DNA from: Candidatus Poseidoniaceae archaeon
GTDB lineage: Archaea; Thermoplasmatota; Poseidoniia; Poseidoniales; Poseidoniaceae
Assembly (NCBI GenBank): GCA_016777125.1
Contig: JADHSC010000005.1
Location: 6,345 to 70,344, forward strand
Length of the DNA stretch: 64,000 nt
Direction of reading: 5' to 3'
In this document: positions 1-64,000 of the stretch, piece after piece
Numbering within the stretch: position 1 is the stretch's first letter
How the letters are laid out: every line of letters starts with the position of its first letter
Position numbers and translations under genes: made by a program
The notes under the pieces: model-generated
Database searches by the model: none
What the model was told of the DNA's origin: nothing
What the model saw: the letters and a program-made list of their open reading frames with translations, nothing else

Positions 1-267
1 CTTGAAGTTCTCAACTCATACTGGGTTGGAGAAGATGGGAAACACAAGTTCTTCGAAGTTATCATGATCGATACTCACCACCCTGCTATCATCAAGGATA
101 AGCAACTCGGCGTCTTCTGCCAAGCAAATGGTAACATGAGTCATCGTGGCCGTGCTTACCGTGGAAAGACATCCGCTGGAAAGCGTGGACGTGGTCTCTT
201 CAACAAGGGTAAGGGTGCAGAAAAGTTGCGTCCTTCTCTCAAGGCAAACCTCAACCGTGGCAAGTGA
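1..267 (+). CDS. rpl15e: 50S ribosomal protein L15e, C-terminal part (5' end lies outside the window)
   Basis: Frame-1 translation from position 1 gives [24 protein letters not shown]...[19 protein letters not shown]...LNRGK*. This matches the conserved L15e C-terminus (YWVGEDSTYKFFEVILID...RGLTSAGRKSRGLGKG). Confidence 0.8.
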
Positions 268-324
268 AATCAAGCGTTTGTTTGATGTCCTTGTTCCGCT
301 TCCCCCAACACAGGAGGGCGTCAA

Positions 325-582
325 ATGGGTAAAGGTCAACGTAGTTTAACAGACGTAACAGGGCTGCATGTTTACCTCCCTGACGGCCGTTTTCTTGGTG
401 TCGTTCATGACACGGTTATCGAGCATTCAACGATGACGTGTACGCATATGTTCGTTCGAGACACACCTCCAGAACTTGTCATAGACTCAATACATGTTGC
501 AATACCTTGGCGTTGGGTACGTTCGATCAATGACATCGTTGTGCTTCGATGGTTCCCAGAAACACCAATATCCCGCACTTAA
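325..582 (+). CDS. small hypothetical protein, possibly PRC-barrel-like
   Basis: 85-aa ORF with AGGAGGG 8 nt upstream of the ATG. The LPDGRFLGVVHDTVIE segment resembles PRC-barrel proteins. Assignment is weak. Confidence 0.35.
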   Translation: MGKGQRSLTDVTGLHVYLPDGRFLGVVHDTVIEHSTMTCTHMFVRDTPPELVIDSIHVAIPWRWVRSINDIVVLRWFPETPISRT

Positions 583-588
583 GGAAGA

Positions 589-1743
589 ATGCACATGATG
601 GAATTACATATTCTTGGAACAGCATCAGCGCGGCCAACGTCGACAAGAAATGTAAGTGGTAGTGTCCTTTCTACCGAAGAGGGGCTGGTTGTTATCGATG
701 CAGGCGAAGGTTTTCAAATTCGATATTCTGCACAACGCAGCATGATGAAACGAAGTGATCAAACCGCTTCATTACGCCCGCATAAAATTGCAGCAATTGC
801 ATTGACCCATGGCCATCTTGATCACACATGGGGACTTCTTCCTTTTCTTCAGACCCTTGCACTGGATGGTAGAAAGCGTCCGTTGATGATTTACGGACCA
901 ACTTCCCAAGTGATACTAGAGGCTTTGGAAACAGGCGGATTTGATGCGAACGTTCCTGAAGATACCCCTTCAGCAGACCTCATCAATCAATATCGAGCTT
1001 GGTTTCAACTCGGAGCGAACTCCACTGAATTAGGATATGAGGTTCGCTGGATGCTAGGAGAGCCCCATTCAAACAGATGGGTTGAACTCAATCCTGATGT
1101 TTCTTCACTCAATTGGCATGATGAAATGCCTCAACCAGAACCATTCAAGAGTATTCGTCTCGACGCGCTTGCTACGAAACACAGCGTACCCTCTTGTGCG
1201 TGGCAAATCACAAAAGCAGCGAGTCAAGGGGTTTTTGATCGCAATCGAGCAACTCTCGCAGGCCTTAATGAAGGGGAACGCCGTTTACTCGCAACAGGTA
1301 CGGATATCGAGCAAGAGAACGGAACAATACTCAAAGCATCTTCATTCCGAGGACCTGGACGTAGCGCTCATTCGTTTGTAATATCAGGAGATACTGCTGA
1401 ACAATCGATTCATCCTATCGGTATACCAACCGTTCTTGTTCACGAAGCCACATTTTTGGAAGAATCGCATTCGAAAGCAGAGGAACATCTCCATAGCACG
1501 GCAATGGGTGCTGCAAGAACGGCAAAGGCTTGTGGAGCGGAACACCTTGTTTTGACGCATTTCTCTGCACGGATTCGAGATGCTACTGAATCGCTCAATG
1601 AAGCGATGGAAGAATATGGGGACGTTGGTGGAATTACCTATGCCAATGATGGAGACCGCCTCCAAATCGATATTGATGGTAATGTCACGTTCTATCGACG
1701 AAATGAACAAGGATGGAAGCAGCACAACATAACGCATCATTGA
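589..1743 (+). CDS. rnz: RNase Z-like metallo-beta-lactamase fold hydrolase (with insertion)
   Basis: N-terminus LHILGTASARPTSTRNVSGSVL matches the RNase Z start. HGHLDHTWGLLPFL is the HxHxDH motif. The C-terminal LVHEATF...HST...LVLTHFSARI matches the RNase Z C-terminus. AAGGAAG RBS upstream. Confidence 0.65.
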   Translation: MHMMELHILGTASARPTSTRNVSGSVLSTEEGLVVIDAGEGFQIRYSAQRSMMKRSDQTASLRPHKIAAIALTHGHLDHTWGLLPFLQTLALDGRKRPLMIYGPTSQVILEALETGGFDANVPEDTPSADLINQYRAWFQLGANSTELGYEVRWMLGEPHSNRWVELNPDVSSLNWHDEMPQPEPFKSIRLDALATKHSVPSCAWQITKAASQGVFDRNRATLAGLNEGERRLLATGTDIEQENGTILKASSFRGPGRSAHSFVISGDTAEQSIHPIGIPTVLVHEATFLEESHSKAEEHLHSTAMGAARTAKACGAEHLVLTHFSARIRDATESLNEAMEEYGDVGGITYANDGDRLQIDIDGNVTFYRRNEQGWKQHNITHH

Positions 1744-1768
1744 AGTGTAATGTCATCAAGGCGCAGGT

Positions 1769-4240
1769 ATGCAATCAAAGCGTGCATACGTTCTCATCGG
1801 TCTGCTCATGTGCTCGGTACTGATTCCAGGCATACAAGCTACTGAGGGTAGGGATGCACCACAGTGCCTTTCAGTAACCGAATCAACGCTGTCATCTCAA
1901 GTTGCTGTAGCCAATGGTGCATGCATGCGTTTTGACCTCGGAACCCTCCAACCTGGTGATGTCTATGACTTCTCGATTACCGTCATTGATGACGCACTCG
2001 ACGTTCTTGTTTTCGATGAATCAGGATTGCAGCCTTACCTCTTAGGTCAATCATATCGTTCTACATTCCAACAAGTTCCTTCGACCGAATCTGCAAATGG
2101 TCAATACGAATTTCATTGGAAAGTACCTTCCTCGATCAATGCCAAATCATGGACAGTGATCATCGACAATCTTGCTCATGATGGTGATCAAGGACAAGGT
2201 GACCAAGGTGGTGTTGATGGACGGATTTCCATGACGGTCTCGGAATTAACAGATACTCCATGGACGCCTTATCATGATCTCGTTGGCATCATTCCAGATG
2301 GCCATGTGACTCTTCTGGAGGGAACCTCTTTGCAACTTGAGGAAGGAACAACAATAGCCGTAACTGCTTGGTCCCTCCAAGGATTTGCAGATGTGTACTT
2401 ACAAACTGATTCGATGAATGCAAACTATCTTTCGGGTCAATCAAATGTAGCCCTAACAGGGGCCTCACTTGTTGGTGTTGATGGAACTTCTTCGTTCAGT
2501 TGGGTCGTTCCATCTGCTCTTGCGAATCAACCTCTCAAATTGGTTGTTGATAACACTGAAGATCCTGATGGTCAAGGAGATGGTTCAACGAACCTAAGAG
2601 TAACAATTCGTGTTCAACTCGTTCCTGTCATTCAGGCTCAATTCGTTGCAGAAAACACCACGGTTGCAATGAATACATTGGTTGGATTCGATGCTGCCTC
2701 AACTCCAAATAATCTCGGCCAAATATCACAATATACGTGGGATTTTGATTCCACAATCGATGGTAATGGTGATGGTGACTTCATCAACGACGTCGATGCA
2801 ATTGGCCTTACTTCAGAAGCGCAGTGGACCTCTCCTGGTGAACGAATCGTTACATTAACTGTTCTTGGACAGAGTAGTTTCGATCGTCAAGAACAAACCA
2901 TTACCGTGAATGATATTATCAATCCAGTGCCTCGAATTACCGGAACAACGGCCTCCTCTTCATCTGCTACACCAGTCTCTGGTAGTTGGAGAATCGCTTA
3001 CGCAAACACCCTTGTTTTGACTTGCAATTCAAGTTCGGATGATGATTCAATCTCTTCGTGTTCATGGTCTCTCGATGGTGCTCCTTACAATCAACAGACA
3101 ACGGTTTCCTTCAATTGGAGCACGATTGGAGAACACGTCGTTGGCCTTACTGTCTTTGATGGGAGCGGTAATAGCGCTTCAACACAGGTGGATGTTCGAG
3201 TTGTAGATGGTTCAATACCTGTAATTGATGACTTCTTTGTTTCTCAATTCAAGAACTCACTCGAAGAGGGTCAAATCCAAACGTACTCAATCAACGCAAA
3301 CGATGTTTACGACTCCGCATCAAACCTTCGATATCACTGGGACATCAATCCATCAGAAGATACCGATCAAAACGGAAATCCAACGGATGATCCTGATTAC
3401 ATTGGGCCCAACGTTGATTTGTTATTCGATACAGCGGGGACAAAAACAGTTGTTGTAACGGTCTTTGATGCTTCAAATAATACTGACACTCGAACCTTTA
3501 CAATCGTCGTTGAGGAGTCGGTCGAATCGAGCACAAACTTTGGATTAATCGCCGTAGTTTTGTTCATTTTTGTTGTAACATTGTCAATATCTTTCATTGG
3601 ATACCGTCGCTGGCAGTCCTCAATTGCAGTTGGTTTGTTGACAGGCCGCGGCCTTTCAGACTCTGAAGCGAAGGCACACATGACAATGGTTCGTCAATCT
3701 CAAAAGTTGCCACTCTTTGCTAAAGCCATCCAACTTGCAGGACTTGATGTTGGTGAAGTTGTTACCCAAGATCAACAAGAACAAGCTCGTAAGGAAGCAG
3801 AACTTCAATCGATTTATGGAAATGGAGAAGTCGAAGAAATCCCCCAGGCTCAGTTCGCTCCAAAGAGAGAGATTAGCCAAGCAAGTTCGCAAGCAGCGGC
3901 TGAAGCAGCGGCTCTGTTCTTCGATGACGCCCCCTCCGCCCCTGCACCAGTTATCATCCAAGACCCTGACGATGCTCTCCTTCGAGAGCTAGGGTCGATG
4001 AATGAAAAGCCTTCCCAAACCCCTCAATCCGGTGGTATTCAGTTGCCAGAAAATTTGGCTCCTGCTGTCGAACATCCACTTCCAACTCCTGAAGTTGTGG
4101 AAGTGGAAAAACCATCCAATTTACTCAAAGGCTCTTGCAACAGTTGTTCTTTGAAATTCCAAGTACCTATGCCAGACGGTGTGAATGAAGCAATTGTTGT
4201 GTGTCCATCATGTTCTGAAGAACAACTCTTCCAACGCTAA
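1769..4240 (+). CDS. secreted/membrane-anchored surface protein: signal peptide, PKD-like repeats, single TM, acidic cytoplasmic tail ending in a zinc ribbon
   Basis: Signal peptide MQSKRAYVLIGLLMCSVLIPGIQA. At least three PKD-like repeats (e.g. VVGLTVFDGSGNSAS and TKTVVVTVFDASNNTD). TM helix FGLIAVVLFIFVVTLSISFIGY. C-terminal CNSC-x17-CPSC. Confidence 0.7.
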   Translation: MQSKRAYVLIGLLMCSVLIPGIQATEGRDAPQCLSVTESTLSSQVAVANGACMRFDLGTLQPGDVYDFSITVIDDALDVLVFDESGLQPYLLGQSYRSTFQQVPSTESANGQYEFHWKVPSSINAKSWTVIIDNLAHDGDQGQGDQGGVDGRISMTVSELTDTPWTPYHDLVGIIPDGHVTLLEGTSLQLEEGTTIAVTAWSLQGFADVYLQTDSMNANYLSGQSNVALTGASLVGVDGTSSFSWVVPSALANQPLKLVVDNTEDPDGQGDGSTNLRVTIRVQLVPVIQAQFVAENTTVAMNTLVGFDAASTPNNLGQISQYTWDFDSTIDGNGDGDFINDVDAIGLTSEAQWTSPGERIVTLTVLGQSSFDRQEQTITVNDIINPVPRITGTTASSSSATPVSGSWRIAYANTLVLTCNSSSDDDSISSCSWSLDGAPYNQQTTVSFNWSTIGEHVVGLTVFDGSGNSASTQVDVRVVDGSIPVIDDFFVSQFKNSLEEGQIQTYSINANDVYDSASNLRYHWDINPSEDTDQNGNPTDDPDYIGPNVDLLFDTAGTKTVVVTVFDASNNTDTRTFTIVVEESVESSTNFGLIAVVLFIFVVTLSISFIGYRRWQSSIAVGLLTGRGLSDSEAKAHMTMVRQSQKLPLFAKAIQLAGLDVGEVVTQDQQEQARKEAELQSIYGNGEVEEIPQAQFAPKREISQASSQAAAEAAALFFDDAPSAPAPVIIQDPDDALLRELGSMNEKPSQTPQSGGIQLPENLAPAVEHPLPTPEVVEVEKPSNLLKGSCNSCSLKFQVPMPDGVNEAIVVCPSCSEEQLFQR

Positions 4241-4315
4241 AATCAAGATAAGGAATCAATCGTTGTTTACGCAGTTCGGGGATGGGTTCAGATACCAGTT
4301 CCTTCACCTATATTC

Positions 4316-7300
4316 ATGGTCGAAGAAGCGATTCGTTTGATTCGCCCTGGCCTTAAGCAGCCAAAAAGAGGACGTCTCGCCTTTTTTCTTGTTCTTGTCA
4401 TGCTTATTCCCTTGTTCCAGCCAGTTCAGGCTGATATCACTGTACGGCAAGATGATTTTGACCTCTTAGAGACTCTCTCAGATGTGATGGCATTACAAGA
4501 ATCAAGCGATGATTCTGTTGTTGCAGTTGGTTCGTCAACCTCTGCTTTAGCCTTAGTTGAGGCTGCGAAGCGAGAAAGTCAAGCAGGTGATCCGCTCGAT
4601 GATGCTACGCAATATCTGAATAATGTCGAGTTAAGAGACACGACTCCGCTTGCTGAAGATCACCCGCGTCCGTACGAGATTCTTTTGGATACGAATTCTC
4701 AACCTGATGGTTGGCCAAATAATCTCCTCCAAACCTTATTTTCTCTTGAGGCCATTTCGTTAACAGACCCGCTTGCAGTGGGGATTAACACCTATGCGTT
4801 GTACGTTAATTTCTCAAGCAGAAATTCAGGGCCACAGTTTGAGACTTGGTCCTATGGGACGTTTACAGGTGAATTATTCGTAGGGGCTGATTTGGTTTTA
4901 TTCGAAAATTACATCGATATCGATGGAGATAACGTTGATGACGTTTCAATTTCGCTAACGGTACTTGGTCTGCTTCAACTCAACCAAGGGTTCGGATTTG
5001 AACCCCCATTTGATCCGTTCAACCCGTTTAGTGCAATTCCAGATACGATCTGGCTCCGACCTACATTCCAATGGAAGATTAACCAACTGAACGAGAATGA
5101 TCCCCTTTGGGATGAGATGGCTCACATGGAAATCTCTCTTCTGAAGGGTCTTGCATTTGACTCAGCAGTTCAAGATTCACAATCTTATGCACTTGTTCTT
5201 GACACACGATTGACTCAACCGCCAAGCGATTTCAGAGTCGAAGTTGGAATCCAAGAATTTAGGTTTAGTATCTCGAGCGCTGTCACAAACATTGTTCAAC
5301 TTCTCACGGATTTCATTGGAGGTGGTGCTTTACCAGCAGATGCGTTGACGTTAACATCCGTATCAGCACCATATGCTATCGGAATACGGAATCCTAATTC
5401 AGACGCATCCAATCTCCAAACCGAGTGTGATACGGACTATTATGACGTTATCAACGACCATGATGCAACAAGTGAGCTCCACAAATGTGGATTTGGAGTG
5501 GGAATCGGTTTCATCGAATTCGAGGAACTCGATGTAAACGGCCAAGCAGATATTATTGACATGGGATACATCGATGTTGGATTCCATCCTGAACGAGGTT
5601 CTAACGTATTGCCTGAAGAAGTTGATTTGACGCTAAGAAACGACAACCTTGGAGACAATACGTTCGATACTGTTGAACTGTACAGTGATACGGGGGCTGA
5701 TCTTTGGCTCCATTACTTCGAAGACCGAAGCAACACAATTGAAGGCGGAACCTTTGGAAACGTATCCGATTCTCGATTATGGATACGCGGCATACCTTCT
5801 GGAACACTCCCCCAAGAAGAAATAGATGCCATTTTCACGACAATTGGAGAAGCTCCAGGAAGTGTCAATCTTCCCGGAGATATGCCAGACAGACTTTCAT
5901 TTATTGTTGCGATAAAGAATTTCACTGGAGATTCAACTACAAACCAAAATGATCTCACCCTCCCCATCAATCCGGCAGCGCCACCGACAACACTGATTAT
6001 GATTGCAGGAACTGAACGAATTGATTCATTGACCTATGACTCAACAATGAAGCGCGGTGGCTATGATAACGATGTTAGTTCTATTCGAATATCCGTTTCG
6101 AATCTTCCTGAAGTTCTCGTTTTGAAAGGAAGTTTCCAATTATCCGAGACTGGTGTTTCTCGGGTCAATTTCAACAATCCTAACCTCAATACAATTTCTC
6201 AACTCCTTGACAATGCTCTGTTGACCTTGGTCGAAATTGTACTCGATTTGGGGTCTATACTCAACGGACTTCCTGATGCCATTGTCAGTACTGCTGGAAC
6301 CTCTGGCGGTTCCATCGAAGTCATCTGTTTGACTCAAGTAAAACAAACATGGAACGACGGTTCTGTACGCGGCCCGAGCAGTTTAGGGGAAATTGCACTA
6401 GCCATTGGCAGCAGTGACCATCCTTGGTTCACATCATCCGATCACATTCTCCTGTCCGAAGACACATCCATTGCCACGATCGCAGGAAGAGATGGCCCAG
6501 TCTCTCCTCTGGTCCCAATTGCCATGAGCATCCGTGTTTCAAACATCTCAAGGGTGTTCCAATCCTTTGATGGAATTACAAGCGAGAGGACGCTTGAATT
6601 AATTGGTCAACAGTCAGGCGCCCTCTTGATTGGGCACATCCGTCACAATGGTGATGATCTCGTCAATGTAACGAGCCAATCGGCCCGAATATCGAACCGA
6701 CCAGGCGATTTAACCGTTGTACAAGACCCGAGTAAACTCGTCTATTCTGCAAGTGAGCCGATTGGAACCATCACCTACGGAGGCCAAGAGGGTAAACAAC
6801 GCAATGCCATTCGACTCGAAGGCTTACCATCAGCCTTCCAATTGAATCTGGGTGATTCGGTTGGATTTGCTGCTGATACACCTATCGATTCGATCACGAT
6901 TCAAATGACCAACGCTACAACGCCGTTAACAATGGACGGAGACCATTTCAGATTCTGGGTTAACACAGATACATCAGAGGCTTCACTCAGTGCACGTATT
7001 TCCAACGTCCAGTCTGTTCAACGATTTTCTCCGCTTAATCCAAATGCAACTGGACCGGAAGGAAGCGCACGATATTCCTTGCAAAGACAAACATCAACTC
7101 CGTTCAATATTGTCATGGAAGATGTGAGTAACTATGACGACCCGTTCCTTGGTCTGAACGGAATGATGCGACTTGATCCATTGCCAGCAAATCTAGAAAT
7201 TGTTCTTCCGAGTGATGTTGATTCCAGTGGTATTGAATTACCTGATTTCGGTGAAGGAGAGGGCGTTGAAGCGCTCTCATTCTTCCTCGGCGACGTTGTT

Positions 7301-8986
7301 GATTTAGGCAGTTTAGTCAACGACCTTGTGTATGGCCTCGTGGTTGATATTGGCGACTCTTCAGGAGAACAAGCTGATGTTGCTTATGGATTGGACATGG
7401 TCACAGGTGAGAGTTTCGACCTTACAGCAGACATGCGCAAAGGATCTGTTCCTACTGGGACACCAGAATGGCAACATGGTCTTGACATACAGGCAACAGA
7501 GCGAACAGTACTCGACTTCAACCTCTCTCGTCTTCCAGAATTTACTCAATCAAGCCGAACAATCGTTTCCGATATTCTCAGCGATTACATCATCGATGAG
7601 TCCGAAGCTGAAATTATTCGCCAAGAATTCACTCAGGCAAATCTCAGCATCGCAAATACATTAATTGAGTCCCTCGATGATGGGTTACTTACAGAAAGAG
7701 AACTCAAAGGCATTGATGTAGCCTTGCTTGCAGAAGGCGGCATCACCTTTGAAACACGACGAAGTTGGCATGTTCACACATGGCTTCCTCAATTGCCTTC
7801 AGGACGTATTGAAATCGATTACATCTTCACTCTGGTTGATGAAGTTCCAACTTATGATTTCGAAATGAATCTCGAGGACTGGTTGCCAGCAGAAGAACGA
7901 TTCTATCTCACGATGGATGGAATTCAGAAATCTTCAGTGGAACTTCAGATATTTGGTTTAGATACATCAACGTCCCGAGATGTATCTGCCAAAGCATTAT
8001 TCTCACGTCAAGAGAATCTCACAGTCCCTCGTTTGTCCGTGGACATGAGCTATGATATCGGGCAACGATTGGATTATGTTTACGCGGTTTTCAACGATAA
8101 AGAGAACAAGGTACGTGCTGAAACCTTCCTCGTAGGTGTTCCTCAACAAACTCAGTTTTCAGCGACAATTGGAGACGTTTTGTTACTCGATGTTGATGTT
8201 CCTCAGGAATTCCGCGTAGGGGATACGAGTGTACAATCGATGATGATTCAACAGCATCGCTTTGTCGATGGATTCTGGTGGCCTTCTACAACATTCTTCA
8301 GAGATGTACCTTCTGAAATGCGCCTTGCAGCTGAGCCTGATCAACGACTCGACATTCGGGAAGAGACTTCCTTCCAAGGAATGATGACTCTGGATTATGC
8401 TTCAAATTCGGATAAGATGGATATGTATATCGAAGCATCTGGACGAGCTATTGACGCAAAAGGAGATACTCTGATGATGGCTACAAATTTACCACGAACA
8501 TTCAAGTTGGAAACAACAGATGATTGGGGTGTTCGAATCGTTAGTTCTGGTGATGGAGTCGAAGAACTCTATATGCGACAAACCAACGTTCCAGGAGCAC
8601 CAGGTGTGTTCCTCGATCGTCTTGAAATCATAGGAGAGGACCTCAAAGGCGCGACGATTACAATACATCGCCCACTCGGATATCCAGTCATCATAATCGA
8701 TGATATCACGACAGGTCGTCTTGTTTCAAGTGCAGAAGTTCATATTCAACCAGGTGAATATGTTCCGCTTATGGGCGATTTCGAAGTCGATGGACGAGGT
8801 GTTCTTCTCGATGCTCAGTTTACTGGGTTCATTCCAACCTCAACCTCGATAGGTGTGAATGGTGTCGTTACAGATTTATCAGTCGTCAGTACTCTGACTG
8901 GTGGTTCTGTTGAAACACGACACATATTGGTGGTTGAACCAATTACATCAGGTGTTGCATCTGTATTAGCAATGATCTTTGGGTGA
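4316..8986 (+). CDS. giant (1556 aa) highly acidic secreted protein, no recognisable catalytic domain
   Basis: Long uninterrupted ORF. N-terminal signal peptide (h-region LAFFLVLVMLIPLF, cleavage near VQA-D). Very acidic composition. Lies in the same orientation as the flanking surface-protein genes. Confidence 0.7.
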   Translation: MVEEAIRLIRPGLKQPKRGRLAFFLVLVMLIPLFQPVQADITVRQDDFDLLETLSDVMALQESSDDSVVAVGSSTSALALVEAAKRESQAGDPLDDATQYLNNVELRDTTPLAEDHPRPYEILLDTNSQPDGWPNNLLQTLFSLEAISLTDPLAVGINTYALYVNFSSRNSGPQFETWSYGTFTGELFVGADLVLFENYIDIDGDNVDDVSISLTVLGLLQLNQGFGFEPPFDPFNPFSAIPDTIWLRPTFQWKINQLNENDPLWDEMAHMEISLLKGLAFDSAVQDSQSYALVLDTRLTQPPSDFRVEVGIQEFRFSISSAVTNIVQLLTDFIGGGALPADALTLTSVSAPYAIGIRNPNSDASNLQTECDTDYYDVINDHDATSELHKCGFGVGIGFIEFEELDVNGQADIIDMGYIDVGFHPERGSNVLPEEVDLTLRNDNLGDNTFDTVELYSDTGADLWLHYFEDRSNTIEGGTFGNVSDSRLWIRGIPSGTLPQEEIDAIFTTIGEAPGSVNLPGDMPDRLSFIVAIKNFTGDSTTNQNDLTLPINPAAPPTTLIMIAGTERIDSLTYDSTMKRGGYDNDVSSIRISVSNLPEVLVLKGSFQLSETGVSRVNFNNPNLNTISQLLDNALLTLVEIVLDLGSILNGLPDAIVSTAGTSGGSIEVICLTQVKQTWNDGSVRGPSSLGEIALAIGSSDHPWFTSSDHILLSEDTSIATIAGRDGPVSPLVPIAMSIRVSNISRVFQSFDGITSERTLELIGQQSGALLIGHIRHNGDDLVNVTSQSARISNRPGDLTVVQDPSKLVYSASEPIGTITYGGQEGKQRNAIRLEGLPSAFQLNLGDSVGFAADTPIDSITIQMTNATTPLTMDGDHFRFWVNTDTSEASLSARISNVQSVQRFSPLNPNATGPEGSARYSLQRQTSTPFNIVMEDVSNYDDPFLGLNGMMRLDPLPANLEIVLPSDVDSSGIELPDFGEGEGVEALSFFLGDVVDLGSLVNDLVYGLVVDIGDSSGEQADVAYGLDMVTGESFDLTADMRKGSVPTGTPEWQHGLDIQATERTVLDFNLSRLPEFTQSSRTIVSDILSDYIIDESEAEIIRQEFTQANLSIANTLIESLDDGLLTERELKGIDVALLAEGGITFETRRSWHVHTWLPQLPSGRIEIDYIFTLVDEVPTYDFEMNLEDWLPAEERFYLTMDGIQKSSVELQIFGLDTSTSRDVSAKALFSRQENLTVPRLSVDMSYDIGQRLDYVYAVFNDKENKVRAETFLVGVPQQTQFSATIGDVLLLDVDVPQEFRVGDTSVQSMMIQQHRFVDGFWWPSTTFFRDVPSEMRLAAEPDQRLDIREETSFQGMMTLDYASNSDKMDMYIEASGRAIDAKGDTLMMATNLPRTFKLETTDDWGVRIVSSGDGVEELYMRQTNVPGAPGVFLDRLEIIGEDLKGATITIHRPLGYPVIIIDDITTGRLVSSAEVHIQPGEYVPLMGDFEVDGRGVLLDAQFTGFIPTSTSIGVNGVVTDLSVVSTLTGGSVETRHILVVEPITSGVASVLAMIFG

Positions 8987-8990
8987 TATA

Positions 8991-9635
8991 ATGGAAGATG
9001 AATTAGTTGTACATGAGGACGATATCATCTCCTCAAAACCTCTCGGTTTGTTGGAATCATCTCAACGCCAAGAGGCCTTTGCAATGGGCTTAGATCTCGA
9101 TGATCCTGAACAAGCAGAAGCATACATGCAAGCCCAAGAAGCAGCTCTTTTCATCAAAGAACGTATTCGAAATATCAACCCTGCACGTGTTGCTATTGCT
9201 GGTCTAATCATGCTCCTTCTTGTTGGATTAATTGCAAGTGGATGGTATTGGGTCCTTCCGCGTGATGATGTGGAAGTTGAAACCATCTACATGCAACGAG
9301 GTGGACATCTAATCATGTCCGAATTATACAATGATGGAAGCCGTGCTATTACGGACGTAACAGTTCAGGTTGAATTCCAAGACGAGTTTGGTACTCTCAT
9401 TCAGGAGATGAGGATCGATGTTGATGAAGTCGCAGCCCATTCTTCACTTGCTGGTGATGATTTGGAAATGATTGTTCTTGGCTATACTGTGTGGGATGAA
9501 TACATACTGGAAGTTTCTGTTACTTGGACATCTTTCGATAACAGAGTCCATACGGAATCTTGGGCACATGTGGTCGGCGAATGGGCATCAGAACGTTTCG
9601 TTGATGACTGTGAAACGACAACTAAATTGTTTTGA
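8991..9635 (+). CDS. small single-pass membrane protein coupled to the giant protein
   Basis: ATG at 8991 sits 5 nt after the upstream stop, with a GGGTGAT RBS-like motif. TM helix VAIAGLIMLLLVGLIASGWYWVL. The upstream TTG at 8979 overlaps the giant ORF and is less likely. Confidence 0.5.
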   Translation: MEDELVVHEDDIISSKPLGLLESSQRQEAFAMGLDLDDPEQAEAYMQAQEAALFIKERIRNINPARVAIAGLIMLLLVGLIASGWYWVLPRDDVEVETIYMQRGGHLIMSELYNDGSRAITDVTVQVEFQDEFGTLIQEMRIDVDEVAAHSSLAGDDLEMIVLGYTVWDEYILEVSVTWTSFDNRVHTESWAHVVGEWASERFVDDCETTTKLF

Positions 9636-9695
9636 TATACGTTGAAACACATTACCCATAGCGATAAATGCGTCTTATAACGGAGGAGAAGTGTG

Positions 9696-12600
9696 ATGAG
9701 ACATCAATGGAGGCCAGCACTCGGAATCTTGCTGATTCTTTTGTTGAGTCCTTGGAGTAGTCTTATTCAGACCGAGGAAGAGGAATCATCTGCCCTAATG
9801 GGTGATGAATTCGAGCAGTTCTCTATTCGAACAGATGCGTATTCAGACTTTGTTGGTGAACTCGATGCAACCATTGGGCATGAACAACGACCTGTAGAGG
9901 CAAACTCGCGAATAGGGGTGTTCACCATACATGGACTCGAGACCTCACGGCCGTTATCAAGTGACGTCCTTGAACCTCGTAATGATGTGCGTCTTCTGCT
10001 TGTGAATAACGAGCGTAACCTTCTCGATGTACGTTCTGAATTATCCGAAGTACAAGGTCTTGAAGTCAGAGAATACATTTCACCATCCGGATTGCTCGTA
10101 CAGGGGACAGTTGATGGATTTGATTCAGCAATGGGTGTCGATGGAATAGAAGGGCAACTCCTCGTTCCATTGGCTATGTTCCTTGATGATGTCTTCCTCG
10201 ATACCATGCTCTTTGAACAAGAAACTGCAGCAATCTACGGGCAAGAAGTACGTCTTGAAGGGTGGAGGAGTGAACAAACACTCGATACAATCTCGATACA
10301 TGATGCAAGTGGATCGAGTATTGAACAAGACCTCAATGATGTTGCAATTCTGGCAATGGATGAAGTTGTCAAACTGGATGACGGAAGATATAGAGGACTA
10401 CTTTCAGTAGACGATATCCTTGACATTGTCCGTCAACCTTCAGTCATGTGGCTACGTTTTGAGCCTCAAATGGCGTTCAGCAATGACCAATCGAAAAATC
10501 ACATGAAGATCACAACAATGCGTTCTTACTTCACAACAGATCTTGATGGTTCTGGACAAATTGTTGCGGTTGCTGATTCAGGACTAGATGAAGATCATGG
10601 TGATTTCGGGACTCGAGTTGTCGGTAATTTCGATGTTATTGGAGACGGTTCGACAGCCGACAAACACTCTGGTCATGGAACACACGTCGCATGTACTGTT
10701 CTTGGAGATGGGACAAAGGGTGGCTATGCAGGCGTGGCTCCGTCTGCAGACCTCTACTTCCAAGCCATGGAGAATGATAACACAGGAAACTTCCAATCAC
10801 CTTCACTCAATTATCTTCTCAACACAGCCTACAATTCAGGAGCTCGAATTCATACCAATTCATGGGGCTCTTCTGCAGCATCAAATCAGGGTAAGTATAC
10901 CTCTGAATCAGAAGATGTCGATGATCGAGCCAACAATTACGATCGCGTCTACAACGGGGTCGAAGGCTTAACCATTCTCTTTGCAGCAGGTAATGATGGT
11001 CCAAATGCAGGTACCGTTGGTTCACCATCAACTGCAAAAAACTCTGTTACAGTCGGTAACCACCAAGCCCGATACAATGGAGCGCCTGATAATCTGATGT
11101 CAGGATCTTCTCGCGGGCCAACTGATGATGGACGAATCAAACCAGATATTATCGCACCTGGAGGCTATGTTCGTTCATGTCGTGCTCAAGAGGCACAAGA
11201 CATCGCAGGATCATCTTGGCAATCAACATGGTATCTCGAATATACCGGGACTTCGATGGCTACACCAAATGCAGCAGGCGCTTCAGCGCTCATTCGTGAG
11301 TATCTTCTTGAAATTGCTCAACGTCCTTCTCCGCAAGGTGCATTGATCAAAGCGCTCTTGGTTCTCGGCGCACAAGACATCAATACTCGAGATATTCCGA
11401 ATAATGATGAAGGATGGGGGCGAGTAAATCTCAAAGAAACTCTTGCTCCTTCTCAGGGACGTGGTATTTGGGTTGATGACCGTTCTGTATTATCGAATAC
11501 GGGTCAATCAAAATCATATGTATTCAACGTCACTTTTGCCAATTCACAACTCAAAACAGTCCTTGCATGGTCTGATGCTCGTGGAAGTCGATTTTCTAAT
11601 AACCAACTGGTTAATGATTTGGATTTAGAAGTTGAATCACCAGATGGTACGATCTATCTCGGTAATGATTTTGCGAATGGGCGTTCAACAACGGGGGGTA
11701 CTAAAGACGACGTAAATAACCTCGAAGTTGTGCTTATTGATACTGCAATGAAAGGAATTTGGACTGTTCGAGTCAAAGACGGAATGCATGGTGGAAGCAA
11801 TACTCAGCCGTTTGCTATTGCAGTTTCTGGACAGGGCGTGAATGATTTACGTCCAGACCCTCAAGTTGTGGCTAATTCGATGCTTCTGAATGTTTCAATT
11901 CCACAAGTCGGTGATCAAGTTCGATTGACAACAGAGGTTTTCAATGCAGGGAATATCAAAGCGGAATCAGTTGATCTTGCCTTTGTTATCGATGGTGTAG
12001 AAGAAGATCGTAAAACCGTTGACATCAATCCGGGCGCATCCCGCCAGTCGACATGGTATTGGACTCCATCACAATCTGGAACTGCAACGCTTGAATTGAA
12101 GATTGATCCTGACGATACAATTGATGAAATTCAAGAAAACAATAACCTCCTTACGACCATTGTGGATGTGACAGCACCTGGTGTCAAAGTCACGTCAAAT
12201 GTAACTGAACAAGTCGTTCAATTTGCGAGTCAAACAACAGCTTCTTGGAATTTAACGCTCGAAAATACCGCTTTGATAGAAACGAATGCATCGATCGATA
12301 TCCTTGGTGTATCACGTGTTTCGGATGGAACAACCGTGCCCTGGTATGTCGGGATGACAGCATCAAATTTTACACTTCAAGGGAAAGGTAAGGCTTCGAT
12401 ATCTGTTACGATTGTTTACCCAGAAGCGCCAGAGCCAGGAATGTATGAAATCAATGTGGTTGGAATAGATGTTGACAATGCAATCACGTATCCGTATCAA
12501 TTGTACCTCCACGTGTTGGATATCCCTGAATTCAGAATTGAGTATGATTACGAGATCGTCCCCGTTCATCCTGCAAACCCGACGAACCTTTCAGTTCGAG

Positions 12601-14177
12601 TTTACAACGATGGAAACACAGAGATTGGGTACGATTTATTCTTGCAAGCTCCGTCTGGATGGAGTGCAGGATTCCAAGATCTTGGAAGCGAACCAGGCGC
12701 ATCTTCCGGTTCGACAGGTCTTATTACAAAGCAGGGGCAAAAGGATGTGGAATTACAATTCATTCCTCCACAAGTGTCGACTGCAGCAGGAGCTGAACGT
12801 ATGGTGCGTCTAACTGCGATTTCTCAAACAGACCCTTCTCAAACGTGGGAAATTGATATTCCCATCCGTGTTATGGAAGTTCGGGAAGTTGAGATTTTAC
12901 TTGAATCGAACATTGGAACACCTCGCCCAGATGCAACATTGAATCTCTTGTTTACGATTGAAAACCGTGGAAATGTCGACATTACATTCAACCCGAGTAT
13001 GTCTCTACCAACTGGATGGCAAGTTCAATCAACCCTTCAGCCAATTGAGATGGCATGGACGGACAATTCGAAAAATATCCTCATCAGCATCGTTGGAAAT
13101 GGTGATGCAATTTCAGGTCAACTCACGCTCAATCTCGACAACGGCTCAGACCGGTATTCATGGAATACTCAACTTGAAGTTCTGGCATTACCTCAACCAG
13201 AATTAACATTCAAAAGTTTAGACTTTGAAGATGGGAGAACCTTTGATCATCCATTTGGTCCAGGGGCTCATCCTGCTGATCAAGAACTCATCTTCACATG
13301 GTTATTGACCAATGATGCTGAAACAGTGTGGAGGCCTGATATATCCATCTCAGTTTCCCAAGGGCTGTTCGGAGATTGTCTCGATGTTACACAGGTTGCA
13401 TCAGGCGATGTCGTGCCAGTTGTTTGCTCGATTATCATACCATCCACCATAGAGGTTGGTTCCCAGCCTGATTTCAGTTTCACACTTTCGGGAGATGGTG
13501 TTTCACTCGTTGAAGGAACAAGTCTCCTTGTCGCAGAAAGTCGCGGGGTTGATTGGAAGATTACAGGACTTTCAACCATAGATGACTCAGGATCTGGGAC
13601 GATTCAGGTTCGTTTGACCAATACGGGAAATGTTCAACTTTCACACAGGCTTGAACTGCAAACGACTGAAGGACTAACAGCGTCATTAGTCGAGGAAGAT
13701 ATCGTTAACATGGTCGCTGGTGATTCGCAACAATTTACTGTGGTTGTCACAGGTTTAGCCAGTGGATCACAGCAGATCACGTTTCAGCTAACAGGAACCC
13801 AAGAGGTATCGACTCCGGCGACAACTGTTGACATTGATGTGACCGCTTCGTTTAGCGAAACAGCTTCAAACAGTCAAACACTCTTGTATTCAAGCATAGG
13901 AATTACTCTTCTTGCAGTAATCCTTCTTGGCGGCATTTTAGCCCGTTCAAAGAAAGAATCAGACGTCGTTTCTCCGGAACAAAAAGCCCTTCCTTCAATT
14001 GTTCAACAACCTGCAGTCATGTGTTGGTCATGTCATGGTCCAATCACTGGACCAATGCAAGGATGCCCTGGCTGTGGCGCACGATATCATACAAAAGGTA
14101 CTGAAAATTGTGATGCTCAAAGTCTTGAAGCCTGTGCGAATTGTGGAGCGAGTACAGAACAGTTCGTACTTGCATAA
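9696..14177 (+). CDS. subtilisin-like (S8) serine protease fused to multiple CARDB-like Ig-fold repeats, TM anchor and cytoplasmic zinc-ribbon tail
   Basis: Signal peptide. Catalytic triad motifs VAVADSGLD (Asp), HGTHVACTV (His) and GTSMATPNAAG (Ser). Repeated NPGAS/NAGN CARDB-like modules. TM helix IGITLLAVILLGGILA. Tail with CWSC-x10-CPGC and C-x8-CANC. GGAGGAG RBS 7 nt upstream of the ATG. Confidence 0.8.
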   Translation: MRHQWRPALGILLILLLSPWSSLIQTEEEESSALMGDEFEQFSIRTDAYSDFVGELDATIGHEQRPVEANSRIGVFTIHGLETSRPLSSDVLEPRNDVRLLLVNNERNLLDVRSELSEVQGLEVREYISPSGLLVQGTVDGFDSAMGVDGIEGQLLVPLAMFLDDVFLDTMLFEQETAAIYGQEVRLEGWRSEQTLDTISIHDASGSSIEQDLNDVAILAMDEVVKLDDGRYRGLLSVDDILDIVRQPSVMWLRFEPQMAFSNDQSKNHMKITTMRSYFTTDLDGSGQIVAVADSGLDEDHGDFGTRVVGNFDVIGDGSTADKHSGHGTHVACTVLGDGTKGGYAGVAPSADLYFQAMENDNTGNFQSPSLNYLLNTAYNSGARIHTNSWGSSAASNQGKYTSESEDVDDRANNYDRVYNGVEGLTILFAAGNDGPNAGTVGSPSTAKNSVTVGNHQARYNGAPDNLMSGSSRGPTDDGRIKPDIIAPGGYVRSCRAQEAQDIAGSSWQSTWYLEYTGTSMATPNAAGASALIREYLLEIAQRPSPQGALIKALLVLGAQDINTRDIPNNDEGWGRVNLKETLAPSQGRGIWVDDRSVLSNTGQSKSYVFNVTFANSQLKTVLAWSDARGSRFSNNQLVNDLDLEVESPDGTIYLGNDFANGRSTTGGTKDDVNNLEVVLIDTAMKGIWTVRVKDGMHGGSNTQPFAIAVSGQGVNDLRPDPQVVANSMLLNVSIPQVGDQVRLTTEVFNAGNIKAESVDLAFVIDGVEEDRKTVDINPGASRQSTWYWTPSQSGTATLELKIDPDDTIDEIQENNNLLTTIVDVTAPGVKVTSNVTEQVVQFASQTTASWNLTLENTALIETNASIDILGVSRVSDGTTVPWYVGMTASNFTLQGKGKASISVTIVYPEAPEPGMYEINVVGIDVDNAITYPYQLYLHVLDIPEFRIEYDYEIVPVHPANPTNLSVRVYNDGNTEIGYDLFLQAPSGWSAGFQDLGSEPGASSGSTGLITKQGQKDVELQFIPPQVSTAAGAERMVRLTAISQTDPSQTWEIDIPIRVMEVREVEILLESNIGTPRPDATLNLLFTIENRGNVDITFNPSMSLPTGWQVQSTLQPIEMAWTDNSKNILISIVGNGDAISGQLTLNLDNGSDRYSWNTQLEVLALPQPELTFKSLDFEDGRTFDHPFGPGAHPADQELIFTWLLTNDAETVWRPDISISVSQGLFGDCLDVTQVASGDVVPVVCSIIIPSTIEVGSQPDFSFTLSGDGVSLVEGTSLLVAESRGVDWKITGLSTIDDSGSGTIQVRLTNTGNVQLSHRLELQTTEGLTASLVEEDIVNMVAGDSQQFTVVVTGLASGSQQITFQLTGTQEVSTPATTVDIDVTASFSETASNSQTLLYSSIGITLLAVILLGGILARSKKESDVVSPEQKALPSIVQQPAVMCWSCHGPITGPMQGCPGCGARYHTKGTENCDAQSLEACANCGASTEQFVLA

Positions 14178-14202
14178 TTCGTAAACAGGAAAGGACATCC
14201 TT

Positions 14203-17112
14203 TTGATAGGTCAACACCTCCCCGTAAATAGGAGAGGGATTTTCTTGAGCAGAACATCTGGCAGCAAACACCTTGCGATTTTGTTTATTTCGCTCATGGT
14301 AATCTCCATGATGCCCCTATCAGTCCCTACCGTTTCTGCGGATGAAGGGAGGGATGCGAACATTCGCCTGACAGTTAATCCATCCGAACAAAATATCAAT
14401 CCTGGAGAATCTGGGGAATACACAGTTCGAGTTTACAATGATGGATCGACTCCAGTAACAATTCAATTGAGTACAGCGGAAGAAGGAACTCAAGAATGTG
14501 GGGCATACACCTCATCCATTACCCAAATCAGTGGCGCAATTGAATCAGGTTCCTATGAAGAAGCGACCATGACTGTTACACTAACGGTCAATGCAGAATC
14601 ATCTTGCGACACGACCGTTTCAGCGACTGCAACAGAATCTCCAGATCCTCCAGAAATACCAGGACAACCTGTCACTAAAACTTCAACAGTGACGACAACC
14701 GCTGGCGATGGATCTGGCAACGCACTTTTCGGAGTTGATTTGTCAATGGTCGTTTCGAGTAAGACATGGGGCGGTGAAGAGACGACAGAATGGACTCTCG
14801 TTGTTGAAAACACCGGCCAACAACAAACAGATGTCAATCTCGTAGTCGATGAGGTTACAGATGGTGCTTGTTCAAACCCAGGCAGTCTTACGCCATCGCT
14901 ATCGGAAACATCGGTCTCACTTGGTGCAAACGAAACAGAAGATGTCATTGTTTCTCTTGACATAGATAACGAAGAAGAAGCCGATAAGTATTGCTGGGAG
15001 ATTACTGGAACAGTCTCTTCTGACCCGACAGGCAATTCTTCTGATACTCAAGAATTTGATATTACAGTCCCCGTTTTGAAGGAATGTGATTTAACTCTCT
15101 CAAAATCAACATTGAGCATCGAGCCTGATGCTGATGCTACACTAAAGGCCATATTTACAAACGAAGGTAACTCTGATTGGACTATTCAAGCTGCTGCTGC
15201 AGGTCCAAAGGCTGGATGGGTTGCATTTGTTGGCGGCACCAGTGGGCTACTGCCATATAGTGGTGGAAGCGGAACCAAGGAATTCAATCTCAAAGTCACT
15301 CCAGATGACTCCGTTATAGCCGGAGAAGAGCAAACCATAACCATCCAAGGGAAAGATGGAACCGCCGTAAAATGCAGTTCAGAACTGACAATCGTCGTAG
15401 GACAGTCCTATGGTGCAACGATTTCAATGACATCCTCCCAACTTAACAACATAGAACCAGGTACGAGTGCGACAACATCTGTCACAGTTGAAAATACAGG
15501 CAATGGTGTTGATAACTTCAGAATTACACCTTCTTCTCTACCAGCGGGATGGAGTGTTGAACTCGATCAGAACGTTATTTCACTCGATTCAAAGCATACG
15601 CCTCAGAGGAAAGACACGGTCGATGTCACCGTCTCTCTACCAACAGATGCGTTAGCGACTGAGGTCGTGAACATCGTACTTTCAGTCTCGCCTTCATCAG
15701 GTGGTCAAGCCTACGATGAAGTGACTCTTGCAGTCTCTGTTGCAGCTGTTCATGAGTTTGAGGCAATATCGACAGCAATGACGCAAACTGGTAAGAATAA
15801 TAATGAGGTCAAATTCCCATTTGAAATCGATAACATTGGAAACGTGGAAGATAGTTTCAGACTAAGCGTTATCAGCCAAACGGCCACTCCAGGATGGTCT
15901 TTTTACTTCGAGGATGCTGCAGGTAATCGATTTACTGAAATCGCAGTCGATGCTCGTACCTCCAAGCAAATTTTCTGTGTTGTTACAGTTACAGATTCCG
16001 ATGAATATACTACTTTGACCATCAGAGTTACCAACAAAGGTGATTCCAATAGCATTGATGAAGATTCGGACGGTATTCCAGACAATCAACGTGAGTTGAA
16101 ATTCACAGCTTTCCTAACGACCCGGGACTATGCAATGGATGTTCGTCTTGAAAATGGTGGGCTTGATGGAAGAACTGGCGAATTAATTCTCGCTCCAGGT
16201 GATGATGAAACAATCGGTCTCTGGCTGAGGAATATGGGTAATGGTGATGACATTGCAATGATTGAACTCACAGGTCTTACAGGCATAGCCACACGAACAG
16301 TATATTCAACTGGCTTGCCCATTGGTGACGAATTAGCCATTCCGTTCGGGTATGGGATCTGGGATGAGAACAACAGCCGTTTCGTTACCGATGCATCGGG
16401 AGCTCCGTATCTTGAAAATACAGCAAATGCTGCAGAAGAGGAAATGTACTTCACACTTAATCTCAGTCAAGGCCATAGCGTCAAGCCTTATGAGATGTAT
16501 CTCGAACTCAAAATCGATGTTAATGAAGCGACTTTGACTGGTGAGGGAGGCAATCTCAACATCGTTGTTACAAGTAAATCTAACGCTGCAAACCGTAGTG
16601 GGACGGCAACAGTTTCCCTGAGTGTCAAAGAGATTTTCAATCTTCAAATCCTCCAACCTACTCAAGATTCGTTCGAAATAACATACCCTGAGCCTTTGAA
16701 GTTTGATGTTCAAATTCGTAATGATGGAAATGTTCGGACAATGACTGAAATCTTTTCTTCAGACAATCTTCGTGGTTGGATGGTCACCCTAGAGGAACCT
16801 GTTAACGATAATGACTGTGAATTGATAGAGGTTAACCGTCTTGAATGTTGGATTGATCAAGGCGAAACCAAGAATGTTACTGTAATTGTCAAATCACCTT
16901 ACGATGCAGAATTCAAAGATACGTTTGATTTCACCATCTCTGCCCAACCCGAGGAAATTGGAGTTATCGGGCGTACGAACCAACAATTCGATGTCACAGG
17001 TGACGTTGAATCATCGCTCTTCGGATTTGCAGAGGATGCCACAGTTGCTGTGGTTGGTGGTGGGTTCATCTGCCTCATTCTTCTCGGATTCATTATTAGC
17101 CGCCGTAGTTGA
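14203..17112 (+). CDS. secreted surface protein with CARDB-like repeats and a C-terminal TM anchor (PGF-CTERM-like variant)
   Basis: Signal peptide LAILFISLMVISMMPLSVPTVSA-DEG. Repeated NPGESGEYTVRVYNDG-type modules. C-terminus GGGFICLILLGFIISRRS*. TTG start preceded by AGGAAAGGA. Confidence 0.65.
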   Translation: MIGQHLPVNRRGIFLSRTSGSKHLAILFISLMVISMMPLSVPTVSADEGRDANIRLTVNPSEQNINPGESGEYTVRVYNDGSTPVTIQLSTAEEGTQECGAYTSSITQISGAIESGSYEEATMTVTLTVNAESSCDTTVSATATESPDPPEIPGQPVTKTSTVTTTAGDGSGNALFGVDLSMVVSSKTWGGEETTEWTLVVENTGQQQTDVNLVVDEVTDGACSNPGSLTPSLSETSVSLGANETEDVIVSLDIDNEEEADKYCWEITGTVSSDPTGNSSDTQEFDITVPVLKECDLTLSKSTLSIEPDADATLKAIFTNEGNSDWTIQAAAAGPKAGWVAFVGGTSGLLPYSGGSGTKEFNLKVTPDDSVIAGEEQTITIQGKDGTAVKCSSELTIVVGQSYGATISMTSSQLNNIEPGTSATTSVTVENTGNGVDNFRITPSSLPAGWSVELDQNVISLDSKHTPQRKDTVDVTVSLPTDALATEVVNIVLSVSPSSGGQAYDEVTLAVSVAAVHEFEAISTAMTQTGKNNNEVKFPFEIDNIGNVEDSFRLSVISQTATPGWSFYFEDAAGNRFTEIAVDARTSKQIFCVVTVTDSDEYTTLTIRVTNKGDSNSIDEDSDGIPDNQRELKFTAFLTTRDYAMDVRLENGGLDGRTGELILAPGDDETIGLWLRNMGNGDDIAMIELTGLTGIATRTVYSTGLPIGDELAIPFGYGIWDENNSRFVTDASGAPYLENTANAAEEEMYFTLNLSQGHSVKPYEMYLELKIDVNEATLTGEGGNLNIVVTSKSNAANRSGTATVSLSVKEIFNLQILQPTQDSFEITYPEPLKFDVQIRNDGNVRTMTEIFSSDNLRGWMVTLEEPVNDNDCELIEVNRLECWIDQGETKNVTVIVKSPYDAEFKDTFDFTISAQPEEIGVIGRTNQQFDVTGDVESSLFGFAEDATVAVVGGGFICLILLGFIISRRS

Positions 17113-17240
17113 AGTACGGATTTTGGCATTTTGGAACCCCTCCATCAAGCACTGTTTTACGCGTGGTTGACTGGGAACGCTTATGGAGGGTATTCAAGTC
17201 GGATTATTTAGAGAGCGCATGCTTTCTGAGGCGATGTATA

Positions 17241-17708
17241 ATGGTCGATGCAGGTTCGGTTCCAAGCGCCTATCTTTCAATTGCTTTCCTTACCGTGGTT
17301 GGCATCCTTATGCCGATGACGAATTTCATCATGTCATGGGCTCTTCGTCCACGTACAGATCCTTCCCGACCGCACATCACCAGGTCCTATCTTCTCGAAG
17401 GATATGAGCGAGACCACAGCCTCTATCCTCGTCGTCTTTCAACATTCGAGTGTGGAAGCGAACCTATCGGCGATGCAATGATTCAGTTTCACTTCCAATA
17501 CTACTGGTATGCGATTGTATTCCTTGTATTCGATGTAGCATTCATGTTCCTTGTTCTAGGCGGTATGGTTACCGCCCAAGAAACATCAACTGTTGATGGA
17601 GATATCGCAAATGCTGAGGCTGGACTTGCAGTCCTCGGAGCCTTCTTTGCGATCATGTCACTCGGCGTTTGGTATGTATTCCGCAAGCGAGGACGAATTT
17701 ACATCTGA
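17241..17708 (+). CDS. nuoA: NADH-quinone oxidoreductase subunit A
   Basis: Conserved FECG..P.G and FLVFDVAFMFL motifs with TM helices. The in-frame upstream extension from 17109 is not NuoA-like, so ATG 17241 is chosen. Confidence 0.7.
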   Translation: MVDAGSVPSAYLSIAFLTVVGILMPMTNFIMSWALRPRTDPSRPHITRSYLLEGYERDHSLYPRRLSTFECGSEPIGDAMIQFHFQYYWYAIVFLVFDVAFMFLVLGGMVTAQETSTVDGDIANAEAGLAVLGAFFAIMSLGVWYVFRKRGRIYI

Positions 17709-17717
17709 GGTGAGATC

Positions 17718-18311
17718 ATGGCAGAATCTGGAGAGAATTATACCGCATTCAATAGCCGAGCACTTGTTGAAGTGGTCGGTGACGTAACTGATGAAGCACT
17801 CAAGGCAACGAAGATCAAACAACTTCTTTCAGTCCTTGCAGGCCGATTTTTCAACTGGGGAGGGCGTAAATCCCTCTTCACCCTTCACTTGGGAATCAAG
17901 TGCTGTGCTATTGAGATGGCAGCAGCAGCAACCCCTCGTTTTGACGGAGACCGTTTCGGTGTCTTGTTCCGTTCATCACCACGTCAATCCGACGTACTTC
18001 TTGTCAATGGGCCAATCAGTAAGAAGTTCGCTGACAAAGTCGTTCGTCTCTGGGAGCAAATGCCAGAACCGAAATACTGTATCGCAATGGGTGAATGTGC
18101 TATTTCAGGCGGCCCTTACTTCCAATCTTACAACATTCTCGAAGGAGTCGACACTGTCATTCCCGTAGACGTTTACGTCCCGGGTTGCCCACCTCGTCCA
18201 GAAGCTCTCATCGACGGCTTTGGCCTTCTCAGAGAGAAAATCATTCGAATTGGTGGTGCGCCAAGCACAGGCCGAGATGGTGAGAAACCAGTGATCGTAG
18301 GAGAGGACTGA
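17718..18311 (+). CDS. nuoB: NADH-quinone oxidoreductase subunit B (20 kDa, N2 cluster)
   Basis: Motifs CCAIEM, GPISKK, CIAMGECAISGGPY and VPGCPPRPE. TGAGGTGAG RBS upstream. Confidence 0.9.
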   Translation: MAESGENYTAFNSRALVEVVGDVTDEALKATKIKQLLSVLAGRFFNWGGRKSLFTLHLGIKCCAIEMAAAATPRFDGDRFGVLFRSSPRQSDVLLVNGPISKKFADKVVRLWEQMPEPKYCIAMGECAISGGPYFQSYNILEGVDTVIPVDVYVPGCPPRPEALIDGFGLLREKIIRIGGAPSTGRDGEKPVIVGED

Positions 18312-18312
18312 A

Positions 18313-18963
18313 ATGGGTATGAGCATCACTTCAGAACAAAATGAGGCAGCAGCTTCAGCCTTCCTTGAACAAGCCGAAGAGCGATTTGGAGGCTCTGGCG
18401 TAACCGTCTCAATCGAACATCACAGCAATGCTGTGAAATTTGCATTCGTCCGTATGACTTGTCCACCACAACACTGGATTGCATTGGCTAAGTGGATGCG
18501 ATTCGATGCAGGAATCAACTACTGTTCGATGGTTACAGGAACGCATTATCCTGAAGGAGGAGATCGCACATGGGGCCTAGTATACCATTTCCTACGACAA
18601 CCAATTCGTGATGTTGAACCGTTCACCTCTGATGTTTTGAAAGCAGAAAGCCTTGAAGGAATGGATATTCCTCTTGAAGTTGAAGTTCTCATAGACCTAC
18701 CTGACGGCAGAGAGCCATCTGTGCCAAGCATTCAATCCATATGGATTGGAGCGGATTGGAATGAAAAGGAGACATGGGATCTTGTAGGAATCAAATTTGA
18801 AGGTCATGAAAACATGCACCGTGTCCTCAATCCTCACGACAGTCCCGAAGGATTCCATCCACTGCAAAAGCAACATAAAATTCGATATCATGATTACAAT
18901 GAAATGTATGATGACGCACAAGGTTTCGTGCGAAAGCCGGCAGATGAGGGCCGGGTAAAGTGA
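18313..18963 (+). CDS. nuoC: NADH-quinone oxidoreductase subunit C (30 kDa)
   Basis: Lies between nuoB and nuoD. Has the NuoC-like C-terminal HRVLNPHDSPEGFHPLQK. Confidence 0.8.
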   Translation: MGMSITSEQNEAAASAFLEQAEERFGGSGVTVSIEHHSNAVKFAFVRMTCPPQHWIALAKWMRFDAGINYCSMVTGTHYPEGGDRTWGLVYHFLRQPIRDVEPFTSDVLKAESLEGMDIPLEVEVLIDLPDGREPSVPSIQSIWIGADWNEKETWDLVGIKFEGHENMHRVLNPHDSPEGFHPLQKQHKIRYHDYNEMYDDAQGFVRKPADEGRVK

Positions 18964-18972
18964 GGTGATATC

Positions 18973-20112
18973 ATGGCACAAATGTGGATTACAATGGGGC
19001 CTCAACATCCAATGACGCATGGTCTTTGGACACTTCGCGTCAAGGTTGATGGTGAAACAGTTGTCGATACTGAAGCTGAACTTGGCTACATCCATCGCGG
19101 CGTTGAAAAGATTGCAGAAGCACGAGACTTCACACAAGTTACACCCTACTGCGATCGTCTCTGTTACGTCAGTGCAATGACCTGGGCAAATTCCTACATT
19201 TACGCTGCTGAAGACCTTCTTGAGGTCGAAGTTCCAGAACGAGCAGAATACATTCGTTTGATCTCTGCAGAAATTCAGAGACTTGCCTCTCACCTGATGT
19301 GGCTTGGAGCGTTTGGACCCGATATTGGTAACCTCACACTCATGACATGGTGCATGAGAGACAGAGAAATGTTCCTCGATTTGTTGCAAGAACTTGGCGG
19401 TTCTCGAATGCACTACAACTATCCTCGTATAGGTGGAGTCAAGCGAGATCTCCCTGTTGGCTTTGCTGACAGAACCCGCGCTAAAGTCAAGTTGTTCGAG
19501 CAGAGAATCAAAGAATACGAAATGATGCTTGATCAATCAACCATTTGGCTGGTCCGCCTCCAAGGAGTCGGTTATTCTCGAGCAGAAGATATGGTTAATT
19601 CCGGTGTTTCAGGACCAAACGTTCGTGCTGCTGGTGTAAACTATGACGTTCGTTGGGCCCACCCATATTCGGTCTATGATCAAGTTGACTGGGAGCCTGC
19701 TGTTGAGAAGCCAACCTCTGTCAAAGGAGCAGATTGCTACGATCGATACCGTGTCCGAATGGAAGAAATGGTTCAGTCCTGTAAGATGGTTCTTGATGCA
19801 TTGGATAAGATTCCTGGTGGCGCGAACACACACTACAGCACTGGCGATGAGATGATTCTGACAAAGGCCCCAACGCGTGCCCCAGAAGGCGCAACTGGAT
19901 TCAGTAACTACGAATGTACTCGTGGTGCTTCACAATTTTATATCCAAGGAGGCGGTGATGGCCGTGGAAAGAATCCTTATCGGCTCTCAATCCGTTCTCC
20001 TATGTTCATAACAATTCCATACGTAGCTAAGACGATGATCGGCTACAAGGTTGCAGATATTCCTGCGATTATGGGAAGCTTTGACCCATGTATTGGAGAA
20101 ACAGATCGTTGA
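18973..20112 (+). CDS. nuoD: NADH-quinone oxidoreductase subunit D (49 kDa)
   Basis: N-terminus MGPQHPMTHGLWTLRVKVDGETVVDTEAELGYIHRGVEKIAE. TGAGGTGAT RBS overlaps the nuoC stop. Confidence 0.9.
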   Translation: MAQMWITMGPQHPMTHGLWTLRVKVDGETVVDTEAELGYIHRGVEKIAEARDFTQVTPYCDRLCYVSAMTWANSYIYAAEDLLEVEVPERAEYIRLISAEIQRLASHLMWLGAFGPDIGNLTLMTWCMRDREMFLDLLQELGGSRMHYNYPRIGGVKRDLPVGFADRTRAKVKLFEQRIKEYEMMLDQSTIWLVRLQGVGYSRAEDMVNSGVSGPNVRAAGVNYDVRWAHPYSVYDQVDWEPAVEKPTSVKGADCYDRYRVRMEEMVQSCKMVLDALDKIPGGANTHYSTGDEMILTKAPTRAPEGATGFSNYECTRGASQFYIQGGGDGRGKNPYRLSIRSPMFITIPYVAKTMIGYKVADIPAIMGSFDPCIGETDR

Positions 20113-20121
20113 GGTGATACT

Positions 20122-21633
20122 ATGGATGACAAGTACGACCTGAGAAGTTTGTTCATTGGCGAGGACAGTCTCGTTCATGATTTGGTTACCTCTGGACTTG
20201 AGGGAACACCTCTTGAAGACAGTTCCTCAAACATTGCGTTCGGCCTCGGTACGTTTGCAGTGGTCAACATTGTGTTCTTACTCCTCTTCTTTTCCCAATT
20301 CGCAATCCTATGGATTGAGAGAAAAGCCGTTGCTCGTATGAATGATCGTCGCGGTGCAACCACTGCACTTCGTTCTCTCTGGGTCGGAGAAAACGGTGTA
20401 ACTGGAGGAGAATGGTGGAACATGCTTCCATTCGGTCTCGGACGTCCAGTTGGCGCAGTCAACAAATGGTTGAACCAGCGCTTTGGTAATCGTTCTGAAG
20501 AATTCGAAACAGTTGACCGTGTCAACAATCGTTCGTGGATGGGATTGAGTATTCTCCCTGGATTCTTCCAAAACGTTGCTGATGGAATGAAATTCCTCAT
20601 CAAAGAACACATGGTTCCACGTCGGGCTGACAAACTCATTTTCGAGGTTTCACCGTTCCTCATCGTTTCGACGACACTCATCATCCTTGGTATGATTCCA
20701 CTTTCCAGTGGCATATATGCAACCAACCCTGACCTTTCTATTCTCTACATCATCGCTATCTTTGGAATCGCTCCAATCGGTGTCTTCTTTGCTGGCTGGG
20801 CTTCAAACAACAAGTACACACTCATCGGTGGTATTCGTTCAGCAGCACAACTTACTGCATATGAGATTCCATTGCTGTTATCATTACTTGCAGTTGCAAT
20901 GTTGAGCGGAACGTTCAACATTATTGACAGCGTTCACTTCCAACATACTGCTGGTGCATGGAATCTCTTTTTGATGCCACTGGGAGCAGCACTGTTCCTT
21001 ATCACAATGATTGCAGAAGTAGAACGTGTTCCATTCGATATGCCAGAAGCTGAAGCTGAACTGGTCGAAGGATGGTGGACAGAATACGGTGGTATGCGAT
21101 TTGGTATGCTGTTCATGGCAGAATACATCCGCACCTATGCTGCATGTTTCCTCTTCACTCACTTCTTCCTTGGTGGATGGCACCTTCCATTCCAAGGAAC
21201 AATTGGTCAAATTCCATACTTAGGAGATGCGTACCTGTTGATTCCTGGTGCGTTGGTTGTTCTGATCAAGGCGTGGCTTGTTTTCCTCATCGTCTTCGTA
21301 TGGGCTCGATTCTCTCTTGCACGTATCCGTACTGACCAAATCCTTGAATTCGGTTGGAGAATGCTCCTACCTCTTGCAGTTTTGCAAGTTGTTCTCGCAG
21401 CATTGTACCGATTGTACCTCTTCGATGTTGAAGGAATGTCAGACACCGTTGCTGGTGGAACTGCATGGGAAGCCTTTGGAATCCCATTCCTCATCCCAGC
21501 ACTAACCACTATCCTTTGGTTGGCTATCTTTTTCCTATTGCTCAATGATACGGGCAAGAATGAACACGAAGAACGTATGTATCACGTTCAGACAGTGCAG
21601 CCCGCTGGTACCCATACTCCTGGGCAGGACTGA
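20122..21633 (+). CDS. nuoH: NADH-quinone oxidoreductase subunit H (with insertions)
   Basis: The ILWIERKAVARMNDRRG region corresponds to the NuoH ERK..G..Q.R.GP motif. Eight or more TM helices. About 150 aa longer than typical NuoH. Confidence 0.8.
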   Translation: MDDKYDLRSLFIGEDSLVHDLVTSGLEGTPLEDSSSNIAFGLGTFAVVNIVFLLLFFSQFAILWIERKAVARMNDRRGATTALRSLWVGENGVTGGEWWNMLPFGLGRPVGAVNKWLNQRFGNRSEEFETVDRVNNRSWMGLSILPGFFQNVADGMKFLIKEHMVPRRADKLIFEVSPFLIVSTTLIILGMIPLSSGIYATNPDLSILYIIAIFGIAPIGVFFAGWASNNKYTLIGGIRSAAQLTAYEIPLLLSLLAVAMLSGTFNIIDSVHFQHTAGAWNLFLMPLGAALFLITMIAEVERVPFDMPEAEAELVEGWWTEYGGMRFGMLFMAEYIRTYAACFLFTHFFLGGWHLPFQGTIGQIPYLGDAYLLIPGALVVLIKAWLVFLIVFVWARFSLARIRTDQILEFGWRMLLPLAVLQVVLAALYRLYLFDVEGMSDTVAGGTAWEAFGIPFLIPALTTILWLAIFFLLLNDTGKNEHEERMYHVQTVQPAGTHTPGQD

Positions 21634-21644
21634 GGTGATTGAAT

Positions 21645-23006
21645 ATGCCAACACACCCTCAAGCAAAACCGAACTTCCGAAATCTCTTCTGGTATCCGTT
21701 TAAGATTACTCTGATTACTGCCTTGAGAACATTCCCTCTCATGGGTAAATTGTTTCCAAAGAAATTGGGTATGGGCTATCACAATACAACCCATCCAGAG
21801 TTTTTGGATGAAGCGAGTGCACAACGTGCAAAGAGTCGTTCACAATACAATGACATCACCAATCAAGAATTTGCTCCTGACCGAGTTACATCCGATCTCT
21901 TCCCGACACTTTGGAAGCCTCAAACAGTTCAGTACCCGTACGAACGCCTTGAGGACATGGAGCCTTGGCTCTTCGTTCCAGGTAATTACAATGGCCGTAT
22001 TGGTGTCATTTGGGAAACCTGTACTGCATGTAAGATGTGTGTGAACATCTGTCCAAACGACTGTCTTCACATGACAACAGAACTTCGTGTTGACGTTCTC
22101 GACAACGCAGAAGGTGAATACGATGGATACGGTGCTGAATTGGAAGTTGGCGGCTATGCTGCTAAGTTCCGTGAAGAAGTTGTAGAAGAACTCGAATCAT
22201 TCGATCTCATCACTGCTCACACGGCACCTCCTGCAGAATGGCGCTTTGGACAAGTCCTAGATCTGAGTGGCAGCACTGCTACTGTTCGCTGGAATGACTC
22301 TGGCCAAGAAGAAATGATTGAGCAATCTGATTTACGAACTGCTGATAATCAAATCGTATCAGGTCGTATTGACATTGGACGATGTATGTTCTGTGGTCTC
22401 TGCATGGAAGCATGTGGTTTCACTTCATTCTTCATGACCAACGAATACGATGGAATGTCAGGCTTCTCTCGACAAGACCTTTGGTTTGATGCAAGCAGAA
22501 CACGTGTTCTTCCTTCCGTTCATCAAGAAGCTGTTGACGGAGAACTTGCAAAGCGTGCTACAAAGGAACGAGATAAGCGTGCAAAGAAGGCTGCTAAGGC
22601 TGCAAAAGCCGCTGTACCCGAAGTAGTGGTCGTAGAACCACCTCAAGTTGTCGAAGTAAAGGCCGAAGTCAAGGCTGAGACTGAAGACGACAAGCCCATG
22701 AGTAAAGAGGAAAAGAAAGCAGCCGATTTGCAACGAGTCAAGGAACGGTCAAAAAACATTGATTTCAATATTCTCGGAACGGCTAGTGCTGAAGAAAAAG
22801 ATGACCTTCAAAGCATCAAGGGCATCGGGCCGTTTATCGAAGAGAAATTAAACGCTCTCGGCATCTATACGTTCTCACAAGTCAGTAAAATGACCAGTGA
22901 GTTAGAAGATCAAGTCAACGAAGCCATCGAATTCTTCCCTGGTCGTGTCAAGCGGGACGAATGGACCAATCAAGCCAGCGACCTGCTCGAGAAGGGGGAT
23001 GCCTGA
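21645..23006 (+). CDS. nuoI: NADH-quinone oxidoreductase subunit I (2x[4Fe-4S]) with a ~290-aa extension: Lys/Ala/Glu-rich linker plus C-terminal helix-hairpin-helix module
   Basis: Ferredoxin motifs CTACKMCVNICPNDC and CMFCGLCMEACG. C-terminal KRAKKAAKAAKAA...LQSIKGIGPFIEEKLNALGIYTFSQV. ATG lies 5 nt after GAGGTGAT. Confidence 0.8.
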   Translation: MPTHPQAKPNFRNLFWYPFKITLITALRTFPLMGKLFPKKLGMGYHNTTHPEFLDEASAQRAKSRSQYNDITNQEFAPDRVTSDLFPTLWKPQTVQYPYERLEDMEPWLFVPGNYNGRIGVIWETCTACKMCVNICPNDCLHMTTELRVDVLDNAEGEYDGYGAELEVGGYAAKFREEVVEELESFDLITAHTAPPAEWRFGQVLDLSGSTATVRWNDSGQEEMIEQSDLRTADNQIVSGRIDIGRCMFCGLCMEACGFTSFFMTNEYDGMSGFSRQDLWFDASRTRVLPSVHQEAVDGELAKRATKERDKRAKKAAKAAKAAVPEVVVVEPPQVVEVKAEVKAETEDDKPMSKEEKKAADLQRVKERSKNIDFNILGTASAEEKDDLQSIKGIGPFIEEKLNALGIYTFSQVSKMTSELEDQVNEAIEFFPGRVKRDEWTNQASDLLEKGDA

Positions 23007-23008
23007 AA

Positions 23009-23283
23009 TGGACGTCGCCTCGGCCACTGAAACCATCATCTTCTTCATTTTTGCAACGATTACTATTCTCGGTGCATTGGGGCTCATTTACGCACAACGA
23101 GTTGCTCATTCGATGCTTTCTCTGATTTTCTGTTTCATGGCAGTTTCAGGAATCTTCATCCTTATGGGTGCTGAATTCCTTGCAGCAATTCAAATTCTCG
23201 TTTATCTAGCGAGTGTAGGATTGGTGGTTCTCTTCGGTATTATGCTGACTCGACGCCAAATTCAGGAGGAGGATTTCGAATGA
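23009..23283 (+). CDS. nuoJ1: NADH-quinone oxidoreductase subunit J, part 1
   Basis: 91-aa protein with two TM helices, immediately after nuoI. The split J1/J2 arrangement is typical of Halobacteria. Confidence 0.65.
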
Positions 23284-23549
23284 GATTAATGTCAACACTA
23301 ACTCGACTTGGACTGATTCTTCTAGCTGGTGCAATGATCTCAGTGTTGGGGACTTCCACAGTTTGGGATACTGATTCTTCAGAAGAAATCACAACAAATG
23401 ATCTTGCGAATACAATGCTCGATGATTGGGCACTTCCTCTCTTGATTCTTGGTATCCTTATGGCAATGGCCATGATGGGTGCTGCTTACCTCGTTCGTGA
23501 TGAACGTCGTGAAAACCTTGAGTGGGAACAGAGAGGTGAAGACGTATGA
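23280..23549 (+). CDS. nuoJ2: NADH-quinone oxidoreductase subunit J, part 2
   Basis: ATGA overlap with nuoJ1. 89-aa protein with two TM helices. Confidence 0.6.
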   Translation: MRLMSTLTRLGLILLAGAMISVLGTSTVWDTDSSEEITTNDLANTMLDDWALPLLILGILMAMAMMGAAYLVRDERRENLEWEQRGEDV

Positions 23550-23848
23550 TTGATCCAGCATGGGTAAGCGTACTTTCCGCTTTGTTGTTTACGATTGGGC
23601 TATGGGGCGCTTTCACTCGTAAGAACGCTATTGTCGTTCTGATGTGCCTTGAATTGATACTTAACGCAGCCAACCTGCAATTCGTTGCAGCGGCCATTCA
23701 GCACGGAGATGCTACAGGATGGGTTTACGCCATCTTCGCAATCGCCATTGCAGCCTCAGAGGTTGCAATCGGTCTTGCCATCTTCCTTGCAATGTATGGT
23801 CAACACGAATCCATCTCTCTTGACGATGTTAATTTATTGAAGCACTGA
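23546..23848 (+). CDS. nuoK: NADH-quinone oxidoreductase subunit K
   Basis: 100-aa protein with three TM helices. LMCLELILNAANLQFVAA is the NuoK signature. ATGA overlap with nuoJ2. Confidence 0.85.
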   Translation: MIDPAWVSVLSALLFTIGLWGAFTRKNAIVVLMCLELILNAANLQFVAAAIQHGDATGWVYAIFAIAIAASEVAIGLAIFLAMYGQHESISLDDVNLLKH

Positions 23849-23857
23849 GGTGATTTT

Positions 23858-26104
23858 ATGGGAACAACAACAGACATACCAGAAATCACATCTTCCTTTA
23901 CGGAATATGCCATCTTCATCGTTCTTTTACCGATGCTTGCATTCCCAGTCATTCTCTTCCTTGGACGATTGTTCAATGGAAACGAAACCTGGGTTAAGTC
24001 TGCAAAAGAAGGTGGACTCATCGCTCTACCAATTATGGTTGCAAGTTTCATTCTTTCATTAATTCTCATTGTCGAATTTATCGGAAGTGGAACGGGCTCA
24101 TACTACATTGGTGATTGGCTTAGTTTCGGATGGATTGGAGCAGATGGAATGACCATCGAGGAGGAGGTCTTTGGTGTCGGAATTTACATCGATCACGTTA
24201 CAGTGATGCTCTTATTCGTCGCATCATTCCTCTGTATGCTCATCAATATCTTCAGTATTGGATACATGAATACAGATCCAGTAAACGACAACAGAAACCA
24301 TCGTTTCTATGCTGAATTCGTTCTTTTCTGTTCAGGTATGCTCGGAATGGTTCTTGCTGACTCCTTCCTTTGGTTGTTTATCTTCTGGGAATTAATGGGT
24401 CTATGTTCCTATCTTCTCATTGGATTTTACTACGAACGACCAAGTGCAGCTTATGCTGCAAAGAAAGCATTTCTTACAACCCGTGTTGGTGACGTTTTCC
24501 TCGTCATTGGATTGGTTATGCTTTGGAATATGTTTGGCTCCCTTGACTACTCAGTCGTCTTCAACCCCGATAACATTGCAGCAGTTGATGCAGGCGAATT
24601 ACAAATGGCGCTTGGAATGATGTTCATTGGTGCAGTTGGTAAATCTGCTCAATTCCCACTCCACGTTTGGCTTCCAGACGCAATGGAAGGGCCAACACCC
24701 GTTTCCGCTCTTATTCACGCTGCAACCATGGTCAACGCAGGATTGTATCTCGTTGCCCGTATGTTCCCATTCTTTGGAGCCCCTGCAATGGCCGGCGAAC
24801 TGGTTGATCTTGCATTCATCATCGCAGCAATCGGTGGAATTACCGCCGTCATGGCTGCTGCAATCGCCTTTGTTCAAGATGATTTGAAGAAAGTACTCGC
24901 ATATTCTACGATGAGTCAACTCGCATACATCTTCACAGGACTTGGTGCAGCGTTATGGCTCGCTAACACACCAGGAATGGAAAAGTACGCAATCGTCGCC
25001 TTTGGTGCAGCTCTGTTCCACCTCTTTAACCACGCAATGGCAAAAGGGATGCTGTTCATGGCAAGCGGTTCAGTCATTCACGAAATGCATCATGCACATC
25101 ATGACGTCCACCATCACGACGACCATGGAGATGACCACGGAGACGACCACAATGACGATCACCACGATGAATTCGATGCTCAATCGATGTCAAATATGGG
25201 CGGTCTTGCATCCAAGATGCCAATTACTGCTACAGCAATGCTTGTAGGTTCAGCTTCAATCATGGGTCTACCACTGATTGGTGGATTCTGGTCCAAAGAA
25301 GGTATCATCGCCAACGCTTGGAGAGTTGCCCTTGAAGATCCGCGATTCTTCCTACCTGCTTTCTGTGTTCTTCTTGGTGCAGCAATGACTGGTTTCTATA
25401 TGTCGAGAATGTGGCTCAAGACCTTTGCAGGAAAGCCAAAGACAGAAGTTGCAGAACATGTCCATGAACAAACACCATGGATTCCTATTCCTTTGGTTAC
25501 ATTGACATTCGTCACGCTCTCAAGCGTCATTCTTGCGGGAATGATGTTTACACATTGGTCAAGTGATAGTGGGTATGCATTCTTCAGTGAGAAGGGATTG
25601 ATCGATGGTCTGATTTACGAATTTGAACACGTCTTCCTCAATTCTGATGCGTTCTACTTCGTACTGACCTATGTTGCAATCTTCATCGGAGCCATCGTTG
25701 GACCTGGTCTTGCAATGGCATTGTATGGTGGAGCACTCAAAGATGGTGAGAAAGCCAAGGGATGGATGCAACCGATCATCAATCTCTCTGCTCGTGTAAA
25801 CGAGAAGCGTGGTTTCGACAACAGCGCTTGGGCTGATTCAAGCCTATCAGTTGCCCTCAAGGAACGACTCTACTTCGACAAATGGTACGATACTGCAATG
25901 CTCAAACTCGTTGCAGGATTTGCTGTTCTCAGCGCAACCTTCGATCGTAAGGTCATCGATGGAACAATCAAGACCATCGAACGTTCTTCACAGAAGATTT
26001 CACTCAGCGTTCGTAAACTTACAACAGGGTCTGCTCGTGATTACATCATGATGGCGGCATTAGGTGTCCTTGTCATCTATGCAATGCTGGAGGTGATGAT
26101 TTGA
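23858..26104 (+). CDS. nuoL: NADH-quinone oxidoreductase subunit L (antiporter-like), with His/Asp-rich loop insertion
   Basis: 748-aa polytopic protein with conserved Mrp-antiporter-like regions (WLPDAMEGPTPVSALIHAATMV). TGAGGTGAT RBS. Insertion HEMHHAHHDVHHHDDHGDDHGDDHNDDHHDEF. Confidence 0.9.
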   Translation: MGTTTDIPEITSSFTEYAIFIVLLPMLAFPVILFLGRLFNGNETWVKSAKEGGLIALPIMVASFILSLILIVEFIGSGTGSYYIGDWLSFGWIGADGMTIEEEVFGVGIYIDHVTVMLLFVASFLCMLINIFSIGYMNTDPVNDNRNHRFYAEFVLFCSGMLGMVLADSFLWLFIFWELMGLCSYLLIGFYYERPSAAYAAKKAFLTTRVGDVFLVIGLVMLWNMFGSLDYSVVFNPDNIAAVDAGELQMALGMMFIGAVGKSAQFPLHVWLPDAMEGPTPVSALIHAATMVNAGLYLVARMFPFFGAPAMAGELVDLAFIIAAIGGITAVMAAAIAFVQDDLKKVLAYSTMSQLAYIFTGLGAALWLANTPGMEKYAIVAFGAALFHLFNHAMAKGMLFMASGSVIHEMHHAHHDVHHHDDHGDDHGDDHNDDHHDEFDAQSMSNMGGLASKMPITATAMLVGSASIMGLPLIGGFWSKEGIIANAWRVALEDPRFFLPAFCVLLGAAMTGFYMSRMWLKTFAGKPKTEVAEHVHEQTPWIPIPLVTLTFVTLSSVILAGMMFTHWSSDSGYAFFSEKGLIDGLIYEFEHVFLNSDAFYFVLTYVAIFIGAIVGPGLAMALYGGALKDGEKAKGWMQPIINLSARVNEKRGFDNSAWADSSLSVALKERLYFDKWYDTAMLKLVAGFAVLSATFDRKVIDGTIKTIERSSQKISLSVRKLTTGSARDYIMMAALGVLVIYAMLEVMI

Positions 26105-27660
26105 GCATCGATTACCTATCACTTATGGTCGTCTTGCCAATCATGGCAAGTATCTTCTTGCTTGTTCTTACATCACGTCTTTCAGAAGGGGCCCGAAGAA
26201 AATTCGACTCCTCTATCCGAATGGCAAGTCTTGGAATTACATTGGCAATGTTTGCTCTGGCAACGCTCATGTTCTTCGGAGAAATTGGCAACGTTGATTG
26301 GACCGGTATCGCCTTCAACAACTTTGAGTTCAGCGAATCCTATGTCTGGATTGAACCGCTTGGAATCGAATGGAGTGTCGGTGTCGACGGCCTGTCCTTC
26401 CCAATGGTTTGGCTGACAACACTTCTCTTACCAATTACGATCATCGCAACATGGAACGAAAAGGCAGGAGCAACCTACTTCCCGCTTATTCTCATGATGG
26501 GTGGTGCACTTATCGGCGTCTTTGTCGCACTTGACATGTTCATGTTCTACGTGTTCTGGGAATTGACCTTGATTCCAATGTTCTTCCTTATCCTCAAATG
26601 GGGTGGGAAAGACAGAAAGTATGCTGCTCAGAAGTTCTTCATCTACACCTTCACAGCATCTGTTGTCATGCTTCTAGGTTTGTTCACCATGTATTTCCTC
26701 ATGGATACACAAACCTTTTCGATGGTAGATATGGTTACTGAAGCAAATGGAGCAAACAGCAGCGGTGTCTGGCTTGGTCTTGAAGTTCAGAAAGCACTCT
26801 TCATTATGCTCATGCTTGGATTCCTTGTGAAACTCCCAGCTGCACCATTCCATACTTGGCTGCCCGATGCTCACGTACAAGCGCCTACAGGCGGTTCAAT
26901 GCTGCTTGCTGGTGTTATGCTGAAGATGGGTGCTTACGGAATGTTCAGACTTCCAATCTCTCTCTTCCCACATGCTCTTGAGGAATTCAGATTCATCATC
27001 ATGTTGATTGGTCTGATCTCTCTTGTATGGGGAGCAATCGTTTGTCTTGGACAAACCAACCTCAAGAAGATGGTAGCATATTCCTCCGTTTCACACATGG
27101 GTATCATTCTACTCGGTATCGCAAGTATGCAACCTCTTGGATGGGCAGCAGCTCTCTTCATGATGTTCGCTCACGGAATCATCAGCCCAATGCTCTTCGC
27201 AGTTTGTGGTGCATTCAAGCACCACTATCACAGCATGGAAATTGGTGCAATGCGTGGAATGGCAAAACATTCCCCGTGGCTTGCAACGAGCATGATGTTT
27301 GGATGGATGGCTTCTCTAGGTCTTCCTCTCCTTGCTGGATTCGTTGCTGAATTGATGCTTATGGTTGCTTACTGGCATGCTTATGGATGGTGGATCCTCT
27401 TACCAGGTCTTGTTCTTGCTCTTACCGCAGCATACTACCTCTGGTCGATGCAACGAACTATCTTCGAAGGTGGAGATGAAACTCAACCTCCAGAAAGTCT
27501 GCATGGCGAGCCAGTTCCTGATATCGCGAACTCAGAGAAGTTGGCAATGCTTCTCCTTGCTGGATTTACAATCCTCTTCGGAATCATGCCATGGATTTTC
27601 CTTGATATGATGAGCGAATGGACGATAAATGCCATGAAGTTCCTAGGGTTTGGTGTTTGA
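26101..27660 (+). CDS. nuoM: NADH-quinone oxidoreductase subunit M
   Basis: TTG start 4-nt overlapping the nuoL stop, preceded by GGAGGTGATGA. Contains WLPDAHVQAPTGGSMLLAGVMLKMG. Confidence 0.85.
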   Translation: MSIDYLSLMVVLPIMASIFLLVLTSRLSEGARRKFDSSIRMASLGITLAMFALATLMFFGEIGNVDWTGIAFNNFEFSESYVWIEPLGIEWSVGVDGLSFPMVWLTTLLLPITIIATWNEKAGATYFPLILMMGGALIGVFVALDMFMFYVFWELTLIPMFFLILKWGGKDRKYAAQKFFIYTFTASVVMLLGLFTMYFLMDTQTFSMVDMVTEANGANSSGVWLGLEVQKALFIMLMLGFLVKLPAAPFHTWLPDAHVQAPTGGSMLLAGVMLKMGAYGMFRLPISLFPHALEEFRFIIMLIGLISLVWGAIVCLGQTNLKKMVAYSSVSHMGIILLGIASMQPLGWAAALFMMFAHGIISPMLFAVCGAFKHHYHSMEIGAMRGMAKHSPWLATSMMFGWMASLGLPLLAGFVAELMLMVAYWHAYGWWILLPGLVLALTAAYYLWSMQRTIFEGGDETQPPESLHGEPVPDIANSEKLAMLLLAGFTILFGIMPWIFLDMMSEWTINAMKFLGFGV

Positions 27661-27661
27661 A

Positions 27662-29341
27662 ATGAGTGAGAATACATTTGACATGGATTTAATCCAAACG
27701 CTCGGTCCTGAACTCACAGTCTTTGCGGGTCTTCTTCTAATCATGATCGTTCCAAATCTTGGAAACGGTAAATTCCGCATCCCAGGAACTCAAATTGAAC
27801 TTCCTTGGTTCCTTGGTGGAACTCGATACAAGGCAGTCTCTTCTCCTCGTTTACCGGGACTACTAGCAGTATTGACCATGCTGCTTGCACTGATACAGGT
27901 CATTTGGTATCTTATCGACTCAAGTTCCGTCAGTGAACAAGTAACAAGTGAAAGCGGTTATGAGATTCTCAAAGTGAACATGTTCTCTCGACTATTTGAG
28001 GGTATTTTCTTCGCAGCACTCTTGCTTGCAGCTCTCGCATCGCTTGACAGACTTCCAACTGGCTCAGTAAAGAGCGACGATATTGATGTCCTTTTCAACA
28101 ACCGACGACAAGCAGATTTCTACATCCTGATGCTCACATCTGCACTTGGAATGAGCGTCGTTGCACTTGCTCAAGACATGTTCGTTCTCTTCATTGGACT
28201 TGAACTCGCATCCTTCTCAACATATGTTTTGGTTGCCTTCCACAAGGAAACCCGAGCAGGTTCTGAAGGTGGTGCAAAATACTTCATCGTCGGTTCAGTT
28301 GCCTCCGCAGTAGGTCTCTATGGTCTTTCAATGCTCTATCTCTGGGCTGGTTCATTACAATTCGATGTGCTCGCTGAAACATGGGCTGCTAATGGAGCAA
28401 ACTCGCTGAGCATGATGGCGCTTGGATTTGTACTCGTTGGATTTGCATTCAAGATCAGTGCAGCACCGTTCCACTTCGCGGCACCAGATGCATATTCTGG
28501 AGCGAACAGTCCAGTTGCAGGTGTTCTTGCAACAGCCAGCAAAGCAATGGGAATGCTCGGACTTATGCGTGTTCTATTGTTGATTACAATCCCTGATGCA
28601 ACTGAAGATGGCTCCGCTGTTTGGATTGGCTTACTCGGCGTAATGGCTGCAGTGACCATGACATGGGGTAATATCGCAGCCCTCGGCAGCGAGAATCCAA
28701 AGCGTATGCTTGCCTACTCTTCCGTTGCTCATGCAGGATACATGCTTGCAGCATTGACTGCAATTGGAGCATGGAATTGGGGTCTTGTTGAAAACTCTGG
28801 TAACGCAAAGGACGTTGTCGTCGCAGCACTTCTCTTCCACATGGTCGTTCTTGTCTTCTTCAAACTCGGAGCCTTCCTCGTATTGGGTCTACTCGAAATG
28901 GAAGGCGGCGCATCTCGCTTATCTTCTCTCTCTGGACTTGGAAAGAGAGAACCATTGATTGCAGTCGCTATGTTCCTGTTCATGATCTCTCTTGCAGGCG
29001 TTCCACCAATGGCTGGATTCCTCTCAAAACTCCTCGTCATCATGGGAATTGTTGAGGTTGCTACAGGAACTGGTTCTCTGGATTCACTCTTGGATGCTCA
29101 TTGGGTTTGGTGGCTTGCACTCCTCATGGTTCTCAACAGCGCAATTTCGATGTTCTATTATCTGCGCGTTGGTGTTGTCATGTACTTCCATGAGCCTGAA
29201 GAAGGCCGACAAGGACCTCTTGCTTCTGGTGTTTCAATTCGACTTGCAATTGCAATCTGTGCAATTGGAACAGTTGCCTTTGGACTGGTTGGTGGCGAGT
29301 TAATCGACCTCTGCCGTGATGCAGCCCAATCCCTCGGTTGA
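27662..29341 (+). CDS. nuoN: NADH-quinone oxidoreductase subunit N
   Basis: Polytopic protein with the FHFAAPDAYSGANSPVAGVLATASK antiporter-like motif. ATG at 27662 chosen; TTG 27650 is an alternative start. Confidence 0.8.
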   Translation: MSENTFDMDLIQTLGPELTVFAGLLLIMIVPNLGNGKFRIPGTQIELPWFLGGTRYKAVSSPRLPGLLAVLTMLLALIQVIWYLIDSSSVSEQVTSESGYEILKVNMFSRLFEGIFFAALLLAALASLDRLPTGSVKSDDIDVLFNNRRQADFYILMLTSALGMSVVALAQDMFVLFIGLELASFSTYVLVAFHKETRAGSEGGAKYFIVGSVASAVGLYGLSMLYLWAGSLQFDVLAETWAANGANSLSMMALGFVLVGFAFKISAAPFHFAAPDAYSGANSPVAGVLATASKAMGMLGLMRVLLLITIPDATEDGSAVWIGLLGVMAAVTMTWGNIAALGSENPKRMLAYSSVAHAGYMLAALTAIGAWNWGLVENSGNAKDVVVAALLFHMVVLVFFKLGAFLVLGLLEMEGGASRLSSLSGLGKREPLIAVAMFLFMISLAGVPPMAGFLSKLLVIMGIVEVATGTGSLDSLLDAHWVWWLALLMVLNSAISMFYYLRVGVVMYFHEPEEGRQGPLASGVSIRLAIAICAIGTVAFGLVGGELIDLCRDAAQSLG

Positions 29342-29392
29342 AGAGGGTGCCTTCAAGAGGGGTTGACCTCTCCGTTTACATGGTGAGCCTCA

Positions 29393-30055
29393 ATGGGAAG
29401 ACGTCATGAAGAAAAAGTGGACGTAGAAGAACTCGCCCGTCTGGAAAATCCAGAGGGTTCCTCGGGAAAGATTCGTGTAAAGCTTCCAAACGGTGGTAAG
29501 AAGCGCGGAGAGTTTGGATTCAAGGGCGAAATGTTTGCTCTTGCTGAAGAGATTCTCGGTGGTCGCCGTGTAACAGTCCTCTGTGCTGATGGGGAGACCC
29601 GTATGGCACGTATACCAGGGAAAATGCGTCGTCGACAATGGGTTCGTGAAGGCGACCTCATCATTGTCTGGCCATGGGATTTCCAAGATTCAAAAGCTGA
29701 TGTAAAGCATCGTTATACAAAGACTCAGGCTATGTATTTGTCAAGAAAGCAAGTGCTTCCGGAAGTTGTTGATATGTTTGGCATGAATGATCGTGTTGAC
29801 GATGATGACGACGATGACTTGTTCGGTATCTCTGATGCACCTGAGGTCGTTGAAGAAGACGATGATGAAGATCTGTTTGGTGATGATGACGACGATGATG
29901 ACGATTTGTTTGGAAGCGATGATTCTGTCGAAGAAGTCGCCGAAGAGGCCGTTGAAGAGCCAGTAGTGGTTGAGGAACCAGCAGAATCAGTTGAACCAGA
30001 ACCGCTTGATGATGATGACGATGACGACGATGATATCGACGCATTGTTCGCTTAA
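29393..30055 (+). CDS. eif1a: translation initiation factor aIF-1A with long poly-acidic C-terminal tail
   Basis: S1/OB core RVTVLCADGETRMARIPGKMRRRQWVREGDLIIVWPWDFQDSKADVKHRY. About 110-aa tail with three DDDD-DLFG repeats, ending DDDDDDDDIDALFA. Confidence 0.85.
   Translation: MGRRHEEKVDVEELARLENPEGSSGKIRVKLPNGGKKRGEFGFKGEMFALAEEILGGRRVTVLCADGETRMARIPGKMRRRQWVREGDLIIVWPWDFQDSKADVKHRYTKTQAMYLSRKQVLPEVVDMFGMNDRVDDDDDDDLFGISDAPEVVEEDDDEDLFGDDDDDDDDLFGSDDSVEEVAEEAVEEPVVVEEPAESVEPEPLDDDDDDDDDIDALFA
29790..30050. repeat. GAT/GAC/GAA codon low-complexity repeat encoding the poly-Asp/Glu tail of aIF-1A
   Basis: Runs of gatgatgacgacgatgac are visible directly in the DNA. Confidence 0.7.
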
Positions 30056-30109
30056 TCATCAAAGCATTGATGTTCCTCCTCAACAAACCCACAGCAGGAA
30101 GGGTATGCT

Positions 30110-31105
30110 ATGTCTCGTTCAAATGATGATTGGGATGAATTGAGTGAGCGTACTCCTCAACGTCGTAAAACCCGCAAGAAACACAACAAGCGTCCAATGT
30201 CTTTGGATGATAAAGCAGACGCAGATTTTGATGAGCGACATGCTTCAAAGTTTGTTGAAGACTTAGCGGGAAAAAATAGTTCATTCAATTGGATGAAGGA
30301 TGAGCGAAACAAGCGCATGTTCAAGAAAATTGAAAACCGTATTCAAGGCGCTATGGGCACTGGGTCCTACGATTGGGTCGATAGAAGAACGTTCGACCAA
30401 GTCTTTGACAGACTGACCTTAATGTCACTTTACAAGATGATGAATTCAGGAATACTGGATACACTCGATTTCCCAATCGCTCGAGGCAAAGAAGCTCACG
30501 TATTCCATGGTACAGACCATGATGGCCAATCGGTCGCAGTGAAAATCTTCCATACCTCAAATGCGGTATTCAAGAATTTGATGCAGTACATTGAGGGCGA
30601 TCCTCGTTTCGGAGGACTTCGTCGACGTCATCGAGATCTTGTCGATATTTGGGTGCGAAAAGAACATCGTAATTTGACACGTTTGCATCGTTGGGGCTTA
30701 CCTGTCCCGCGTCCTATTGCTATTCAAAAGAATATTCTTATCATGGAATATCTCGGTAGTGAAATACAACCCTCTCCTAAATTACGAGATGTTCGAATCG
30801 AAAACCCTCAACCAGTGTTCGATGAAATGCTTGAGTTCTTGGCAGTTTCTTGGCAGAAAGCTGATTTAGTTCATGGTGACTTTTCTCCGTACAATATTTT
30901 GTGGCATAATGGTGGACCAATTGTTATTGATGTTGGTCAGGGGGTTGTTCAACACCATCCGAAGGCAAAGGAATTCCTTGTACGAGATGTAACTCGGTTG
31001 GTTGAATGGGCGAATAAAAATGGTATTGACATAACATTAGCAGATGCAATGTATGATGTTCTGGAAATGGACCTATCACACGTTCATCGAACCGAAGAAG
31101 AATGA
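30110..31105 (+). CDS. rio1: RIO-type serine/threonine protein kinase (Rio1-like)
   Basis: RIO domain motifs GKEAHVF, IMEYLG and LVHGDFSPYNILW. Sits directly downstream of aIF-1A, an arrangement conserved in archaea. Confidence 0.85.
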   Translation: MSRSNDDWDELSERTPQRRKTRKKHNKRPMSLDDKADADFDERHASKFVEDLAGKNSSFNWMKDERNKRMFKKIENRIQGAMGTGSYDWVDRRTFDQVFDRLTLMSLYKMMNSGILDTLDFPIARGKEAHVFHGTDHDGQSVAVKIFHTSNAVFKNLMQYIEGDPRFGGLRRRHRDLVDIWVRKEHRNLTRLHRWGLPVPRPIAIQKNILIMEYLGSEIQPSPKLRDVRIENPQPVFDEMLEFLAVSWQKADLVHGDFSPYNILWHNGGPIVIDVGQGVVQHHPKAKEFLVRDVTRLVEWANKNGIDITLADAMYDVLEMDLSHVHRTEEE

Positions 31106-31106
31106 A

Positions 31107-31851
31107 TCATTCTTCTTCCCAAACAATGTGTTCATCTTCAGCCATTTCCATCATATCGATGACGGCTTCACCATCATCAGGATCGACTTGACTCGCTTTG
31201 AGTTTACGGCCTCTTCGTTCACTAACATCAGCTAAACCAGGGACAAGTCCATCGAAACCAGTTGATGGTTCTTCCTTGGATTCTTTAGCTTCAATCGAAT
31301 CTAAAGAACGATTATCGAATTTCATGCGCTTTCTACGACGCTCAAGGAATGAGAGTACTGTTCCGTGTTCTGAACCGCCTGCAAGCATCTCAACGGCTTG
31401 CCGGGCAAGACCAATACTTTCAGCATCACCTACGAGTACAACTGTCGATTTGTAAATTGTAATTTCAACATCGGTTAAGTTTTCAATCAAGCGACGAACT
31501 TTACCTTGACTTCCAATGATTCGAGCACGAATTCTTCGCTGTTGATGAGAACGCTTACCAACGAAATCCTTCAAATCAACCATTTCAAAGAAATTCTCAT
31601 CCTCAAGTAAACGAATTGCTGCTTTTGGAGCCATCCCTCTTCCAATTGCTTTGATGACATCTGGAAACTTTAACGCTTTAATCGGGTCGTAAGAGCCAGG
31701 TTCGCCCCAGACTACTTCCACATCACCCGTCTCAGAATCGATGTGAAATTCTTTTGCTCCGGATGCATTTCGTAGTGACTTTGCAGTCGTACCTTTTGAA
31801 CCGATGAGAACAGCAATTCTGTCCTTTGGAATTCGAGGAAGCCCTTGTCGC
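31107..31851 (-). CDS. KH-domain RNA-binding protein (archaeal Dim2/Pno1-like), acidic C-terminal tail
   Basis: Two KH GxxG loops (IAVLIGSKGTTAKSL and ARIIGSQGKVRRLIE). Start taken at MRQGLPRIPKD. Convergent with rio1. Confidence 0.75.
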
Positions 31852-31879
31852 ATGATTACAACCCACCAGCCGATGTTCT

Positions 31880-33712
31880 TCAATCCCGCTGTTGAAGCCA
31901 AGCTACAACAAAGCCAGCACAAAGGAGTGCAAACATGGTTGGAGCGAACGATGGAACAAGGCCAGGGGAGGAAACGTCAGCACCCGTAACGACCATGTAA
32001 TGGTCGTTGTTTATCTCACTGTTTTCATCGATGAGATTTGAAGGGTCGATACGTACACGCAGGTCATATTGTCCAGTATTTGGAACGGTGTAGTTCCATG
32101 TGAGATATGCTACACCGGTGCCAAGGGAACCTGCAAGAAGTGTTTGTGCTTGCATAACAGTCCATTCTGTTGCTGCATTACGATCGGCAGGAGCAGCTTC
32201 TAAAATCACAGCAACTGATCCAGGATACGCCTTGTTGGAACGGATTTCGCCAGAGATTGTGATGTTACCAAATGTGTCACCGGGACGCACAACAAGTTTG
32301 TTGACGTCAGTTTCAGTCACATTCCAATAGAGGTCGAGTCCTGGCATGACTTGGAATGCTCTAGGTTCTGTTGTTTCGCTGTTTCCAGCTTCGTCTACAA
32401 CAGTCGCTCTAAGCATGAGGTACTGACGAGACTTTGTTGCCCAATTTGCTAATGCAAGGTCTCTATCAAGGCCAGTGCCGGGAACTTCAAGCCATTGGCC
32501 TGAGAGGTCTGGTGTTAGGCCAACACCGTTTAGATCGAATCCATATTGTAATGAAATCTCACTTTCGTCGATACCTGAGAGTAAGTCATACGCTGCAAAG
32601 GAAATGTTGGCTTGACCGACAAGATCGGTTGTAAGTGCATCAACAGTCCATCCCACCATTTCAGGAATAGTGGTGTCAACTTGCACAGTTGCTGTAATTG
32701 TGTTTCCAACGTTACCAACCTTATCCGTTGCTCGTAATTCGAGTGTATGATTTCCCTCTTCAAGCGTAATTGAATGTGTATTCGTGGTGATAGCGGTCCA
32801 TGTTCCAGAATCAATTTTCAGTTCCACAGTCTCGACACCAGATCCAGTTCCATCATTGGCACCATCCAGAACACCAGATAGTTCCACATTTGTAGAGGAT
32901 TGCCATGTTGAACCACTTCCAACTGTGATGGAGGACATGGTTGGTCCAGTACGGTCGATACCAATGAATAATGTCGATGTATTACTCAATCCGGAATCGT
33001 CGTAAACAGTAAGTCGAGGATTCCAAGTTCCTTCAGAAAAACTTCCGCTTGACCAATCCCAGCCGTATGTAAGACTCGACGGTCCATCAGTGGAAGGTGA
33101 CCCAGGTCCTGGGACATTCTGTAGAGTTGCTCTGTTGAAATCATCATCAGAAACACCGTATCGGAATTCTAAGGTACCAGTCTCAGCGATGCTAAACCAT
33201 GCTCTATCAGAACTACTTGTTCCAGCCCCAACATTTGGAGATAGAACAGTGAATGCAGTAATATCAGGGACGTGATTATCAATTGTGAATTCTCCTGTTG
33301 TGGTCAACGTAGAGTCGTCTACATCTGTATCCCAGCCAGTAGCACGCATTGTGTATGTGCCATTCGCAACCGAAGTGGAATCAAAATTGAAGAGCCAAGG
33401 TGTACCTGTGAGATTTGTAAGTGTGGAATATGCACCTCCTTGTGATGCAATTTCGACCAAGATCGAATCAATGGTCCCTGTCCCTGAAATGCTGAACGTA
33501 ATCGTCTTCAATCCTGTAACAGATTCCGATTGAACTGGGCCGTTTGAGAATGCGATACTCGCTGCTGATGAGGAGTGTATTACTGCCTCTTCTTCAAGCT
33601 GTAAATCGTTGTTAATGTCAAGTGGGAAAATGGAAATCAGCAAGAGGGAAATGATGCCGACTGCAACCGCTCTGCCTCCCATGCTTTTCTTACAGATGCG
33701 ACCTCCCTTCAA
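31880..33712 (-). CDS. secreted surface protein with Ig-like/CARDB-like repeats and a C-terminal TM anchor
   Basis: N-terminal signal/anchor AVAVGIISLLLISIFPL. Beta-rich repeats. C-terminus PTMFALLCAGFVVAWLQQRD*. Confidence 0.65.
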   Translation of the reverse strand: MKGGRICKKSMGGRAVAVGIISLLLISIFPLDINNDLQLEEEAVIHSSSAASIAFSNGPVQSESVTGLKTITFSISGTGTIDSILVEIASQGGAYSTLTNLTGTPWLFNFDSTSVANGTYTMRATGWDTDVDDSTLTTTGEFTIDNHVPDITAFTVLSPNVGAGTSSSDRAWFSIAETGTLEFRYGVSDDDFNRATLQNVPGPGSPSTDGPSSLTYGWDWSSGSFSEGTWNPRLTVYDDSGLSNTSTLFIGIDRTGPTMSSITVGSGSTWQSSTNVELSGVLDGANDGTGSGVETVELKIDSGTWTAITTNTHSITLEEGNHTLELRATDKVGNVGNTITATVQVDTTIPEMVGWTVDALTTDLVGQANISFAAYDLLSGIDESEISLQYGFDLNGVGLTPDLSGQWLEVPGTGLDRDLALANWATKSRQYLMLRATVVDEAGNSETTEPRAFQVMPGLDLYWNVTETDVNKLVVRPGDTFGNITISGEIRSNKAYPGSVAVILEAAPADRNAATEWTVMQAQTLLAGSLGTGVAYLTWNYTVPNTGQYDLRVRIDPSNLIDENSEINNDHYMVVTGADVSSPGLVPSFAPTMFALLCAGFVVAWLQQRD

Positions 33713-33798
33713 ATCTCCCCTTCCAACAGGAGGTTTTTTGTCAACTTTTTGCCTTCTTATGAGATGGGTTCAAGTGCTTTGCATGACGTGGGAAAAGC

Positions 33799-36618
33799 AT
33801 GGCAAGAGGGGCGTATGTGGTCTGCTGTGTATTGCTGATGATGACTTCATTGGTCCCAACCTCTGTGAGTTCATACGATAGCGGTGGCATTCAAGCATCA
33901 GATTCCACTCTCAGTATCATGCCTGCAAGTCCTACGTCTGGTGGTTCAATTACAGGTTCATTGACGCTTTCGAACACGAATTCAGAAAAAGCGTTCGATG
34001 TTGAATATTCATTCTACAAAAACGGAATATCTACAGCCAACCGCCTCATTACAAGCACTGTCAATATCGAAGCTAATGGTTTTGAAATTGTGACGGCACA
34101 ATGGGACAATCTGGTCGAGGGTGAAAACAAACTTTGGGTCACGTATTCCTACAATGGACAAACCGAAGTTGAGTTTTATCATTCCTTTACCGTACTGGGA
34201 TTGCCGAATCTCAGAGTTACAGAAACAATTCTGACTCCAAGCACTGATCTTCATTCTGGCGATATTATTTCACTGAGTGCAAAGGTAAGTAACATCGGCT
34301 CAGTTGACGCTCAAGCATCATATCTTGGAATTAATTACCCTGGTTCGATTGAAGATGTAGAACTTCAAACTCCAGCGATTAATGCCAGCGAATATGCATG
34401 GGTCAACACGACCTTTACCGCACCTGTATCAGGTTCTTACGATCTCATCCTAACTCCAGACGCCCGAGATGAGGTATTGGAATCAACCGAACAAGGAAAA
34501 GATGAAATCGTTCAATTTGTCATTGAACCAAGAATGGATCTATCACATGTTGGCGAGATACTTATTGTGCCCACAGAGGGTTCCCTTACTGGTCCATGGG
34601 CCGTCTCAGGTACGATTGCAAGAGAGTCAGGAGAAGGCACACTTGACGTTCCAATGGTCATTGAACTACGAGAAGGTGCCTCCACTGTCCGTTCGCTCCA
34701 ACCGTTCACCGTAAGTGTCTTTGGAACAGGATATTCTCAACATGCATGGACAACATCGATTGAAAGTGCGAACATTGCTGGATTGAGCAACGGTCAATAT
34801 TCGCTTGTTGCTCGTATTGACCCATTCCAGACGGGTGGGTTTGTGCAAGAGAGTATGGAAAATGACGACCATGTTACAACGTTCACTCTTCCCGAGATAC
34901 CAGACGTTTATGTTGACCCACTTGCTTTACCAAACTTGACTTCTGTCTCAGCTGGTTTCCCAATCGATTGGTCGATGACGGCCACGAATACTGGCGACAT
35001 TTCTGTTGGCGGTAACTTCCTCTATTCATGGGAAGGTCAAGAGTTCCAATCTGGTCTCATCACTCTCCAGTCAGGTAGCAGTTACACCTACACAGTTTCC
35101 TTGTCAACCTTGTTGGGTGCTCATACAGCGGAACTTGATGTTCAATGGCAACCTTCAGTTAATTCATATGATCGAAATCCAACCAATAGTCGTGCTTCAG
35201 GGTCCGTCCTTGTCGAAGCGAATCTGCAACTTGAATGGGATGAGGATACGCAGGTTCTGGTTGACAAAGATGGCGAACTGGCAACCTTCCCACTTGATTC
35301 AGGCGAAGAATACACACTCAGTATTTCTATGAAATCAACCCGAGGGTCAGGCGATGTCACTATTACATGCAAGAACAGTCAGGCAACATGGTCAGTTTCT
35401 GAGATTGTTATTGAAAATCCTGGGGACCGAGAGGAAGTATCCTGTACATTCAAAGCCTCAGGAAAGTTGACAATTGTTCAGTTGGTTCATTCTCCTTCTT
35501 CCACAATGACCGAGACGTTCGAGCGTTCTTACTCAACAGCGTTTATTGATGGTGGAAATGGTGCAAACGAAGAGAATAGCGGTACGGGAACTGCGGTTCT
35601 GATGTTCATTGGAGCACTTGTCCTCATTGGATTCCTCGTCGGTGCAATTCTGCTTACAAGAGACAGAGAAGATGAAGTGGAACGAGATATTTTCAATTAT
35701 TGTCCCTCCTGTGATGGCGAACTTGAAGGCGACGAAAATCGTTGCCCGCATTGTTCGTTCAACCTTCGTAAAGCACGTTCACAGTTCCACGAATGTTCTG
35801 CATGTGGAGAGTCTGTACCTGATCTCATGGAGAATTGTCCATACTGTGGAACAGAGCAAGATGTTCGTTCATATTTCGAGCAACGAGAACGCCGCATCCG
35901 TGAAGTCCCCGAAGAAAAGGAATTGGTTTCACTCCCCGAAGAAGACGAAAACGAAATCGTTAGCGGTACCGAAGATTTCGCTTCTGCTGTCAAAGAATTT
36001 GGGTATGATGAAGATAATCTTGAAGATGAGTGGGATGAGAATGTTGTTGCTGCTGAAGAAGAAGTTACAGCTGCATATGATAGACGGTATGCTGATGAGA
36101 TCTCGATGGAAGATATGACCGATGAGGAAATTGCTGAAATGGAGAATCAGGTCGTTACAACTCTGAAGACTGCAAAGGAAGCATTCGAAGGTCATGATTT
36201 GGATGCATTCCTACCGGATAAAGAGGATCTGAAGACTCTCAAGGACGATGGAACCGACAAGGATGGCGATGCATGGAATACACTCTCTGCAAGCGATGCT
36301 GACATCCGAGGAGACTTGTTCGAAATCACTGGTGAAAAAGGTGTATTGCCTGGCGACAAGGTTGTTGTTGGTATGGGCTTGACAGATAGTTCACTTGCAG
36401 GAAATGAGATCACTGAGGCTTCTCACAATTTCTTAGTTGAAGATGATTCTAAACCACTTTCAACAGATTCGTCTGAACCGAAGAAGGCTGCAAAGCCACG
36501 TCGACGTCCACGCCGAAAGGCAGAATCGGCTAAGGAGACTGCAGATTGTGGCGCCTGTGGTGCAGTCATTGCGGCAGATGCAAAGGAATGCCCAACCTGT
36601 GGTGCAAAGTTCGAATGA
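33799..36618 (+). CDS. surface protein: signal peptide, CARDB-like repeats, TM, cytoplasmic tail with three zinc ribbons
   Basis: Signal peptide VVCCVLLMMTSLVPTSVSS. TM helix TAVLMFIGALVLIGFLVGAILL. Tail carries CPSC-x9-CPHC, CSAC-x9-CPYC and, at the C-terminus, CGAC-x9-CPTC. Confidence 0.7.
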   Translation: MARGAYVVCCVLLMMTSLVPTSVSSYDSGGIQASDSTLSIMPASPTSGGSITGSLTLSNTNSEKAFDVEYSFYKNGISTANRLITSTVNIEANGFEIVTAQWDNLVEGENKLWVTYSYNGQTEVEFYHSFTVLGLPNLRVTETILTPSTDLHSGDIISLSAKVSNIGSVDAQASYLGINYPGSIEDVELQTPAINASEYAWVNTTFTAPVSGSYDLILTPDARDEVLESTEQGKDEIVQFVIEPRMDLSHVGEILIVPTEGSLTGPWAVSGTIARESGEGTLDVPMVIELREGASTVRSLQPFTVSVFGTGYSQHAWTTSIESANIAGLSNGQYSLVARIDPFQTGGFVQESMENDDHVTTFTLPEIPDVYVDPLALPNLTSVSAGFPIDWSMTATNTGDISVGGNFLYSWEGQEFQSGLITLQSGSSYTYTVSLSTLLGAHTAELDVQWQPSVNSYDRNPTNSRASGSVLVEANLQLEWDEDTQVLVDKDGELATFPLDSGEEYTLSISMKSTRGSGDVTITCKNSQATWSVSEIVIENPGDREEVSCTFKASGKLTIVQLVHSPSSTMTETFERSYSTAFIDGGNGANEENSGTGTAVLMFIGALVLIGFLVGAILLTRDREDEVERDIFNYCPSCDGELEGDENRCPHCSFNLRKARSQFHECSACGESVPDLMENCPYCGTEQDVRSYFEQRERRIREVPEEKELVSLPEEDENEIVSGTEDFASAVKEFGYDEDNLEDEWDENVVAAEEEVTAAYDRRYADEISMEDMTDEEIAEMENQVVTTLKTAKEAFEGHDLDAFLPDKEDLKTLKDDGTDKDGDAWNTLSASDADIRGDLFEITGEKGVLPGDKVVVGMGLTDSSLAGNEITEASHNFLVEDDSKPLSTDSSEPKKAAKPRRRPRRKAESAKETADCGACGAVIAADAKECPTCGAKFE

Positions 36619-36788
36619 ACGAAGTAAATTGATTGAATATAACGCCTGTCAGCACTCATAGGGTTCGTCATCGCTTTCGCTCGGTCCGATTTCGCTTCAT
36701 TCAGGCAAACTGTGAGACAGTAATCTCACGTTTGAACGCTTCCCTTTTCGGCGCGCTTTTCATATTCTTGTGTATGCTGGGGGTGTTT

Positions 36789-37337
36789 ATGCAGCAACGT
36801 ACGCTCGCCGCTTTTGTAGCGTTGACAATGTTGCTTGTCTCCTCATCTGGATGCTTAGGCTTGCTTCAGGGAAGAGAGTACATGGAATCCCTTCGAGACG
36901 ATCCAATTGAATCAGAATCCTTTGCTCCGCTTTCAATTGAGCACACATTTGTGAACGTTCAACAAGAAACGTGGGACGAAGATTTCTCTATTGACTCTGC
37001 GGTAACTGAGATATCTGTTTATTTCAAAGCCGCATTCTTTCTTTCCGATTTGACCGATGATCTTGGTCTCGAACCACGATATGTCGATGTTTCAATCAAG
37101 GATTCAAATGGAAATGAGATGTGGTCAAAGAGAACGACTACAACAGAAAGCACCCTTGAAGAAAAAATTGACCCACAAGAGAACGGTAAATTCCTATCAG
37201 GTGATTGGAATGTATTCATTGAAGCAAGCGGAGGTGGTCTAGCAGGTATTGGAGAAGACAGTTTCCTGATGACAATAACCGTTACTCGAACCTGTATTCT
37301 GTTTCCACAAGCAGATGGCGAATGTGTCACTCTGTGA
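36789..37337 (+). CDS. putative lipoprotein
   Basis: MQQRTLAAFVALTMLLVSSSGC has a lipobox-like SSSGC. The upstream in-frame extension to 36633 is not protein-like. The exact start is uncertain. Confidence 0.45.
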   Translation: MQQRTLAAFVALTMLLVSSSGCLGLLQGREYMESLRDDPIESESFAPLSIEHTFVNVQQETWDEDFSIDSAVTEISVYFKAAFFLSDLTDDLGLEPRYVDVSIKDSNGNEMWSKRTTTTESTLEEKIDPQENGKFLSGDWNVFIEASGGGLAGIGEDSFLMTITVTRTCILFPQADGECVTL

Positions 37338-38502
37338 ACAGTGATTGCTCACAAGCATGTCTTCTACTGCAATTCCTGCACTTTCCTTCACGCTCATGAT
37401 TTCGTTTAGCACCGCCTTCGACCATGAGTTTCTGTACTTTTTTGATACTGGTAAGCAGTGAGTTCTTAGCGTGTTGATCCCAAAAGACCTGATGCACATC
37501 TTCCTCACCATACTTTAGAATACCATATGGAGGGGATTTCTTTGTGTTCGTCTCAACAAGGGATATGTAAGCCAGAAGTTGTACTCGATGGGATTGATGA
37601 GGCTTCTTTGGCACACGTCCCGTTTTCTGTTCGACTGGGATGAATTCGCCATCAATAATGACGATTTGATCGGGCCTTCCTCTTAATCCAGTTTCCTCAT
37701 CACGAAGTAATCCACTTGATTCATCATCATCTGAATAGACTAACTGGGTGTCTTCGTCTAACCCAGCACGCCCTCTCTTCTCGATCATTTCATTTTCTGC
37801 AAAGAGTGATTTTTGCAATTGCCAAGTCGCAAGAAATGTCCAAACGAATGCAGTAACGACCAATATGAAACCTGCTTGGCTTCGATTATCAGCTGCTGCT
37901 AGACCGATTGCATGCAGGCCAATGACAATCGTAGCCAACAAGAGTCCGGCTTCGGTTTTCCCACCAGAAAACCAACCTCCAAGGAACCCGATTGGGTTCC
38001 ATGTCGGCTTCAGCCCGGTCGATTCAAAGTTCTTCGATAATGTTTCAATCTCAGAAACAGTAGGTTCCATATTTAGCCAATTTCGCCAGGGTATAACGAT
38101 TGATAGAATTGCGGCTGCTAGAAATGAAACAGACCACATGGACAGGATCTTAGCCAATTCAATTGGAGCATTCATCAAATCATCGATGTAGACAAAAGCA
38201 ACTGCATCAATTGCAAAAGCAATAATGATTCCATACCACCATGACCAGATGAGGAGTTCTCGCCGTAATTTGATGAGCGAAGTTTGGAATTCATTCATAC
38301 CTTCATGAATTTGTTTATGTTTTTCCATACCAATGGTGATGGCTTCACCCACGCCGGCTGCTCCTTCCTTCGCTAGTCGCCATGAAACAGGGCAGTATGT
38401 ATAGCGCTCGAGTTCGCTTGCGCTTACAGGTAATGGGTTTCCATTCGAATCGAGGTAAAACCCATCAGGGCCTTCGCTTCCCTCTGCAAATGTGACCCCC
38501 AT
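37327..38502 (-). CDS. Cas4/RecB-family PD-(D/E)xK nuclease with Fe-S Cys cluster, interrupted by a four-helix transmembrane insertion
   Basis: N-terminal ERYTYCP Cys motif. Four hydrophobic helices of 20-24 aa. Then GRPDQIVIIDGEFIPVEQKTG (D...ExK), QLLAYISLVE (QxxxY), and a C-terminal C-x2-C-x5-C (CRNCSRRHAC). Confidence 0.6.
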   Translation of the reverse strand: MGVTFAEGSEGPDGFYLDSNGNPLPVSASELERYTYCPVSWRLAKEGAAGVGEAITIGMEKHKQIHEGMNEFQTSLIKLRRELLIWSWWYGIIIAFAIDAVAFVYIDDLMNAPIELAKILSMWSVSFLAAAILSIVIPWRNWLNMEPTVSEIETLSKNFESTGLKPTWNPIGFLGGWFSGGKTEAGLLLATIVIGLHAIGLAAADNRSQAGFILVVTAFVWTFLATWQLQKSLFAENEMIEKRGRAGLDEDTQLVYSDDDESSGLLRDEETGLRGRPDQIVIIDGEFIPVEQKTGRVPKKPHQSHRVQLLAYISLVETNTKKSPPYGILKYGEEDVHQVFWDQHAKNSLLTSIKKVQKLMVEGGAKRNHEREGKCRNCSRRHACEQSLFTE

Positions 38503-38624
38503 ATATTCAATTTAAGACTCATCTATCTTGATATCTTCGCATACAATCCCATCTTTCCGGGTGGGGAGATACTGCGAAGCGGTTAAGAAGAGGCTTTAGG
38601 TCGGTTGCTTGCTGAGGCAACAAT

Positions 38625-39233
38625 ATGTCGGAAGAAACAGGTCTTTTGATTCCACTGGAACTATACGAAGAGACTGGTGTAAACATCGGTACAAAACAGA
38701 AGAGTGCGGACATGGGACGCTTCATTGATTCCGTCAATTCTGATGGTCTTTACCTCCTAAATGTGAACGCTACAGATACCCGCATTCGCATCATCGCATC
38801 ATTCCTGAACCAATATGATGCATCCCGCATTATGGTCGTCTCCGCACGACAATACGGGCAGAGACCTGCTCGTATGTTTGCAGAAGCAATCGGAGCCCTT
38901 TCCGCTGTTGGACGTTTCATTCCTGGAAGCCTAACAAACCCAGCACTTCGCTCATACAAAGAGCCAAACGTCTTGTTCGTAACAGATCCTGCATCCGACC
39001 AGCAATCACTCCGTGAAGCAGTTAACACAGGTCTACCAATCGTTGGACTTGTCGATGCAAACAACAAGTTGCGAAACGTTGACGTTGCACTTCCTGCTAA
39101 CAACAAGAGTCGACACTCTCTCGCTCTGATTTACTGGCTCCTCTCCAGAGAAGTCCTCAAACTACGTGGCGAAACCACAGATGAGGCATGGGCAGAAGCA
39201 AATGATCTCGAAGAGTGGAAGTCAACTTTCTGA
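38625..39233 (+). CDS. rps2: 30S ribosomal protein S2 (uS2)
   Basis: Motifs FIPGSLTNP and VDANNKLRNVDVALPANNKSRHSLALIYWLL are archaeal uS2 signatures. Confidence 0.85.
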   Translation: MSEETGLLIPLELYEETGVNIGTKQKSADMGRFIDSVNSDGLYLLNVNATDTRIRIIASFLNQYDASRIMVVSARQYGQRPARMFAEAIGALSAVGRFIPGSLTNPALRSYKEPNVLFVTDPASDQQSLREAVNTGLPIVGLVDANNKLRNVDVALPANNKSRHSLALIYWLLSREVLKLRGETTDEAWAEANDLEEWKSTF

Positions 39234-40262
39234 TTCAGCCTTTGGCTGCAAGAAGTTCGAAATCGCTTGAGCGGATTCGTCTACATCTGATAACTCATGC
39301 ATGAGTGTTCGAACAGACTTCGCTCCAGGCAATCCCTTTGAGAATGCAATAGCGTGACGCTGCATTGATTGCTTAGCAAGTCCAGTTGTTTCTCTACAAA
39401 GTTCAACATATCGATCCCAACACCATTTTCGGCTCGCAAATGCCTTTGATGTTTCACTCATGAACTCCCATGAATGTTCATGCAACTGTACCCATGGTAA
39501 TTCAGATTCATCCATCCAACCCAATCCTACTTTGATCTGTCCGAAAACATCGGGCCGCCCAATAGCAGCTCTTCCAACCATAAGCCCAGATGCATTTGTC
39601 AATTCAAGACATCGTTGAGCGCTCTCAGCATCAGTGATGTCACCATTTGCTACAACTGGGATGTCGACAGCACCGACTGCACTCTGTATCGTCTGCCAAT
39701 CCGCAATGCCAGAGTAGCGTTGTCGCAGAGTTCGTCCATGAATACACAATCGCTGAGCACCGACTTTTTCCAGAGATTGACAAATATCAACAGCATTATT
39801 TGGTCCCTGACCAGTTCCTAGACGCATTTTTGCTGTTACTGGTATGTCGATTGCATCAACAATATGTTCAACCATCGAAACAAGTTTCTGCGGTTCACCC
39901 ATCAATGCAGCACCAGCACAAATATTGGTAACTTTTGGAGCAGGACACCCAAAATTAAGATCGATGACATCTGCACTTTCCTGAAGCATTGATGCTGCTG
40001 TGACCATATCATCCATCTCTCCTCCAAATATTTGAGGGATAAAGGGGGTTTCTCTTGGATCAGATTCCATCTTTCTCCATGAAGTGGTTGCTTCTCGACT
40101 CAAGGCTGTACTGTTGGTGAATTCAGTAATGGTGATATCAGCGCCACATTCTTTGGCTAATAGACGATAGGGAAGGTCAGAGACTCCAGCCATAGGGGCA
40201 AGATAGAGGGGTCTTTCTTCACCCGACCAAGGTTCGAAAACGTCGAATCCAATGGTCATCAT
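39222..40262 (-). CDS. tRNA-dihydrouridine synthase (Dus family) with C-terminal extension
   Basis: LAPMAGVSDLPYR and IDLNFGCPAPKV (FMN/TIM-barrel Dus motifs). Confidence 0.8.
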   Translation of the reverse strand: MMTIGFDVFEPWSGEERPLYLAPMAGVSDLPYRLLAKECGADITITEFTNSTALSREATTSWRKMESDPRETPFIPQIFGGEMDDMVTAASMLQESADVIDLNFGCPAPKVTNICAGAALMGEPQKLVSMVEHIVDAIDIPVTAKMRLGTGQGPNNAVDICQSLEKVGAQRLCIHGRTLRQRYSGIADWQTIQSAVGAVDIPVVANGDITDAESAQRCLELTNASGLMVGRAAIGRPDVFGQIKVGLGWMDESELPWVQLHEHSWEFMSETSKAFASRKWCWDRYVELCRETTGLAKQSMQRHAIAFSKGLPGAKSVRTLMHELSDVDESAQAISNFLQPKAESES

Positions 40263-41377
40263 TCATCGCCTATTGTCAACACTTCTTCGATCATGTCACC
40301 AACTCGGCGAATTCTTCGAAGAACTCGATCTAATCGAACAATGACATTTTGTTTTGCTATATCTGGCGACTCTCCAATCATTCTGTAGCCGAGAGGCAAT
40401 CGCCCCCCAAGTAAATTCAGAAGCAGCATTTGGTCGGTTGACCCGATATCATTCATTGCAGTTTCAACAAGTTCAATCGTCAGCTTTCCCTTTGCTAAGG
40501 GCTTGAGTAATGAATCATGTTGTCCTTCAGGAATCAAGCGCATGAATCCTCCTTTCTTCAACATCCAGTCTTCTCCGCGACGTTGATGTTGGGTTACCAT
40601 GGCCGACCAGAGCGTCATAGGAAGTCGATCAGTTCGCGGAATTCGTTCGATAAGTCCACATGTTCTGAATCGTTCAAACATCCGTCCTAAACGTGCCTTT
40701 TGTCCAGGTATTGCTTCATCTGCATCATCCAATGAAATCGGTGTGTCAGATTCAAGGAGCATCTTAAACAATCGTTCAGAAATTGAACCTTCACGCAATT
40801 CATCACCTGGTCGTTCACCTAACATTCCTAAATCGGCCATCCATTGGGTGAGAACGCTTGCCCCTGCTTCTTCGTTTGGTGGTCGATAATCAACGATTGC
40901 GAGTGTAAGCGGGAGTGGTGATTCTTCAGGTAATTCGTTCGGTAAACGCTCTCCTGTTCTTTTCCAAAAGGCGTCAATACGATCCATCTTCTGTTCAATC
41001 ATTAGCCGGTATTGGGCAGAACAAAGTTCCAACGCCTGAGTTAATCCTCCTCCTCGAAGCATGTAACGCCTCCAGCCTTTTCCTTCATTTGCGAAGGTAA
41101 GTAAACCGGAGTCGATCAATCGAGTGAGATGATGATTCAAAGCAGCAGGTGTCATTGCTAATTCATCAGCAAGCATTTGAGCATCCCATGAATCTCCTGG
41201 ATTTGGAAGAATATGATCTCGAAGGAGTCGATGTATTGGGGAGGCTGAACCATAATCGGCAGTTGCTTCGCCTTTTCTGCGAACGAAACAAAAGGACTCA
41301 ACCAACCAACCAACCAATCGGTCAATCGAGCGGTCGCTCGTCGGCATGGGTATCTCGTCCAACCGTACATTGAGCAT
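40259..41377 (-). CDS. winged-helix (wHTH) domain protein, putative transcriptional regulator
   Basis: ADELAMTPAALNHHLTRLIDSGLL is a typical HTH recognition helix. A second wHTH-like region occurs later in the protein. The start is uncertain. Confidence 0.5.
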   Translation of the reverse strand: MLNVRLDEIPMPTSDRSIDRLVGWLVESFCFVRRKGEATADYGSASPIHRLLRDHILPNPGDSWDAQMLADELAMTPAALNHHLTRLIDSGLLTFANEGKGWRRYMLRGGGLTQALELCSAQYRLMIEQKMDRIDAFWKRTGERLPNELPEESPLPLTLAIVDYRPPNEEAGASVLTQWMADLGMLGERPGDELREGSISERLFKMLLESDTPISLDDADEAIPGQKARLGRMFERFRTCGLIERIPRTDRLPMTLWSAMVTQHQRRGEDWMLKKGGFMRLIPEGQHDSLLKPLAKGKLTIELVETAMNDIGSTDQMLLLNLLGGRLPLGYRMIGESPDIAKQNVIVRLDRVLRRIRRVGDMIEEVLTIGDE

Positions 41378-41422
41378 AAGCCATCACATTCACCGATGGT
41401 CTTTGAAGACTGTGCATCAATT

Positions 41423-41436
41423 GCTTTCTAGAAAGC
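41423..41436. promoter_or_regulatory. perfect 14-bp palindrome GCTTTCTAGAAAGC in the promoter region of the wHTH gene
   Basis: Seen directly in the sequence. It lies about 40-60 nt upstream of the 41377 start on the minus strand, between two regulator genes. Confidence 0.35.
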
Positions 41437-41447
41437 GGTTATTGAAC

Positions 41448-42110
41448 TCAACGTCGTCGTCCGTCTTCCCATTGATATCGCAATCGTTCGGGGCGTTGGA
41501 ATGTTTCAGGTTCAATGTGGGGTGCTATCTCGAGACGATCCTGTCGAAGAATACCTCTGCGACGTAGCACCTTAACTGCTGAATGAACGCTCGCTCGAGA
41601 ACGTCCTATCCGACGTGCAAGTTCCGCTTGTGTCTTTGGAGCCCCCTCTTCTAGAATGTCATCCACAATTTGTCTTTGAACTGTAGACAAGCCAATTGGA
41701 AGGCTTGAAGCAACCATCTCTTGACTTGCAGTCATCGCTTGCAAGATTTCAACTTGCGCTGGACCACCAGCAAAGTAGCAGGTTCTTCCATTGACTGGCA
41801 TGACTGTAATATTGCTTTCATTTTGTAAAACATCCAGATGGTGTCGTAGCGTACCATTTGCAGCACTGAGTTCATGTTGAAGCTCACGATAGCATAGACC
41901 TGGATGTCGTTCAAGTGTACGCAGGACGCGTGTTCTGAACGGATGTTCGATATGTTGTCGCTTTGAAGCAACTCCGCCAAAGGTGAATGCTGAGGCTGCT
42001 GAGGCTGCTGCTACAACGCCGTGTGCCAATCCTGCAACACCGCCAGCAGCACCTGCGATTCCTGCAGCGAGCCATGGCCTTTGTCGAACCCATTGTGCAA
42101 GGAGTGCCAT
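41448..42110 (-). CDS. membrane-anchored wHTH transcriptional regulator-like protein
   Basis: N-terminal Gly/Ala-rich TM segment followed by two HTH-like segments (LCYRELQHELSAANGTLRHHLDVL and TQAELARRIGRSRASVHSAVKVL). Confidence 0.5.
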   Translation of the reverse strand: MALLAQWVRQRPWLAAGIAGAAGGVAGLAHGVVAAASAASAFTFGGVASKRQHIEHPFRTRVLRTLERHPGLCYRELQHELSAANGTLRHHLDVLQNESNITVMPVNGRTCYFAGGPAQVEILQAMTASQEMVASSLPIGLSTVQRQIVDDILEEGAPKTQAELARRIGRSRASVHSAVKVLRRRGILRQDRLEIAPHIEPETFQRPERLRYQWEDGRRR

Positions 42111-42157
42111 AGGTTTCGGTTTGCTTTTTGGTATCTTAAACCATCGTCTCTTTGAGT

Positions 42158-42613
42158 CTAAGCGCCGATGATGGAACCCTTGTGGATTTTCATAAATGCA
42201 ACAAGTGGTGAAAGTAATTTACCACAGGTTTTCCCATGTTCGGAAAGGCGGTATGTGACTCGAATTGGCGGTCCTTCACTGACACTGCGAACAACGAGAT
42301 CTTCATCTACAAGATAACGTAGTTTGTCAGAAAGAGTTCGAGAAGAGATTCCTTTGAGAAGATGTTTCATCTCATTGAATCGACGGTCTCCAGCGATGTA
42401 AAGCGTTGAGAGAATCTCGATTGTCCAACGTGAACCAAAAACATCCAATGCTTCAACGGCAGCATCAACCTCCCAAGCGATATCGAATGGACCTTGAGTG
42501 GAATGGTCTGAAAGAAGTGTTCGAATCTGTCCGCCGGTCTGGATTGTTTCGCTGATTTTATCGCTGATTGTTCTCAATTCGGTCGGCGGTAAAATCATTG
42601 GAGGTTCGGGCAT
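42158..42613 (-). CDS. HxlR-family HTH transcriptional regulator
   Basis: WTIEILSTLYIAGDRRFNEMKHLLKGISSRTLSDKLRYLVDEDLVVR...VTYRLSEHG matches the HxlR consensus. Confidence 0.75.
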   Translation of the reverse strand: MPEPPMILPPTELRTISDKISETIQTGGQIRTLLSDHSTQGPFDIAWEVDAAVEALDVFGSRWTIEILSTLYIAGDRRFNEMKHLLKGISSRTLSDKLRYLVDEDLVVRSVSEGPPIRVTYRLSEHGKTCGKLLSPLVAFMKIHKGSIIGA

Positions 42614-42713
42614 ATTTACTCGGAAGCAATAGGTATACTTGATTTCTTTTCAACACTTAGCAACAAAACGTGTAAGCGCATGATTCATGAACGTTTTGCT
42701 GTTCGTCCAGTTT

Positions 42714-44780
42714 ATGAAGGCTGTTGAGAACGTTGCAATCGTCGGTGCGGGGAACATGGGTTCTGGAATTGCCCAGAAAAGTGCTCAAGAAGCATTCAAC
42801 GTCCAAATGGTTGACCGAGAGGAACAATATGTGGCTCGTGGCCGTTCAATTATCGAGAATTTCCTGTCAGAAGCGATTGAACGCCGTATCTTTTCCCAAG
42901 CTGAAGTCGATGCAACATTGAATCGTATCACTGGAGTCATTGGGGTGGAGAATACCGCAGTTGACACAGATCTCGTTATCGAAGCAGTTTTCGAAGATTT
43001 TGACATCAAAACAGCAGTCTTTTCGACACTTGACGAAGTCTGTGGAGAAGATACAATTCTTGCATCCAATACCTCTTCGTTATCAGTCAACGCCCTTGCT
43101 GAAGCGACTGGGAGACCTGACCGTTTTGTTGGTCTCCATTTCTTTTACCATCCAGCAAAGAATAGACTTATCGAAGTCATTCCTGCTGAAACGACTTCGA
43201 AGGAAACCCTTGATCGAACCGTTCAATATTGCAGAACGCTCGGAAAAGTTGTCATCGTTTGCAAAGACAGACCTGGCTTTGTCGTCAATCGTTTCTTCGT
43301 TCCTTGGCTCAATGAAGCATGCCTTCTTCTTGAAGAGGGAGTTGCGAATGCGGCTCAAATCGATGCAATTTCTCGTAAAGCCTTCCGAATTGGATTAGGC
43401 CCATTCGGATTGATGAATTTGACAGGTCCACCTATCGCTCTTCATTCAACTGATTATCTCGCCGAGCAACTGAACACACCTCGATATGTTGGTGCACAGA
43501 ACCTTAGAGACTTAGTTGAAAACAATGCAATGTGGCCAATCGAAGAAGATGATTCCTTTAATCCTGAACAGTATACGACTGTTTCAGAACGTCTCCTTGG
43601 CGTCGTATTTGGCGTCGCTGCACAAATTGTTGATGAAGACATTTGTTTGATGGAAGACGTAGACCGTGGGGCTAAAGTTGGACTGCGATGGGCGAAGGGT
43701 CCATTCGAACTCATGAACCGTCTCGGTGTTGCAGAAGCATATCGTATGGCTTCAGCATATCAACAACTTACAGGCGAGACATGGAACCTTCCTGAGTTCT
43801 TTGAGCAACAAACATCTAATTGGGACTTTTCCTATGTTGATCTCCACACAGAAGATGGAATTGCAACCATTACCATTAATCGTCCAGAAGCAATGAACGC
43901 TTTGAATGAAGTCGTCGTTGAACAATTGACACAAGCAGTTCAAGCTGCTAATGCAAACGATGCAGTGTCAACAATTGTTCTCGATGGTGCTGGAAAAGCC
44001 TTCGTTGCAGGAGCAGATGTCAAATTCTTTGTCGATAAAATTCGTTCAGATTCAATCCCAGACATTGAAGTCTTTACAGAGAATGGACACGTACTCTTAT
44101 CGGCATTAGAAGACTCAAGCAAAACAACCGTTGCACTAACCACTGGATTGGCCCTCGGTGGTGGACTTGAACTTGCTCTCGCTTGTGATTTCCGCATTGG
44201 TACAAGAAGGACTCAATTTAGATTCCCAGAGACGAGTATTGGAATTTATCCAGCACTCGGTGGAACGCAACGTCCTGCTCGTATTGCAGGAAGAGAAATC
44301 GGTCGATGGGCAGTTCTTGCAGGGAACTTCATGAACGCTCAGACTGCAACAGATGTTGGACTTGTTACTCATTTGGTCGATGTGAACGAAGTAAACGCAA
44401 CCATTCAAACGATCCATTCAACTGGAAAACCAGCGGACAAATATCCTGGAACTCCATCGAATGGAAGCAGTCAGGTCGTACAGTTTGCTAAGAAATTCTA
44501 TGCAGATGAAAACATGGCGACACTTCTCGCAGGTGGATGTCCTGAAGGATTTGATGCTGAGGATAAAACAGTTGCACGCCAACTCAAGTCACTCAAATTT
44601 ACCGCACCAATTGGTCTTGCTATGGCCAGTGCTCGCATTGATGCAACAGGAACTACAACGCTTTCTAAGGGACTTGAAATGGAACTTGAAGGACTGAATC
44701 AAATCTTCTCTACAGAAGATGCTTTGGAAGGATTGAGTGCTCTTATCGAAGGACGTAGAGCAACATACAAGAATGCCTAA
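42714..44780 (+). CDS. bifunctional 3-hydroxyacyl-CoA dehydrogenase / enoyl-CoA hydratase (FadB-like, dehydrogenase-first order)
   Basis: N-terminal Rossmann VAIVGAGNMGSGIAQ plus the HACD C-domain. C-terminal crotonase fold ATITINRPEAMNALN...GAGKAFVAGADV. Confidence 0.85.
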   Translation: MKAVENVAIVGAGNMGSGIAQKSAQEAFNVQMVDREEQYVARGRSIIENFLSEAIERRIFSQAEVDATLNRITGVIGVENTAVDTDLVIEAVFEDFDIKTAVFSTLDEVCGEDTILASNTSSLSVNALAEATGRPDRFVGLHFFYHPAKNRLIEVIPAETTSKETLDRTVQYCRTLGKVVIVCKDRPGFVVNRFFVPWLNEACLLLEEGVANAAQIDAISRKAFRIGLGPFGLMNLTGPPIALHSTDYLAEQLNTPRYVGAQNLRDLVENNAMWPIEEDDSFNPEQYTTVSERLLGVVFGVAAQIVDEDICLMEDVDRGAKVGLRWAKGPFELMNRLGVAEAYRMASAYQQLTGETWNLPEFFEQQTSNWDFSYVDLHTEDGIATITINRPEAMNALNEVVVEQLTQAVQAANANDAVSTIVLDGAGKAFVAGADVKFFVDKIRSDSIPDIEVFTENGHVLLSALEDSSKTTVALTTGLALGGGLELALACDFRIGTRRTQFRFPETSIGIYPALGGTQRPARIAGREIGRWAVLAGNFMNAQTATDVGLVTHLVDVNEVNATIQTIHSTGKPADKYPGTPSNGSSQVVQFAKKFYADENMATLLAGGCPEGFDAEDKTVARQLKSLKFTAPIGLAMASARIDATGTTTLSKGLEMELEGLNQIFSTEDALEGLSALIEGRRATYKNA

Positions 44781-45019
44781 GCCCATTTGTCACTCATTGA
44801 TTGAATCGATTTGAGAACCGCTGATAGATCAATAGATTCCCCTTGTTCTTGAGCGAGGAGGATATTGTTCTCTACTGCATCAACCAGAACTTGCTCAGGT
44901 TCTTCGCCAAGCAGATCAGCAATCACTTCTTTCAGGGGCTTTGCCTTTCCTTGAAGAATAGCAATCTGTGCTCTTATCTTCTCATCATCGTCCTTTGGTG
45001 GACGCACGTTTGAACTCAT
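44777..45019 (-). CDS. small (80 aa) predicted helical acidic protein, translationally coupled to the JAMM gene
   Basis: ATGA overlap with the upstream JAMM gene. No Gly-Gly C-terminus. Composition suggests an all-helical fold. Confidence 0.45.
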   Translation of the reverse strand: MSSNVRPPKDDDEKIRAQIAILQGKAKPLKEVIADLLGEEPEQVLVDAVENNILLAQEQGESIDLSAVLKSIQSMSDKWA

Positions 45020-45561
45020 ACCAACACCTCGATTTTTATTTTATTATCTGCTTCGAGCCAGTGGTCCCAAGTAACAATGTCTTGATCAGTCCATGAAGAA
45101 AGAGGGCCAGTAACGCCAATCCGTTTTGTTGAATCCTCTCCCACCAGATTACGACTCTCTTTAACTCCAGGAGCCCCCAGAACAAGAGCACGGTCAAGGA
45201 TGCCTTGAGCGACTGCGAGGCTGTTCCTATCGGTTGAACTCCAATATGCATGGAATCCAGGATGGGTGTGGACCCACAAACGGAACGGGGCCATCATACC
45301 TACAGGTGGGCGTAATGGGACTCTCCCAGGTGACCCCCAATCGATTTGGATTGCTCCATTCGCATCGATGAGTACGGATGTTTCAAGCCCTGCAATCAAT
45401 GAAAGGTTGTACACCAAATCCCACCGTCCATGCTCAGCAGCTCGCCTTTGGACGAGAAGAAGTTCCTCAGTCTCAACCGCCTTCGCTTCGGCTTGGAGAC
45501 AAGCAGCCATCCAATGTTCGAATGTCAACCCCATTTCCTCAAGTTTTGTTACTGGAATCAA
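45016..45561 (-). CDS. JAMM/MPN+ family zinc metalloprotease (deubiquitinase-like)
   Basis: WVHTHPGFHAYWSSTD matches the HxH-x7-S-x2-D JAMM motif, with Glu residues upstream. 4-bp overlap with the E1-like gene. Confidence 0.7.
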   Translation of the reverse strand: MIPVTKLEEMGLTFEHWMAACLQAEAKAVETEELLLVQRRAAEHGRWDLVYNLSLIAGLETSVLIDANGAIQIDWGSPGRVPLRPPVGMMAPFRLWVHTHPGFHAYWSSTDRNSLAVAQGILDRALVLGAPGVKESRNLVGEDSTKRIGVTGPLSSWTDQDIVTWDHWLEADNKIKIEVLV

Positions 45562-46187
45562 GCGATCACCTCTGGGAATTTGAGTTCTCCAAACATGATG
45601 CTACCCATTCGTTCTTTCAAAACGGGTTGATTTCGTAATTGCCCAATGAGCCATGTCGCACCAGCAGCGGCAGCATTGACGTAGCCGAATTGAATGTTTC
45701 CAGCCTCGAGTGCTCCCTTAATTTGACAACTTGCAGGTTCATGGTCTGGTGTCATCATTGTTACTAATTCCGTATGGGATTCACTTGTGAAGAACACGTG
45801 CCCATCCCCTGTAGACCTCATATCAATCCACGGAACAGTAGAAGCATGGACCAATCGCCTAGGAAGGGGACGATCGACGCCTATGAGGACAAAATCAAAC
45901 CCTTCAAGTTGTTCTGCGTTTCTCAGATTCTCAGGAAAAGAATGACATGTTACAAATTCAAAATCAGTAAATCGTTGAGCAAGCACTTCTGTCTTTGCTT
46001 TGCCAATATCAGACTTTGTAAACCGTTGATGACCAAGATTTGTGGCTTCGACGATATCTCCGTCCATGAGCGTAATGGTGCATGTTCTCTGAATTCGTTC
46101 AAGCGCTGGAGCGAGAAGTTCGATGGTCATGCCACCAATTCCGCCAACACCTACGAGCAATATATTCGGGTTCCCCTGTTGTTCCAT
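45558..46187 (-). CDS. minimal E1-like adenylyltransferase (ThiF/MoeB/UbaA superfamily)
   Basis: ILLVGVGGIGG is the Rossmann GxGxxG. DGDIVEATNLGHQRF corresponds to the DxDxVExSNLNRQ motif. It is only 209 aa, with no CxxC zinc motifs and no rhodanese domain. Confidence 0.65.
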   Translation of the reverse strand: MEQQGNPNILLVGVGGIGGMTIELLAPALERIQRTCTITLMDGDIVEATNLGHQRFTKSDIGKAKTEVLAQRFTDFEFVTCHSFPENLRNAEQLEGFDFVLIGVDRPLPRRLVHASTVPWIDMRSTGDGHVFFTSESHTELVTMMTPDHEPASCQIKGALEAGNIQFGYVNAAAAGATWLIGQLRNQPVLKERMGSIMFGELKFPEVIA

Positions 46188-46223
46188 GAACAGTTCAATC
46201 TTCGACTGTTTATGAACCGAAAT

Positions 46224-47234
46224 CTAATTTTGGATTAATGGGAGTTTTTTGGTTGGGGGTGCAATACCCAAATCTTCAGGGAAAAACATCTCTGGATCAG
46301 GAAGGGGAATTGGTACAATCTCTCGGCCGATAAGGGCCACACGACTCGGACGACTTTCTGATAGAACTCGACGATCAATCTGCGGTGCAAGTTCATTTGA
46401 AAAGTTGAGAATATCTTCATGGCTTGGCATGTTTTCCATAGAGAGGTTTTCTCTGCTATGGCCAACATAGACGTAACCCTTCGCCTCAATCCAATCTGGA
46501 TCTGCACGATTATCAAGAGCAGCAAACTGCTTGATGTGTTCTGAAGACATATTGATTCCCTTCATCATGGTATGCCGACATACGATTCGAGTATCGAGGC
46601 TTGGAAGCAAATCGATGGTTTTCTCAAATTGATCCCACGCACCATTCCCCCATTTTGGTCGACAGACCTCATCGAACACCTGCTTGTTTGGAGCATCAAC
46701 TGAAACATAGAGTTGAGTTGGAAGCGTATCCAATTTCTCCAAGACCTTTGGAAGTGTTCCATTGGTAACAAGCATTGTTGTCATTCCATGCTTATGGCAC
46801 AGTTCCATGTATTCACCAAGTTTGGTATAGAGGGTTGGCTCTCCGTTGAGAGAAATTGCAACATGTTTCGGGTCCTGAGCTTCTTTGAATTTTTCAGGGG
46901 TAACCTTGTCATTTCCTCCAAAGCCAGAGAGCAATCGTCGCTGTGCTCGTACACTTTCGTAGAGGAGTTCAAGCGGATCTTGGTCGGTTAATTCAAGCGT
47001 ATCCATATGTGGTTCTCGCCAGCAATATGTGCAAGCAAGATTGCATTGGTCTACAACAGGAGACATCTGCATGCATGTATGGCTCTTTACTCCATAGAAT
47101 GTCCCTTTGTAACAGGAACGATCACGGAGAAGTGATTCTTTTGTCCAGTGGCATGTCTTCACGCCACCATGTTCTCCAACAATGTGGTAGCGTTGCTTTT
47201 GCAATTTGGCTTTCAATCCTGGATCCATACCCAT
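46224..47234 (-). CDS. taw1: tRNA 4-demethylwyosine synthase (Taw1/TYW1-like radical-SAM enzyme)
   Basis: YHIVGEHGGVKTCHWTK...CYKGTFYGVKSHTCMQMSPVVDQCNLACTYCWR shows the auxiliary Cys cluster plus the CxxxCxxC radical-SAM motif. Confidence 0.8.
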   Translation of the reverse strand: MGMDPGLKAKLQKQRYHIVGEHGGVKTCHWTKESLLRDRSCYKGTFYGVKSHTCMQMSPVVDQCNLACTYCWREPHMDTLELTDQDPLELLYESVRAQRRLLSGFGGNDKVTPEKFKEAQDPKHVAISLNGEPTLYTKLGEYMELCHKHGMTTMLVTNGTLPKVLEKLDTLPTQLYVSVDAPNKQVFDEVCRPKWGNGAWDQFEKTIDLLPSLDTRIVCRHTMMKGINMSSEHIKQFAALDNRADPDWIEAKGYVYVGHSRENLSMENMPSHEDILNFSNELAPQIDRRVLSESRPSRVALIGREIVPIPLPDPEMFFPEDLGIAPPTKKLPLIQN

Positions 47235-47332
47235 GTCGATTACTCCTAGAGCCGACTTCTTCGGTTGAGTTACCTCGATTGAGAACGGCTCGGATATGCA
47301 AGCCTCGTCCTCTTCTCACTTGAAGAAAACGG

Positions 47333-49465
47333 TCATCGGCGAAGTAATGGTAAGAGGGCATTTGCAGCCTTTTCAGCAGCATTTGCAACATCATCAAGTC
47401 GTTGCAAGACACGATACATGTGCATTGCAGCCAGTGGTTCATCATCACCGTTGGTGAAGACATATGCTGCGGCCTTTGCTTCAACACCATCTGCTTCGTG
47501 TTCAATGAGATTGACTTCACGAATCAATGCATAGACTTCATCGACTCCAGCCTTCGTTCTGCCGCTGATGTGGTATTGACGTAAAGCCTCAATCAGATCT
47601 TCATACTTAGCCACTGTTTGAGAAACAATCTCAGCCATTTCAACCAAATTCTCTCGTGCAGTTTCATCTTCCATGAGTGGGCGGAAGGAGAGTTGTTCTG
47701 CTACGTTTTGTGCGTAATCAGCAATTCTGTCCTGGCGACTTACCATGTAGAGGAATGAATCTGAGTCGGCAGCGATACCAAATCTCAGGTCTTGACTTGC
47801 GAGTTCTCGAATCTCAGACTTAATTTTGTCAGCAGTAAATTCTGACTCAACAGTCTCTTCGATTTCTTGACTTGCATCTTCACCAGCACTCGCTTTCTTG
47901 ACAGCAGCAACCATTTTCTCGACGGTTAATTCAACGGCTTCTGCATGCTTGTGGAACAGATCGAATGGAGTTGCCCCATCCTCCTTTGAACTTCCAGCAT
48001 CGGAAAGGGCTTCTTCGACATAAATTTCATTGTCACGAGTTTTCCACATTGCATAGCCAACAGTCATGAAGGCAATTGGAAGAAGAATAATCATTTTGAG
48101 ATTATCTCCGCCTGATGCGATGTAAATTGTAGCAGCACCAAAAGCAGCGACTGGAACACTCGCAACCCAAGAAGCAGCAATCTTTCCAAAGACTCTGAAA
48201 TCCACAGCCTTGGCTCCACCTGCTAATCCTACGCCTACAACGGCACCAACGAGAGTGTGTGTTGTCGATACTGGGACTGCAAGGAAGGGCATAGAGAAGA
48301 TGAGAATTGTTGTTGCAGCTCCAAATTCAGCAGCGAAACCACGTGTTGGAGTAATGTCTGTGATCTTCTTTCCAATCGTTTCCATGACTCTCCAACCCCA
48401 TGTCATCACACCAATAGCAATACCAGCAGAACCGAGAAGAACAAGCCAGAGAGGAATGTCAGCACTTTCCATCAATTGGCCACCATCTTTGGAGAGAACC
48501 TGCCATACTGCAGCCATTGGTCCAATTGCATTGGAACGGTCGTTTGCACCGTGTGCGAATGCGACGTATGCTGCTGTGATAATTTGTAACCAAACGAAGA
48601 TACGTTCTACGCCTCGGAAACCATTGCTTTCTTCATTGATGTCTATTCTCTTGAGAATAAGGAAGAGACAGAATGATGCAATTGCGCCGATTAATCCAGC
48701 GAGCATAAGTGAGTTGATTGGAAGCCATGCAGCCTCTGCAAACGGATCCCATACTCCATTTTCTTTAGCAGGCAACCAGTCTGCTTTGTCATCGATCCAT
48801 TCATTTTTATCGGCCCTAGAGAAAAATCCCTTCAGCGCTTTGAATTGTAGAGCAAGTCCCAAAACAAAGAACGTCGGGAAAGCAAGAATTGGCGCCAACC
48901 ATAGGGAACGTTCCTCAGGATTATCAGAATCTAAGATGAGTTTCTTGATGATGTAGAATGAGAAGAAAGCAAGTAATGCCCCCATTATCGGGCTTGCAAC
49001 CCAACTCATGACGACCTGGCCGACCTTCTCCCAGTTGATGTAGTCTGTACCGTGATCAACTTCCAGAACCAATCCTACACCTATGATTCCACCAATGATG
49101 GAATGTGTTGTCGATACAGGTAGTCCAAATCGTGTTGCGATGGTAAGCCATGTTGCAGCAGCCATCATTGCGGCGATGAAACCAAAGGCAATATCTTGTG
49201 AAATCTTTTGACTAACGCCGCCTTCTTGATCGAAATCAATGACGAGAATGCCTTTGCGAACTGTATCAGTGACCGCATCACCGGCAAAAAATGCACCTGC
49301 GAATTCAAAAATAGCAGCAATAATGACCGCTTGCCTGAGTGTTAATGCACGAGAACCAACAGAGGTACCCATTGCATTTGCGACATCATTCGCACCGATG
49401 TTCCAGGCCATATAGGCGCATACAATTAACGCTAGAGCAATTACAACGACTGTGATTGGTTCCAT
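47333..49465 (-). CDS. PiT-family inorganic phosphate transporter fused to a C-terminal cytoplasmic PhoU/DUF47-like domain
   Basis: NIGANDVANAMGTSVGSRALT and a second GANDRSNAIGPMAAV half (PHO4 repeats). About 230-aa helical C-terminal domain. Confidence 0.8.
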   Translation of the reverse strand: MEPITVVVIALALIVCAYMAWNIGANDVANAMGTSVGSRALTLRQAVIIAAIFEFAGAFFAGDAVTDTVRKGILVIDFDQEGGVSQKISQDIAFGFIAAMMAAATWLTIATRFGLPVSTTHSIIGGIIGVGLVLEVDHGTDYINWEKVGQVVMSWVASPIMGALLAFFSFYIIKKLILDSDNPEERSLWLAPILAFPTFFVLGLALQFKALKGFFSRADKNEWIDDKADWLPAKENGVWDPFAEAAWLPINSLMLAGLIGAIASFCLFLILKRIDINEESNGFRGVERIFVWLQIITAAYVAFAHGANDRSNAIGPMAAVWQVLSKDGGQLMESADIPLWLVLLGSAGIAIGVMTWGWRVMETIGKKITDITPTRGFAAEFGAATTILIFSMPFLAVPVSTTHTLVGAVVGVGLAGGAKAVDFRVFGKIAASWVASVPVAAFGAATIYIASGGDNLKMIILLPIAFMTVGYAMWKTRDNEIYVEEALSDAGSSKEDGATPFDLFHKHAEAVELTVEKMVAAVKKASAGEDASQEIEETVESEFTADKIKSEIRELASQDLRFGIAADSDSFLYMVSRQDRIADYAQNVAEQLSFRPLMEDETARENLVEMAEIVSQTVAKYEDLIEALRQYHISGRTKAGVDEVYALIREVNLIEHEADGVEAKAAAYVFTNGDDEPLAAMHMYRVLQRLDDVANAAEKAANALLPLLRR

Positions 49466-49545
49466 ATAGTGTTCTATCGATATGAGGTATATATTCCATA
49501 CTCCATATATTCTATATAGGACTATTTAGACCGTAACCTGATACC
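49466..49545. promoter_or_regulatory. AT-rich divergent promoter region between PiT and the AbrB-PhoU regulator, with a direct repeat ATATATTC(C/T)ATA x2
   Basis: Repeats at 49489-49500 and 49505-49516, 16 nt apart. Multiple TATA-like elements. Confidence 0.4.
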
Positions 49546-50595
49546 ATGGCATCTGGTCCCGGCGATACTTCTTTGCGCAAAATCCAATCAACTGGCGGAG
49601 GGACCTTCACCCTAAGTTTACCAAAACAGTGGGTTACCAAGCAGCATCTGAAAACAAGAGATGCCATTAAGATCGATTGGAGACCGAGCGGAGCGTTACG
49701 ATTGACACCCGTGGAATTTGATAATACGACTGTGAGAACAATAATCTACGATTTAGAAAACCTTCCTGAAGAGAGTCTATTCGACCACCTTATGGGAGGC
49801 TATATCGCAGGCGCTGATATCATAAAAATACGATTTAAGTCTCAGAATGAGAGAATTTTGCGACAACAAATCCGCCGGTTTCTAAGGGCTACTCGCGGCT
49901 TTGAAATGTATTCCGAAGAGGACAATGAATTTGAATTACGGTGCCTTCTCAACACAGGAGATATGCCGATTTCTTCAAGCCTGAATCGTATGTTTTTACA
50001 ACTCTCCAGTTCAATACGAGACATTCTAAGTGTGTTCCAAGGAGAGGATCCAACGTTTCTTGATGATTTGGATGAGCGTGAAAGCGAAATTGATGCTCTT
50101 CTCCATCTCATAGAGCGCCAAGTAAGACTGCTGGTTGACAATTATTCCATCGCAACCAAACTGAATATGACGCGAATTCAATCCCTTGAATCTGGGAATC
50201 TTGCGCGCTCCCTCGAACGCATGATGGACCATGCAGTTCTTATTGGAACAAATGTGAAAGTCAATTACGAGATATTAGCTGATAAAGAGAACAACTCCTC
50301 ACTGAACAAATTACCTGAATGGCAGAACTCGATCAAAGAATTGATGATCAATATACGAATAAGAGACGCCAAGCGAATAGAAGAAGCACGTACAAATCTA
50401 AAGATCATTCAAAATGATCTGATGGAAAACGAGCGAAAACTCTTCCAAAACCCTAAAAAGTATTCTTGGGCACTTCATGAATTATCTGTTTCAGAATCTA
50501 TTCGCCGACTGTGTGCTTATGCCCGGGACTTTGGAGAGTCCCTGATTAATATGAATGCCTACAAAGGAATAAGGCGTGACAGGAAAGGTGTTTAA
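49546..50595 (+). CDS. phosphate uptake regulator: N-terminal AbrB/SpoVT-like swapped-hairpin domain plus PhoU domains
   Basis: IQSTGGGTFTLSLPKQWV (AbrB-like) followed by PhoU-like helical repeats. Markedly AT-rich codon usage. Confidence 0.7.
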   Translation: MASGPGDTSLRKIQSTGGGTFTLSLPKQWVTKQHLKTRDAIKIDWRPSGALRLTPVEFDNTTVRTIIYDLENLPEESLFDHLMGGYIAGADIIKIRFKSQNERILRQQIRRFLRATRGFEMYSEEDNEFELRCLLNTGDMPISSSLNRMFLQLSSSIRDILSVFQGEDPTFLDDLDERESEIDALLHLIERQVRLLVDNYSIATKLNMTRIQSLESGNLARSLERMMDHAVLIGTNVKVNYEILADKENNSSLNKLPEWQNSIKELMINIRIRDAKRIEEARTNLKIIQNDLMENERKLFQNPKKYSWALHELSVSESIRRLCAYARDFGESLINMNAYKGIRRDRKGV

Positions 50596-50687
50596 TAAAA
50601 CACTTAATGTATTATTTACACCTTTGTGTTGGCTTTTTCACCTCTCCTTTGAATAGGTCGGACGCCTACTTCTATACAGGGACAACA

Positions 50688-50846
50688 ATGGATATCGAAC
50701 TAGAGACCTACGTAAACCAAACAATGGATAGACAACAGTATAGGAGTGGAATTTTCTCCAGTCTCCTTGAGCGATATGCTCGTGCAGTTGCATACTACAG
50801 AGCTCCAGTAGATACCCGCGGAATCCCTGCACTAAAGGAGGAATAA
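50688..50846 (+). CDS. small ORF (52 aa), paralog of the following small ORF
   Basis: MDIELETYVNQTMDRQQYRSGI... shares LE[TS]YV[ND]..[MI]D...YR[SN]GI with the next ORF. Confidence 0.35.
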   Translation: MDIELETYVNQTMDRQQYRSGIFSSLLERYARAVAYYRAPVDTRGIPALKEE

Positions 50847-50849
50847 ATA

Positions 50850-50969
50850 ATGGATAAATATTTAGAAAGCTACGTCGATAACGCAATTGATAACCTCGAA
50901 TACCGTAACGGGATTCGATTTCTTCCTGGTTGGATGAATAAGATTCTTTCCAGTATTCGTCGATCCTGA
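50850..50969 (+). CDS. small ORF (39 aa), paralog of the preceding small ORF; absent from the ORF track (<60 aa)
   Basis: AAGGAGGAA RBS 7 nt upstream. Encodes MDKYLESYVDNAIDNLEYRNGIRFLPGWMNKILSSIRRS*. Confidence 0.4.
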   Translation: MDKYLESYVDNAIDNLEYRNGIRFLPGWMNKILSSIRRS

Positions 50970-51011
50970 ATCAACGGCAACAGTCTTGAATGATAAGGTT
51001 CATGTTGAGGC

Positions 51012-51986
51012 ATGAGCAACTGGGCGCCGCATCTTATCGGCTTGGCCACTCCTCTCTCTGCAATCATCTGTTTGATGATCGGTGGTTGGTGGATTATTGT
51101 CCCCATCGTACTTCTACTCGGAATTTATCCTTTCATGGATACACTTGCTGGCTCTACCACGGTTCATGATATCGAAGACGAAGGAAAAGGTCACGACTTT
51201 ATTGTCCATTTACATGGTCTGCTGGTGCCACTAATTGTTGCAGCGTTGCTGTATCGGGTGTGGGACGGTCTCGGTTCCATTTCCATACTCATCCCAATCC
51301 TATGCGCAGGTCTGGCCACTGGAGCTGCAGGTGTTGTAGCCGCACATGAGCTCGGTCACAGAAAACCTAAATCGTTCAGTTGGTGGCTTGCTCGTCTCGA
51401 TCTTTTCTCCGTTCTTTACCTCCATTTCACTGTTGAACATAACCACACACATCACAAGCATTGGGCCAGAGAAGTTGATCCAACAAGTTCTCCTTGGGGC
51501 AGAAGCATCTATATTCACTTATTGAGAACAATCCCTCTGCAACTAAGAAACGCCTTTAGGATACGCAAAAAAGATGCAACAATATCAGTAATCTTGGAAC
51601 TTAGTTTGTTGATATCTCTTGCAGTTTGGGGAATGGACTACTTTGTTGCCTTCCTTGGTCAAGCAATCATCGCAATCTACCTTCTCGAATTTGTGAATTA
51701 CATCCAACATCATGGTTTACTTCGAGGAGTGGATGAGCGACCAAATGCATCTCATGCATGGGAAAGCCGAAGCCGTTGGTCAAAATATACATTGATGAAC
51801 TTGACACTCCATGCGTCTCATCATCTTCGGTCAAGTACTCCTTATGAGCGACTCAAGCCTCATGATGAATCGCCCCAGTTACCTGGAGGCTATTACCAAA
51901 TGTTCTGGATAGCGTTGATTCCACCACTCTTTCATCGATTGATGAGAAAGCGTGTAGATCATTCTGGTGGTGTTGGTGGAGCGTAG
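51012..51986 (+). CDS. membrane di-iron hydroxylase/desaturase of the AlkB (alkane-1-monooxygenase) / fatty-acid desaturase family
   Basis: Histidine boxes HELGHR, EHNHTHH, NYIQHHGL and HASHH, with TM helices. Confidence 0.65.
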   Translation: MSNWAPHLIGLATPLSAIICLMIGGWWIIVPIVLLLGIYPFMDTLAGSTTVHDIEDEGKGHDFIVHLHGLLVPLIVAALLYRVWDGLGSISILIPILCAGLATGAAGVVAAHELGHRKPKSFSWWLARLDLFSVLYLHFTVEHNHTHHKHWAREVDPTSSPWGRSIYIHLLRTIPLQLRNAFRIRKKDATISVILELSLLISLAVWGMDYFVAFLGQAIIAIYLLEFVNYIQHHGLLRGVDERPNASHAWESRSRWSKYTLMNLTLHASHHLRSSTPYERLKPHDESPQLPGGYYQMFWIALIPPLFHRLMRKRVDHSGGVGGA

Positions 51987-53023
51987 CCCCCGTTAACAGC
52001 TTCCTGAACAATCTTCAAATCTGATTCGACCATCATTTGAACCAATTCTTCGAAGGTTGTTTTGGTTTCCCAACCCAACTTTTCCTTAGCGTAACTTGGA
52101 TCCCCTATGAGGAGGTCAACTTCAGCAGGACGGAAGAATTTTGGATTTGTACGAACACGAACAACTCCTGATTGATCTGTAGCGATTGTGTCTGCGCCTT
52201 CACCAGACCAAGTAAGATCCATTCCAATGTGAGAGAACGCAAGAGAAATCATGTCGCGAATGCTGTGGGTTCGTCCTGTAGCGATGACATAATCATCAGG
52301 CTTGTCTTGCTGAAGCATCTTCCATTGCATCTCAACGTAATCGCCAGCGAATCCCCAATCGCGCTTTGACTCAACGTTTCCAATGTAGAGGCATTCATCG
52401 AATCCATGCTTGATTCGAGCAGCCATCATCGTCACCTTTCGTGTAACGAATTCAAGACCGCGTCTTGGGCTTTCGTGGTTGAATAGGATTCCTGTGCAAG
52501 CAAACATATCGTAGGATTCTCGGTAGTTTCGAGTGATTTCAAATGCCATAACCTTTGCACATCCATACGGAGAGCGAGGATGGAATGGTGTTTCCTCAGA
52601 TTGAGGGACCTCTCGTACCTTTCCGTATTGTTCGCTAGAACCTGCCTGGTAAAATCGGCAATCTGGTGAATGCTTACGAATTGCTTCAAGGCATCGAAGG
52701 GCTCCGAGTCCAGTAATGTCTGCTGTCATCATTGGAGATCTCCATGATTCTGGAACAAACGACATTGCACCGAGATTGTAGAATTCATCTGGTTTGACTT
52801 GATGAACGGCATTATCAATCGAGTTCTGATCAGCAAGATCACCGTTGAGTAGGTGGAACTTATCATTACCCATCAAGTGGTTGATGAGGCTACGTCCTAG
52901 GCTTGGCTGGGATACTCTACGAACCAATCCATAGACGGTATATCCCTTTTCGAGGAGTAATTCTGCTAGGTAGGAACCGTCTTGGCCGGTGATTCCTGTG
53001 ATGAGGGCTGTTCTTTCGCTCAT
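51959..53023 (-). CDS. gmd: GDP-mannose 4,6-dehydratase
   Basis: ALITGITGQDGSYLAELLLEKGY, the SDR catalytic region and FYQAGSSEQYG. Confidence 0.85.
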   Translation of the reverse strand: MSERTALITGITGQDGSYLAELLLEKGYTVYGLVRRVSQPSLGRSLINHLMGNDKFHLLNGDLADQNSIDNAVHQVKPDEFYNLGAMSFVPESWRSPMMTADITGLGALRCLEAIRKHSPDCRFYQAGSSEQYGKVREVPQSEETPFHPRSPYGCAKVMAFEITRNYRESYDMFACTGILFNHESPRRGLEFVTRKVTMMAARIKHGFDECLYIGNVESKRDWGFAGDYVEMQWKMLQQDKPDDYVIATGRTHSIRDMISLAFSHIGMDLTWSGEGADTIATDQSGVVRVRTNPKFFRPAEVDLLIGDPSYAKEKLGWETKTTFEELVQMMVESDLKIVQEAVNGGYAPPTPPE

Positions 53024-53159
53024 ATAGAATCCTAAGCCGTTCCTCTTTTGAAGGCGTCGGAGTTACGCTTGAATGAGAATTCTTACAACGATACAAATCT
53101 ACAAAAATGCTGAGGCAATCCCTAGAAGAGTATATGATGTGTATATCGGAGGAGAAATC

Positions 53160-53867
53160 ATGCTGACAGTAAACGATTTGACCAAGAGTTTTGGTTCTGG
53201 TTCAAACAGGTTAGATGTACTCAAAGGCGTGGATATGAGCATCACAAAAGGTGAGATGGTTGCTTTAATGGGCCCGTCAGGCTGTGGTAAATCCACGTTA
53301 TTGAATATCATTGGAGGTCTTCTTTCAGCAGATAGCGGGGATATTGATCTTGAAGGCCGTACATACGGACGGCAGAAACCTTCGGAGGTCGTTGACATTC
53401 GACGAAAGGGCGTTGGCTGGATTTTCCAAGACTTCCATCTTGTTCCTTCACTCTCGGCAAAAGACAACGTCGCTATGGCTCTCGAACTTTGTGGCTACAA
53501 GAGCGAAGAAGCTGAGGAGCGTGCAGTTGCCGCTCTAAACGAGGTCGGACTCGGAGATCGAACACATCACATTCCTGACCAACTGTCAGGTGGTCAACAA
53601 CAACGTGTTGCGATTGCTCGAGCGATTGCAGGAAAGCGTTCTATTCTTCTTGCTGACGAACCAACAGGGAATCTTGATATTGCTAGCGGTAAGGAGATCA
53701 TGGAACTGTTCAAGAGATTGTGTAATGATGAAGAGAATCCAATTTCTATCTTGATGGTTACCCACGATCCAGATCTTGCAACACAAGCAGATAGAATGTT
53801 GCTGTTACGTGATGGTAAGACCTTTGCAAGCGACATACGTAGCGCTTGGGGAATAGAGGAGGAATGA
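53160..53867 (+). CDS. ABC transporter ATP-binding protein (MacB/LolD-like)
   Basis: Walker A GPSGCGKST. Signature [14 protein letters not shown]. Walker B LLADEPTGNLD. GGAGGAGAAATC RBS. Confidence 0.85.
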   Translation: MLTVNDLTKSFGSGSNRLDVLKGVDMSITKGEMVALMGPSGCGKSTLLNIIGGLLSADSGDIDLEGRTYGRQKPSEVVDIRRKGVGWIFQDFHLVPSLSAKDNVAMALELCGYKSEEAEERAVAALNEVGLGDRTHHIPDQLSGGQQQRVAIARAIAGKRSILLADEPTGNLDIASGKEIMELFKRLCNDEENPISILMVTHDPDLATQADRMLLLRDGKTFASDIRSAWGIEEE

Positions 53868-53871
53868 TTCT

Positions 53872-56800
53872 ATGTCTGAAGAAACAGAACAAAAGTCCGT
53901 TGAATCAAACGAGATCAAAGAGAATGGCCGTCTCGGAACGTTCATCCACAGAGTCAGAGAACTTCCATCAAATTACAGAATTGCCTTAGTTAGTTCGTGG
54001 CGAAACAAGGAACGAGGCCTTGCAGTCTTTGCAGGAGTCTTCCTTGCGTCTCTTGTTATTACCACCGTTCTTTCCTACGGTGTTGGTCTGAGCCAAATTT
54101 TCCTTTCAACTTCACTCGAGGGTGAACCTGTCGATGCTAAAATTGAATTCGACCGTAAGCCAGTGGAAGGGGCTGAAGGTTGGACAAATAATTCCACAGT
54201 GATGATGGAAGTGTGTGACGAACTTGTTGCGGACTTTGTGGAATTCACAGACTGTGCCTTAACGTTAGGTCGGCAAGGGATTCACGGTGGTGGTTTCTTC
54301 AACGAAGATTTCATTGTTGCTCAACCGCTTGAAATGAGATCCATGGAAGCGAGTGGGAATCCGTTATGGGGCGATATTAACTTCAATTATCCCGAACTGG
54401 AAGATGCAGGTCCACCTATTTCAGAAATGCGTGGAATTCGATTCATGGGCCCAGGTGCATTTGACGGCGAATTGGCAGATCGATTTGGAGGTAATATCAT
54501 CGATGGTCTTGGAGAATGGCCTTCCCCAGAGGAAATGGAGGACCGACGTGGGTTGATTCTTCCATCAAACATTGTATCGGATGCGAGAGCGAACGTTGGT
54601 GACAAAATCGACACACTTTCGTTCGTATATGTCACGCAAACCTCTGAACTTGGTTCCGATTCCATTACCACCGAGAACTGTGTTGGAGAAATCACAAGCG
54701 AAGTAAATGGGCAGACCTATTGCCGAGAAGAATTTGTTGTTGAAAATTTGACCATTCTTGGGGTGTACGATCCTTGGGATTTTGGAAACCCAACGCTTCC
54801 TCCAAATCCTATCTTCGCTTCTCTTACTTCCTTATCGGATGATCAACAACGAACACTCATCGATAACGACCATATCTACCTCTCAATGTCTGTTAACCGC
54901 TCGCTGATTCCATCTTCTTCGACGACTGAAGCAGCAGAATGGCTTGAAGACCTCGGCATGAGAGTCGGTGACAGAGAATATGCAAACGGAACAGTCGAAG
55001 TGTTTTACTTCGATATCGTTAGTGGAACAATCACTTTCCTGCAAATTTTCCTTGGCCTTATCCAAGCGTTTGATTACATCATCATGATTCCAATTGTTGT
55101 TCTATCAATTGCAGTATTGATTTACGGTTTGGTTTTGAGTCTGGAACAACGAAGACGAGAAATCAGTATCCAGCGAGTCATAGGAGCTGATACTCAACGA
55201 TTGAGCGGAATGGTTCTGCTTGAACTATCTGTAATCGCTTTCGCAGGCTGGGTTGTCGGCTACCTGCTTGCAATGATCGCAGTACCGATTGTTCTCTCCG
55301 CAGTAGGATTCTTGGTGTTCTCAGAACTCACAACCGAAGTCAATCCAGCTTTGTCCTTCGGAGCAACACTCTTCACAGCATTTGCAACGTTGGGTGTGGC
55401 ATTGCTCTTCGGACGTAGCCGCACACGTGAATTCATTGAAATGGAAATCGATGAAGGCGTCCGCACAATTTCCAAGAAGCGCCCTCCTCGACGTTGGCTG
55501 CATTGGACAATGTTTGCCATTGGTATGCTCTCCTTTACAGACACTGCTCTTGAGCAAAATGGTAGCGAAGATGGTCTGTATTCGAACTTCTTCCTCGAAG
55601 GACTGTTCGGGATATTTGGCCCGTTCTTCCTCTGGATTGGTGGCGCTCTTCTTCTCGCTTGGCTCGGTGCAAAAGGCCCTTACATCATGCAGTTTATCTT
55701 CGGAAAGACTGCGTTGTTAAAGGATGTGAAGCGTGGATTGAAAGGATCAGGTTCCTCGGAATCCATCAATAGACTCTCGGTCATTATGCTTCTTACGCTC
55801 TCCATTGTAACATTAGCAGCAGTTCAAGGCTACACGGGAACACTCGTCGATGAGAGAACTGCTGATGCGAACGTAGGTTCTGAATTGCAGATGGTCATGG
55901 ATGGACCTCGTTCCCAATCTCAAGTTGAAGCTGTTCTTACTGAATACTATCCTGATGGAGAAATAGTCGCAATGACGGTTCCTCAAATCCTCCTTAGTCC
56001 TACGGCAGGTGGGGATACATACCTAACCTACGTTTTGATGAACAATAGTGATGAAGTGTTACGTTGGAACCAGCAAGCAATTCCGGGAGATGGCTCAGAT
56101 CCTTCAATTTATGGAGGTATGACCTTTTCAGCCGGCGAAGATGCAGCCTACGGTTTGGATTTGTGGGGTTCGGGACGACGAAGTAATGACGCAGAAGACA
56201 TTGTTCTCTCTGCTTCAGATTCTCGCTCTGAAGTGGTCAATTTCACATATAATGACATAGATTTTGTCCCATCGAACATCTCTGAAGAAGATAGACTCGG
56301 AATTTTATTCGCTTTCGCATCAGTCCTAGATACCGACTTGAGTGATACCGATTTGTCAAATGAAAACTTTGCGTATCGAGACTTTGGTCGAACAAATTTC
56401 ATTGGCGCAGATTTAAGCGGTGCAAACTTCTCAGGTGCGAACCTAAGCGAATCAATATTTGTCGATACAAACATCGAAAATACCAATTTTTCAGATGCTA
56501 ACTTGGAAGGAGCAATTTTCTTTTCTCTTGCATCTCTGTTAAGTGCAGAAGACCCAGTACAACCTACATTGGATGAAATTATCGAGCGCATAGGGCTTTA
56601 TGATCTCAGTGTAACAGAAAGCATTGAAGGCATGATCTGTCCAAACGGAGAAACAGCTCCGGATGAGGCATGTACAACCTTCTCTGATTTCTCACAGTTC
56701 CCTGAGTTACTTCAACCATTTTTGTTTATGCAATCGATGGATGTCGTCATCACTCCATCTCAAGAAGAACTGAGATACATCGGAGTACACAGATTCATTC

Positions 56801-57483
56801 CTGGCGTTCCGAGTGCTGCTATGGGCACATCTCTGATTATTTCTGAAGAATCATGGCGAGCATTTGTTGGAGATGAAGATGCGAATTCACACAATTCGAC
56901 AACGTGGATTATCCACCTTCCTGATATCAGTGGAGATGAGTTGAAAGCACTCGCTTCGATCATCGAAGCGGATTCTCGAGTCTCGAGTACGAATGATTGG
57001 AAAACTGCTCACGAAGCAGTTGAACGAGACGGTGGCCTGATCTTTGGAACACCTGGGCTTCTCTCATTGCAATTCGTTGTAGCGAGTATTGCTGCTGTAG
57101 CATCTGCCTTCGTTTTCTTATCGTTGGTACTCACACAACGTCAAAAGGAATTAGCGATTCTCCAAGCGATTGGAGCAAGTCCAAATCAGATTATTCGACT
57201 TGTTCTGTTTGAGATTCTGTCGATTGTTCTTGTTTCTATGTTGCTCGGAATTATTCTCGGTATTGGTGTGGCGTTCTCCTTCAACGGATTCTTCGACGTC
57301 TTCGGGTTCATCTTCCAGATATTTGGTGGAACGTCTACGGTGATTGAACGTGAGTTGGTCTATCCATGGGTTCAACTTGGTTTAGTAACGTTCTCTGTTT
57401 TCGTAGCGGTTGTTCTTGCATTGGTCGTAACAACACGTCGAGCACTCAGCGCTGATCTTGCAAGCGTTCTCAAGGGGGAGTGA
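53872..57483 (+). CDS. ABC permease with two FtsX domains and a ~600-aa extracytoplasmic domain containing pentapeptide repeats
   Basis: FtsX motifs LSLEQRRREISIQRVIGAD and LTQRQKELAILQAIGAS. Ectodomain repeats ADLSGANFSGANLSESIFVDTNIENTNFSDANLEGAIF. Confidence 0.8.
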   Translation: MSEETEQKSVESNEIKENGRLGTFIHRVRELPSNYRIALVSSWRNKERGLAVFAGVFLASLVITTVLSYGVGLSQIFLSTSLEGEPVDAKIEFDRKPVEGAEGWTNNSTVMMEVCDELVADFVEFTDCALTLGRQGIHGGGFFNEDFIVAQPLEMRSMEASGNPLWGDINFNYPELEDAGPPISEMRGIRFMGPGAFDGELADRFGGNIIDGLGEWPSPEEMEDRRGLILPSNIVSDARANVGDKIDTLSFVYVTQTSELGSDSITTENCVGEITSEVNGQTYCREEFVVENLTILGVYDPWDFGNPTLPPNPIFASLTSLSDDQQRTLIDNDHIYLSMSVNRSLIPSSSTTEAAEWLEDLGMRVGDREYANGTVEVFYFDIVSGTITFLQIFLGLIQAFDYIIMIPIVVLSIAVLIYGLVLSLEQRRREISIQRVIGADTQRLSGMVLLELSVIAFAGWVVGYLLAMIAVPIVLSAVGFLVFSELTTEVNPALSFGATLFTAFATLGVALLFGRSRTREFIEMEIDEGVRTISKKRPPRRWLHWTMFAIGMLSFTDTALEQNGSEDGLYSNFFLEGLFGIFGPFFLWIGGALLLAWLGAKGPYIMQFIFGKTALLKDVKRGLKGSGSSESINRLSVIMLLTLSIVTLAAVQGYTGTLVDERTADANVGSELQMVMDGPRSQSQVEAVLTEYYPDGEIVAMTVPQILLSPTAGGDTYLTYVLMNNSDEVLRWNQQAIPGDGSDPSIYGGMTFSAGEDAAYGLDLWGSGRRSNDAEDIVLSASDSRSEVVNFTYNDIDFVPSNISEEDRLGILFAFASVLDTDLSDTDLSNENFAYRDFGRTNFIGADLSGANFSGANLSESIFVDTNIENTNFSDANLEGAIFFSLASLLSAEDPVQPTLDEIIERIGLYDLSVTESIEGMICPNGETAPDEACTTFSDFSQFPELLQPFLFMQSMDVVITPSQEELRYIGVHRFIPGVPSAAMGTSLIISEESWRAFVGDEDANSHNSTTWIIHLPDISGDELKALASIIEADSRVSSTNDWKTAHEAVERDGGLIFGTPGLLSLQFVVASIAAVASAFVFLSLVLTQRQKELAILQAIGASPNQIIRLVLFEILSIVLVSMLLGIILGIGVAFSFNGFFDVFGFIFQIFGGTSTVIERELVYPWVQLGLVTFSVFVAVVLALVVTTRRALSADLASVLKGE

Positions 57484-57486
57484 AGT

Positions 57487-58479
57487 ATGTCGGATATTAC
57501 AAAGAAAAGTATTCTCGAAGCAGATGGCCTGTATCACGTGTACGAATCCAAAGCTGAAGATGGAAACGTTGTCGCTTTGCGCGGTTTGTACATCAACATG
57601 AAAGAAGGTGAAGCAGTTGCGGTTGTAGGGCCTTCTGGGTCTGGAAAATCAACGCTTCTGAAATGTCTTGGAGGATTGATGAAACCAAGTGCAGGTTCAG
57701 TAACGCTTGATGGAAACAACATGACTCGACTGAAAGGAAAAGAGCTGGTACGATTACGTCAAAAGACAGTCTCCTTCATTTTCCAAGAAGGAAACCTTCT
57801 ACCTCATCTGAATGCAAGAGACAATGTGGCTGAACCGTTGCGAAATCAAGGTGTTCGTTCGAAAGAGGCACTGAAAAGAGCTGATGAAATGCTTGAGCGA
57901 CTAAGTATGCCTCATAGAGCGAAAGCCTTGCCAAAGATGCTCAGTGGTGGTGAGCAACAACGTGTTGCAATTGCACGTGCTCTTATCACCAATCCACGCC
58001 TCATCTTGGCTGACGAACCAACAGGTGCACTCGATCCTGTTACGGGACGAGCAGTTCTCGATATCTTCAAAGAATTGAATGAAACTGAAGGTGTTTCGTT
58101 CCTTATTGTAACACACTCGAAAGAAGTAGCCGCGTTTGCTAACAGAAGTCTTGAACTTCGAGATGGTCGATTCGTAGCAGAGCATGGTGCAGAAATCGAT
58201 GTTGAAGATTTGACTGAAGGACGAGAACTCCTTATCGATGACTTAGGAACTGTAACCTTGCCTCCTGATTTGCTTGTACGAATTGGAGGCTCAGGCCGCT
58301 ATTCTGTTGCACTTGCTGAGAGTGGAATGCTTACCTTACAAGGCGAATCATATTCGACAATTGGTGAACTTGTCCTTTCTGCATTCTGTCCTGCTTGTAA
58401 GCATGATTATGGGGACAGTGATGAACAGCAGTGCCCGTCTTGTGGTTCAAGCCGGCCAATGGTGGAGGCTTCTTCATGA
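57487..58479 (+). CDS. second ABC ATP-binding protein with C-terminal zinc-ribbon extension
   Basis: [23 protein letters not shown] and [12 protein letters not shown]-terminal [20 protein letters not shown]. Confidence 0.85.
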
Positions 58480-58775
58480 AACAAATCGTCTCATTTCTGA
58501 GTTATATCGAAGGATTTTCTGCATTGATTCTCTTTGCAGTTGCAATGCCAGTGAAGTATATTGGAGGAGATCCATCGCTTGTCTCTCTTGTTGGACAGAT
58601 TCATGGCTTCCTTTTCCTAGCCTTCCTCGGAGCACTCTTCTATGGAGTTGGAAGACACTGGAACATGACCGCTTTGTTTCATGGATTTATTGCAGCAGTC
58701 GTTCCAGCAGGACCGTTTCTGTTCGATGGAATGCTCATCAGTGGCGAGTATGATCTTGAAGAGAAATCAAACTGA
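58476..58775 (+). CDS. small three-TM membrane protein (DUF3817-like)
   Basis: ATGA overlap with the ABC ATPase. Sequence [50 protein letters not shown]. Confidence 0.5.
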   Translation: MKQIVSFLSYIEGFSALILFAVAMPVKYIGGDPSLVSLVGQIHGFLFLAFLGALFYGVGRHWNMTALFHGFIAAVVPAGPFLFDGMLISGEYDLEEKSN

Positions 58776-59129
58776 TTTGACGCCTTGTGGCCACAATACG
58801 AGAATGAGCGTTTTCCCTTTTGTTTTTGGAGTATGTGTTGATTCTGGATCCATCCAAACAATCGATCCTGTTGGATAAGTTCCGTCTTCATCCCAGACCT
58901 CTCCTTTGAGAACAACATACGCTTCACCACCTGGATGCATGTGGGGCATGAACGCATCCACTGTAACTTCAGAATCAGCTTCGTAGAGAACGAGTGAAGT
59001 CTTTTCTTCACGCTTGAGTTTACCTAAACGTACACCTGTTCCGAAATCTCTCCAAGAGATGTTTTCTTCGAGCCAATCCTCATCAATAGAAAATCCGAGC
59101 CATTGCGACATGTCGTGTGTAAAGACCAT
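58767..59129 (-). CDS. cupin-domain protein
   Basis: HMHPGGEAYVVLKGEVWDEDGTYPTGS is a cupin motif. Confidence 0.55.
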   Translation of the reverse strand: MVFTHDMSQWLGFSIDEDWLEENISWRDFGTGVRLGKLKREEKTSLVLYEADSEVTVDAFMPHMHPGGEAYVVLKGEVWDEDGTYPTGSIVWMDPESTHTPKTKGKTLILVLWPQGVKSV

Positions 59130-59182
59130 GTCACAGCCAAGAAGGCGCCTTTCAAGAGATATTCGGTGAAACTATCTCTTCA

Positions 59183-59420
59183 TCAAGCAGAAGCATCTTC
59201 CCAATACTTGGAAATTGTATTCGTGTCCTCAAGTTTCCCTTCGTGAATTTTTGTGACTTCTCCGTCTCCATTTACGAATAGGACCGTTCCAGGTGCTTTG
59301 ATGCCAATACTGGATTCTTCTATTCAGGCGGTTTATCTGGCGATTCATTCAGTTCTGAATACGATGCTGAAAGTATTGAATTTTCCTTATCGGCCCTTAG
59401 TGAAATCGTCTTTGAAGAAT
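59183..59420 (-). pseudogene. decayed thioredoxin-fold gene fragment (frameshifted, N-terminus missing)
   Basis: Minus-strand translation gives ...SELNESPDKPPE* in one frame. After a frameshift it continues EESSIGIKAPGTVLFVNGDGEVTKIHEGKLEDTNTISKYWEDASA*, which resembles the C-terminal beta-alpha of thioredoxin (GIRSIPTLLLFKNGE...). There is no CxxC-containing N-terminus. Local AT content is high. Confidence 0.3.
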
Positions 59421-59422
59421 TA

Positions 59423-59674
59423 GTGATTCCGTTCCTCTTAGTTCCGATTTACTTTGCAATTTTCTTCGCTAGGCGCAGCGAATACAAGAAGTGTCTCGCA
59501 GAGATTGAGGGTGCTAAATCATTGAAGCAACTTATCGAATTGGAGAGCAAGGTCAATCTCATGGTCAAGGAAAGGAAGATCAAAGTTTACCATGGACTTG
59601 TCTTGCGTAATGCTTTGGAAGAAAACGAATCGAAATACAAATCGCTAAAGAGATTCTCATATGAGGAAGAGTAG
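59423..59674 (+). CDS. small hypothetical protein (one TM + charged helix)
   Basis: 83-aa ORF in an AT-rich region. No similarity recognised. Confidence 0.3.
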   Translation: MIPFLLVPIYFAIFFARRSEYKKCLAEIEGAKSLKQLIELESKVNLMVKERKIKVYHGLVLRNALEENESKYKSLKRFSYEEE

Positions 59675-59797
59675 TCCCATCATTTCATCAACTCTGCGTT
59701 ATGGAGAGAGTTGAATATTCGATTCCTCTTAACGAAACGTTGTTTAATTCAGACTATATATGGAACTCTTATAACTCTAGGATAGGAGCGTGCTTAC

Positions 59798-60235
59798 ATG
59801 GAGATAAAGGAAATATTAGACCCAAAGAAGCTTTTAATCACAATTGGAACACTGGTCATTGCCATTTCGATACTTGGAATGGCAAACAGTGAAGACTGGG
59901 CTGAATGGGGTTGGGATGACGAACCAGTCGGAGAACACGATGCTGCATATGAACAAATGTGGGCATTACACATGTTACCTATTGGAGTAATGGCTATTGG
60001 AACTGGATTATTTGTCACAGGCAAATCTCTCGCTCAAATGTCTATGATTTCCTCTGCAGCAGTCGTGTTGATCATCGGCGGTGGAATGGGATACATGACA
60101 GGAGAGCATGGTTATGATGGCACTCCACCAGCCATCTGGCTGATTATACCTATTTTTACACTCTTATTGACTTTAATTCTTGGAATTGCAGGATATATGC
60201 TCTACAAGGATCTTGAAGAATCACAGGAGGCCTGA
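59798..60235 (+). CDS. hypothetical four-TM membrane protein
   Basis: GGAG upstream. Four hydrophobic helices. Confidence 0.5.
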   Translation: MEIKEILDPKKLLITIGTLVIAISILGMANSEDWAEWGWDDEPVGEHDAAYEQMWALHMLPIGVMAIGTGLFVTGKSLAQMSMISSAAVVLIIGGGMGYMTGEHGYDGTPPAIWLIIPIFTLLLTLILGIAGYMLYKDLEESQEA

Positions 60236-60237
60236 AT

Positions 60238-60936
60238 ATGAGTGATAGAAATCTAATTCCTTACTTCTTAGTGTTAGGTCCTCTTCTCCTTGTTGGGGCG
60301 TACGCGAACTGGCCTGCAGCAGATGCAATTGGTGAACGTGGAGCAAAATCTCTTATCGATAATGCAGATACGTTGATGCCGCTACTCATTGCTGCAACCC
60401 TTGGAACAATTCTGGTTCTTAGTGGCGTATACTTGCTGATCTCTGGTATGATGGAAAATGCATCAGGAATGAATAAGCAATTATTGAGTATTGCAAGTGT
60501 TCTCATCATACTTACGATGGCTTTCTTCATTGTTGGAATGGGCAGTAACGTTTCTGTCATAAATGCTGAGGATTACGATGTCGATCCAGAGGATGAATCA
60601 AACGCATTTGCGAGTGATGCCGATAAATTGGCATCGCAAAATGCTGCCTTTGAGACAGGAAACACAGTGTGGTCAATGTCAACTGTTACTTGGGGCCTTT
60701 CTCTCATCTTAATTGGACTCGTATCCTTCATGATGAATCGTCCAGAGTCTCCAATGGAGTACGTCTTGCCTGCATTAATGCCGGTTGGGACGCTCTTCCT
60801 TAGCCTTCCGATCATAAACAATCCAGAACTCTTTTCGATGGTTTTCCCAGTTGTCTTATTGGTTCACCTCATCATAGGTGGTCTCATGCTAGGTGGCAAG
60901 ATTTCAGTTCCTGGCGCAGTTGAAGAGAGTGCTTGA
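60238..60936 (+). CDS. hypothetical polytopic membrane protein
   Basis: Starts 3 nt after the previous gene. Six or more hydrophobic helices. Confidence 0.5.
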   Translation: MSDRNLIPYFLVLGPLLLVGAYANWPAADAIGERGAKSLIDNADTLMPLLIAATLGTILVLSGVYLLISGMMENASGMNKQLLSIASVLIILTMAFFIVGMGSNVSVINAEDYDVDPEDESNAFASDADKLASQNAAFETGNTVWSMSTVTWGLSLILIGLVSFMMNRPESPMEYVLPALMPVGTLFLSLPIINNPELFSMVFPVVLLVHLIIGGLMLGGKISVPGAVEESA

Positions 60937-60937
60937 A

Positions 60938-61354
60938 ATGGATCAATTAAAGAAAATTCTTAATCCAAAAATTTGGCTCATCCTCACTGCTCTAATCCAT
61001 GCAGTGGTCGGGATTATTTTAGAGACAGATTGGAGTGATGATCCTCAAGTCTTAATTGGCGGTTTCATGCTACTTACATCGGTAACAATGTTGTACATTG
61101 CTTTCTTTATGCATGGACAAGAGCAAGCAAGATTGACAGCGGTAATCGCAGGTCCTGCTTGGGTTTGGTTCGTCGTTAGCGCTGCAATGGGTCTCACTTG
61201 GCAAATCGGATCTGGAGATTCAATGGAGATGACCTTTGCAGGAAGCATCCCTCCTTTGATTATCTGGGGATTAACTGCTCTTAGTGGTGTTCTGCACGGT
61301 AATTTTCAAGACATGATGTCAGGAACTGATGCGGTTGCAGAGGCTACTGAATAA
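60938..61354 (+). CDS. hypothetical four-TM membrane protein
   Basis: ATG lies 2 nt after the previous stop. MDQLKKILNPKIWLILTALIHAVVGIIL... Confidence 0.5.
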   Translation: MDQLKKILNPKIWLILTALIHAVVGIILETDWSDDPQVLIGGFMLLTSVTMLYIAFFMHGQEQARLTAVIAGPAWVWFVVSAAMGLTWQIGSGDSMEMTFAGSIPPLIIWGLTALSGVLHGNFQDMMSGTDAVAEATE

Positions 61355-61358
61355 ACAA

Positions 61359-61718
61359 TCAGATCCAAACATCGTTTGATGCTGTAAGTTCGCTTTCAGC
61401 CTCTCCTGTGTTAACGACGCCAGATGGTTCAATCAGCATCACTTTACACTCTTCGTGAGCGTAAGGACGGTGCTTCGTACCTTTTGGTACAACATACATT
61501 TCTCCTTGTGAGAGTTCCATAGTTTCTGATTCAAATTCGATGAACATTGTTCCTTCGATGACCAGGAAGAATTCATCGGTATCACCATGATCATGCCAAA
61601 CGAAGTCTCCCTTTAGTTTGACAATTTTAATCTGATAATTGTTGAGTTCTGAGATGATTTTCGGTGTCCAATGTTCCGAAAAGAGAGCAAATTTTTCTGA
61701 GAGATTTACTTTATTCAT
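61359..61718 (-). CDS. cupin-domain protein
   Basis: HDHGDTDEFFLVIEGTMFIEFESETMELSQGEMYVVPKGTKHRP is a cupin 2 barrel. Confidence 0.6.
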   Translation of the reverse strand: MNKVNLSEKFALFSEHWTPKIISELNNYQIKIVKLKGDFVWHDHGDTDEFFLVIEGTMFIEFESETMELSQGEMYVVPKGTKHRPYAHEECKVMLIEPSGVVNTGEAESELTASNDVWI

Positions 61719-61815
61719 TTCCTTCCACTAGTCGTCTCCAACAGGAATGTACTGATTGGTTTTTCCCGTAAATTGCGATGTATGGGTATATATCTCACTA
61801 TGAATACCCGTTAAT

Positions 61816-64000
61816 ATGGGTCGAAGGAGATTGATAGTTTCCTTGATGTTCCTTTTCTTGGTTTCATCATGGACGCCAGCAGTTGAAGATTCCCTTCAAG
61901 ACCTCCCTCATATCCAAGAGACGTTCTCGAATGATGTGAATGGTTCAGATGATTACACGGTTGTGTATCAGTTGGACATCCCTGATGAGGCTCAATACAA
62001 CAACGATCCAGTTCCATATTCAGTAGATTCAAGTTCAAGCATTGATTTCACCTTCGATCGAGTTGCTTACTATCTTGAATTAGAAAAGCCAAATGAGGCA
62101 CGAACCTGGGTCTTTGTCTCTTTCCCAAGTATGACCATGCATGCTGATGAATTAGGAGTTCCGACTTTTAACTCTGGAATCGTCCATAATCAACTCTTAA
62201 CAGATGTTGAAATCCAATCCAATCATCCGAATCTATCCTCACTTGGTGTAATCGATACTGGAGTCATCGAATTCTGGGGGACAAATTATGGCACTTCAAA
62301 CGACTTAGGAGTTCCAAATGGAGACGGTTCGAGTTATGACTTTGCAGACGCACAGTACAGTTCCAATTCAGCAGGTTACGGGAGTATGCAAGTGCACGAT
62401 TATGAATCGGGTCAAACGCTCTTTGCTTACAACGCGTGGGGTGGCTCAAATATCGATGATCTCGGGATAGGGAGTAATCCTGATCAAGAGGAAGACCCAG
62501 ACTGGACCTTTGCTTCGAATGCTGCCGAATACACCCTGAAAAGTATGACTGTTCTCGTGCGCTCAGGTCCTACACCATCCGATTTGATGCTTACAATAGA
62601 AGCTCCTGACAATCATCAAATTGTTCAACGAGATGAATACAATATAGGTATTTTTCCAGTAAGCGGTTCAACAGAATATACGGTTGATCTTATTGAAGGT
62701 CGATACATCACGCTTGAAACTGACTTTGAATCTGAATGGGTATCTGTCGCTGTTCCACTAAGTTCGAATTTCTATGGTTCGATTGAGGTTCCAACGGGAT
62801 GGCATCGTCTTGAATTCCGATTCATGGATGAGGGCAATCAGTTGGCACTACACACCGTAAATCCAGTTGGTGTAGGGGAAGTATTCATCGTTGCAGGCCA
62901 ATCCAACTCTGCAAACTCTGGTGATGCTCCACTTACGCCCACTGATTCAAGAGTAAGCACTTGGGGGCCGAGTGGCTGGCGTTTTGGATATGACCCACAA
63001 CCTGCTGCTACAGGAAACAGTGGCTCTCCGTGGCCAGTCGCTGGTGATTTACTTGCAAGTCGTTATGATGTACCAATTGGTTTCCTTTCTGTTGGTTTTG
63101 GCGGTACACAAGTCGATCGATGGGTACCAAGTCAGAATGACCTCTTTCCTCGTATTACAGATGCCCTAGATGCGGTTGAACCGAATGGAGCAAGAGCCAT
63201 CTTGTGGCACCAAGGAGAAAGCAATGCAGGTGGAACCGCTGCAGATGATTATGCACGAATGCTTGGAGAAGTCGTCCTTGGTAGTCGGGAGTATGCAGGC
63301 TATGAGATACCTTGGATTGTTGCTCGAGTGAGCTTTGTTCCGAATGGAGACCCTGTAAAGATGGGGTGGATTATTGAGGGTCAAAATGCAGTCATTGATG
63401 AGGATCCTTTGACATTCCCAGGCCCTCCTACAGATGACCTGAATGGTACACAATGGCGCTATGATACAATCCACTTCAATGAAGCAGGATTGCGTGAACA
63501 TGCCTCTCGTTGGGATTCAAGAATCGCAACAGCAATGACTGATTTGTTTCATCCAATTATTGATTCTGACGAAGATGGTGTAAACGATGATGAAGACCTT
63601 TGTCCAGATACACCCGTTTCAGCAGAAGTGTACGTTGACGGCTGCAGTGAAGAGCAACGACGTCCTGGAAGTACGACTGATTTAGATCAAGACGGAATCA
63701 TGGATGCGGATGATCTCTGCCAACAAACACCAATCGGAGAATCAGTCTATGCAGATGGCTGCAGCGATAGTCAACTTGATTCTGATGGAGATGGAGTCTC
63801 AGATGCGGATGATCTTTGCCCCTCATTCAATGATGCTATCGATCTCGATTTCGATTCAATACCAGACGGTTGTGACGACCTCATCGATCGAGATAATGAT
63901 GGCGTTTCGGATACTAATGACATCTGCAATAACTTTGATGATACCATCGATGTTGATTTGGATGGTATTCCAGATGGCTGTGATGATTTGATTGATTCAG
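61816..64000 (+). CDS. secreted sialate-O-acetylesterase-like (SASA/DUF303, SGNH-type) protein with thrombospondin type-3-like Ca-binding repeats; 3' end outside the window
   Basis: Signal peptide MGRRRLIVSLMFLFLVSSWTPAV. VFIVAGQSNSANSG...GGTQVDRW...ILWHQGESN...IHFN is the DUF303 signature. C-terminal DxDxDGxxDxxDLCP repeats. No stop codon before position 64000, so this ORF is absent from the supplied track. Confidence 0.7.
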   Translation, partial: MGRRRLIVSLMFLFLVSSWTPAVEDSLQDLPHIQETFSNDVNGSDDYTVVYQLDIPDEAQYNNDPVPYSVDSSSSIDFTFDRVAYYLELEKPNEARTWVFVSFPSMTMHADELGVPTFNSGIVHNQLLTDVEIQSNHPNLSSLGVIDTGVIEFWGTNYGTSNDLGVPNGDGSSYDFADAQYSSNSAGYGSMQVHDYESGQTLFAYNAWGGSNIDDLGIGSNPDQEEDPDWTFASNAAEYTLKSMTVLVRSGPTPSDLMLTIEAPDNHQIVQRDEYNIGIFPVSGSTEYTVDLIEGRYITLETDFESEWVSVAVPLSSNFYGSIEVPTGWHRLEFRFMDEGNQLALHTVNPVGVGEVFIVAGQSNSANSGDAPLTPTDSRVSTWGPSGWRFGYDPQPAATGNSGSPWPVAGDLLASRYDVPIGFLSVGFGGTQVDRWVPSQNDLFPRITDALDAVEPNGARAILWHQGESNAGGTAADDYARMLGEVVLGSREYAGYEIPWIVARVSFVPNGDPVKMGWIIEGQNAVIDEDPLTFPGPPTDDLNGTQWRYDTIHFNEAGLREHASRWDSRIATAMTDLFHPIIDSDEDGVNDDEDLCPDTPVSAEVYVDGCSEEQRRPGSTTDLDQDGIMDADDLCQQTPIGESVYADGCSDSQLDSDGDGVSDADDLCPSFNDAIDLDFDSIPDGCDDLIDRDNDGVSDTNDICNNFDDTIDVDLDGIPDGCDDLIDS

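Follow-up and report, generated by a model that had tools for sequence, protein, structure and literature searches.

The 64,000-nucleotide window from a Candidatus Poseidoniaceae (Marine Group IIa) archaeon encodes four proteins with paired CxxC motifs, including three envelope proteins (P1, P3, and P6) and the second ATPase of a MacB/FtsX-type ABC system (53073..58479). Of the 255 ORFs that six-frame translation yields at a 60-aa minimum, only these four contain the pattern CxxC-x(6-25)-CxxC. When residues were shuffled within each protein of a 57-gene set (Cys content 0.93%), the expectation was 0.086 motif-bearing proteins against four observed, and 0.10 motifs against eight observed motif starts, with a maximum of two in 2000 shuffles. 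The ORF and motif coordinates (Table 1) were checked by translation, which recovered the CxxC pairs of the three envelope proteins as described in an earlier note on this DNA, together with the C-terminal ribbon of the ABC ATPase and the two membrane-proximal ribbons and terminal CGAC..CPTC motif of P6. The spacers measure x10-18, instead of the x9-17 given in that note.

Table 1 Positions of the Cys-rich modules and neighboring tail segments in the window.
Feature	Position	Strand	Description
P1, type-I envelope protein, 823 aa	1769..4240	+	ORF; plan shared by 65 syntenic orthologues
P1 TM helix GLIAVVLFIFVVTLSISFI, then GYRRW	3542..3598	+	Kyte-Doolittle 2.83; AF2 helix, pLDDT ~90
P1 conserved juxtamembrane segment	3599..3748	+	Motifs W..A..LL.GRGL..EA..M and LP.FA.A..AG
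P1 flexible Pro-rich linker	3749..4123	+	Short conserved motifs SIYG and AAxAAxLF
P1 terminal predicted zinc ribbon LKGSCNSCSLKFQVPMPDGVNEAIVVCPSCSEEQLFQR	4124..4237	+	Cys4 core 4136..4213
P3, type-I subtilase, 1494 aa	9693/9696..14177	+	ORF; fourth gene of conserved operon
P3 eight-ligand Cys/His module (C4-H-C3)	14022..14144	+	CWSC-x10-CPGCGARYH-x6-C-x8-CANC
P6, type-I envelope protein, 939 aa	33799..36618	+	ORF; Pfam; hydropathy
P6 juxtamembrane predicted double zinc ribbon	35701..35847	+	Four CxxC knuckles; aa 635-683; starts 16 aa after TM
P6 strongly acidic linker	35848..36492	+	Motifs IV.G..DF..AVKEFGYDE..LE.EWD and LSASDA.IR..LFEITGE.GV.PG
P6 polybasic patch KPRRRPRRK	36493..36519	+	K/R-rich patch before C-terminus in most representatives
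P6 terminal short ribbon CGACGAVIAADAKECPTC, then GAKFE	36547..36600	+	CGAC-x10-CPTC; aa 917-934
ABC ATPase C-terminal short ribbon	58387..58443	+	CPAC-x11-CPSC; aa 301-319 of the second ATPase (57487..58479)

In the hydropathy scan, all three envelope proteins show a signal-peptide-like stretch at the N-terminus and a single strong TM toward the C-terminus; K/R are absent from the 15 residues preceding this TM and number two to three in the 15 residues following it. P1, P3, and P6 are thus type-I (N-out, C-in) single-pass proteins as judged by hydropathy and the positive-inside rule. Their ectodomain families comprise PKD, subtilase S8, CARDB, and Ig-like domains. On the basis of the hydropathy, the basic residues following the TM, and these extracellular-type domains, the Cys motifs of all three proteins are predicted to be cytoplasmic, as had been proposed, and the topology check does not place them outside the cell. 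The short ribbon type also sits on the ABC ATPase, a soluble subunit located in the cytoplasm. Three further envelope proteins (4316..8986, 14203..17112, and 31880..33712, the last on the minus strand), each with a signal peptide and ending in a TM plus 1-7 residues, carry no Cys motif. The architecture that had been called recurrent is therefore found in three of the six such proteins of the window, not in all of them. Similarly, the acidic character ascribed to the tails applies to P6 (26% D+E in the tail, 29% over aa 700-900), but not to P1 (13.6% in the whole tail, with 8.5% Pro) or P3 (8.9%), compared with a background of 13.0% in the window proteome.

P1 begins with a signal peptide (aa 1-24), which is followed by a ~570-aa ectodomain containing a PKD domain (Pfam PKD_4, 43.8 bits), the TM (aa 592-610), and a cytoplasmic tail of 213 aa. 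The close homologues of P1 among the listed matches (at least 120) are 88-99% identical, too close for a conservation test. Orthologues were therefore gathered through a synteny anchor, the upstream metallo-beta-lactamase gene, in a search blind to the ribbon. All four Cys of the ribbon (CNSC-x18-CPSC, aa 790-815) are invariant in the 65 syntenic orthologues (31-95% identity), in which the two hydrophobic segments of P1 recur and the ribbon always occupies the extreme C-terminus (65/65). Across 44 distinct ribbons, C7, C10, C29, P30, and C32 are invariant, and F14, P19, and V27 are conserved in at least 90%; a [DE]Q pair also counts among the conserved positions outside the ligands. The ribbon is the least variable segment of the tail (16% variable columns), and variability peaks in the linker next to it, with 48% variable columns among close homologues and an AF2 pLDDT mostly below 50. 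In addition, the juxtamembrane segment shows a mean column entropy of 1.49 versus 2.56 in the distal linker among the 65 orthologues, and Pfam and PDB sequence searches with it returned no match. AF2 models the P1 tail as the TM helix, low-confidence helices with disordered linkers, and a pair of hairpins; the mean pLDDT of 55 is too low for a fold search, and the hairpins predicted for the ribbon reach ~72. The P1-P2-P2b-P3 operon, whose P2b has a predicted cytoplasmic N-terminus of 70 aa, is conserved in every informative Poseidoniaceae locus. A census of other proteins of this architecture in 1.16 Mb of Poseidoniaceae flanks recovered P1 orthologues and, apart from these, just three proteins, all soluble; since these flanks all derive from one syntenic region, it is not a genome-wide count.

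The long-loop ribbon of P1 (x17-18) is closest to the models Zn_ribbon_8, Zn_ribbon_4, and Brz. Zn_ribbon_8 matches all 44 P1-type ribbons and Zn_ribbon_4 matches 39 of them (best E = 7e-6), with the window copy lying under the cut-off for all three models (Zn_ribbon_4, 14.4-14.7 bits versus 30.3). No match to TIGR02098 (cut-off 20.9) was found in the window P1 ribbon. Assignment to the MJ0042/ZitP type was rejected, because the window copy fails the HMM cut-offs and the module is C-terminal; its spacing (x17-18) is close to the x19 of that type.

P6 contains a signal peptide, CARDB and CBM-like ectodomains, the TM (aa 600-618, 35596..35652), and a 321-aa tail. This plan, with the TM at the same position, is common to 20 full-length representatives of 24-46% identity. 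The juxtamembrane ribbon pair passes the Pfam thresholds of both DZR (PF12773; 31.9 bits in the full-length protein and 41.3 bits in the tail alone, cut-off 27.3) and Zn_ribbon_3 (PF13248; 36.7 bits and 34 bits, cut-off 27), and keeps the same spacing from the TM in 18/20 representatives; in two P6 orthologues a cupredoxin-like domain takes its place. The motifs of the acidic linker are visible in all representatives. The linker has no match among PDB sequences, and the non-ribbon tail segments of P1 and P6 retrieved nothing from PDB sequences or Pfam. The terminal ribbon narrowly misses Zn_ribbon_3 (24.3 bits, cut-off 27) and Zn_Ribbon_1 (PF13240; 23 bits, cut-off 25), and all 15 sequences compared share its C7, C10, C21, C24, and G25. 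It is kept in 14/20 representatives and lost in 6/20, most of which retain the polybasic patch, and five ribbon-less representatives end in a K/R-rich sequence. Charge may be more important than the ribbon at this terminus. Every one of the 20 representatives carries at least one ribbon.

P3 consists of a signal peptide, an S8 peptidase, CARDB and Ig-like domains, the TM (aa 1397-1415, 13881..13937), and a 79-aa tail, whose module begins ~28 aa after the TM. The cysteines of this module had been described as CWSC..CPGC plus C..CANC; they are present, but instead of a single ribbon with spare Cys they belong to an eight-ligand arrangement. The module occurs in 8/10 informative C-termini, and the tails of the two relatives without it are Cys-free and Gln-rich. 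In the eight relatives the series C, C, C, C, GARYH, C, C is invariant and the seventh Cys is always there, so that the ligands follow the order C4-H-C3 in all eight tails; two relatives have H-x2-C spacing. AF2 predicts a compact and confident domain (pLDDT 83-96). Its Pfam scores stay below the cut-offs, including DZR (16.8-17.4 bits versus 27.3), PHD (best 15.6 bits versus 24), and Prok-RING_1, which is the commonest match (5/7 tails; best 21.1 bits versus 29.1); rubredoxin-like models give at most 15 bits. Rubredoxins are the best Foldseek matches of the model (E = 0.03-0.1, TM-score normalised to target 0.55-0.66), headed by 6nw1_A (E = 0.029, TM-score normalised to target 0.66). In BLASTP, the module aligns knuckle-for-knuckle with the sequential double ribbon of P6. 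The first reading of the module as PHD/RING-like was downgraded after this alignment, which favours a remodelled DZR.

The ribbon of the ABC ATPase is kept in 120/120 homologues of 75-97% identity. The window copy scores 18.3 bits with DZR, below the 27.3 cut-off, and some orthologues have a precomputed match to PF13248. Taken together, the modules of P1, P3, and the ABC ATPase in the window lie under every curated family threshold, and the CxxC pairs are kept among orthologues in all four families, as the conservation check proposed earlier required, a pattern of strong purifying selection. The ABC ribbon aligns gap-free with the terminal ribbon of P6 (hhalign probability 87%), and profile-profile alignments among the short ribbons (first half of the P3 module, P6 terminal ribbon, and ABC ribbon) give 87-92% probability. 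These three share the pattern CxxC-x10/11-CPxCG[AS][KR][FY], to which the long-loop P1 ribbon aligns only with an 8-residue loop deletion. The existence of two ribbon subtypes does not support the single shared partner suggested in the earlier note, and neither do the loss of the P6 terminal ribbon in some lineages and the Cys-free tails of two P3 relatives. The partners of P1 probably differ from those of P3, P6, and the ABC ATPase.

Judged from their sequences, the Cys4 or Cys/His modules of P1, P3, and P6 are genuine, selectively maintained members of the zinc-ribbon superfamily, and the metal would be zinc, as expected for this sequence class, with one ion predicted for P1, two for P3, three for P6, and one for the ABC ATPase. 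We propose, with moderate confidence, that the modules are metal-stabilised docking knobs on the tails of the envelope proteins and on the ABC ATPase, and we infer that they have partners. The P1 ribbon and the P6 terminal ribbon would be knobs carried on the tip of a long, flexible tether, and the P6 double ribbon and the P3 module would be pressed to the inner face of the membrane. Partners in the cytoplasm or at the membrane periphery could act through the knob to position, cluster, or regulate an envelope protein. Further linear motifs that are conserved in the tails may serve for binding or for intramolecular switching, as in GltJ. The conserved P1 operon is consistent with a function in the structure or organisation of the envelope.

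Zinc ribbons are also nucleic-acid binders and rubredoxin-type knuckles bind iron, and sequence cannot tell these activities apart. One alternative, which we consider unlikely, is that the modules tether their proteins to polyanions, be it RNA, ribosomes, the nucleoid, or the acidic phospholipids in the inner leaflet, rather than to specific proteins; the earlier note had named nucleic acids and ribosomes, a suggestion that the data neither support nor contradict. Zinc ribbons are classic nucleic-acid binders (PMC11135422). The polybasic patch directly precedes the P6 terminal ribbon and is kept in most lineages lacking that ribbon, the P1 ribbon profile weakly matches the ribosomal proteins eS27 and S27e and LysW-type ribbons, and the P3 tails show weak C1 and PHD-like matches, which represent lipid- or peptide-binding finger classes. 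However, all of these database matches are sub-threshold, neither the P1 ribbon nor its flanking sequence is basic, and the 230-aa acidic linker of P6 would repel polyanions. Moreover, Pfam and PDB sequence searches with the tails detected no signature of RNA or DNA binding.

A structural or topogenic cap, in which a fast-folding metal knot would lock the C-terminus in the cytoplasm, shield a disordered tail from exoproteolysis, or mediate homo-oligomerisation of the envelope proteins with no heterologous partner, also appears improbable. It would agree with the location of the P1, P3, P6 terminal, and ABC modules at or near the extreme C-terminus and of the P6 double ribbon right after the TM, as well as with how few residues other than the ligands are invariant (in P1, F, P, V, and P). 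The ribbon subtypes are in addition interchangeable in evolution, and a cupredoxin-like domain replaces the double ribbon in two P6 orthologues. On the other hand, the three sibling envelope proteins manage with a TM and 1-7 residues, indicating that a plug is not needed for topology, and the ABC ATPase needs no topogenic signal. The length of the tails and the further conserved motifs within them point to a role beyond that of a cap.

It is less probable still, and in our view highly doubtful, that the modules are redox or metal sensors (a rubredoxin-like Fe(Cys)4 site or a zinc-thiolate switch) reporting the cytoplasmic state to the envelope proteins and the ABC transporter. This idea draws on the CxxCG...CPxCG knuckles, identical to those of rubredoxin, on the Foldseek matches of the P3 model, and on the zinc scarcity and reactive-oxygen stress of the surface-ocean habitat of Poseidoniales. 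Very little probability attaches to the P3 module being a membrane-anchored RING/PHD-like binuclear finger that acts as an E3-like adaptor in ubiquitin-like conjugation, comparable to the PA-TM-RING ligases: its invariant ligand order, the PHD-typical spacing in two relatives, the Prok-RING_1, PHD, and RING-like model matches, the RING and U-box domains among the Foldseek matches, and a ThiF/E1-like gene with a weak JAB-like gene in the window are in line with it, but all RING and PHD scores are below the cut-offs with Foldseek E values of 0.17-0.5, the last loop, at x5-8, falls well short of the length seen in PHD or RING fingers, the alignment with the P6 double ribbon points to a DZR origin, and the ThiF/JAB pair was rejected as ubiquitin-like context for P3, being 31 kb away in a separate operon where no E2 or ubiquitin-like gene was seen.

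Marine Group II are the most abundant planktonic archaea of surface oceans; they are uncultured, and their cell envelope is consequently essentially unknown (PMC6461757). Our analysis indicates that conserved, predicted cytoplasmic metal-binding modules occur in a core, syntenic envelope operon and in at least one envelope protein encoded elsewhere. Being short and foldable, these peptides offer handles for finding what underlies the Marine Group II membrane. If the modules were only generic stabilising caps, they would reflect ordinary domain promiscuity. A broader form of the docking proposal, which we regard as rather unlikely, holds that the modules are the intracellular ends of a Poseidoniaceae envelope assembly (the P1-P2-P2b-P3 operon, P6, and the MacB-type ABC system), coupling the surface to a cytoplasmic scaffold or switch. 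Such an assembly would be an archaeal counterpart, with inverted topology, of ZitP-PopZ and GltJ-MglAB, and could position proteases or adhesins on particles or relay surface events inward. In its boldest version, the P3 module would be a RING-like adaptor on an extracellular protease.

Literature searches on MGII/Poseidoniales found no description of this architecture, which agrees with the earlier view that it is not an established named system. Its building blocks (DZR, Zn_ribbon_3) are nevertheless catalogued, and generic proteins combining DZR or Zn_Ribbon_1/3 (formerly zinc_ribbon_2) with a TM are widespread, B. subtilis YdjG being a named example and the juxtamembrane pair of P6 a bona fide match to this class. 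In seven unrelated membrane ribbon proteins that were recovered, the ribbon lies before the TM (five) or after an N-terminal TM hairpin (two); none (0/7) has the order signal peptide, ectodomain, TM, and ribbon found in the window proteins. This order, with a cytosolic zinc module recruiting machinery, is known from eukaryotic type-I receptors, for example the PA-TM-RING E3 ligases and the CD4/CD8-Lck zinc clasp. P3 resembles the PA-TM-RING proteins in joining an extracellular protease, a TM, and a C4-H-C3 module. However, no sequence or significant structural relationship to either system was established for the window modules, and archaeal ubiquitin-like machinery is not linked to the P1, P3, P6, or ABC genes. 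The zinc clasp is, moreover, intermolecular, whereas each window module has a full ligand set.

The closest parallels are bacterial. ZitP of Caulobacter crescentus is a bitopic regulator of polarity and pili, in which a 43-residue cytoplasmic ribbon suffices for PopZ binding and localisation (PMC5182065). The ribbon (C-x2-C-x19-C-x2-C) sits at the free end of a ~60-residue linker, and an extracytoplasmic domain lies across the membrane (PMC5182065). P1 shares with it the single pass, the cytoplasmic ribbon on a linker, and a similar layout and spacing (x17-18). The ZitP ribbon is N-terminal in a type-II protein and belongs to Pfam zinc_ribbon_5, whereas that of P1 is C-terminal in a type-I archaeal protein with a cleavable-type signal peptide and falls under the Zn_ribbon_4/5 cut-offs; the ZitP partner PopZ is an alphaproteobacterial protein. 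In the gliding focal adhesion of Myxococcus xanthus, the cytoplasmic ribbon of GltJ/AgmX forms a switch by binding both MglB and the linker of the same protein (PMC11135422). GltJ combines a ribbon, a long linker with conserved motifs, a TM, and an extracytoplasmic part, and the tails of P1 and P6 are comparable. It differs in its N-terminal ribbon, and the GYF domain present in GltJ was not found in P1, P3, or P6 by Pfam; the P1 profile matches the solved GltJ ribbon (7zok) weakly, over a partial alignment (E = 0.075). By analogy with these two precedents, the docking role advanced in the earlier note is plausible, and the design is most likely an archaeal mirror image of a known bacterial one, in type-I orientation, rather than a new kind of system. 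The principle of docking by a membrane-tethered zinc ribbon, as in ZitP and GltJ, would thereby extend to archaea and to the type-I orientation.

In the window, the motif CxxC-x6-25-CxxC is restricted to four proteins, namely the type-I envelope proteins P1, P3 and P6 and the second ATPase of a MacB/FtsX-type ABC system, among 255 six-frame ORFs of at least 60 aa. All four reading frames listed in the earlier note are present. The occurrence of the motif is non-random: against the four motif-bearing proteins observed, within-protein shuffling of a 57-gene set (Cys 0.93% of residues) predicts 0.086, and the highest count over 2000 shuffles is 2.

Coordinates of the motif-bearing proteins and other genes discussed (x10, spacer of ten residues)
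Feature	Position	Strand	Description
P1	1769..4240		823 aa; signal-peptide-like N-terminus, PKD-containing ectodomain, single TM (aa 592-610); 213-aa tail, C-terminal end CNSC-x18-CPSC
P2	4316..8986	+	1556 aa; signal peptide, C-terminal TM
P2b	8979..9635	+	218 aa; small bitopic protein
P3	9693..14177		1494 aa; subtilase, CARDB and Ig-like domains, single C-terminal TM; 79-aa tail with CWSC-x10-CPGC-GARYH-x6-C-x8-CANC
NuoI-like 4Fe-4S subunit	21639..23006	+	455 aa including extension
NuoL-like antiporter subunit	23858..26104	+	His/Asp-rich insert
aIF1A homologue	29393..30055	+	Pfam eIF-1a 71 bits
P6	33799..36618		939 aa; CARDB and CBM-like ectodomains, single TM; tail: double ribbon from 16 residues past TM, ~230-aa acidic stretch, polybasic patch, terminal CGAC-x10-CPTC
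Cas4-like protein	37327..38502	-	391 aa; end C-x2-C-x5-C
Small operon	44777..46187	-	Three genes, below
Acidic ORF	44777..45019	-	80 aa
JAB-like protein	45016..45561	-	HxH...S..D motif; Prok-JAB 17 bits, below cut-off
ThiF/E1-like protein	45558..46187	-	209 aa; Pfam ThiF 62 bits
FtsX/MacB-type permease	53872..57483	+	1203 aa
ABC system, second ATPase	57487..58479		C-terminal CPAC-x11-CPSC

The Cys motifs of P1, P3 and P6 are located on the cytoplasmic side, as judged by hydropathy and the positive-inside rule. Lys and Arg are absent from the 15 residues preceding the TM, and two or three of them occur in the 15 residues after it (YRR, RSKK, TRDR). Because, in addition, the N-termini are signal-peptide-like, the large N-terminal parts carry typical extracellular domains and a cytoplasmic ABC ATPase bears the same ribbon type, a position outside the cell is contradicted, in agreement with the topology originally proposed. 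In three further envelope proteins of the window that have a signal peptide, the C-terminal TM is followed by 1-7 residues; the zinc modules thus represent an extra feature of certain proteins, not a general need for anchoring.

The window derives from an archaeon of the Poseidoniaceae (Marine Group IIa). By synteny, it matches best a North Sea Poseidoniales MAG, with 97% identity at the protein level, and each of the 80 related loci is from a Poseidoniales or Poseidoniaceae MAG. A direct search with P1 yields, among the matches listed, only proteins 88-99% identical, and in close homologues no tail segment varies less than the ribbon (16% variable columns versus 48% in the linker). Since selection for the ribbon had to be avoided, P1 orthologues were fetched through the metallo-beta-lactamase gene directly upstream (80 loci, species-representative genomes), and the complete genes downstream of it all share the plan of P1. 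The four Cys and the Pro of the second knuckle (CxxC pair) are invariant across 65 orthologues (31-95% identity), and the aromatic residue after the first knuckle, the mid-loop Pro and the Val before the second are at least 90% conserved. The order metallo-beta-lactamase-P1-P2-P2b-P3 is kept at all loci of sufficient length, and P1 therefore belongs to a core envelope operon and is not a variable adhesin. P2, which has no Pfam match, is the best-conserved protein of the operon (45-56% identity where P1 shows 31-46%).

For P6, 20 full-length relatives at 24-46% identity came from a search over 1.84 billion cluster representatives. Of the 20, 18 have the juxtamembrane double ribbon, always equally far from the TM, 14 have the terminal ribbon, and none lacks both; the polybasic patch is retained in most, including five of the six without the terminal ribbon. 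Two P6 orthologues, P0147 and P0156, retain the terminal ribbon and carry a cupredoxin-like domain of ~90 aa (residues about 630-720; Cupredoxin_1 21 bits, below cut-off), predicted on the cytoplasmic side, in place of the double ribbon. For P3, a profile from divergent N-terminal fragments recovered ten relatives with informative C-termini; eight contain C-[WF]-x-C-x10/11-C-x2-C-G-A-R-Y-H-x2-8-C-x5-8-C-x2-C, and two more distant ones have Gln-rich tails without Cys. The ABC ribbon is kept in 120/120 homologues (75-97% identity). The possibility that the CxxC pairs lack conservation among orthologues is thereby contradicted.

The P6 juxtamembrane pair exceeds the Pfam cut-offs for DZR (double zinc ribbon) and Zn_ribbon_3, and its terminal ribbon falls just short of them; the window P1, P3 and ABC modules match nothing above any curated threshold (Pfam, NCBIfam). 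Profile-profile comparison aligns three modules without gaps across both knuckles (probability 87-92%): the terminal ribbon of P6, the ribbon of the ABC ATPase and the N-terminal half of the P3 module. They share CxxC-x10/11-CPxCG[AS][KR][FY], the signature of the common short ribbon. Aligning the P1 ribbon with these three requires a deletion of eight residues in its loop; Zn_ribbon_8 matches 44/44 distinct P1-type ribbons, Zn_ribbon_4 (MJ0042 type) matches 39/44, and PDB sequences give weak matches only, including the GltJ/AgmX ribbon (E = 0.075). On these profile and family matches, all modules are placed in the zinc-ribbon superfamily, as two subtypes and one derivative. The three surface proteins had been counted as independent, which would hold incompletely for P3 and P6, as they may share an ancestral TM-plus-ribbon cassette.

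The acidic tail attributed to all three proteins is confined to P6 (26% D+E versus 13% background); the P1 tail is Pro-rich with D+E at background level, and the P3 tail lies below it. P1 has a well-conserved juxtamembrane segment (GLLTGRGL..EA..M, LP.FA) together with SIYG and AAxAAxLF motifs, and P6 has long conserved motifs over its whole tail. These non-ribbon motifs match no Pfam or PDB sequence; the tails are more than filler. In the AF2 model of the P1 tail, the TM helix is followed by short low-confidence helices and disordered linkers, then by a hairpin pair.

In our analysis, the reading with the best support is that the modules would serve as docking knobs stabilised by metal, whether flexibly tethered or kept against the inner face of the membrane. 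The analysis establishes presence, non-randomness, sidedness, conservation and family-level class, and we infer the metal, the docking role and any partner; domains of this kind are promiscuous. A single shared partner, suggested in the earlier note, is not supported because the ribbon subtypes differ and some lineages drop individual modules. P2b may be a neighbour of the P1 and P3 tails, as a candidate with an acidic N-terminal segment of ~70 aa that is predicted to be cytoplasmic. Alternatively, the modules may bind polyanions or lipid, a reading favoured by the P6 polybasic patch. Further rival readings are that the modules serve only as a structural cap or in oligomerisation, that they are redox or iron centres and, for the P3 module, that it is a RING-like adaptor.

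Two ATPase genes flank the very large FtsX/MacB-type permease, whose long segment from the N-terminal TMs to the C-terminal FtsX domain contains pentapeptide repeats (Pfam 52.9 bits); the zinc ribbon occurs in the second ATPase only. The small operon encodes a ThiF/E1-like protein, a JAB-like protein and an acidic ORF, and neither an E2 nor a GG-terminus ubiquitin-like gene is seen. The Cas4-like protein has at its C-terminus a Cas4/PD-(D/E)XK nuclease domain (Pfam scores of 44 and 39 bits). About four hydrophobic TM-like segments seem to interrupt the stretch from its N-terminal Cys motif to the nuclease core, and a Cas4-like nuclease embedded in the membrane would, if true, be unusual. The insert of the NuoL-like subunit (HHAHHDVHHHDDHGDDHGDDHNDDHHDE) could be a metal-binding loop. 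The NuoI-like subunit contains two CxxCxxCxxxC motifs and a Lys/Ala/Glu-rich C-terminal extension, and the aIF1A homologue has a ~90-aa C-terminal extension of mostly poly-Asp runs.

Direct precedents for a cytoplasmic ribbon as docking module come from bacteria. The 43-residue cytoplasmic ribbon of bitopic ZitP (C5, C8, C28, C31) binds the PopZ scaffold and is enough for polar localisation (PMC5182065), and the cytoplasmic ribbon of GltJ makes a switch by binding both its own linker and MglB, a GTPase-activating protein (PMC11135422). The anatomy of the modules described here agrees with this logic: the knob is conserved, the linker varies, and additional linear motifs are conserved. Fusions of zinc ribbons to membrane proteins are frequent and already catalogued. 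According to a survey of lineage-specific archaeal hypothetical proteins, many have only zinc-finger matches and TM helices, giving no functional insight (PMC9258230). The seven unrelated DZR-type membrane proteins recovered here place their ribbons before the TM or after an N-terminal TM hairpin, and none has the signal-peptide-ectodomain-TM-ribbon order of P1, P3 and P6; our literature search found no description of this architecture for Poseidoniales. The observation is solid and offers experimental handles on an abundant uncultured lineage. The architecture is a variation on the known design of a bitopic protein bearing a cytoplasmic zinc ribbon, here archaeal, in type-I orientation and embedded in a conserved envelope operon.

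What the first reader, a model, noticed from the sequence alone, without database searches (positions are those of the whole stretch)
22480..23006. NuoI fused to a Lys/Ala/Glu-rich linker and a helix-hairpin-helix module
Canonical NuoI is about 150-180 aa. This one is 453 aa, with an insertion between the two 4Fe-4S motifs and a C-terminal extension of about 170 aa. The extension runs KRAKKAAKAAKAA...(E/K/V-rich)...LQSIKGIGPFIEEKLNALGIYTFSQV. The last segment is a textbook HhH GIG motif, normally associated with nucleic-acid or protein docking. An HhH on a complex-I peripheral-arm subunit is unexpected.
Basis: seen in the sequence. Interest (0 to 1): 0.5.

Follow-up and report, generated by a model that had tools for sequence, protein, structure and literature searches.

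The report
Archaeal NuoI carrying a DNA-tether-type HhH module
A marine archaeon's respiratory complex I subunit NuoI really does carry, on a floppy linker, a small helix-hairpin-helix domain; the only tested relative of that domain ties storage granules to the chromosome in a bacterium, so this enzyme may be physically tethered to DNA.

Summary
Window 21645-23006 (+) is one 453-aa nuoI ORF between nuoH and nuoJ. It has a 90-aa insert between the two 4Fe-4S motifs and a C-terminal tail that ends in a GIGP hairpin. The taxon is wrong: this is Poseidoniaceae (Marine Group II archaea), not Halobacteria.

The Lys/Ala helix is shared by all Poseidoniales NuoI. The lineage-specific part is a discrete in-frame cassette (22613-22997): a low-complexity linker plus a ~110-aa module. 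It is not a frameshift artefact. 31 of 80 species-level genomes carry it in one ORF, with dN/dS about 0.035.

The module is a known but poorly characterised (HhH)2 domain (COG3743). It matches the tails of alphaproteobacterial 'fused NuoE/endonuclease', Urf1/protein-O, bL21, uS2 and Caulobacter PhaH. The PhaH copy is reported to bind DNA non-specifically. It contains no nuclease domain.

In Poseidoniales the module is a promiscuous cytoplasmic tag. It sits on giant adhesin tails, Lon, L21e and, in two species, NuoJ2.

Best reading (about 0.45): a flexible nucleoid or nucleic-acid tether. Main rival: a NusA-AR-like acidic protein-docking domain. Verdict: new variant of a known kind, moderately interesting.

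The parts
21645..23006 (+). nuoI, 453 codons plus stop. It has a Shine-Dalgarno-like GAGGTGA upstream, and its stop overlaps the nuoJ1 start (ATGCCTGA).
   Evidence: the operon neighbours were identified by Pfam
21645..21908 (+). N-terminal extension (res 1-88). It contains a predicted hydrophobic/amphipathic helix at res 11-29 and is shared by Poseidoniales NuoI.
   Evidence: alignment; AF2 secondary structure; no Pfam hit
22020..22055 (+). First 4Fe-4S motif, CTACKMCVNICP (res 126-137).
   Evidence: invariant
22083..22352 (+). Acidic insert between the two cluster motifs (res 147-236, net charge -15). It is predicted to be a small SH3/Tudor/KOW-like beta-barrel and is present in all Poseidoniales NuoI.
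   Evidence: AF2 pLDDT 75-92 for res 160-236; weak Foldseek hits to NdhO, KOW, Tudor and SH3
22383..22415 (+). Second 4Fe-4S motif, CMFCGLCMEAC (res 247-257).
   Evidence: invariant
22542..22613 (+). Basic Lys/Ala helix ELAKRATKERDKRAKKAAKAAKAA (res 300-323; the 299-322 segment has net charge +7). It is common to short and long NuoI forms, so it is not part of the acquired cassette.
   Evidence: long helix 290-323 in the AF2 model
22613..22997 (+). The cassette (linker plus module, about 128 codons). It is absent, in frame, from near-identical nuoI genes of sister species (L040, L041).
   Evidence: nucleotide alignment; presence/absence pattern
22611..22670 (+). Low-complexity Glu/Val/Pro/Ala linker (res 323-342). 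It varies in length and is poorly conserved among long forms.
   Evidence: aa identity 0.50 against 0.89 for the module; pLDDT below 50
22671..22784 (+). Lys/Glu-rich pre-helix of the module (res 343-380), with conserved SKEEKK...RVKERSK.IDF..LGTA.
   Evidence: helix 12-29 of the module model
22785..23003 (+). Globular (HhH)2-type domain (res 381-453, pI 4.3). It has hairpin 1 IKGIGP (22815-22832) and hairpin 2 plus motif FFPGRVKRDEW..QA (GRVKRDEW at 22941-22964).

Best explanation
In a subset of Poseidoniaceae (Marine Group II archaea), nuoI has acquired a cassette just before its last codons. The cassette encodes a disordered acidic linker, a Lys/Glu-rich helix and one compact five-helix (HhH)2 domain.

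The Fe-S core, the beta-barrel insert and the basic Lys/Ala helix do the ordinary NuoI job in an 11-subunit complex I that lacks NuoEFG. The appended domain takes no part in electron transfer and is not a nuclease.

The domain belongs to the COG3743 family. This family is also found on alphaproteobacterial NuoE, Urf1/protein-O, bL21, uS2 and Caulobacter PhaH.

By homology with PhaH, whose copy is reported to bind DNA non-specifically and to tether PHB granules to the nucleoid, the most likely role is a flexible tether. The two glycine hairpins with their conserved Lys/Arg (IKGxGP, GRVKRD) would grip the phosphate backbone of nucleoid DNA, or another nucleic acid. That would link the cytoplasmic arm of complex I, and so the membrane, to the chromosome.

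In Poseidoniales the same tag sits on the cytoplasmic ends of many membrane-anchored proteins and on NuoJ2. This suggests a general membrane-to-nucleoid, or common-platform, docking system.

Shown here: the fusion is real and under purifying selection, the domain family, the fold class, the cytoplasmic location, the promiscuity, and the gain/loss pattern.
Inferred: DNA binding and the tethering role.
For: The fusion is real:
- It is a single ORF.
- The same architecture and operon position occur in independent assemblies and in 31 of 80 GTDB species representatives.
- Module dN/dS is 0.035, equal to the Fe-S core at 0.037, with saturated dS.

It is domain accretion, not a fusion of neighbouring genes:
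- Short-form loci go straight from nuoI to nuoJ1.
- The in-frame indel has clean boundaries.

Domain identity:
- The globular 73 aa alone hit NF009040 NuoE tail (E 3.6e-18), the S2 and L21 tails (about 1e-13) and PhaH NF045508 (5.7e-8).
- They also hit PDB chains 8yy9_O and 9wqv_a, which are Urf1 proteins (E about 1e-12).
- NCBI names the bacterial relatives 'fused NuoE/endonuclease'.

Functional precedent: the C-terminal HhH domain of PhaH binds DNA non-specifically and positions PHB granules on the nucleoid (review PMC13052382; PMC12678847).

Cytoplasmic location: K+R counts are 9 before and 64 after the TM helix in 23 membrane proteins that carry the module.

Recurrent link to complex I: NuoJ2-module fusions in L083 and L087, plus bacterial NuoE and Urf1.

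Other contexts consistent with DNA binding: a SAP domain follows the module in P0209, and tandem arrays reach 25 copies. The arrays recall the HhH arrays of topoisomerase V, which is a comparison from my own knowledge.
Against: - The globular domain is strongly acidic (net -8, pI 4.3). That is unusual for a non-specific DNA binder.
- Its best structural matches are the NusA acidic repeats, which bind proteins rather than DNA.
- DNA binding by PhaH is known to me only from a review. The primary paper was not available. PhaH is also a distant relative (E 5.7e-8).
- In both RC-LH1 cryo-EM studies the homologous domain of Urf1 was invisible, and the authors called its function unknown.
- The cassette is present or absent among near-identical NuoI genes, with at least 11 changes on a rough tree. 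Whatever it does is therefore dispensable for complex I itself.
- No experiment exists for any archaeal copy.
Confidence: 0.45

Rival explanations
1. The module is a protein-protein docking or clustering tag. It would be an acidic (HhH)2/SAM-like module, like NusA AR1/AR2. It would bind a shared basic protein partner or self-associate, and so co-localise complex I, adhesin tails, Lon and ribosomes at a common cytoplasmic platform. DNA would not be involved.
For: - The domain has net charge -8 and pI 4.3.
- The architecture looks multivalent: 1-4 copies on many unrelated client proteins and 17-25 copies on giant proteins.
- A basic K/A helix lies immediately upstream in NuoI.
Against: - The only homologue with a reported activity, PhaH, binds DNA.
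- The conserved basic residues are concentrated exactly in the two hairpins (K390, R434, K436, R437), as in DNA-binding (HhH)2 domains.
- No candidate partner has been identified.
Confidence: 0.3
2. The cassette is a nearly neutral passenger. It would be a mobile, promiscuous domain that spreads by recombination among Poseidoniaceae genes and landed at the 3' end of nuoI with little functional consequence.
For: - Long and short alleles are interleaved on the NuoI-core tree, with at least 11 changes.
- L040 and L041 are 94% identical in nucleotide sequence but lack exactly the cassette.
- The module is attached to many unrelated proteins.
Against: - Purifying selection on the module is as strong as on the Fe-S core (dN/dS 0.035 against 0.037).
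- It is retained across NuoI lineages that are only 72-98% identical.
- It has been fused independently to another complex I subunit, NuoJ2, and to NuoE and Urf1 in bacteria.
Confidence: 0.12
3. The fusion is an assembly or sequencing artefact, meaning a frameshift that merges nuoI with an independent small downstream ORF.
For: Two database gene calls look like split pieces: P0131 (126 aa) and P0012 (311 aa).
Against: - P0131 comes from a scaffold with an N-run and deletions in several genes.
- P0012 is simply cut off at the start of its contig.
- 31 independent species-level assemblies and many metagenomes keep one ORF.
- Short-form loci have no separate module gene.
Confidence: 0.01
4. The module is a real FEN-1-like 5' nuclease, as the COG3743 and NCBI 'endonuclease' names suggest.
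For: The evidence consists of annotation names only.
Against: - The conserved unit is about 70 aa and consists only of HhH helices.
- No PIN or nuclease catalytic domain was hit in Pfam or NCBIfam.
Confidence: 0.02

Closest known systems
Caulobacter crescentus phasin PhaH (NCBIfam NF045508; Salinas et al. 2023, cited in PMC13052382 and PMC12678847)
   Same: It has a C-terminal HhH domain homologous to window res 384-447 (E 5.7e-8, model positions 169-231 of 234). The domain is attached by a linker to an unrelated N-terminal functional part. It is reported to bind DNA non-specifically and to tether a cytoplasmic body to the nucleoid.
   Different: It is bacterial. The cargo is a PHB granule, not a membrane respiratory complex. 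Sequence similarity is modest. No data exist for the archaeal copy.
Alphaproteobacterial 'fused NADH-quinone oxidoreductase subunit E/endonuclease' (NF009040 / PRK12373)
   Same: The same (HhH)2 domain sits at the C-terminus of a complex I peripheral-arm Fe-S subunit, behind a low-complexity linker. It is the best-scoring curated match (E 3.6e-18; names).
   Different: The subunit is different: NuoE of the NADH-oxidising N-module, which this archaeal complex lacks entirely. The domain of life is different. The fusion event is independent.
Urf1 / protein-O (D. shibae, PDB 8YY9/8YZ2) / protein-3h (Rdv. sulfidophilum, PDB 9WQV)
   Same: Its C-terminal compact domain is about 45-50% identical to window res ~380-451 in the HMMER alignments shown (E about 1e-12). 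The gene lies between nuoE and nuoF. The domain hangs on a long flexible linker from a membrane anchor.
   Different: It is a stand-alone small membrane protein that was found in RC-LH1 photocomplexes. Its HhH domain is unresolved or cleaved in the cryo-EM maps, and the authors state that its function is unknown.
bL21 and uS2 'unknown domain fusion' proteins of Alphaproteobacteria (PRK12278, PRK12311)
   Same: They carry the same C-terminal domain (E about 1e-13). This parallels the archaeal L21e-module fusion P0171.
   Different: The cargo is the ribosome, and the function is uncharacterised.
NusA acidic repeats AR1/AR2
   Different: Sequence identity is only 12-23% and there is no sequence-level family match. 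NusA AR binds proteins (lambda N, the RNAP alpha-CTD), not DNA.
Histone-H1-like Lys/Ala/Pro tails of PhaM, PhaF and AlgP
   Same: These are basic Lys/Ala-rich C-terminal segments used as non-specific DNA tethers. They resemble the KRAKKAAKAAKAA helix.
   Different: The NuoI K/A segment is a single predicted helix of about 24 residues. It is present in all Poseidoniales NuoI, including forms without the HhH module. No homology has been shown.

Membership tests
NuoI / Nqo9 (complex I 2x[4Fe-4S] subunit) | Two CxxCxxCxxxC(P) ferredoxin-type motifs | tested here: met
   C126-C136-P137 and C247-C257. Pfam Fer4 families score above their cut-offs. The motifs are invariant in homologues.
NuoI / Nqo9 (complex I 2x[4Fe-4S] subunit) | Gene position between nuoH and nuoJ in a nuo operon | tested here: met
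   nuoA-B-C-D-H-I-J1-J2-K-L-M-N, established by Pfam. The same order is seen in L009-L012.
NuoI / Nqo9 (complex I 2x[4Fe-4S] subunit) | Score above the curated NuoI model cut-off (TIGR01971, 113 bits) | tested here: not met
   The score is 65.3 bits, E 3.5e-18. The match is split into two stretches by the 90-aa insert. The protein is clearly homologous but divergent, so the cut-off failure reflects the insert.
COG3743 / PhaH-type (HhH)2 tail domain ('fused NuoE/endonuclease' tail) | Sequence match of the globular domain, not merely of the low-complexity linker | tested here: met
   The 73 aa alone give NF009040 E 3.6e-18 (model positions 320-387 of 400), S2 and L21 tails at about 1e-13, and PhaH at 5.7e-8. 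PDB chains 8yy9_O and 9wqv_a match at E about 1e-12.
COG3743 / PhaH-type (HhH)2 tail domain ('fused NuoE/endonuclease' tail) | Signature D-L-x2-I-K-G-x-G-P ... F-x-G-R-x2-R-D-x-W-x2-Q-A | tested here: met
   The signature is present at res 385-396 and 430-443. It is invariant in 44 archaeal copies and is shared with the two bacterial Urf1 chains (alignment).
COG3743 / PhaH-type (HhH)2 tail domain ('fused NuoE/endonuclease' tail) | Five-helix (HhH)2 fold | tested here: met
COG3743 / PhaH-type (HhH)2 tail domain ('fused NuoE/endonuclease' tail) | Non-specific DNA binding, or nucleoid tethering | not testable with these tools
   This is reported only for PhaH, in the literature. The net charge of -8 in the window copy is a caveat.
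FEN-1-like 5' nuclease (the name that annotation gives to COG3743) | PIN-like catalytic nuclease domain | tested here: not met
   No nuclease family was hit in Pfam or NCBIfam. The unit is about 70 aa of HhH helices only.
Pfam HHH_5 / Cdd1 / DUF4332 | Score above the gathering threshold | tested here: not met
   HHH_5 scores 16.2 bits against a threshold of 27. Cdd1 scores 17.9 against 25.5. DUF4332 gives no hit. Multi-copy relatives do pass, so the single copy is simply too short or too divergent for these models.
   All named close homologues and 80 of 80 genome loci are Poseidoniales/Poseidoniaceae MAGs, apart from two evidently mis-binned contigs. GC content is about 46%.

The most novel reading that the evidence does not exclude
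Poseidoniales, and convergently Alphaproteobacteria, may use one small (HhH)2 domain as a universal cytoplasmic address tag. The tag would physically couple the chromosome, or another shared cytoplasmic scaffold, to a defined set of machines.

Those machines are complex I (through NuoI or NuoJ2 in archaea, and NuoE or Urf1 in bacteria), the cytoplasmic tails of giant surface adhesins, Lon protease, ribosomal proteins and storage granules. Giant proteins with 17-25 copies would act as multivalent scaffolds.

Complex I would then be a positioned component of a nucleoid-membrane tether network that has not been described in archaea, rather than a freely diffusing one.
Probability: 0.25. Interest if true: 0.75.

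Novelty: new variant of a known kind. Interest (0 to 1): 0.5.

Why it matters
Complex I subunits are among the most conserved proteins known, so accessory domains on them are rare and informative. The same small HhH domain has been recruited independently onto NuoI and NuoJ2 in marine archaea, and onto NuoE and Urf1 in Alphaproteobacteria. Two recent cryo-EM papers state that its function is unknown.

- The homology link to PhaH, a reported DNA tether.
- The finding that in Poseidoniales the domain is a general cytoplasmic tag on membrane-anchored proteins.
- The presence/absence polymorphism between near-identical nuoI alleles, which is a natural experiment.

Poseidoniales are uncultured and among the most abundant planktonic archaea, so any insight into their cell organisation is new. 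The finding does not change our view of complex I catalysis.

Tried and rejected
1. Frameshift or assembly artefact. Rejected. The apparent split calls P0131 and P0012 come from an N-containing scaffold and a contig edge.
2. Fusion of nuoI with a neighbouring small gene. Rejected. Short-form operons have no gene between nuoI and nuoJ1.
3. Halobacterial origin. Rejected.
4. Real nuclease. Rejected for lack of any catalytic domain.
5. Low-complexity bias as the cause of the family hits. Rejected after re-running the globular 73 aa alone.
6. Other copies of the module in the 64-kb window. None found.
7. Pfam on the module, the insert and the N-extension gave only sub-threshold or no hits.
8. Rfam on the window gave nothing.
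10. The full-length AF2 model was poor (pLDDT 55.7), including the Fe-S core. It could not show whether the module packs on the core.
11. Literature searches found no paper on this fusion. The searches covered Poseidoniales complex I, 'unknown domain fusion protein'/DUF4332, and the NuoE C-terminal extension.
12. The primary PhaH paper (doi 10.1111/mmi.15124) is not held, so the DNA-binding claim rests on a review.
13. Stand-alone tandem-module genes were examined for linkage to nuo. There is none. They sit next to giant He_PIG/TSP3 surface-protein genes.
Full report
**1. The observation**

Window 21639(TTG)/21645(ATG)-23006 (+) is one uninterrupted ORF. It is 453 aa from the ATG, which lies 7 nt behind a GAGGTGA Shine-Dalgarno-like sequence. 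Pfam identifies its neighbours as nuoA, B, C, D and H upstream, and nuoJ (split into J1 and J2), K, L, M and N downstream. There is no nuoEFG.

The protein has the two ferredoxin-type motifs: C126-x2-C-x2-C-x3-C-P and C247-x2-C-x2-C-x3-C. NuoI models match it in two separate stretches around an insert at about res 147-236.

So the description is correct.

The taxon is not. All named close homologues and all 80 related genome loci are Poseidoniales/Poseidoniaceae (Marine Group II archaea) MAGs, and GC content is about 46%.

**2. What is lineage-specific**

Most Poseidoniales NuoI proteins are 317-335 aa. They already have the N-terminal extension, the insert and the basic helix ELAKRAxKERDKRAKKAAKAAKAA, and they stop right after that helix.

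Long forms add three things:
- a poorly conserved, length-variable low-complexity linker;
- a conserved Lys/Glu-rich helix (SKEEKK..RVKERSK.IDF..LGTA);
- a highly conserved ~70-aa globular end.

A nucleotide alignment with two sister-species genes (L040 and L041, 94% nt identity) shows that they lack exactly window 22613-22997. This is an in-frame block of about 128 codons. It starts at the end of the K/A helix and stops two to three codons before the stop codon that overlaps the nuoJ1 start.

**3. Not an artefact, not a neighbour fusion**

Long-form genes with the same operon position occur in independent assemblies. They also occur in 31 of 80 GTDB species-representative loci. Another 45 loci are short and 4 are cut by contig ends.

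Against a 75%-identical orthologue, the globular module has 89% aa identity and dN/dS 0.035. The second Fe-S region has dN/dS 0.037. The linker is only 50% identical.

Two database gene calls looked like split pieces. One comes from a scaffold with an N-run and deletions, and the other from a contig edge. Short-form operons have no gene between nuoI and nuoJ1. The event was therefore domain accretion, not read-through into a neighbouring gene.

**4. What the module is**

Pfam gives only sub-threshold HHH_5 and Cdd1 hits.

NCBIfam matches the globular 73 aa alone to several C-terminal tails:
- alphaproteobacterial NuoE (NF009040, E 3.6e-18);
- uS2 and bL21 'fusion' proteins (about 1e-13);
- Caulobacter phasin PhaH (NF045508, E 5.7e-8).

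This excludes low-complexity bias as the cause. JGI calls the domain COG3743, 'predicted flap endonuclease-1-like 5' DNA nuclease'. NCBI names the bacterial relatives 'fused NADH-quinone oxidoreductase subunit E/endonuclease'.

A PDB sequence search hits chain O of the Dinoroseobacter shibae RC-LH1 (8YY9) and chain a of the Rhodovulum sulfidophilum LH1-RC (9WQV), both at E about 1e-12. Both chains are Urf1, which is encoded between nuoE and nuoF. In both papers the C-terminal compact domain is invisible or cleaved in the map, and its function is called unknown (PMC12079452 and PMC13066640).

- AF1548 and mL85;
- RAD51-family N-domains;
- Pol X;

There is no nuclease domain anywhere in the protein. 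The 'endonuclease' label is a naming artefact.

**5. How the module is used elsewhere**

An exhaustive HMMER search found 8,951 cluster representatives at E <= 1e-3 and 1,812 at E <= 1e-10. Single proteins carry up to 25 tandem matched stretches.

Among close (60-80% identical) Poseidoniales-type copies, the module occurs in these contexts:
- as small one- or two-copy proteins;
- after ribosomal protein L21e (P0171);
- after Lon protease (P0150);
- before a SAP domain (P0209);
- after a coiled-coil protein (P0382);
- most often as 2-3 copies at the extreme C-terminus of proteins built as signal peptide, He_PIG/TSP3 ectodomain, strong TM helix and a long tail;
- after a single N-terminal TM anchor.

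In 23 such membrane proteins, K+R counts in the 15 residues flanking the TM helix are 9 on the N-terminal side and 64 on the C-terminal side. By the positive-inside rule, the modules are cytoplasmic. This agrees with the cytoplasmic location of NuoI, L21e and Lon.

Two Poseidoniaceae species with a short NuoI (L083 and L087) carry the same module on the C-terminus of NuoJ2, behind an acidic linker. This is a second, independent attachment to complex I.

On a rough NJ tree of the NuoI core, long and short forms are interleaved. Fitch parsimony gives at least 11 changes. That figure is an indication only. It rests on one short protein, on MAGs, and on possible recombination.

**6. Mechanism**

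The only relative with a reported activity is PhaH. Its N-terminal part binds PHB granules, and its C-terminal HhH domain binds DNA non-specifically and positions the granules on the nucleoid (review PMC13052382; PMC12678847). The primary paper is not held.

By homology, the best-supported reading is that the NuoI module is a flexible nucleic-acid (nucleoid) tether. Its conserved hairpin residues (K390, G392, G394; R434, K436, R437) are where (HhH)2 domains contact the phosphate backbone. That last point is established knowledge of the fold, not something tested here.

This reading also fits several other observations: the SAP co-occurrence, the long tandem arrays, and the module's use on membrane anchors, granules and ribosomes, all of which can plausibly be docked onto a chromosome.

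The main objection is electrostatic. The globular domain has net charge -8 and pI 4.3. Its best structural match is the NusA acidic repeat, which binds proteins. A protein-docking or self-association role is therefore a serious rival.

My estimates are:

| Reading | Confidence |
|---|---|
| Nucleic-acid tether | ~0.45 |
| Protein docking | ~0.30 |
| Near-neutral passenger | ~0.12 |
| Artefact or nuclease | ≤0.03 combined |

Under any of these readings the module is an accessory. It is irrelevant to electron transfer and dispensable for complex I, as the short alleles show.

**7. Comparison with what is known, and novelty**

The domain family is known but poorly characterised. Its fusion to complex I subunit NuoE is already captured by NCBI naming.

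I found no literature description of the following:
- fusion to NuoI, and to NuoJ2, in archaea whose complex I lacks the N-module entirely;
- the cassette-like presence/absence among near-identical alleles;
- the role of the domain as a general cytoplasmic tag on Poseidoniales membrane proteins.

I therefore rate this as a new variant of a known kind, with moderate interest (0.5). It does not alter complex I enzymology. It does give a concrete, testable handle on a domain that two recent structural papers left unexplained, and on cell organisation in an abundant uncultured archaeal order.

Noticed in passing
window 22083-22352 (NuoI res 147-236): The 90-aa acidic insert between the two 4Fe-4S motifs is conserved in all Poseidoniales NuoI. 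It is confidently predicted (pLDDT 75-92) as a small SH3/Tudor/KOW-like beta-barrel. The best Foldseek hit, which is weak (E 5.7e-3), is NdhO of cyanobacterial NDH-1 (6nbq_O). In a complex lacking NuoEFG, the insert might be a built-in donor-docking (ferredoxin?) or NdhO/NdhS-like element.
   Followed up: partly
L083 4258-5052 and L087 4258-5076: In two Poseidoniaceae species with a short NuoI, the second half of the split NuoJ (NuoJ2, 89 aa in the window) is extended by an Asp/Glu-rich linker and the same HhH module. This is an independent fusion of the module to a different complex I subunit.
   Followed up: partly
window 22945-23283 and 23280-23549: nuoJ is split into two overlapping genes. 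J1 matches Oxidored_q3 positions 1-67 and J2 matches positions 82-146. The split is conserved in all related loci examined.
   Followed up: partly
window 23858-26104 (NuoL): NuoL contains a His/Asp-rich insertion (...HEMHHAHHDVHHHDDHGDDHGDDHNDDHHDEF...), which looks like a possible metal-binding loop. Orthologues in L009 and L010 are about 870 aa and have faint EF-hand hits at the equivalent place.
   Followed up: no
window 20122-21633 (NuoH) and 17109-17708 (NuoA): Both subunits have long N-terminal extensions relative to their Pfam domains. The NADHdh domain of NuoH starts at res 147 of 503, and the Oxidored_q4 domain of NuoA starts at res 104 of 199. Almost every subunit of this complex I is decorated.
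   Followed up: no
proteins P0241-P0243, P0248, P0252: Giant proteins (1,300-3,100 aa) carry 8-25 tandem copies of the module at about 30% identity to the window copy. Their origin and function are unknown. They could be multivalent scaffolds.
   Followed up: no
P0253, P0255, P0256, P0260, P0269, P0270, P0272, P0276, P0286, P0287, P0289: These are type I surface proteins built as signal peptide, He_PIG/TSP3 ectodomain, Leu-rich TM helix followed by an R-D-R/GPEPE motif, and a 250-300-aa cytoplasmic tail ending in 2-3 modules. The layout recalls adhesin tails that link to an intracellular structure.
   Followed up: partly
L001 4090-4662; L004 8001-8543; L005 4631-5173: Small two-copy module genes lie immediately downstream of, or overlap, giant He_PIG/TSP3 surface-protein genes. 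Some start with non-ATG codons and overlap the upstream ORF, so some may be mis-called C-termini of the large proteins.
   Followed up: no
L020 (CALDQY010000007.1) and L039 (NZEQ01000031.1): Contigs carrying a typical Poseidoniaceae nuo operon are deposited in MAGs labelled 'Rhodobiaceae bacterium' and 'Verrucomicrobiales bacterium'. These are probably binning contamination.
   Followed up: no
L018 2995-4350; L033 2995-4359: Two long-form nuoI genes in species-representative MAGs are interrupted by a stop or frameshift. In L018 the break is inside the core, and in L033 it is inside the module. They may be sequencing errors or decaying copies.
   Followed up: no

Follow-up and report, generated by a model that had tools for sequence, protein, structure and literature searches.

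An acidic C-terminal tail conserved on the aIF1A of Poseidoniales, with a possible role in tethering aIF5B

The open reading frame at positions 29393-30055 of the window (the whole 64-kb stretch of DNA that was analysed) encodes the aIF1A of a Poseidoniales (Marine Group IIa, MGIIa) archaeon, taken to be its only orthologue of this factor, and the product ends in a long acidic tail that is kept throughout the relatives examined. Archaeal aIF1A is given as ~100 aa in a review (PMC7531240) and is stated to lack a C-terminal tail, an absence that has been used to explain why the aIF1A-aIF5B contact differs between archaea and eukaryotes (PMC9226500, PMC7531240, PMC5009744). We propose, with a probability of roughly 40%, that the tail is a recruitment arm that arose convergently and in this lineage alone, and that it would most likely serve to tether aIF5B, or else other GTPases that bind the stalk, to aIF1A on the 30S. 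No paper linking Poseidoniales to an aIF1A tail was found in the literature searched, and searches for the strings DLFGSD, DDLFG and DDMFG returned phosphoproteomics matches only.

The gene and the part of the protein that precedes the tail have the following features.

29393..30055, + strand: aIF1A gene, ATG start, 220 codons and TAA stop (ORF list, sequence, Pfam PF01176, NCBIfam aIF-1A)
29382..29386, + strand: Shine-Dalgarno-like GGTGA, 6 nt 5' of the aIF1A ATG (read from the sequence)
29393..29524, + strand: N-terminal tail, residues 1-44 (alignment; AF2 helix at residues 11-18)
29525..29782, + strand: OB-fold core and C-terminal helix, residues 45-130 (AF2, family models)

The initial annotation had named this gene aIF1A and put it at about twice the usual length, and both points were borne out. 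The Pfam eIF-1a model (PF01176) matches residues 45-107 (E 5e-20, 71.3 bits against a cut-off of 30.2), and the NCBIfam aIF-1A models match residues 44-125, TIGR00523 with a score of 104.1 (cut-off 102.9) and NF003084 with 113.1 (cut-off 91). At 220 aa the protein exceeds both the review figure and the solved chains, which have 102-134 aa. Its best solved relative by phmmer is M. jannaschii aIF1A, 1jt8 (E 1.5e-22). The OB core is 40-55% identical to canonical archaeal aIF1A (M. jannaschii 1jt8, P. abyssi 5jb3/7zag), which has the same Rio1 and KH neighbourhood and presumably the same A-site function. By homology, the window protein would occupy the small-subunit A site in the course of initiation. 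The N-terminal tail is also longer than in solved archaeal aIF1A, and an 8-residue insertion within GGKKRGEFGFKG is MGIIa-specific in the alignment. AF2 was run on an alignment of 58 diverse sequences, and that model was used here; 24 near-identical sequences gave a mean pLDDT of 42. The core block has pLDDT 80-96, with at least 91 for residues 51-120.

Two genes follow aIF1A in the window.

30110..31105, + strand: Rio1 kinase gene (Pfam RIO1, E 1e-50; synteny in 75 of 80 loci)
31107..31922, - strand: KH-domain gene (arCOG04150, Dim2/Pno1-like; TIGR03665, E 5.5e-52; synteny)

The nuoN-aIF1A-Rio1-KH context is kept in 70/80 MGIIa loci and also in MGIIb. The aIF1A-Rio1-KH cluster houses tail-less relatives as well, which confirms the orthologous position; the nearest of these syntenic orthologues have 118-150 aa and stop at '...LPE.IDVF'. 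Gene fusion and mis-annotation were rejected as sources of the extra length, with a continuous ORF whose length and synteny are conserved across more than 200 clusters. The initial annotation had suggested looking for a second, short aIF1A paralogue; neither the window nor any of 80 related 20-kb loci contains one.

The tail itself covers residues 131-220. Its 90 residues include 33 D, 15 E, no K and a single R, which brings the net charge to -47, and the description of the extra part as a poly-acidic C-terminal tail holds. The acidic LFG motifs that had been quoted from it are all present as DDDDDDDLFGIS (residues 136-147), DDDEDLFGD (156-164) and DDDDDDDDLFGSD (164-176). There are four D-x-FG motifs in the protein, listed here with the other elements of its C-terminal part.

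29765..29788, + strand: FG motif 1, VVDMFGMN, residues 125-132 (alignments)
29798..29845, + strand: FG motif 2, DDDDDDDLFGISDAPE, residues 136-151 (alignments; MGIIb counterpart 'DD.DDAGIFG')
29852..29923, + strand: FG motifs 3 and 4, EEDDDEDLFG and DDDDDDDDLFGSDD, residues 154-177 (Tandem Repeats Finder, motif counts)
29924..29992, + strand: acidic linker rich in E, V, P and A, residues 178-200 (alignments; AF2)
29993..30007, + strand: EPEPL motif, residues 201-205 (alignments)
30008..30052, + strand: terminal module, nine Asp followed by I215-D-A-L218-F219-A220-COOH (75-species profile, codon usage, AF2)

FG motif 1 is an additional FG motif that the first reading of the sequence had overlooked. 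Its D-hydrophobic-F is the counterpart of the C-terminal end of the tail-less orthologues ('..LPE.IDVF'). The motif is invariant in two of the alignments and takes the form VD[IV]FG[ST]G in MGIIb. FG motifs 3 and 4 lie within a 33-nt tandem duplication (29851-29913, 1.9 copies, 86% match by Tandem Repeats Finder). The copy number of this repeat differs among MGIIa relatives, where its consensus is D[VI]DDMFGSD, and between species a tail holds 2-7 short linear motifs made of an acidic run and hydrophobic-F-G. Downstream, EPEPL is common to MGIIb ('EPEPLDDV[TS]DDD'), and other MGIIa clades have 'F.PVEEYP' at the same position. The last 15 residues of the window protein (206-220) read DDDDDDDDDIDALFA, with DDDDDDDIDALFA as the terminal peptide. 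The tail is predicted to be disordered: its pLDDT is 52-63, as in the linker, and the model has no secondary structure there other than a helical turn at residues 215-217.

Conservation of the tail was followed through two families of the order. It is found in 120/120 of the clusters closest to the window aIF1A, in all of the best 80 GTDB species loci (MGIIa, the group to which Tully 2019 assigns the isolates) and in all of the best 120 Thalassarchaeaceae (MGIIb) homologues. Altogether it is kept in more than 300 sequence clusters spanning two families, at a length of ~50-100 residues. The initial annotation had named absence from all close relatives as grounds for giving up its reading; every MGIIa and MGIIb homologue examined has the tail. 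The end of the tail is the part with the tightest profile, D(x8)-[DE]-[ILV]-[DEN]-[ADS]-L-F-[GAS] across 75 species. Position -5 is hydrophobic in all of the tails compared. L(-2) is kept in 75/76 aIF1A genes, which use all six Leu codons, and F(-1) in 76/76 (TTT 45, TTC 31). In MGIIb the terminal motif is IDSLFG in 107/120 homologues, followed by Pro-Ala. Since Leu is kept across all six codons and Phe is present in every gene, the codon comparison shows purifying selection acting on the terminal motif, poly-D-[ILV]-[DEN]-x-L-F-[GAS].

Such motifs are rare elsewhere in the DNA. Only four matches to [DE][DE][LMIV]F[GA] occur in all six frames of the window, three of them in the aIF1A tail. The C-terminus [LIVMF]..[LMV]F[GASD] is found in 75/76 aIF1A genes compared with 2 of 3167 other ORFs (at least 100 aa, from 1.3 Mb of related genomes), and in 1.3 Mb of Poseidoniales DNA only aIF1A genes end in an acidic run followed by hydrophobic-F-[GADS]. 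A compositional accident or a general habit of the proteome was rejected, as the motif is unique to aIF1A in the window and the related loci. The tail could instead lack any specific function, as a by-product of an acidic surface-ocean proteome and of slippage-prone GAT/GAC repeats that is tolerated on account of its disorder and perhaps aids solubility. The 33-nt duplication behind motifs 3 and 4, the varying copy number, the poor conservation of the linkers and the frameshifted assemblies in the repeat all fit this explanation. However, the spread of the tail over both families, a terminal motif that stays invariant despite saturated synonymous change and the absence of such C-termini from ~3,200 other ORFs speak against it. 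This explanation is disfavoured, and we consider it very improbable.

Another possible explanation is that the tail has its own aIF1A or the ribosome as its target: as an acidic nucleic-acid mimic it could fold back onto the basic OB/N-terminal surface, an auto-inhibition by which 30S affinity would be tuned. It could also bind Rio1, the KH protein or basic ribosomal proteins while the small subunit matures. The core is basic (net charge +6, pI 9.7) and the tail strongly acidic, and in eukaryotes the tail of eIF1A touches the OB domain of the same protein and reduces the affinity for 40S (PMC5009744). Lineage-specific extensions are shared by all three neighbours: Rio1 has an N-terminal extension of ~95 aa with a basic patch, and the KH protein has an acidic C-terminal extension. 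The Ser of 'FGSD' also stands in an acidic context like that of the CK2 site of eEF1B. Yet pure charge mimicry leaves unexplained why Leu-Phe is invariant and the hydrophobic spacing fixed, and in the AF2 model the tail does not dock onto the core, which is weak evidence. A role of this kind seems quite unlikely to us.

The tail had initially been described as eukaryote-like, and this description stood in part. The eukaryotic eIF1A tail belongs to the same protein family and occupies the same place after the '...LPE' helix, and it is disordered and acidic. An acidic disordered extension directly past the helical subdomain is likewise what Poseidoniales aIF1A has. Both tails share the order LPE, D.FG, a second aromatic motif and an acidic D-I-D-x-hydrophobic, and both factors adjoin e/aIF5B on the small subunit. 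With phmmer, residues 23-165 of the query aligned to residues 9-152 of the yeast eIF1A chain, reaching into both tails. With a two-residue shift, the mean BLOSUM62 score of 'DIDAL' against the C-terminal pentapeptide of eukaryotic eIF1A is +10.5, and eukaryotic pentapeptides compared among themselves reach 13.3. The likeness does not extend to the very end of the protein. D-[ILV]-D-[DA]-[ILV] never forms the last five residues in Poseidoniales: after the DIDAL position come F-[GAS] in 75/75 MGIIa sequences and FGPA in 120/120 MGIIb sequences, unlike the C-terminal DIDDI of eukaryotes. A C-terminally anchored match to eukaryotic tails scores -7.5. The Poseidoniales tail is also 3-4 times longer, at 50-100 residues compared to ~25-40.

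The eukaryotic tail offers one model of function, the one that the initial annotation had put forward. In yeast, the eIF1A tail has FG-containing SE1/SE2 repeats, and the terminal DIDDI of eukaryotes binds eIF5B domain IV. By analogy, D-I-D-A-L could bind the helical subdomain of aIF5B domain IV, and the FG motifs could serve as yeast-like scanning enhancers near the P site. Besides the shared alignment, element order and DIDAL score, this is favoured by the established interaction of the eIF1A tail with eIF5B domain IV, whose helical subdomain exists in archaeal aIF5B (PMC5009744). The position of the motif, always trailed by Phe and a small residue, stands against it. Moreover, an extra C-terminal helix in archaeal aIF5B covers the domain IV surface used by the eIF1A tail (PMC5009744, PMC7531240), and in P. 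abyssi aIF5B touches aIF1A through its own C-terminal helix. Scanning and eIF5 are absent in archaea, in contrast to eukaryotes, and recent human complexes lack the DIDDI contact (PMC9226500). On balance, we regard a mechanism of the eukaryotic type as unlikely.

The suggestion that the tail may be an ancestral equivalent of the eukaryotic one has fared less well. Among the best 150 representatives at 50% identity, such tails occur only in Poseidoniales clusters. Because of this distribution and because the nearest syntenic orthologues are tail-less, the sequence comparison favours convergence; an ancestral origin is unlikely, and common descent with the eukaryotic tail is not supported.

The end of the tail resembles a second kind of peptide, that of the ribosomal P-stalk (aP1/aP0 ...EEGLGALFG; P1/P2 ...DDDMGFGLFD). 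In both, an acidic run precedes hydrophobic-x-x-L-F-G at or near the C-terminus, the hydrophobic residues follow an i, i+3, i+4 pattern, and the peptide sits on a long flexible arm, with several copies in each particle or molecule. The tail, being multivalent, is comparable in this to the multi-copy stalk. All 249 archaeal P1 sequences end in [EA]GL[GSA][ASE]LFG. With these aIF1A shares a hydrophobic residue at -5, L(-2), F(-1) and a small residue at 0, corresponding to L103, L106, F107 and G108 of P. horikoshii aP1, and the acidic stretch before this motif has at least 8 Asp in MGIIa. To bind aEF1A, aEF2 and aIF5B, aP1 requires L103, L106 and F107 (PMC5887453, PMC6791870). The mean BLOSUM62 score of aIF1A ends against P1 ends is +14.8 for MGIIa and +18.3 for MGIIb, compared to 22.8 for P1 against itself.

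The resemblance is confined to this hydrophobic core. On the P1 8-mer position matrix, aIF1A ends have a median of -1.9 bits, compared to 21-24 for real P1, because the Gly at -6 and -4 is replaced by Asp (D/E/N). The conserved Gly of G-L-[GS]-x-L-F-G are thus missing from aIF1A; in aP1, G102 is needed for aEF2 binding (PMC5887453). The end of the tail was therefore rejected as a true stalk peptide on the strict P1 matrix. A free carboxylate on Gly cannot be essential, since Pro-Ala trails the motif in MGIIb. When the isolated tail was scanned with Pfam (E<=10), there was no meaningful match, to Ribosomal_60s or otherwise, so the tail is at most a stalk mimic and not a member of P1, P2 or P0. 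It also differs from the P stalk in being carried by a 30S initiation factor, whereas the stalk peptide belongs to a 50S ribosomal protein, and in having no P1/P2 dimerisation domain.

The stalk of the organism itself was looked for in several ways. The 1.3 Mb of related loci contained no P1-like or GTPase genes, and scans of viral contigs for aIF1A and P1 gave no match. A DNA-pattern scan of metagenomes for the P1 N-terminus MEY[IV]YA[AS]L recovered 106 complete archaeal P1 genes, none of them recognisably Poseidoniales. Because marine thaumarchaeal genes abound in this set, the result suggests that the MGII P1 has a different N-terminus. P0283, the most acidic marine P1 candidate, was rejected as Poseidoniales; it is related to Methanosarcinales/ANME.

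One further likeness involves eEF1B. A phmmer search with the tail only had 2n51 (eEF1B) as its sole solved-structure match, at a marginal E of 0.0068, pairing 'EDDDEDLFGDD' with 'EDDDIDLFGSD'. The eEF1B alpha/delta motif, 'DDDIDLFGSD(D/N)EEE', is nearly the MGIIa repeat consensus. In eEF1B, however, it belongs to a nucleotide-exchange factor for eEF1A with no initiation role and stands as a single internal copy before the GEF domain. The reported partner of this acidic region is TCTP. aIF1A lacks a GEF domain and shares only the short motif with eEF1B; it is not a member of that family.

Returning to the recruitment arm, we infer that the tail binds protein, that aIF5B is its partner, where it binds and that a hand-over to the stalk follows. 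The disordered acidic arm would have grown from the old C-terminus ('..LPE.VD.F') during the evolution of the order. With the OB core in the 30S A site, the tail could reach out and capture a translational GTPase, most likely aIF5B, which is the only known stalk partner that shares the 30S with aIF1A (PMC9226500). The Asp runs may provide long-range electrostatic steering, and the sole hydrophobic residues of the tail may insert into a hydrophobic groove, in the manner in which P-stalk C-terminal peptides (aP1/aP0 ...GL.ALFG) recruit aIF5B, aEF1A, aEF2 and ABCE1. At subunit joining, 50S stalk peptides would compete for the groove, free the tail and aid the release of aIF1A. In function, these archaea would thereby possess a tether between aIF1A and aIF5B, the independently invented counterpart of the eukaryotic eIF1A tail. 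A stronger form of this proposal, which we think rather less probable, casts Poseidoniales aIF1A as a 'portable stalk', through which archaea would have convergently reinvented the eukaryotic eIF1A-tail/eIF5B tether. If true, it would suggest that the eukaryotic eIF1A tail, the eEF1B acidic region and stalk peptides form one class of acidic hydrophobic-F-G peptides that address translational GTPases.

Whatever its partner, the tail makes an entire order of highly abundant marine archaea an exception to the rule of a tail-less aIF1A, and its motifs hint at the same class of partner as in eukaryotes. If the tail binds aIF5B, it would be an independent natural experiment on the value of a 1A-5B tether and would provide a simple recombinant system for swapping stalk-type and eIF1A-type peptides. 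It would also give a clue as to how the eukaryotic tail grew from the short '..LPE..D.F' end of many archaeal aIF1A. If the partner is another one, the tail would represent a lineage-specific layer of translational control in yet-uncultured organisms.

The aIF1A gene and its surroundings in the window are listed here, the neighboring genes being assigned by family-model search.

27650-29341: nuoN-like gene, the last NADH-dehydrogenase subunit gene, adjoining aIF1A
Six bases 5' of the aIF1A ATG, forward strand: GGTGA, read from the sequence
29393-30055, forward strand: aIF1A open reading frame, ATG start, 220 codons
30110-31105, forward strand: Rio1 kinase gene, 3' of aIF1A
31107-31922, reverse strand: KH-domain arCOG04150 gene, beyond Rio1

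The Pfam eIF-1a model matches residues 45-107 of the product (E 5e-20), several NCBIfam aIF-1A models match residues 44-125, and the TIGR00523 score is 104.1 against a cut-off of 102.9. Among solved structures, phmmer ranks M. jannaschii aIF1A (1jt8, E 1.5e-22) nearest, ahead of yeast eIF1A and P. abyssi aIF1A. The nuoN, aIF1A, Rio1 and KH genes stand together in 70 of 80 related loci and likewise on one contig of Marine Group IIb (MGIIb), and the aIF1A-Rio1-KH cluster also holds the tail-less aIF1A of relatives. Since this conserved neighborhood is common to tail-less relatives, the tailed gene is the ordinary aIF1A orthologue and not an additional paralogue. The second, short paralogue that the initial annotation had considered was found neither in the window nor in the 80 related loci.

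Other features of the surroundings were recorded. A complete-looking nuo (NADH dehydrogenase) operon (17109-29341) ends 51 nt before the aIF1A gene, and the window encodes very large secreted or surface proteins typical of these archaea (1581, 1498, 975 and 1208 aa; regions 4241-17112 and 53857-57483). aIF1A, Rio1 and the KH protein are enlarged in this lineage, at 220, 331 and 271 aa compared to 118, 258 and 179 aa in a tail-less relative (locus L205, 8001-9663). Window Rio1 is extended N-terminally by about 95 aa, which include a basic patch, QRRKTRKKHNKR. The KH protein is extended C-terminally by an acidic stretch of about 70 aa that ends ...DMMEMAEDEHIVWEEE, and its gene is inverted relative to tail-less relatives.

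The tail of window aIF1A (residues 131-220) contains all the motifs first quoted for it, namely three D-rich ...DLFG motifs and the C-terminal end DDDDDDDDDIDALFA; a fourth, VVDMFGMN, lies at the core/tail junction. The two middle repeats are a 33-nt tandem duplication (29851-29913). A six-frame search of the window for [DE][DE][LMIV]F[GA] gave four occurrences, three within this tail; the acidic-FG motif is not a general trait of this genome. AlphaFold2 was uninformative on a shallow alignment, and results were taken from a 58-sequence alignment. The OB core had a pLDDT of 80-96 per block (at least 91 for residues 51-120). The tail had 52-63 and no secondary structure beyond a helical turn (residues 215-217) within the terminal motif. 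The tail is thus predicted to behave as an intrinsically disordered region bearing short linear motifs. It holds 33 Asp, 15 Glu, no Lys and one Arg (net charge -47), and residues 1-130 carry +6. An intramolecular, ribosome-directed or Rio1/KH-directed role for the acidic arm seems to us rather improbable.

The closest homologues are named Candidatus Poseidoniaceae, and the best 80 species-representative loci are all labelled Poseidoniales/Poseidonia or older 'Euryarchaeota/Methanobacteriota' MAGs. Isolates NAT11, NAT68, SAT205, SP143, UBA549 and UBA550 are Marine Group IIa (MGIIa) in the supplement of Tully (2019; PMC6336850). Lengths in the best 120 90%-identity clusters are all 200-231 aa. 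GTDB species representatives supplied 76 complete genes, which encode 168-234 aa; 75 have an intact tail, and the remaining one is a frameshifted assembly. With the tailed representative that diverges most, P0126 (58% identical), as the query, the best 120 proteins measured 194-241 aa, and the named ones were Candidatus Thalassarchaeaceae or Thalassarchaeum, which are MGIIb. The tail was present in 120/120, in the form ..VD[IV]FG[ST]G.E.WDD.DDAGIFG...EPEPLDDV[TS]DDDIDSLFGPA. The initial annotation had allowed that all close relatives might lack the tail. It is present in all MGIIa (bar the frameshifted assembly) and MGIIb examined, and so characterizes the order Poseidoniales as a whole.

The 50%-identity search covered 1.84 billion representatives exhaustively; among the best 150, archaeal-type clusters with such a tail came from Poseidoniales alone. 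The next relatives (core identity at most 64%) are 117-150 aa and end '...LPE.IDVF', '...PEILDIY' and similar, so the tail begins exactly at the ancestral C-terminus. Of the two origins first proposed, convergent or ancestral, these sequences argue for a lineage-specific, convergent tail and, the next relatives being tail-less, against an ancestral one. Short archaeal aIF1A proteins found by search often end '...[LI]P[ED]..[IL][DN][IV][FY]-COOH' (P0137, P0139, P0158, P0160, P0194, P0200, P0217). Such ends look like the first part of the eukaryotic tail, 'GELPE......DTFG', and tails may have grown out of them.

Because the tail region is rich in GAT/GAC, assemblies and gene calls are easily frameshifted there. 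The aIF1A gene is split in locus L048 (DUJK01000164.1, 3254-4239), and several 50%-identity cluster representatives among P0122-P0128 are out-of-frame readings of the tail repeat, 'MMTTMTT...'. A GenBank MAG labelled 'Verrucomicrobiales bacterium isolate ARS100' includes a typical Poseidoniales nuoN-aIF1A-Rio1-KH locus (L031; NZEQ01000031.1, 10001-10681), on a contig that is probably mis-binned.

The terminal consensus in 75 MGIIa species is D(x8)-[DE]-[ILV]-[DEN]-[ADS]-L-F-[GAS], with Leu in 74/75 and Phe in 75/75 (75/76 and 76/76 with the window copy). The Leu uses all six codons (TTG 27, TTA 12, CTG 10, CTC 18, CTA 2, CTT 6) and the Phe both (TTT 45, TTC 31). Because the amino acids are constant although synonymous sites are saturated, the terminal peptide is under purifying selection. 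This codon evidence speaks against the tail being a functionless compositional by-product, a reading that we regard as highly improbable. Three further elements are kept: the initial D.FG motif, another some 12 residues on (DD..DDLFG in MGIIa, DDAGIFG in MGIIb), and an EPEPL or F.PVEEYP element ahead of the final Asp run. Middle repeats (D[VI]DDMFGSD) number one to three, and the linkers show little conservation. The same 1.3 Mb of Poseidoniales DNA holds 3167 other ORFs of at least 100 aa; only two of these have [LIVMF]..[LMV]F[GASD] as their ending, in neither case after an acidic run.

The Ser of 'DLFGSDDEEE' in eEF1B alpha and delta is phosphorylated by CK2. The Ser of 'FGSD(D/E)' in the tail (window 29900-29923; MGIIa repeats D[VI]DDMFGSD) has the same acidic context, and a RIO-type kinase gene begins 55 nt 3' of aIF1A. 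By this analogy, the tail might be phosphorylated.

The eukaryote-like acidic tail of the initial annotation is real, conserved, and eukaryote-like in layout. The phmmer alignment with yeast eIF1A (query 23-165) runs past the '..LPE' helix into the tail, and both tails start D.FG, carry further aromatic/FG elements, and end D-I-D-x-hydrophobic. Window aIF1A, like eukaryotic eIF1A, is extended at both ends. Its N-terminal tail has an 8-residue insertion within GGKKRGEFGFKG (window 29492-29527; residues 34-45), present in MGIIa close to the window and absent from other MGIIa clades, MGIIb and tail-less relatives. The likeness of the terminal motif to eIF1A held in part. 'DIDAL' scores a mean BLOSUM62 of +10.5 against the final five residues of 20 eukaryotic representatives (13.3 among eukaryotes), but this needs a two-residue offset, since the motif is always followed by Phe and a small residue; with C-terminal anchoring it scores -7.5. 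A ribosomal stalk peptide is no worse a fit than DIDDI. Eukaryotic subunit joining is promoted by the eIF1A tail, which binds domain IV of eIF5B, and in P. abyssi, aIF5B touches aIF1A via its own archaeal-specific C-terminal helix (PMC9226500, PMC5009744, PMC7531240). Binding of the Poseidoniales tail to aIF5B domain IV, as first suggested, is unlikely, though somewhat less so than the intramolecular, ribosome-directed or Rio1/KH-directed roles.

Stalk ends were compared using 249 P1 sequences: 106 complete archaeal genes from a metagenome scan (L081-L200) and proteins from a protein search. The 249 end [EA]GL[GSA][ASE]LFG; of the 106, nearly all have the ending G-L-x-x-L-F-G, and LFS, LFK, LFGG and LFGGA occur once each. 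Counting the last residue as 0, aIF1A ends share a hydrophobic residue at -5, Leu at -2, Phe at -1 and a small residue at 0, matching L103, L106, F107 and G108 of P. horikoshii aP1. Binding of aP1 to aEF1A, aEF2 and aIF5B, but not to aIF2-gamma, requires L103, L106 and F107, and the conserved Phe is buried in aEF1A, aEF2, aIF5B and ABCE1 complexes (PMC5887453, PMC6791870). Over the last six residues, MGIIa ends average +14.8 and MGIIb ends +18.3 in BLOSUM62 score against P1 (P1 vs P1, 22.8). The strict P1 matrix gives a median of -1.9 bits (top ~1% of background; real P1, 21-24 bits) because the Gly at -6 and -4 of P1 are replaced by acidic residues. Among solved structures, the tail alone matched only eEF1B-delta (2n51, E 0.0068), via an acidic 'EDDDIDLFGSD' that nearly equals the MGIIa repeat consensus. 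Strictly, the tail is not a member of the eIF1A-tail, P-stalk or eEF1B families. It falls into a looser class, the 'acidic run + hydrophobic-F-G' peptides of translation proteins.

The related loci (1.3 Mb) contain no Poseidoniales P1 or aIF5B genes, and a candidate P1 (P0283) proved Methanosarcinales-related. The metagenome P1 pattern scan gave many marine Thaumarchaeota and no recognizable Poseidoniales among the 106 genes, so the Poseidoniales P1 N-terminus probably departs from the near-universal MEY[IV]YA[AS]L.

We tentatively propose, with a probability of about 40%, that the tail is a recruitment arm for a translational GTPase, most likely aIF5B, since it is the one known stalk client that occupies the 30S alongside aIF1A. 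The core would sit in the A site while the polyanionic arm of 50-100 residues sweeps the surroundings. We infer that hydrophobic-F-G modules, with the terminal [ILV]-x-x-L-F-G foremost, would dock in a hydrophobic groove of the GTPase, and that true stalk peptides could displace the tail once subunits have joined. Stalk C-terminal peptides bind aIF5B and are thought to favor joining of the 30S complex with the 50S subunit (PMC6791870, PMC7531240). No description of this tail was found in the searchable literature. A known factor, aIF1A, is thus present in Poseidoniales in an apparently undescribed tailed form, which is of moderate interest for specialists in translation and its evolution.
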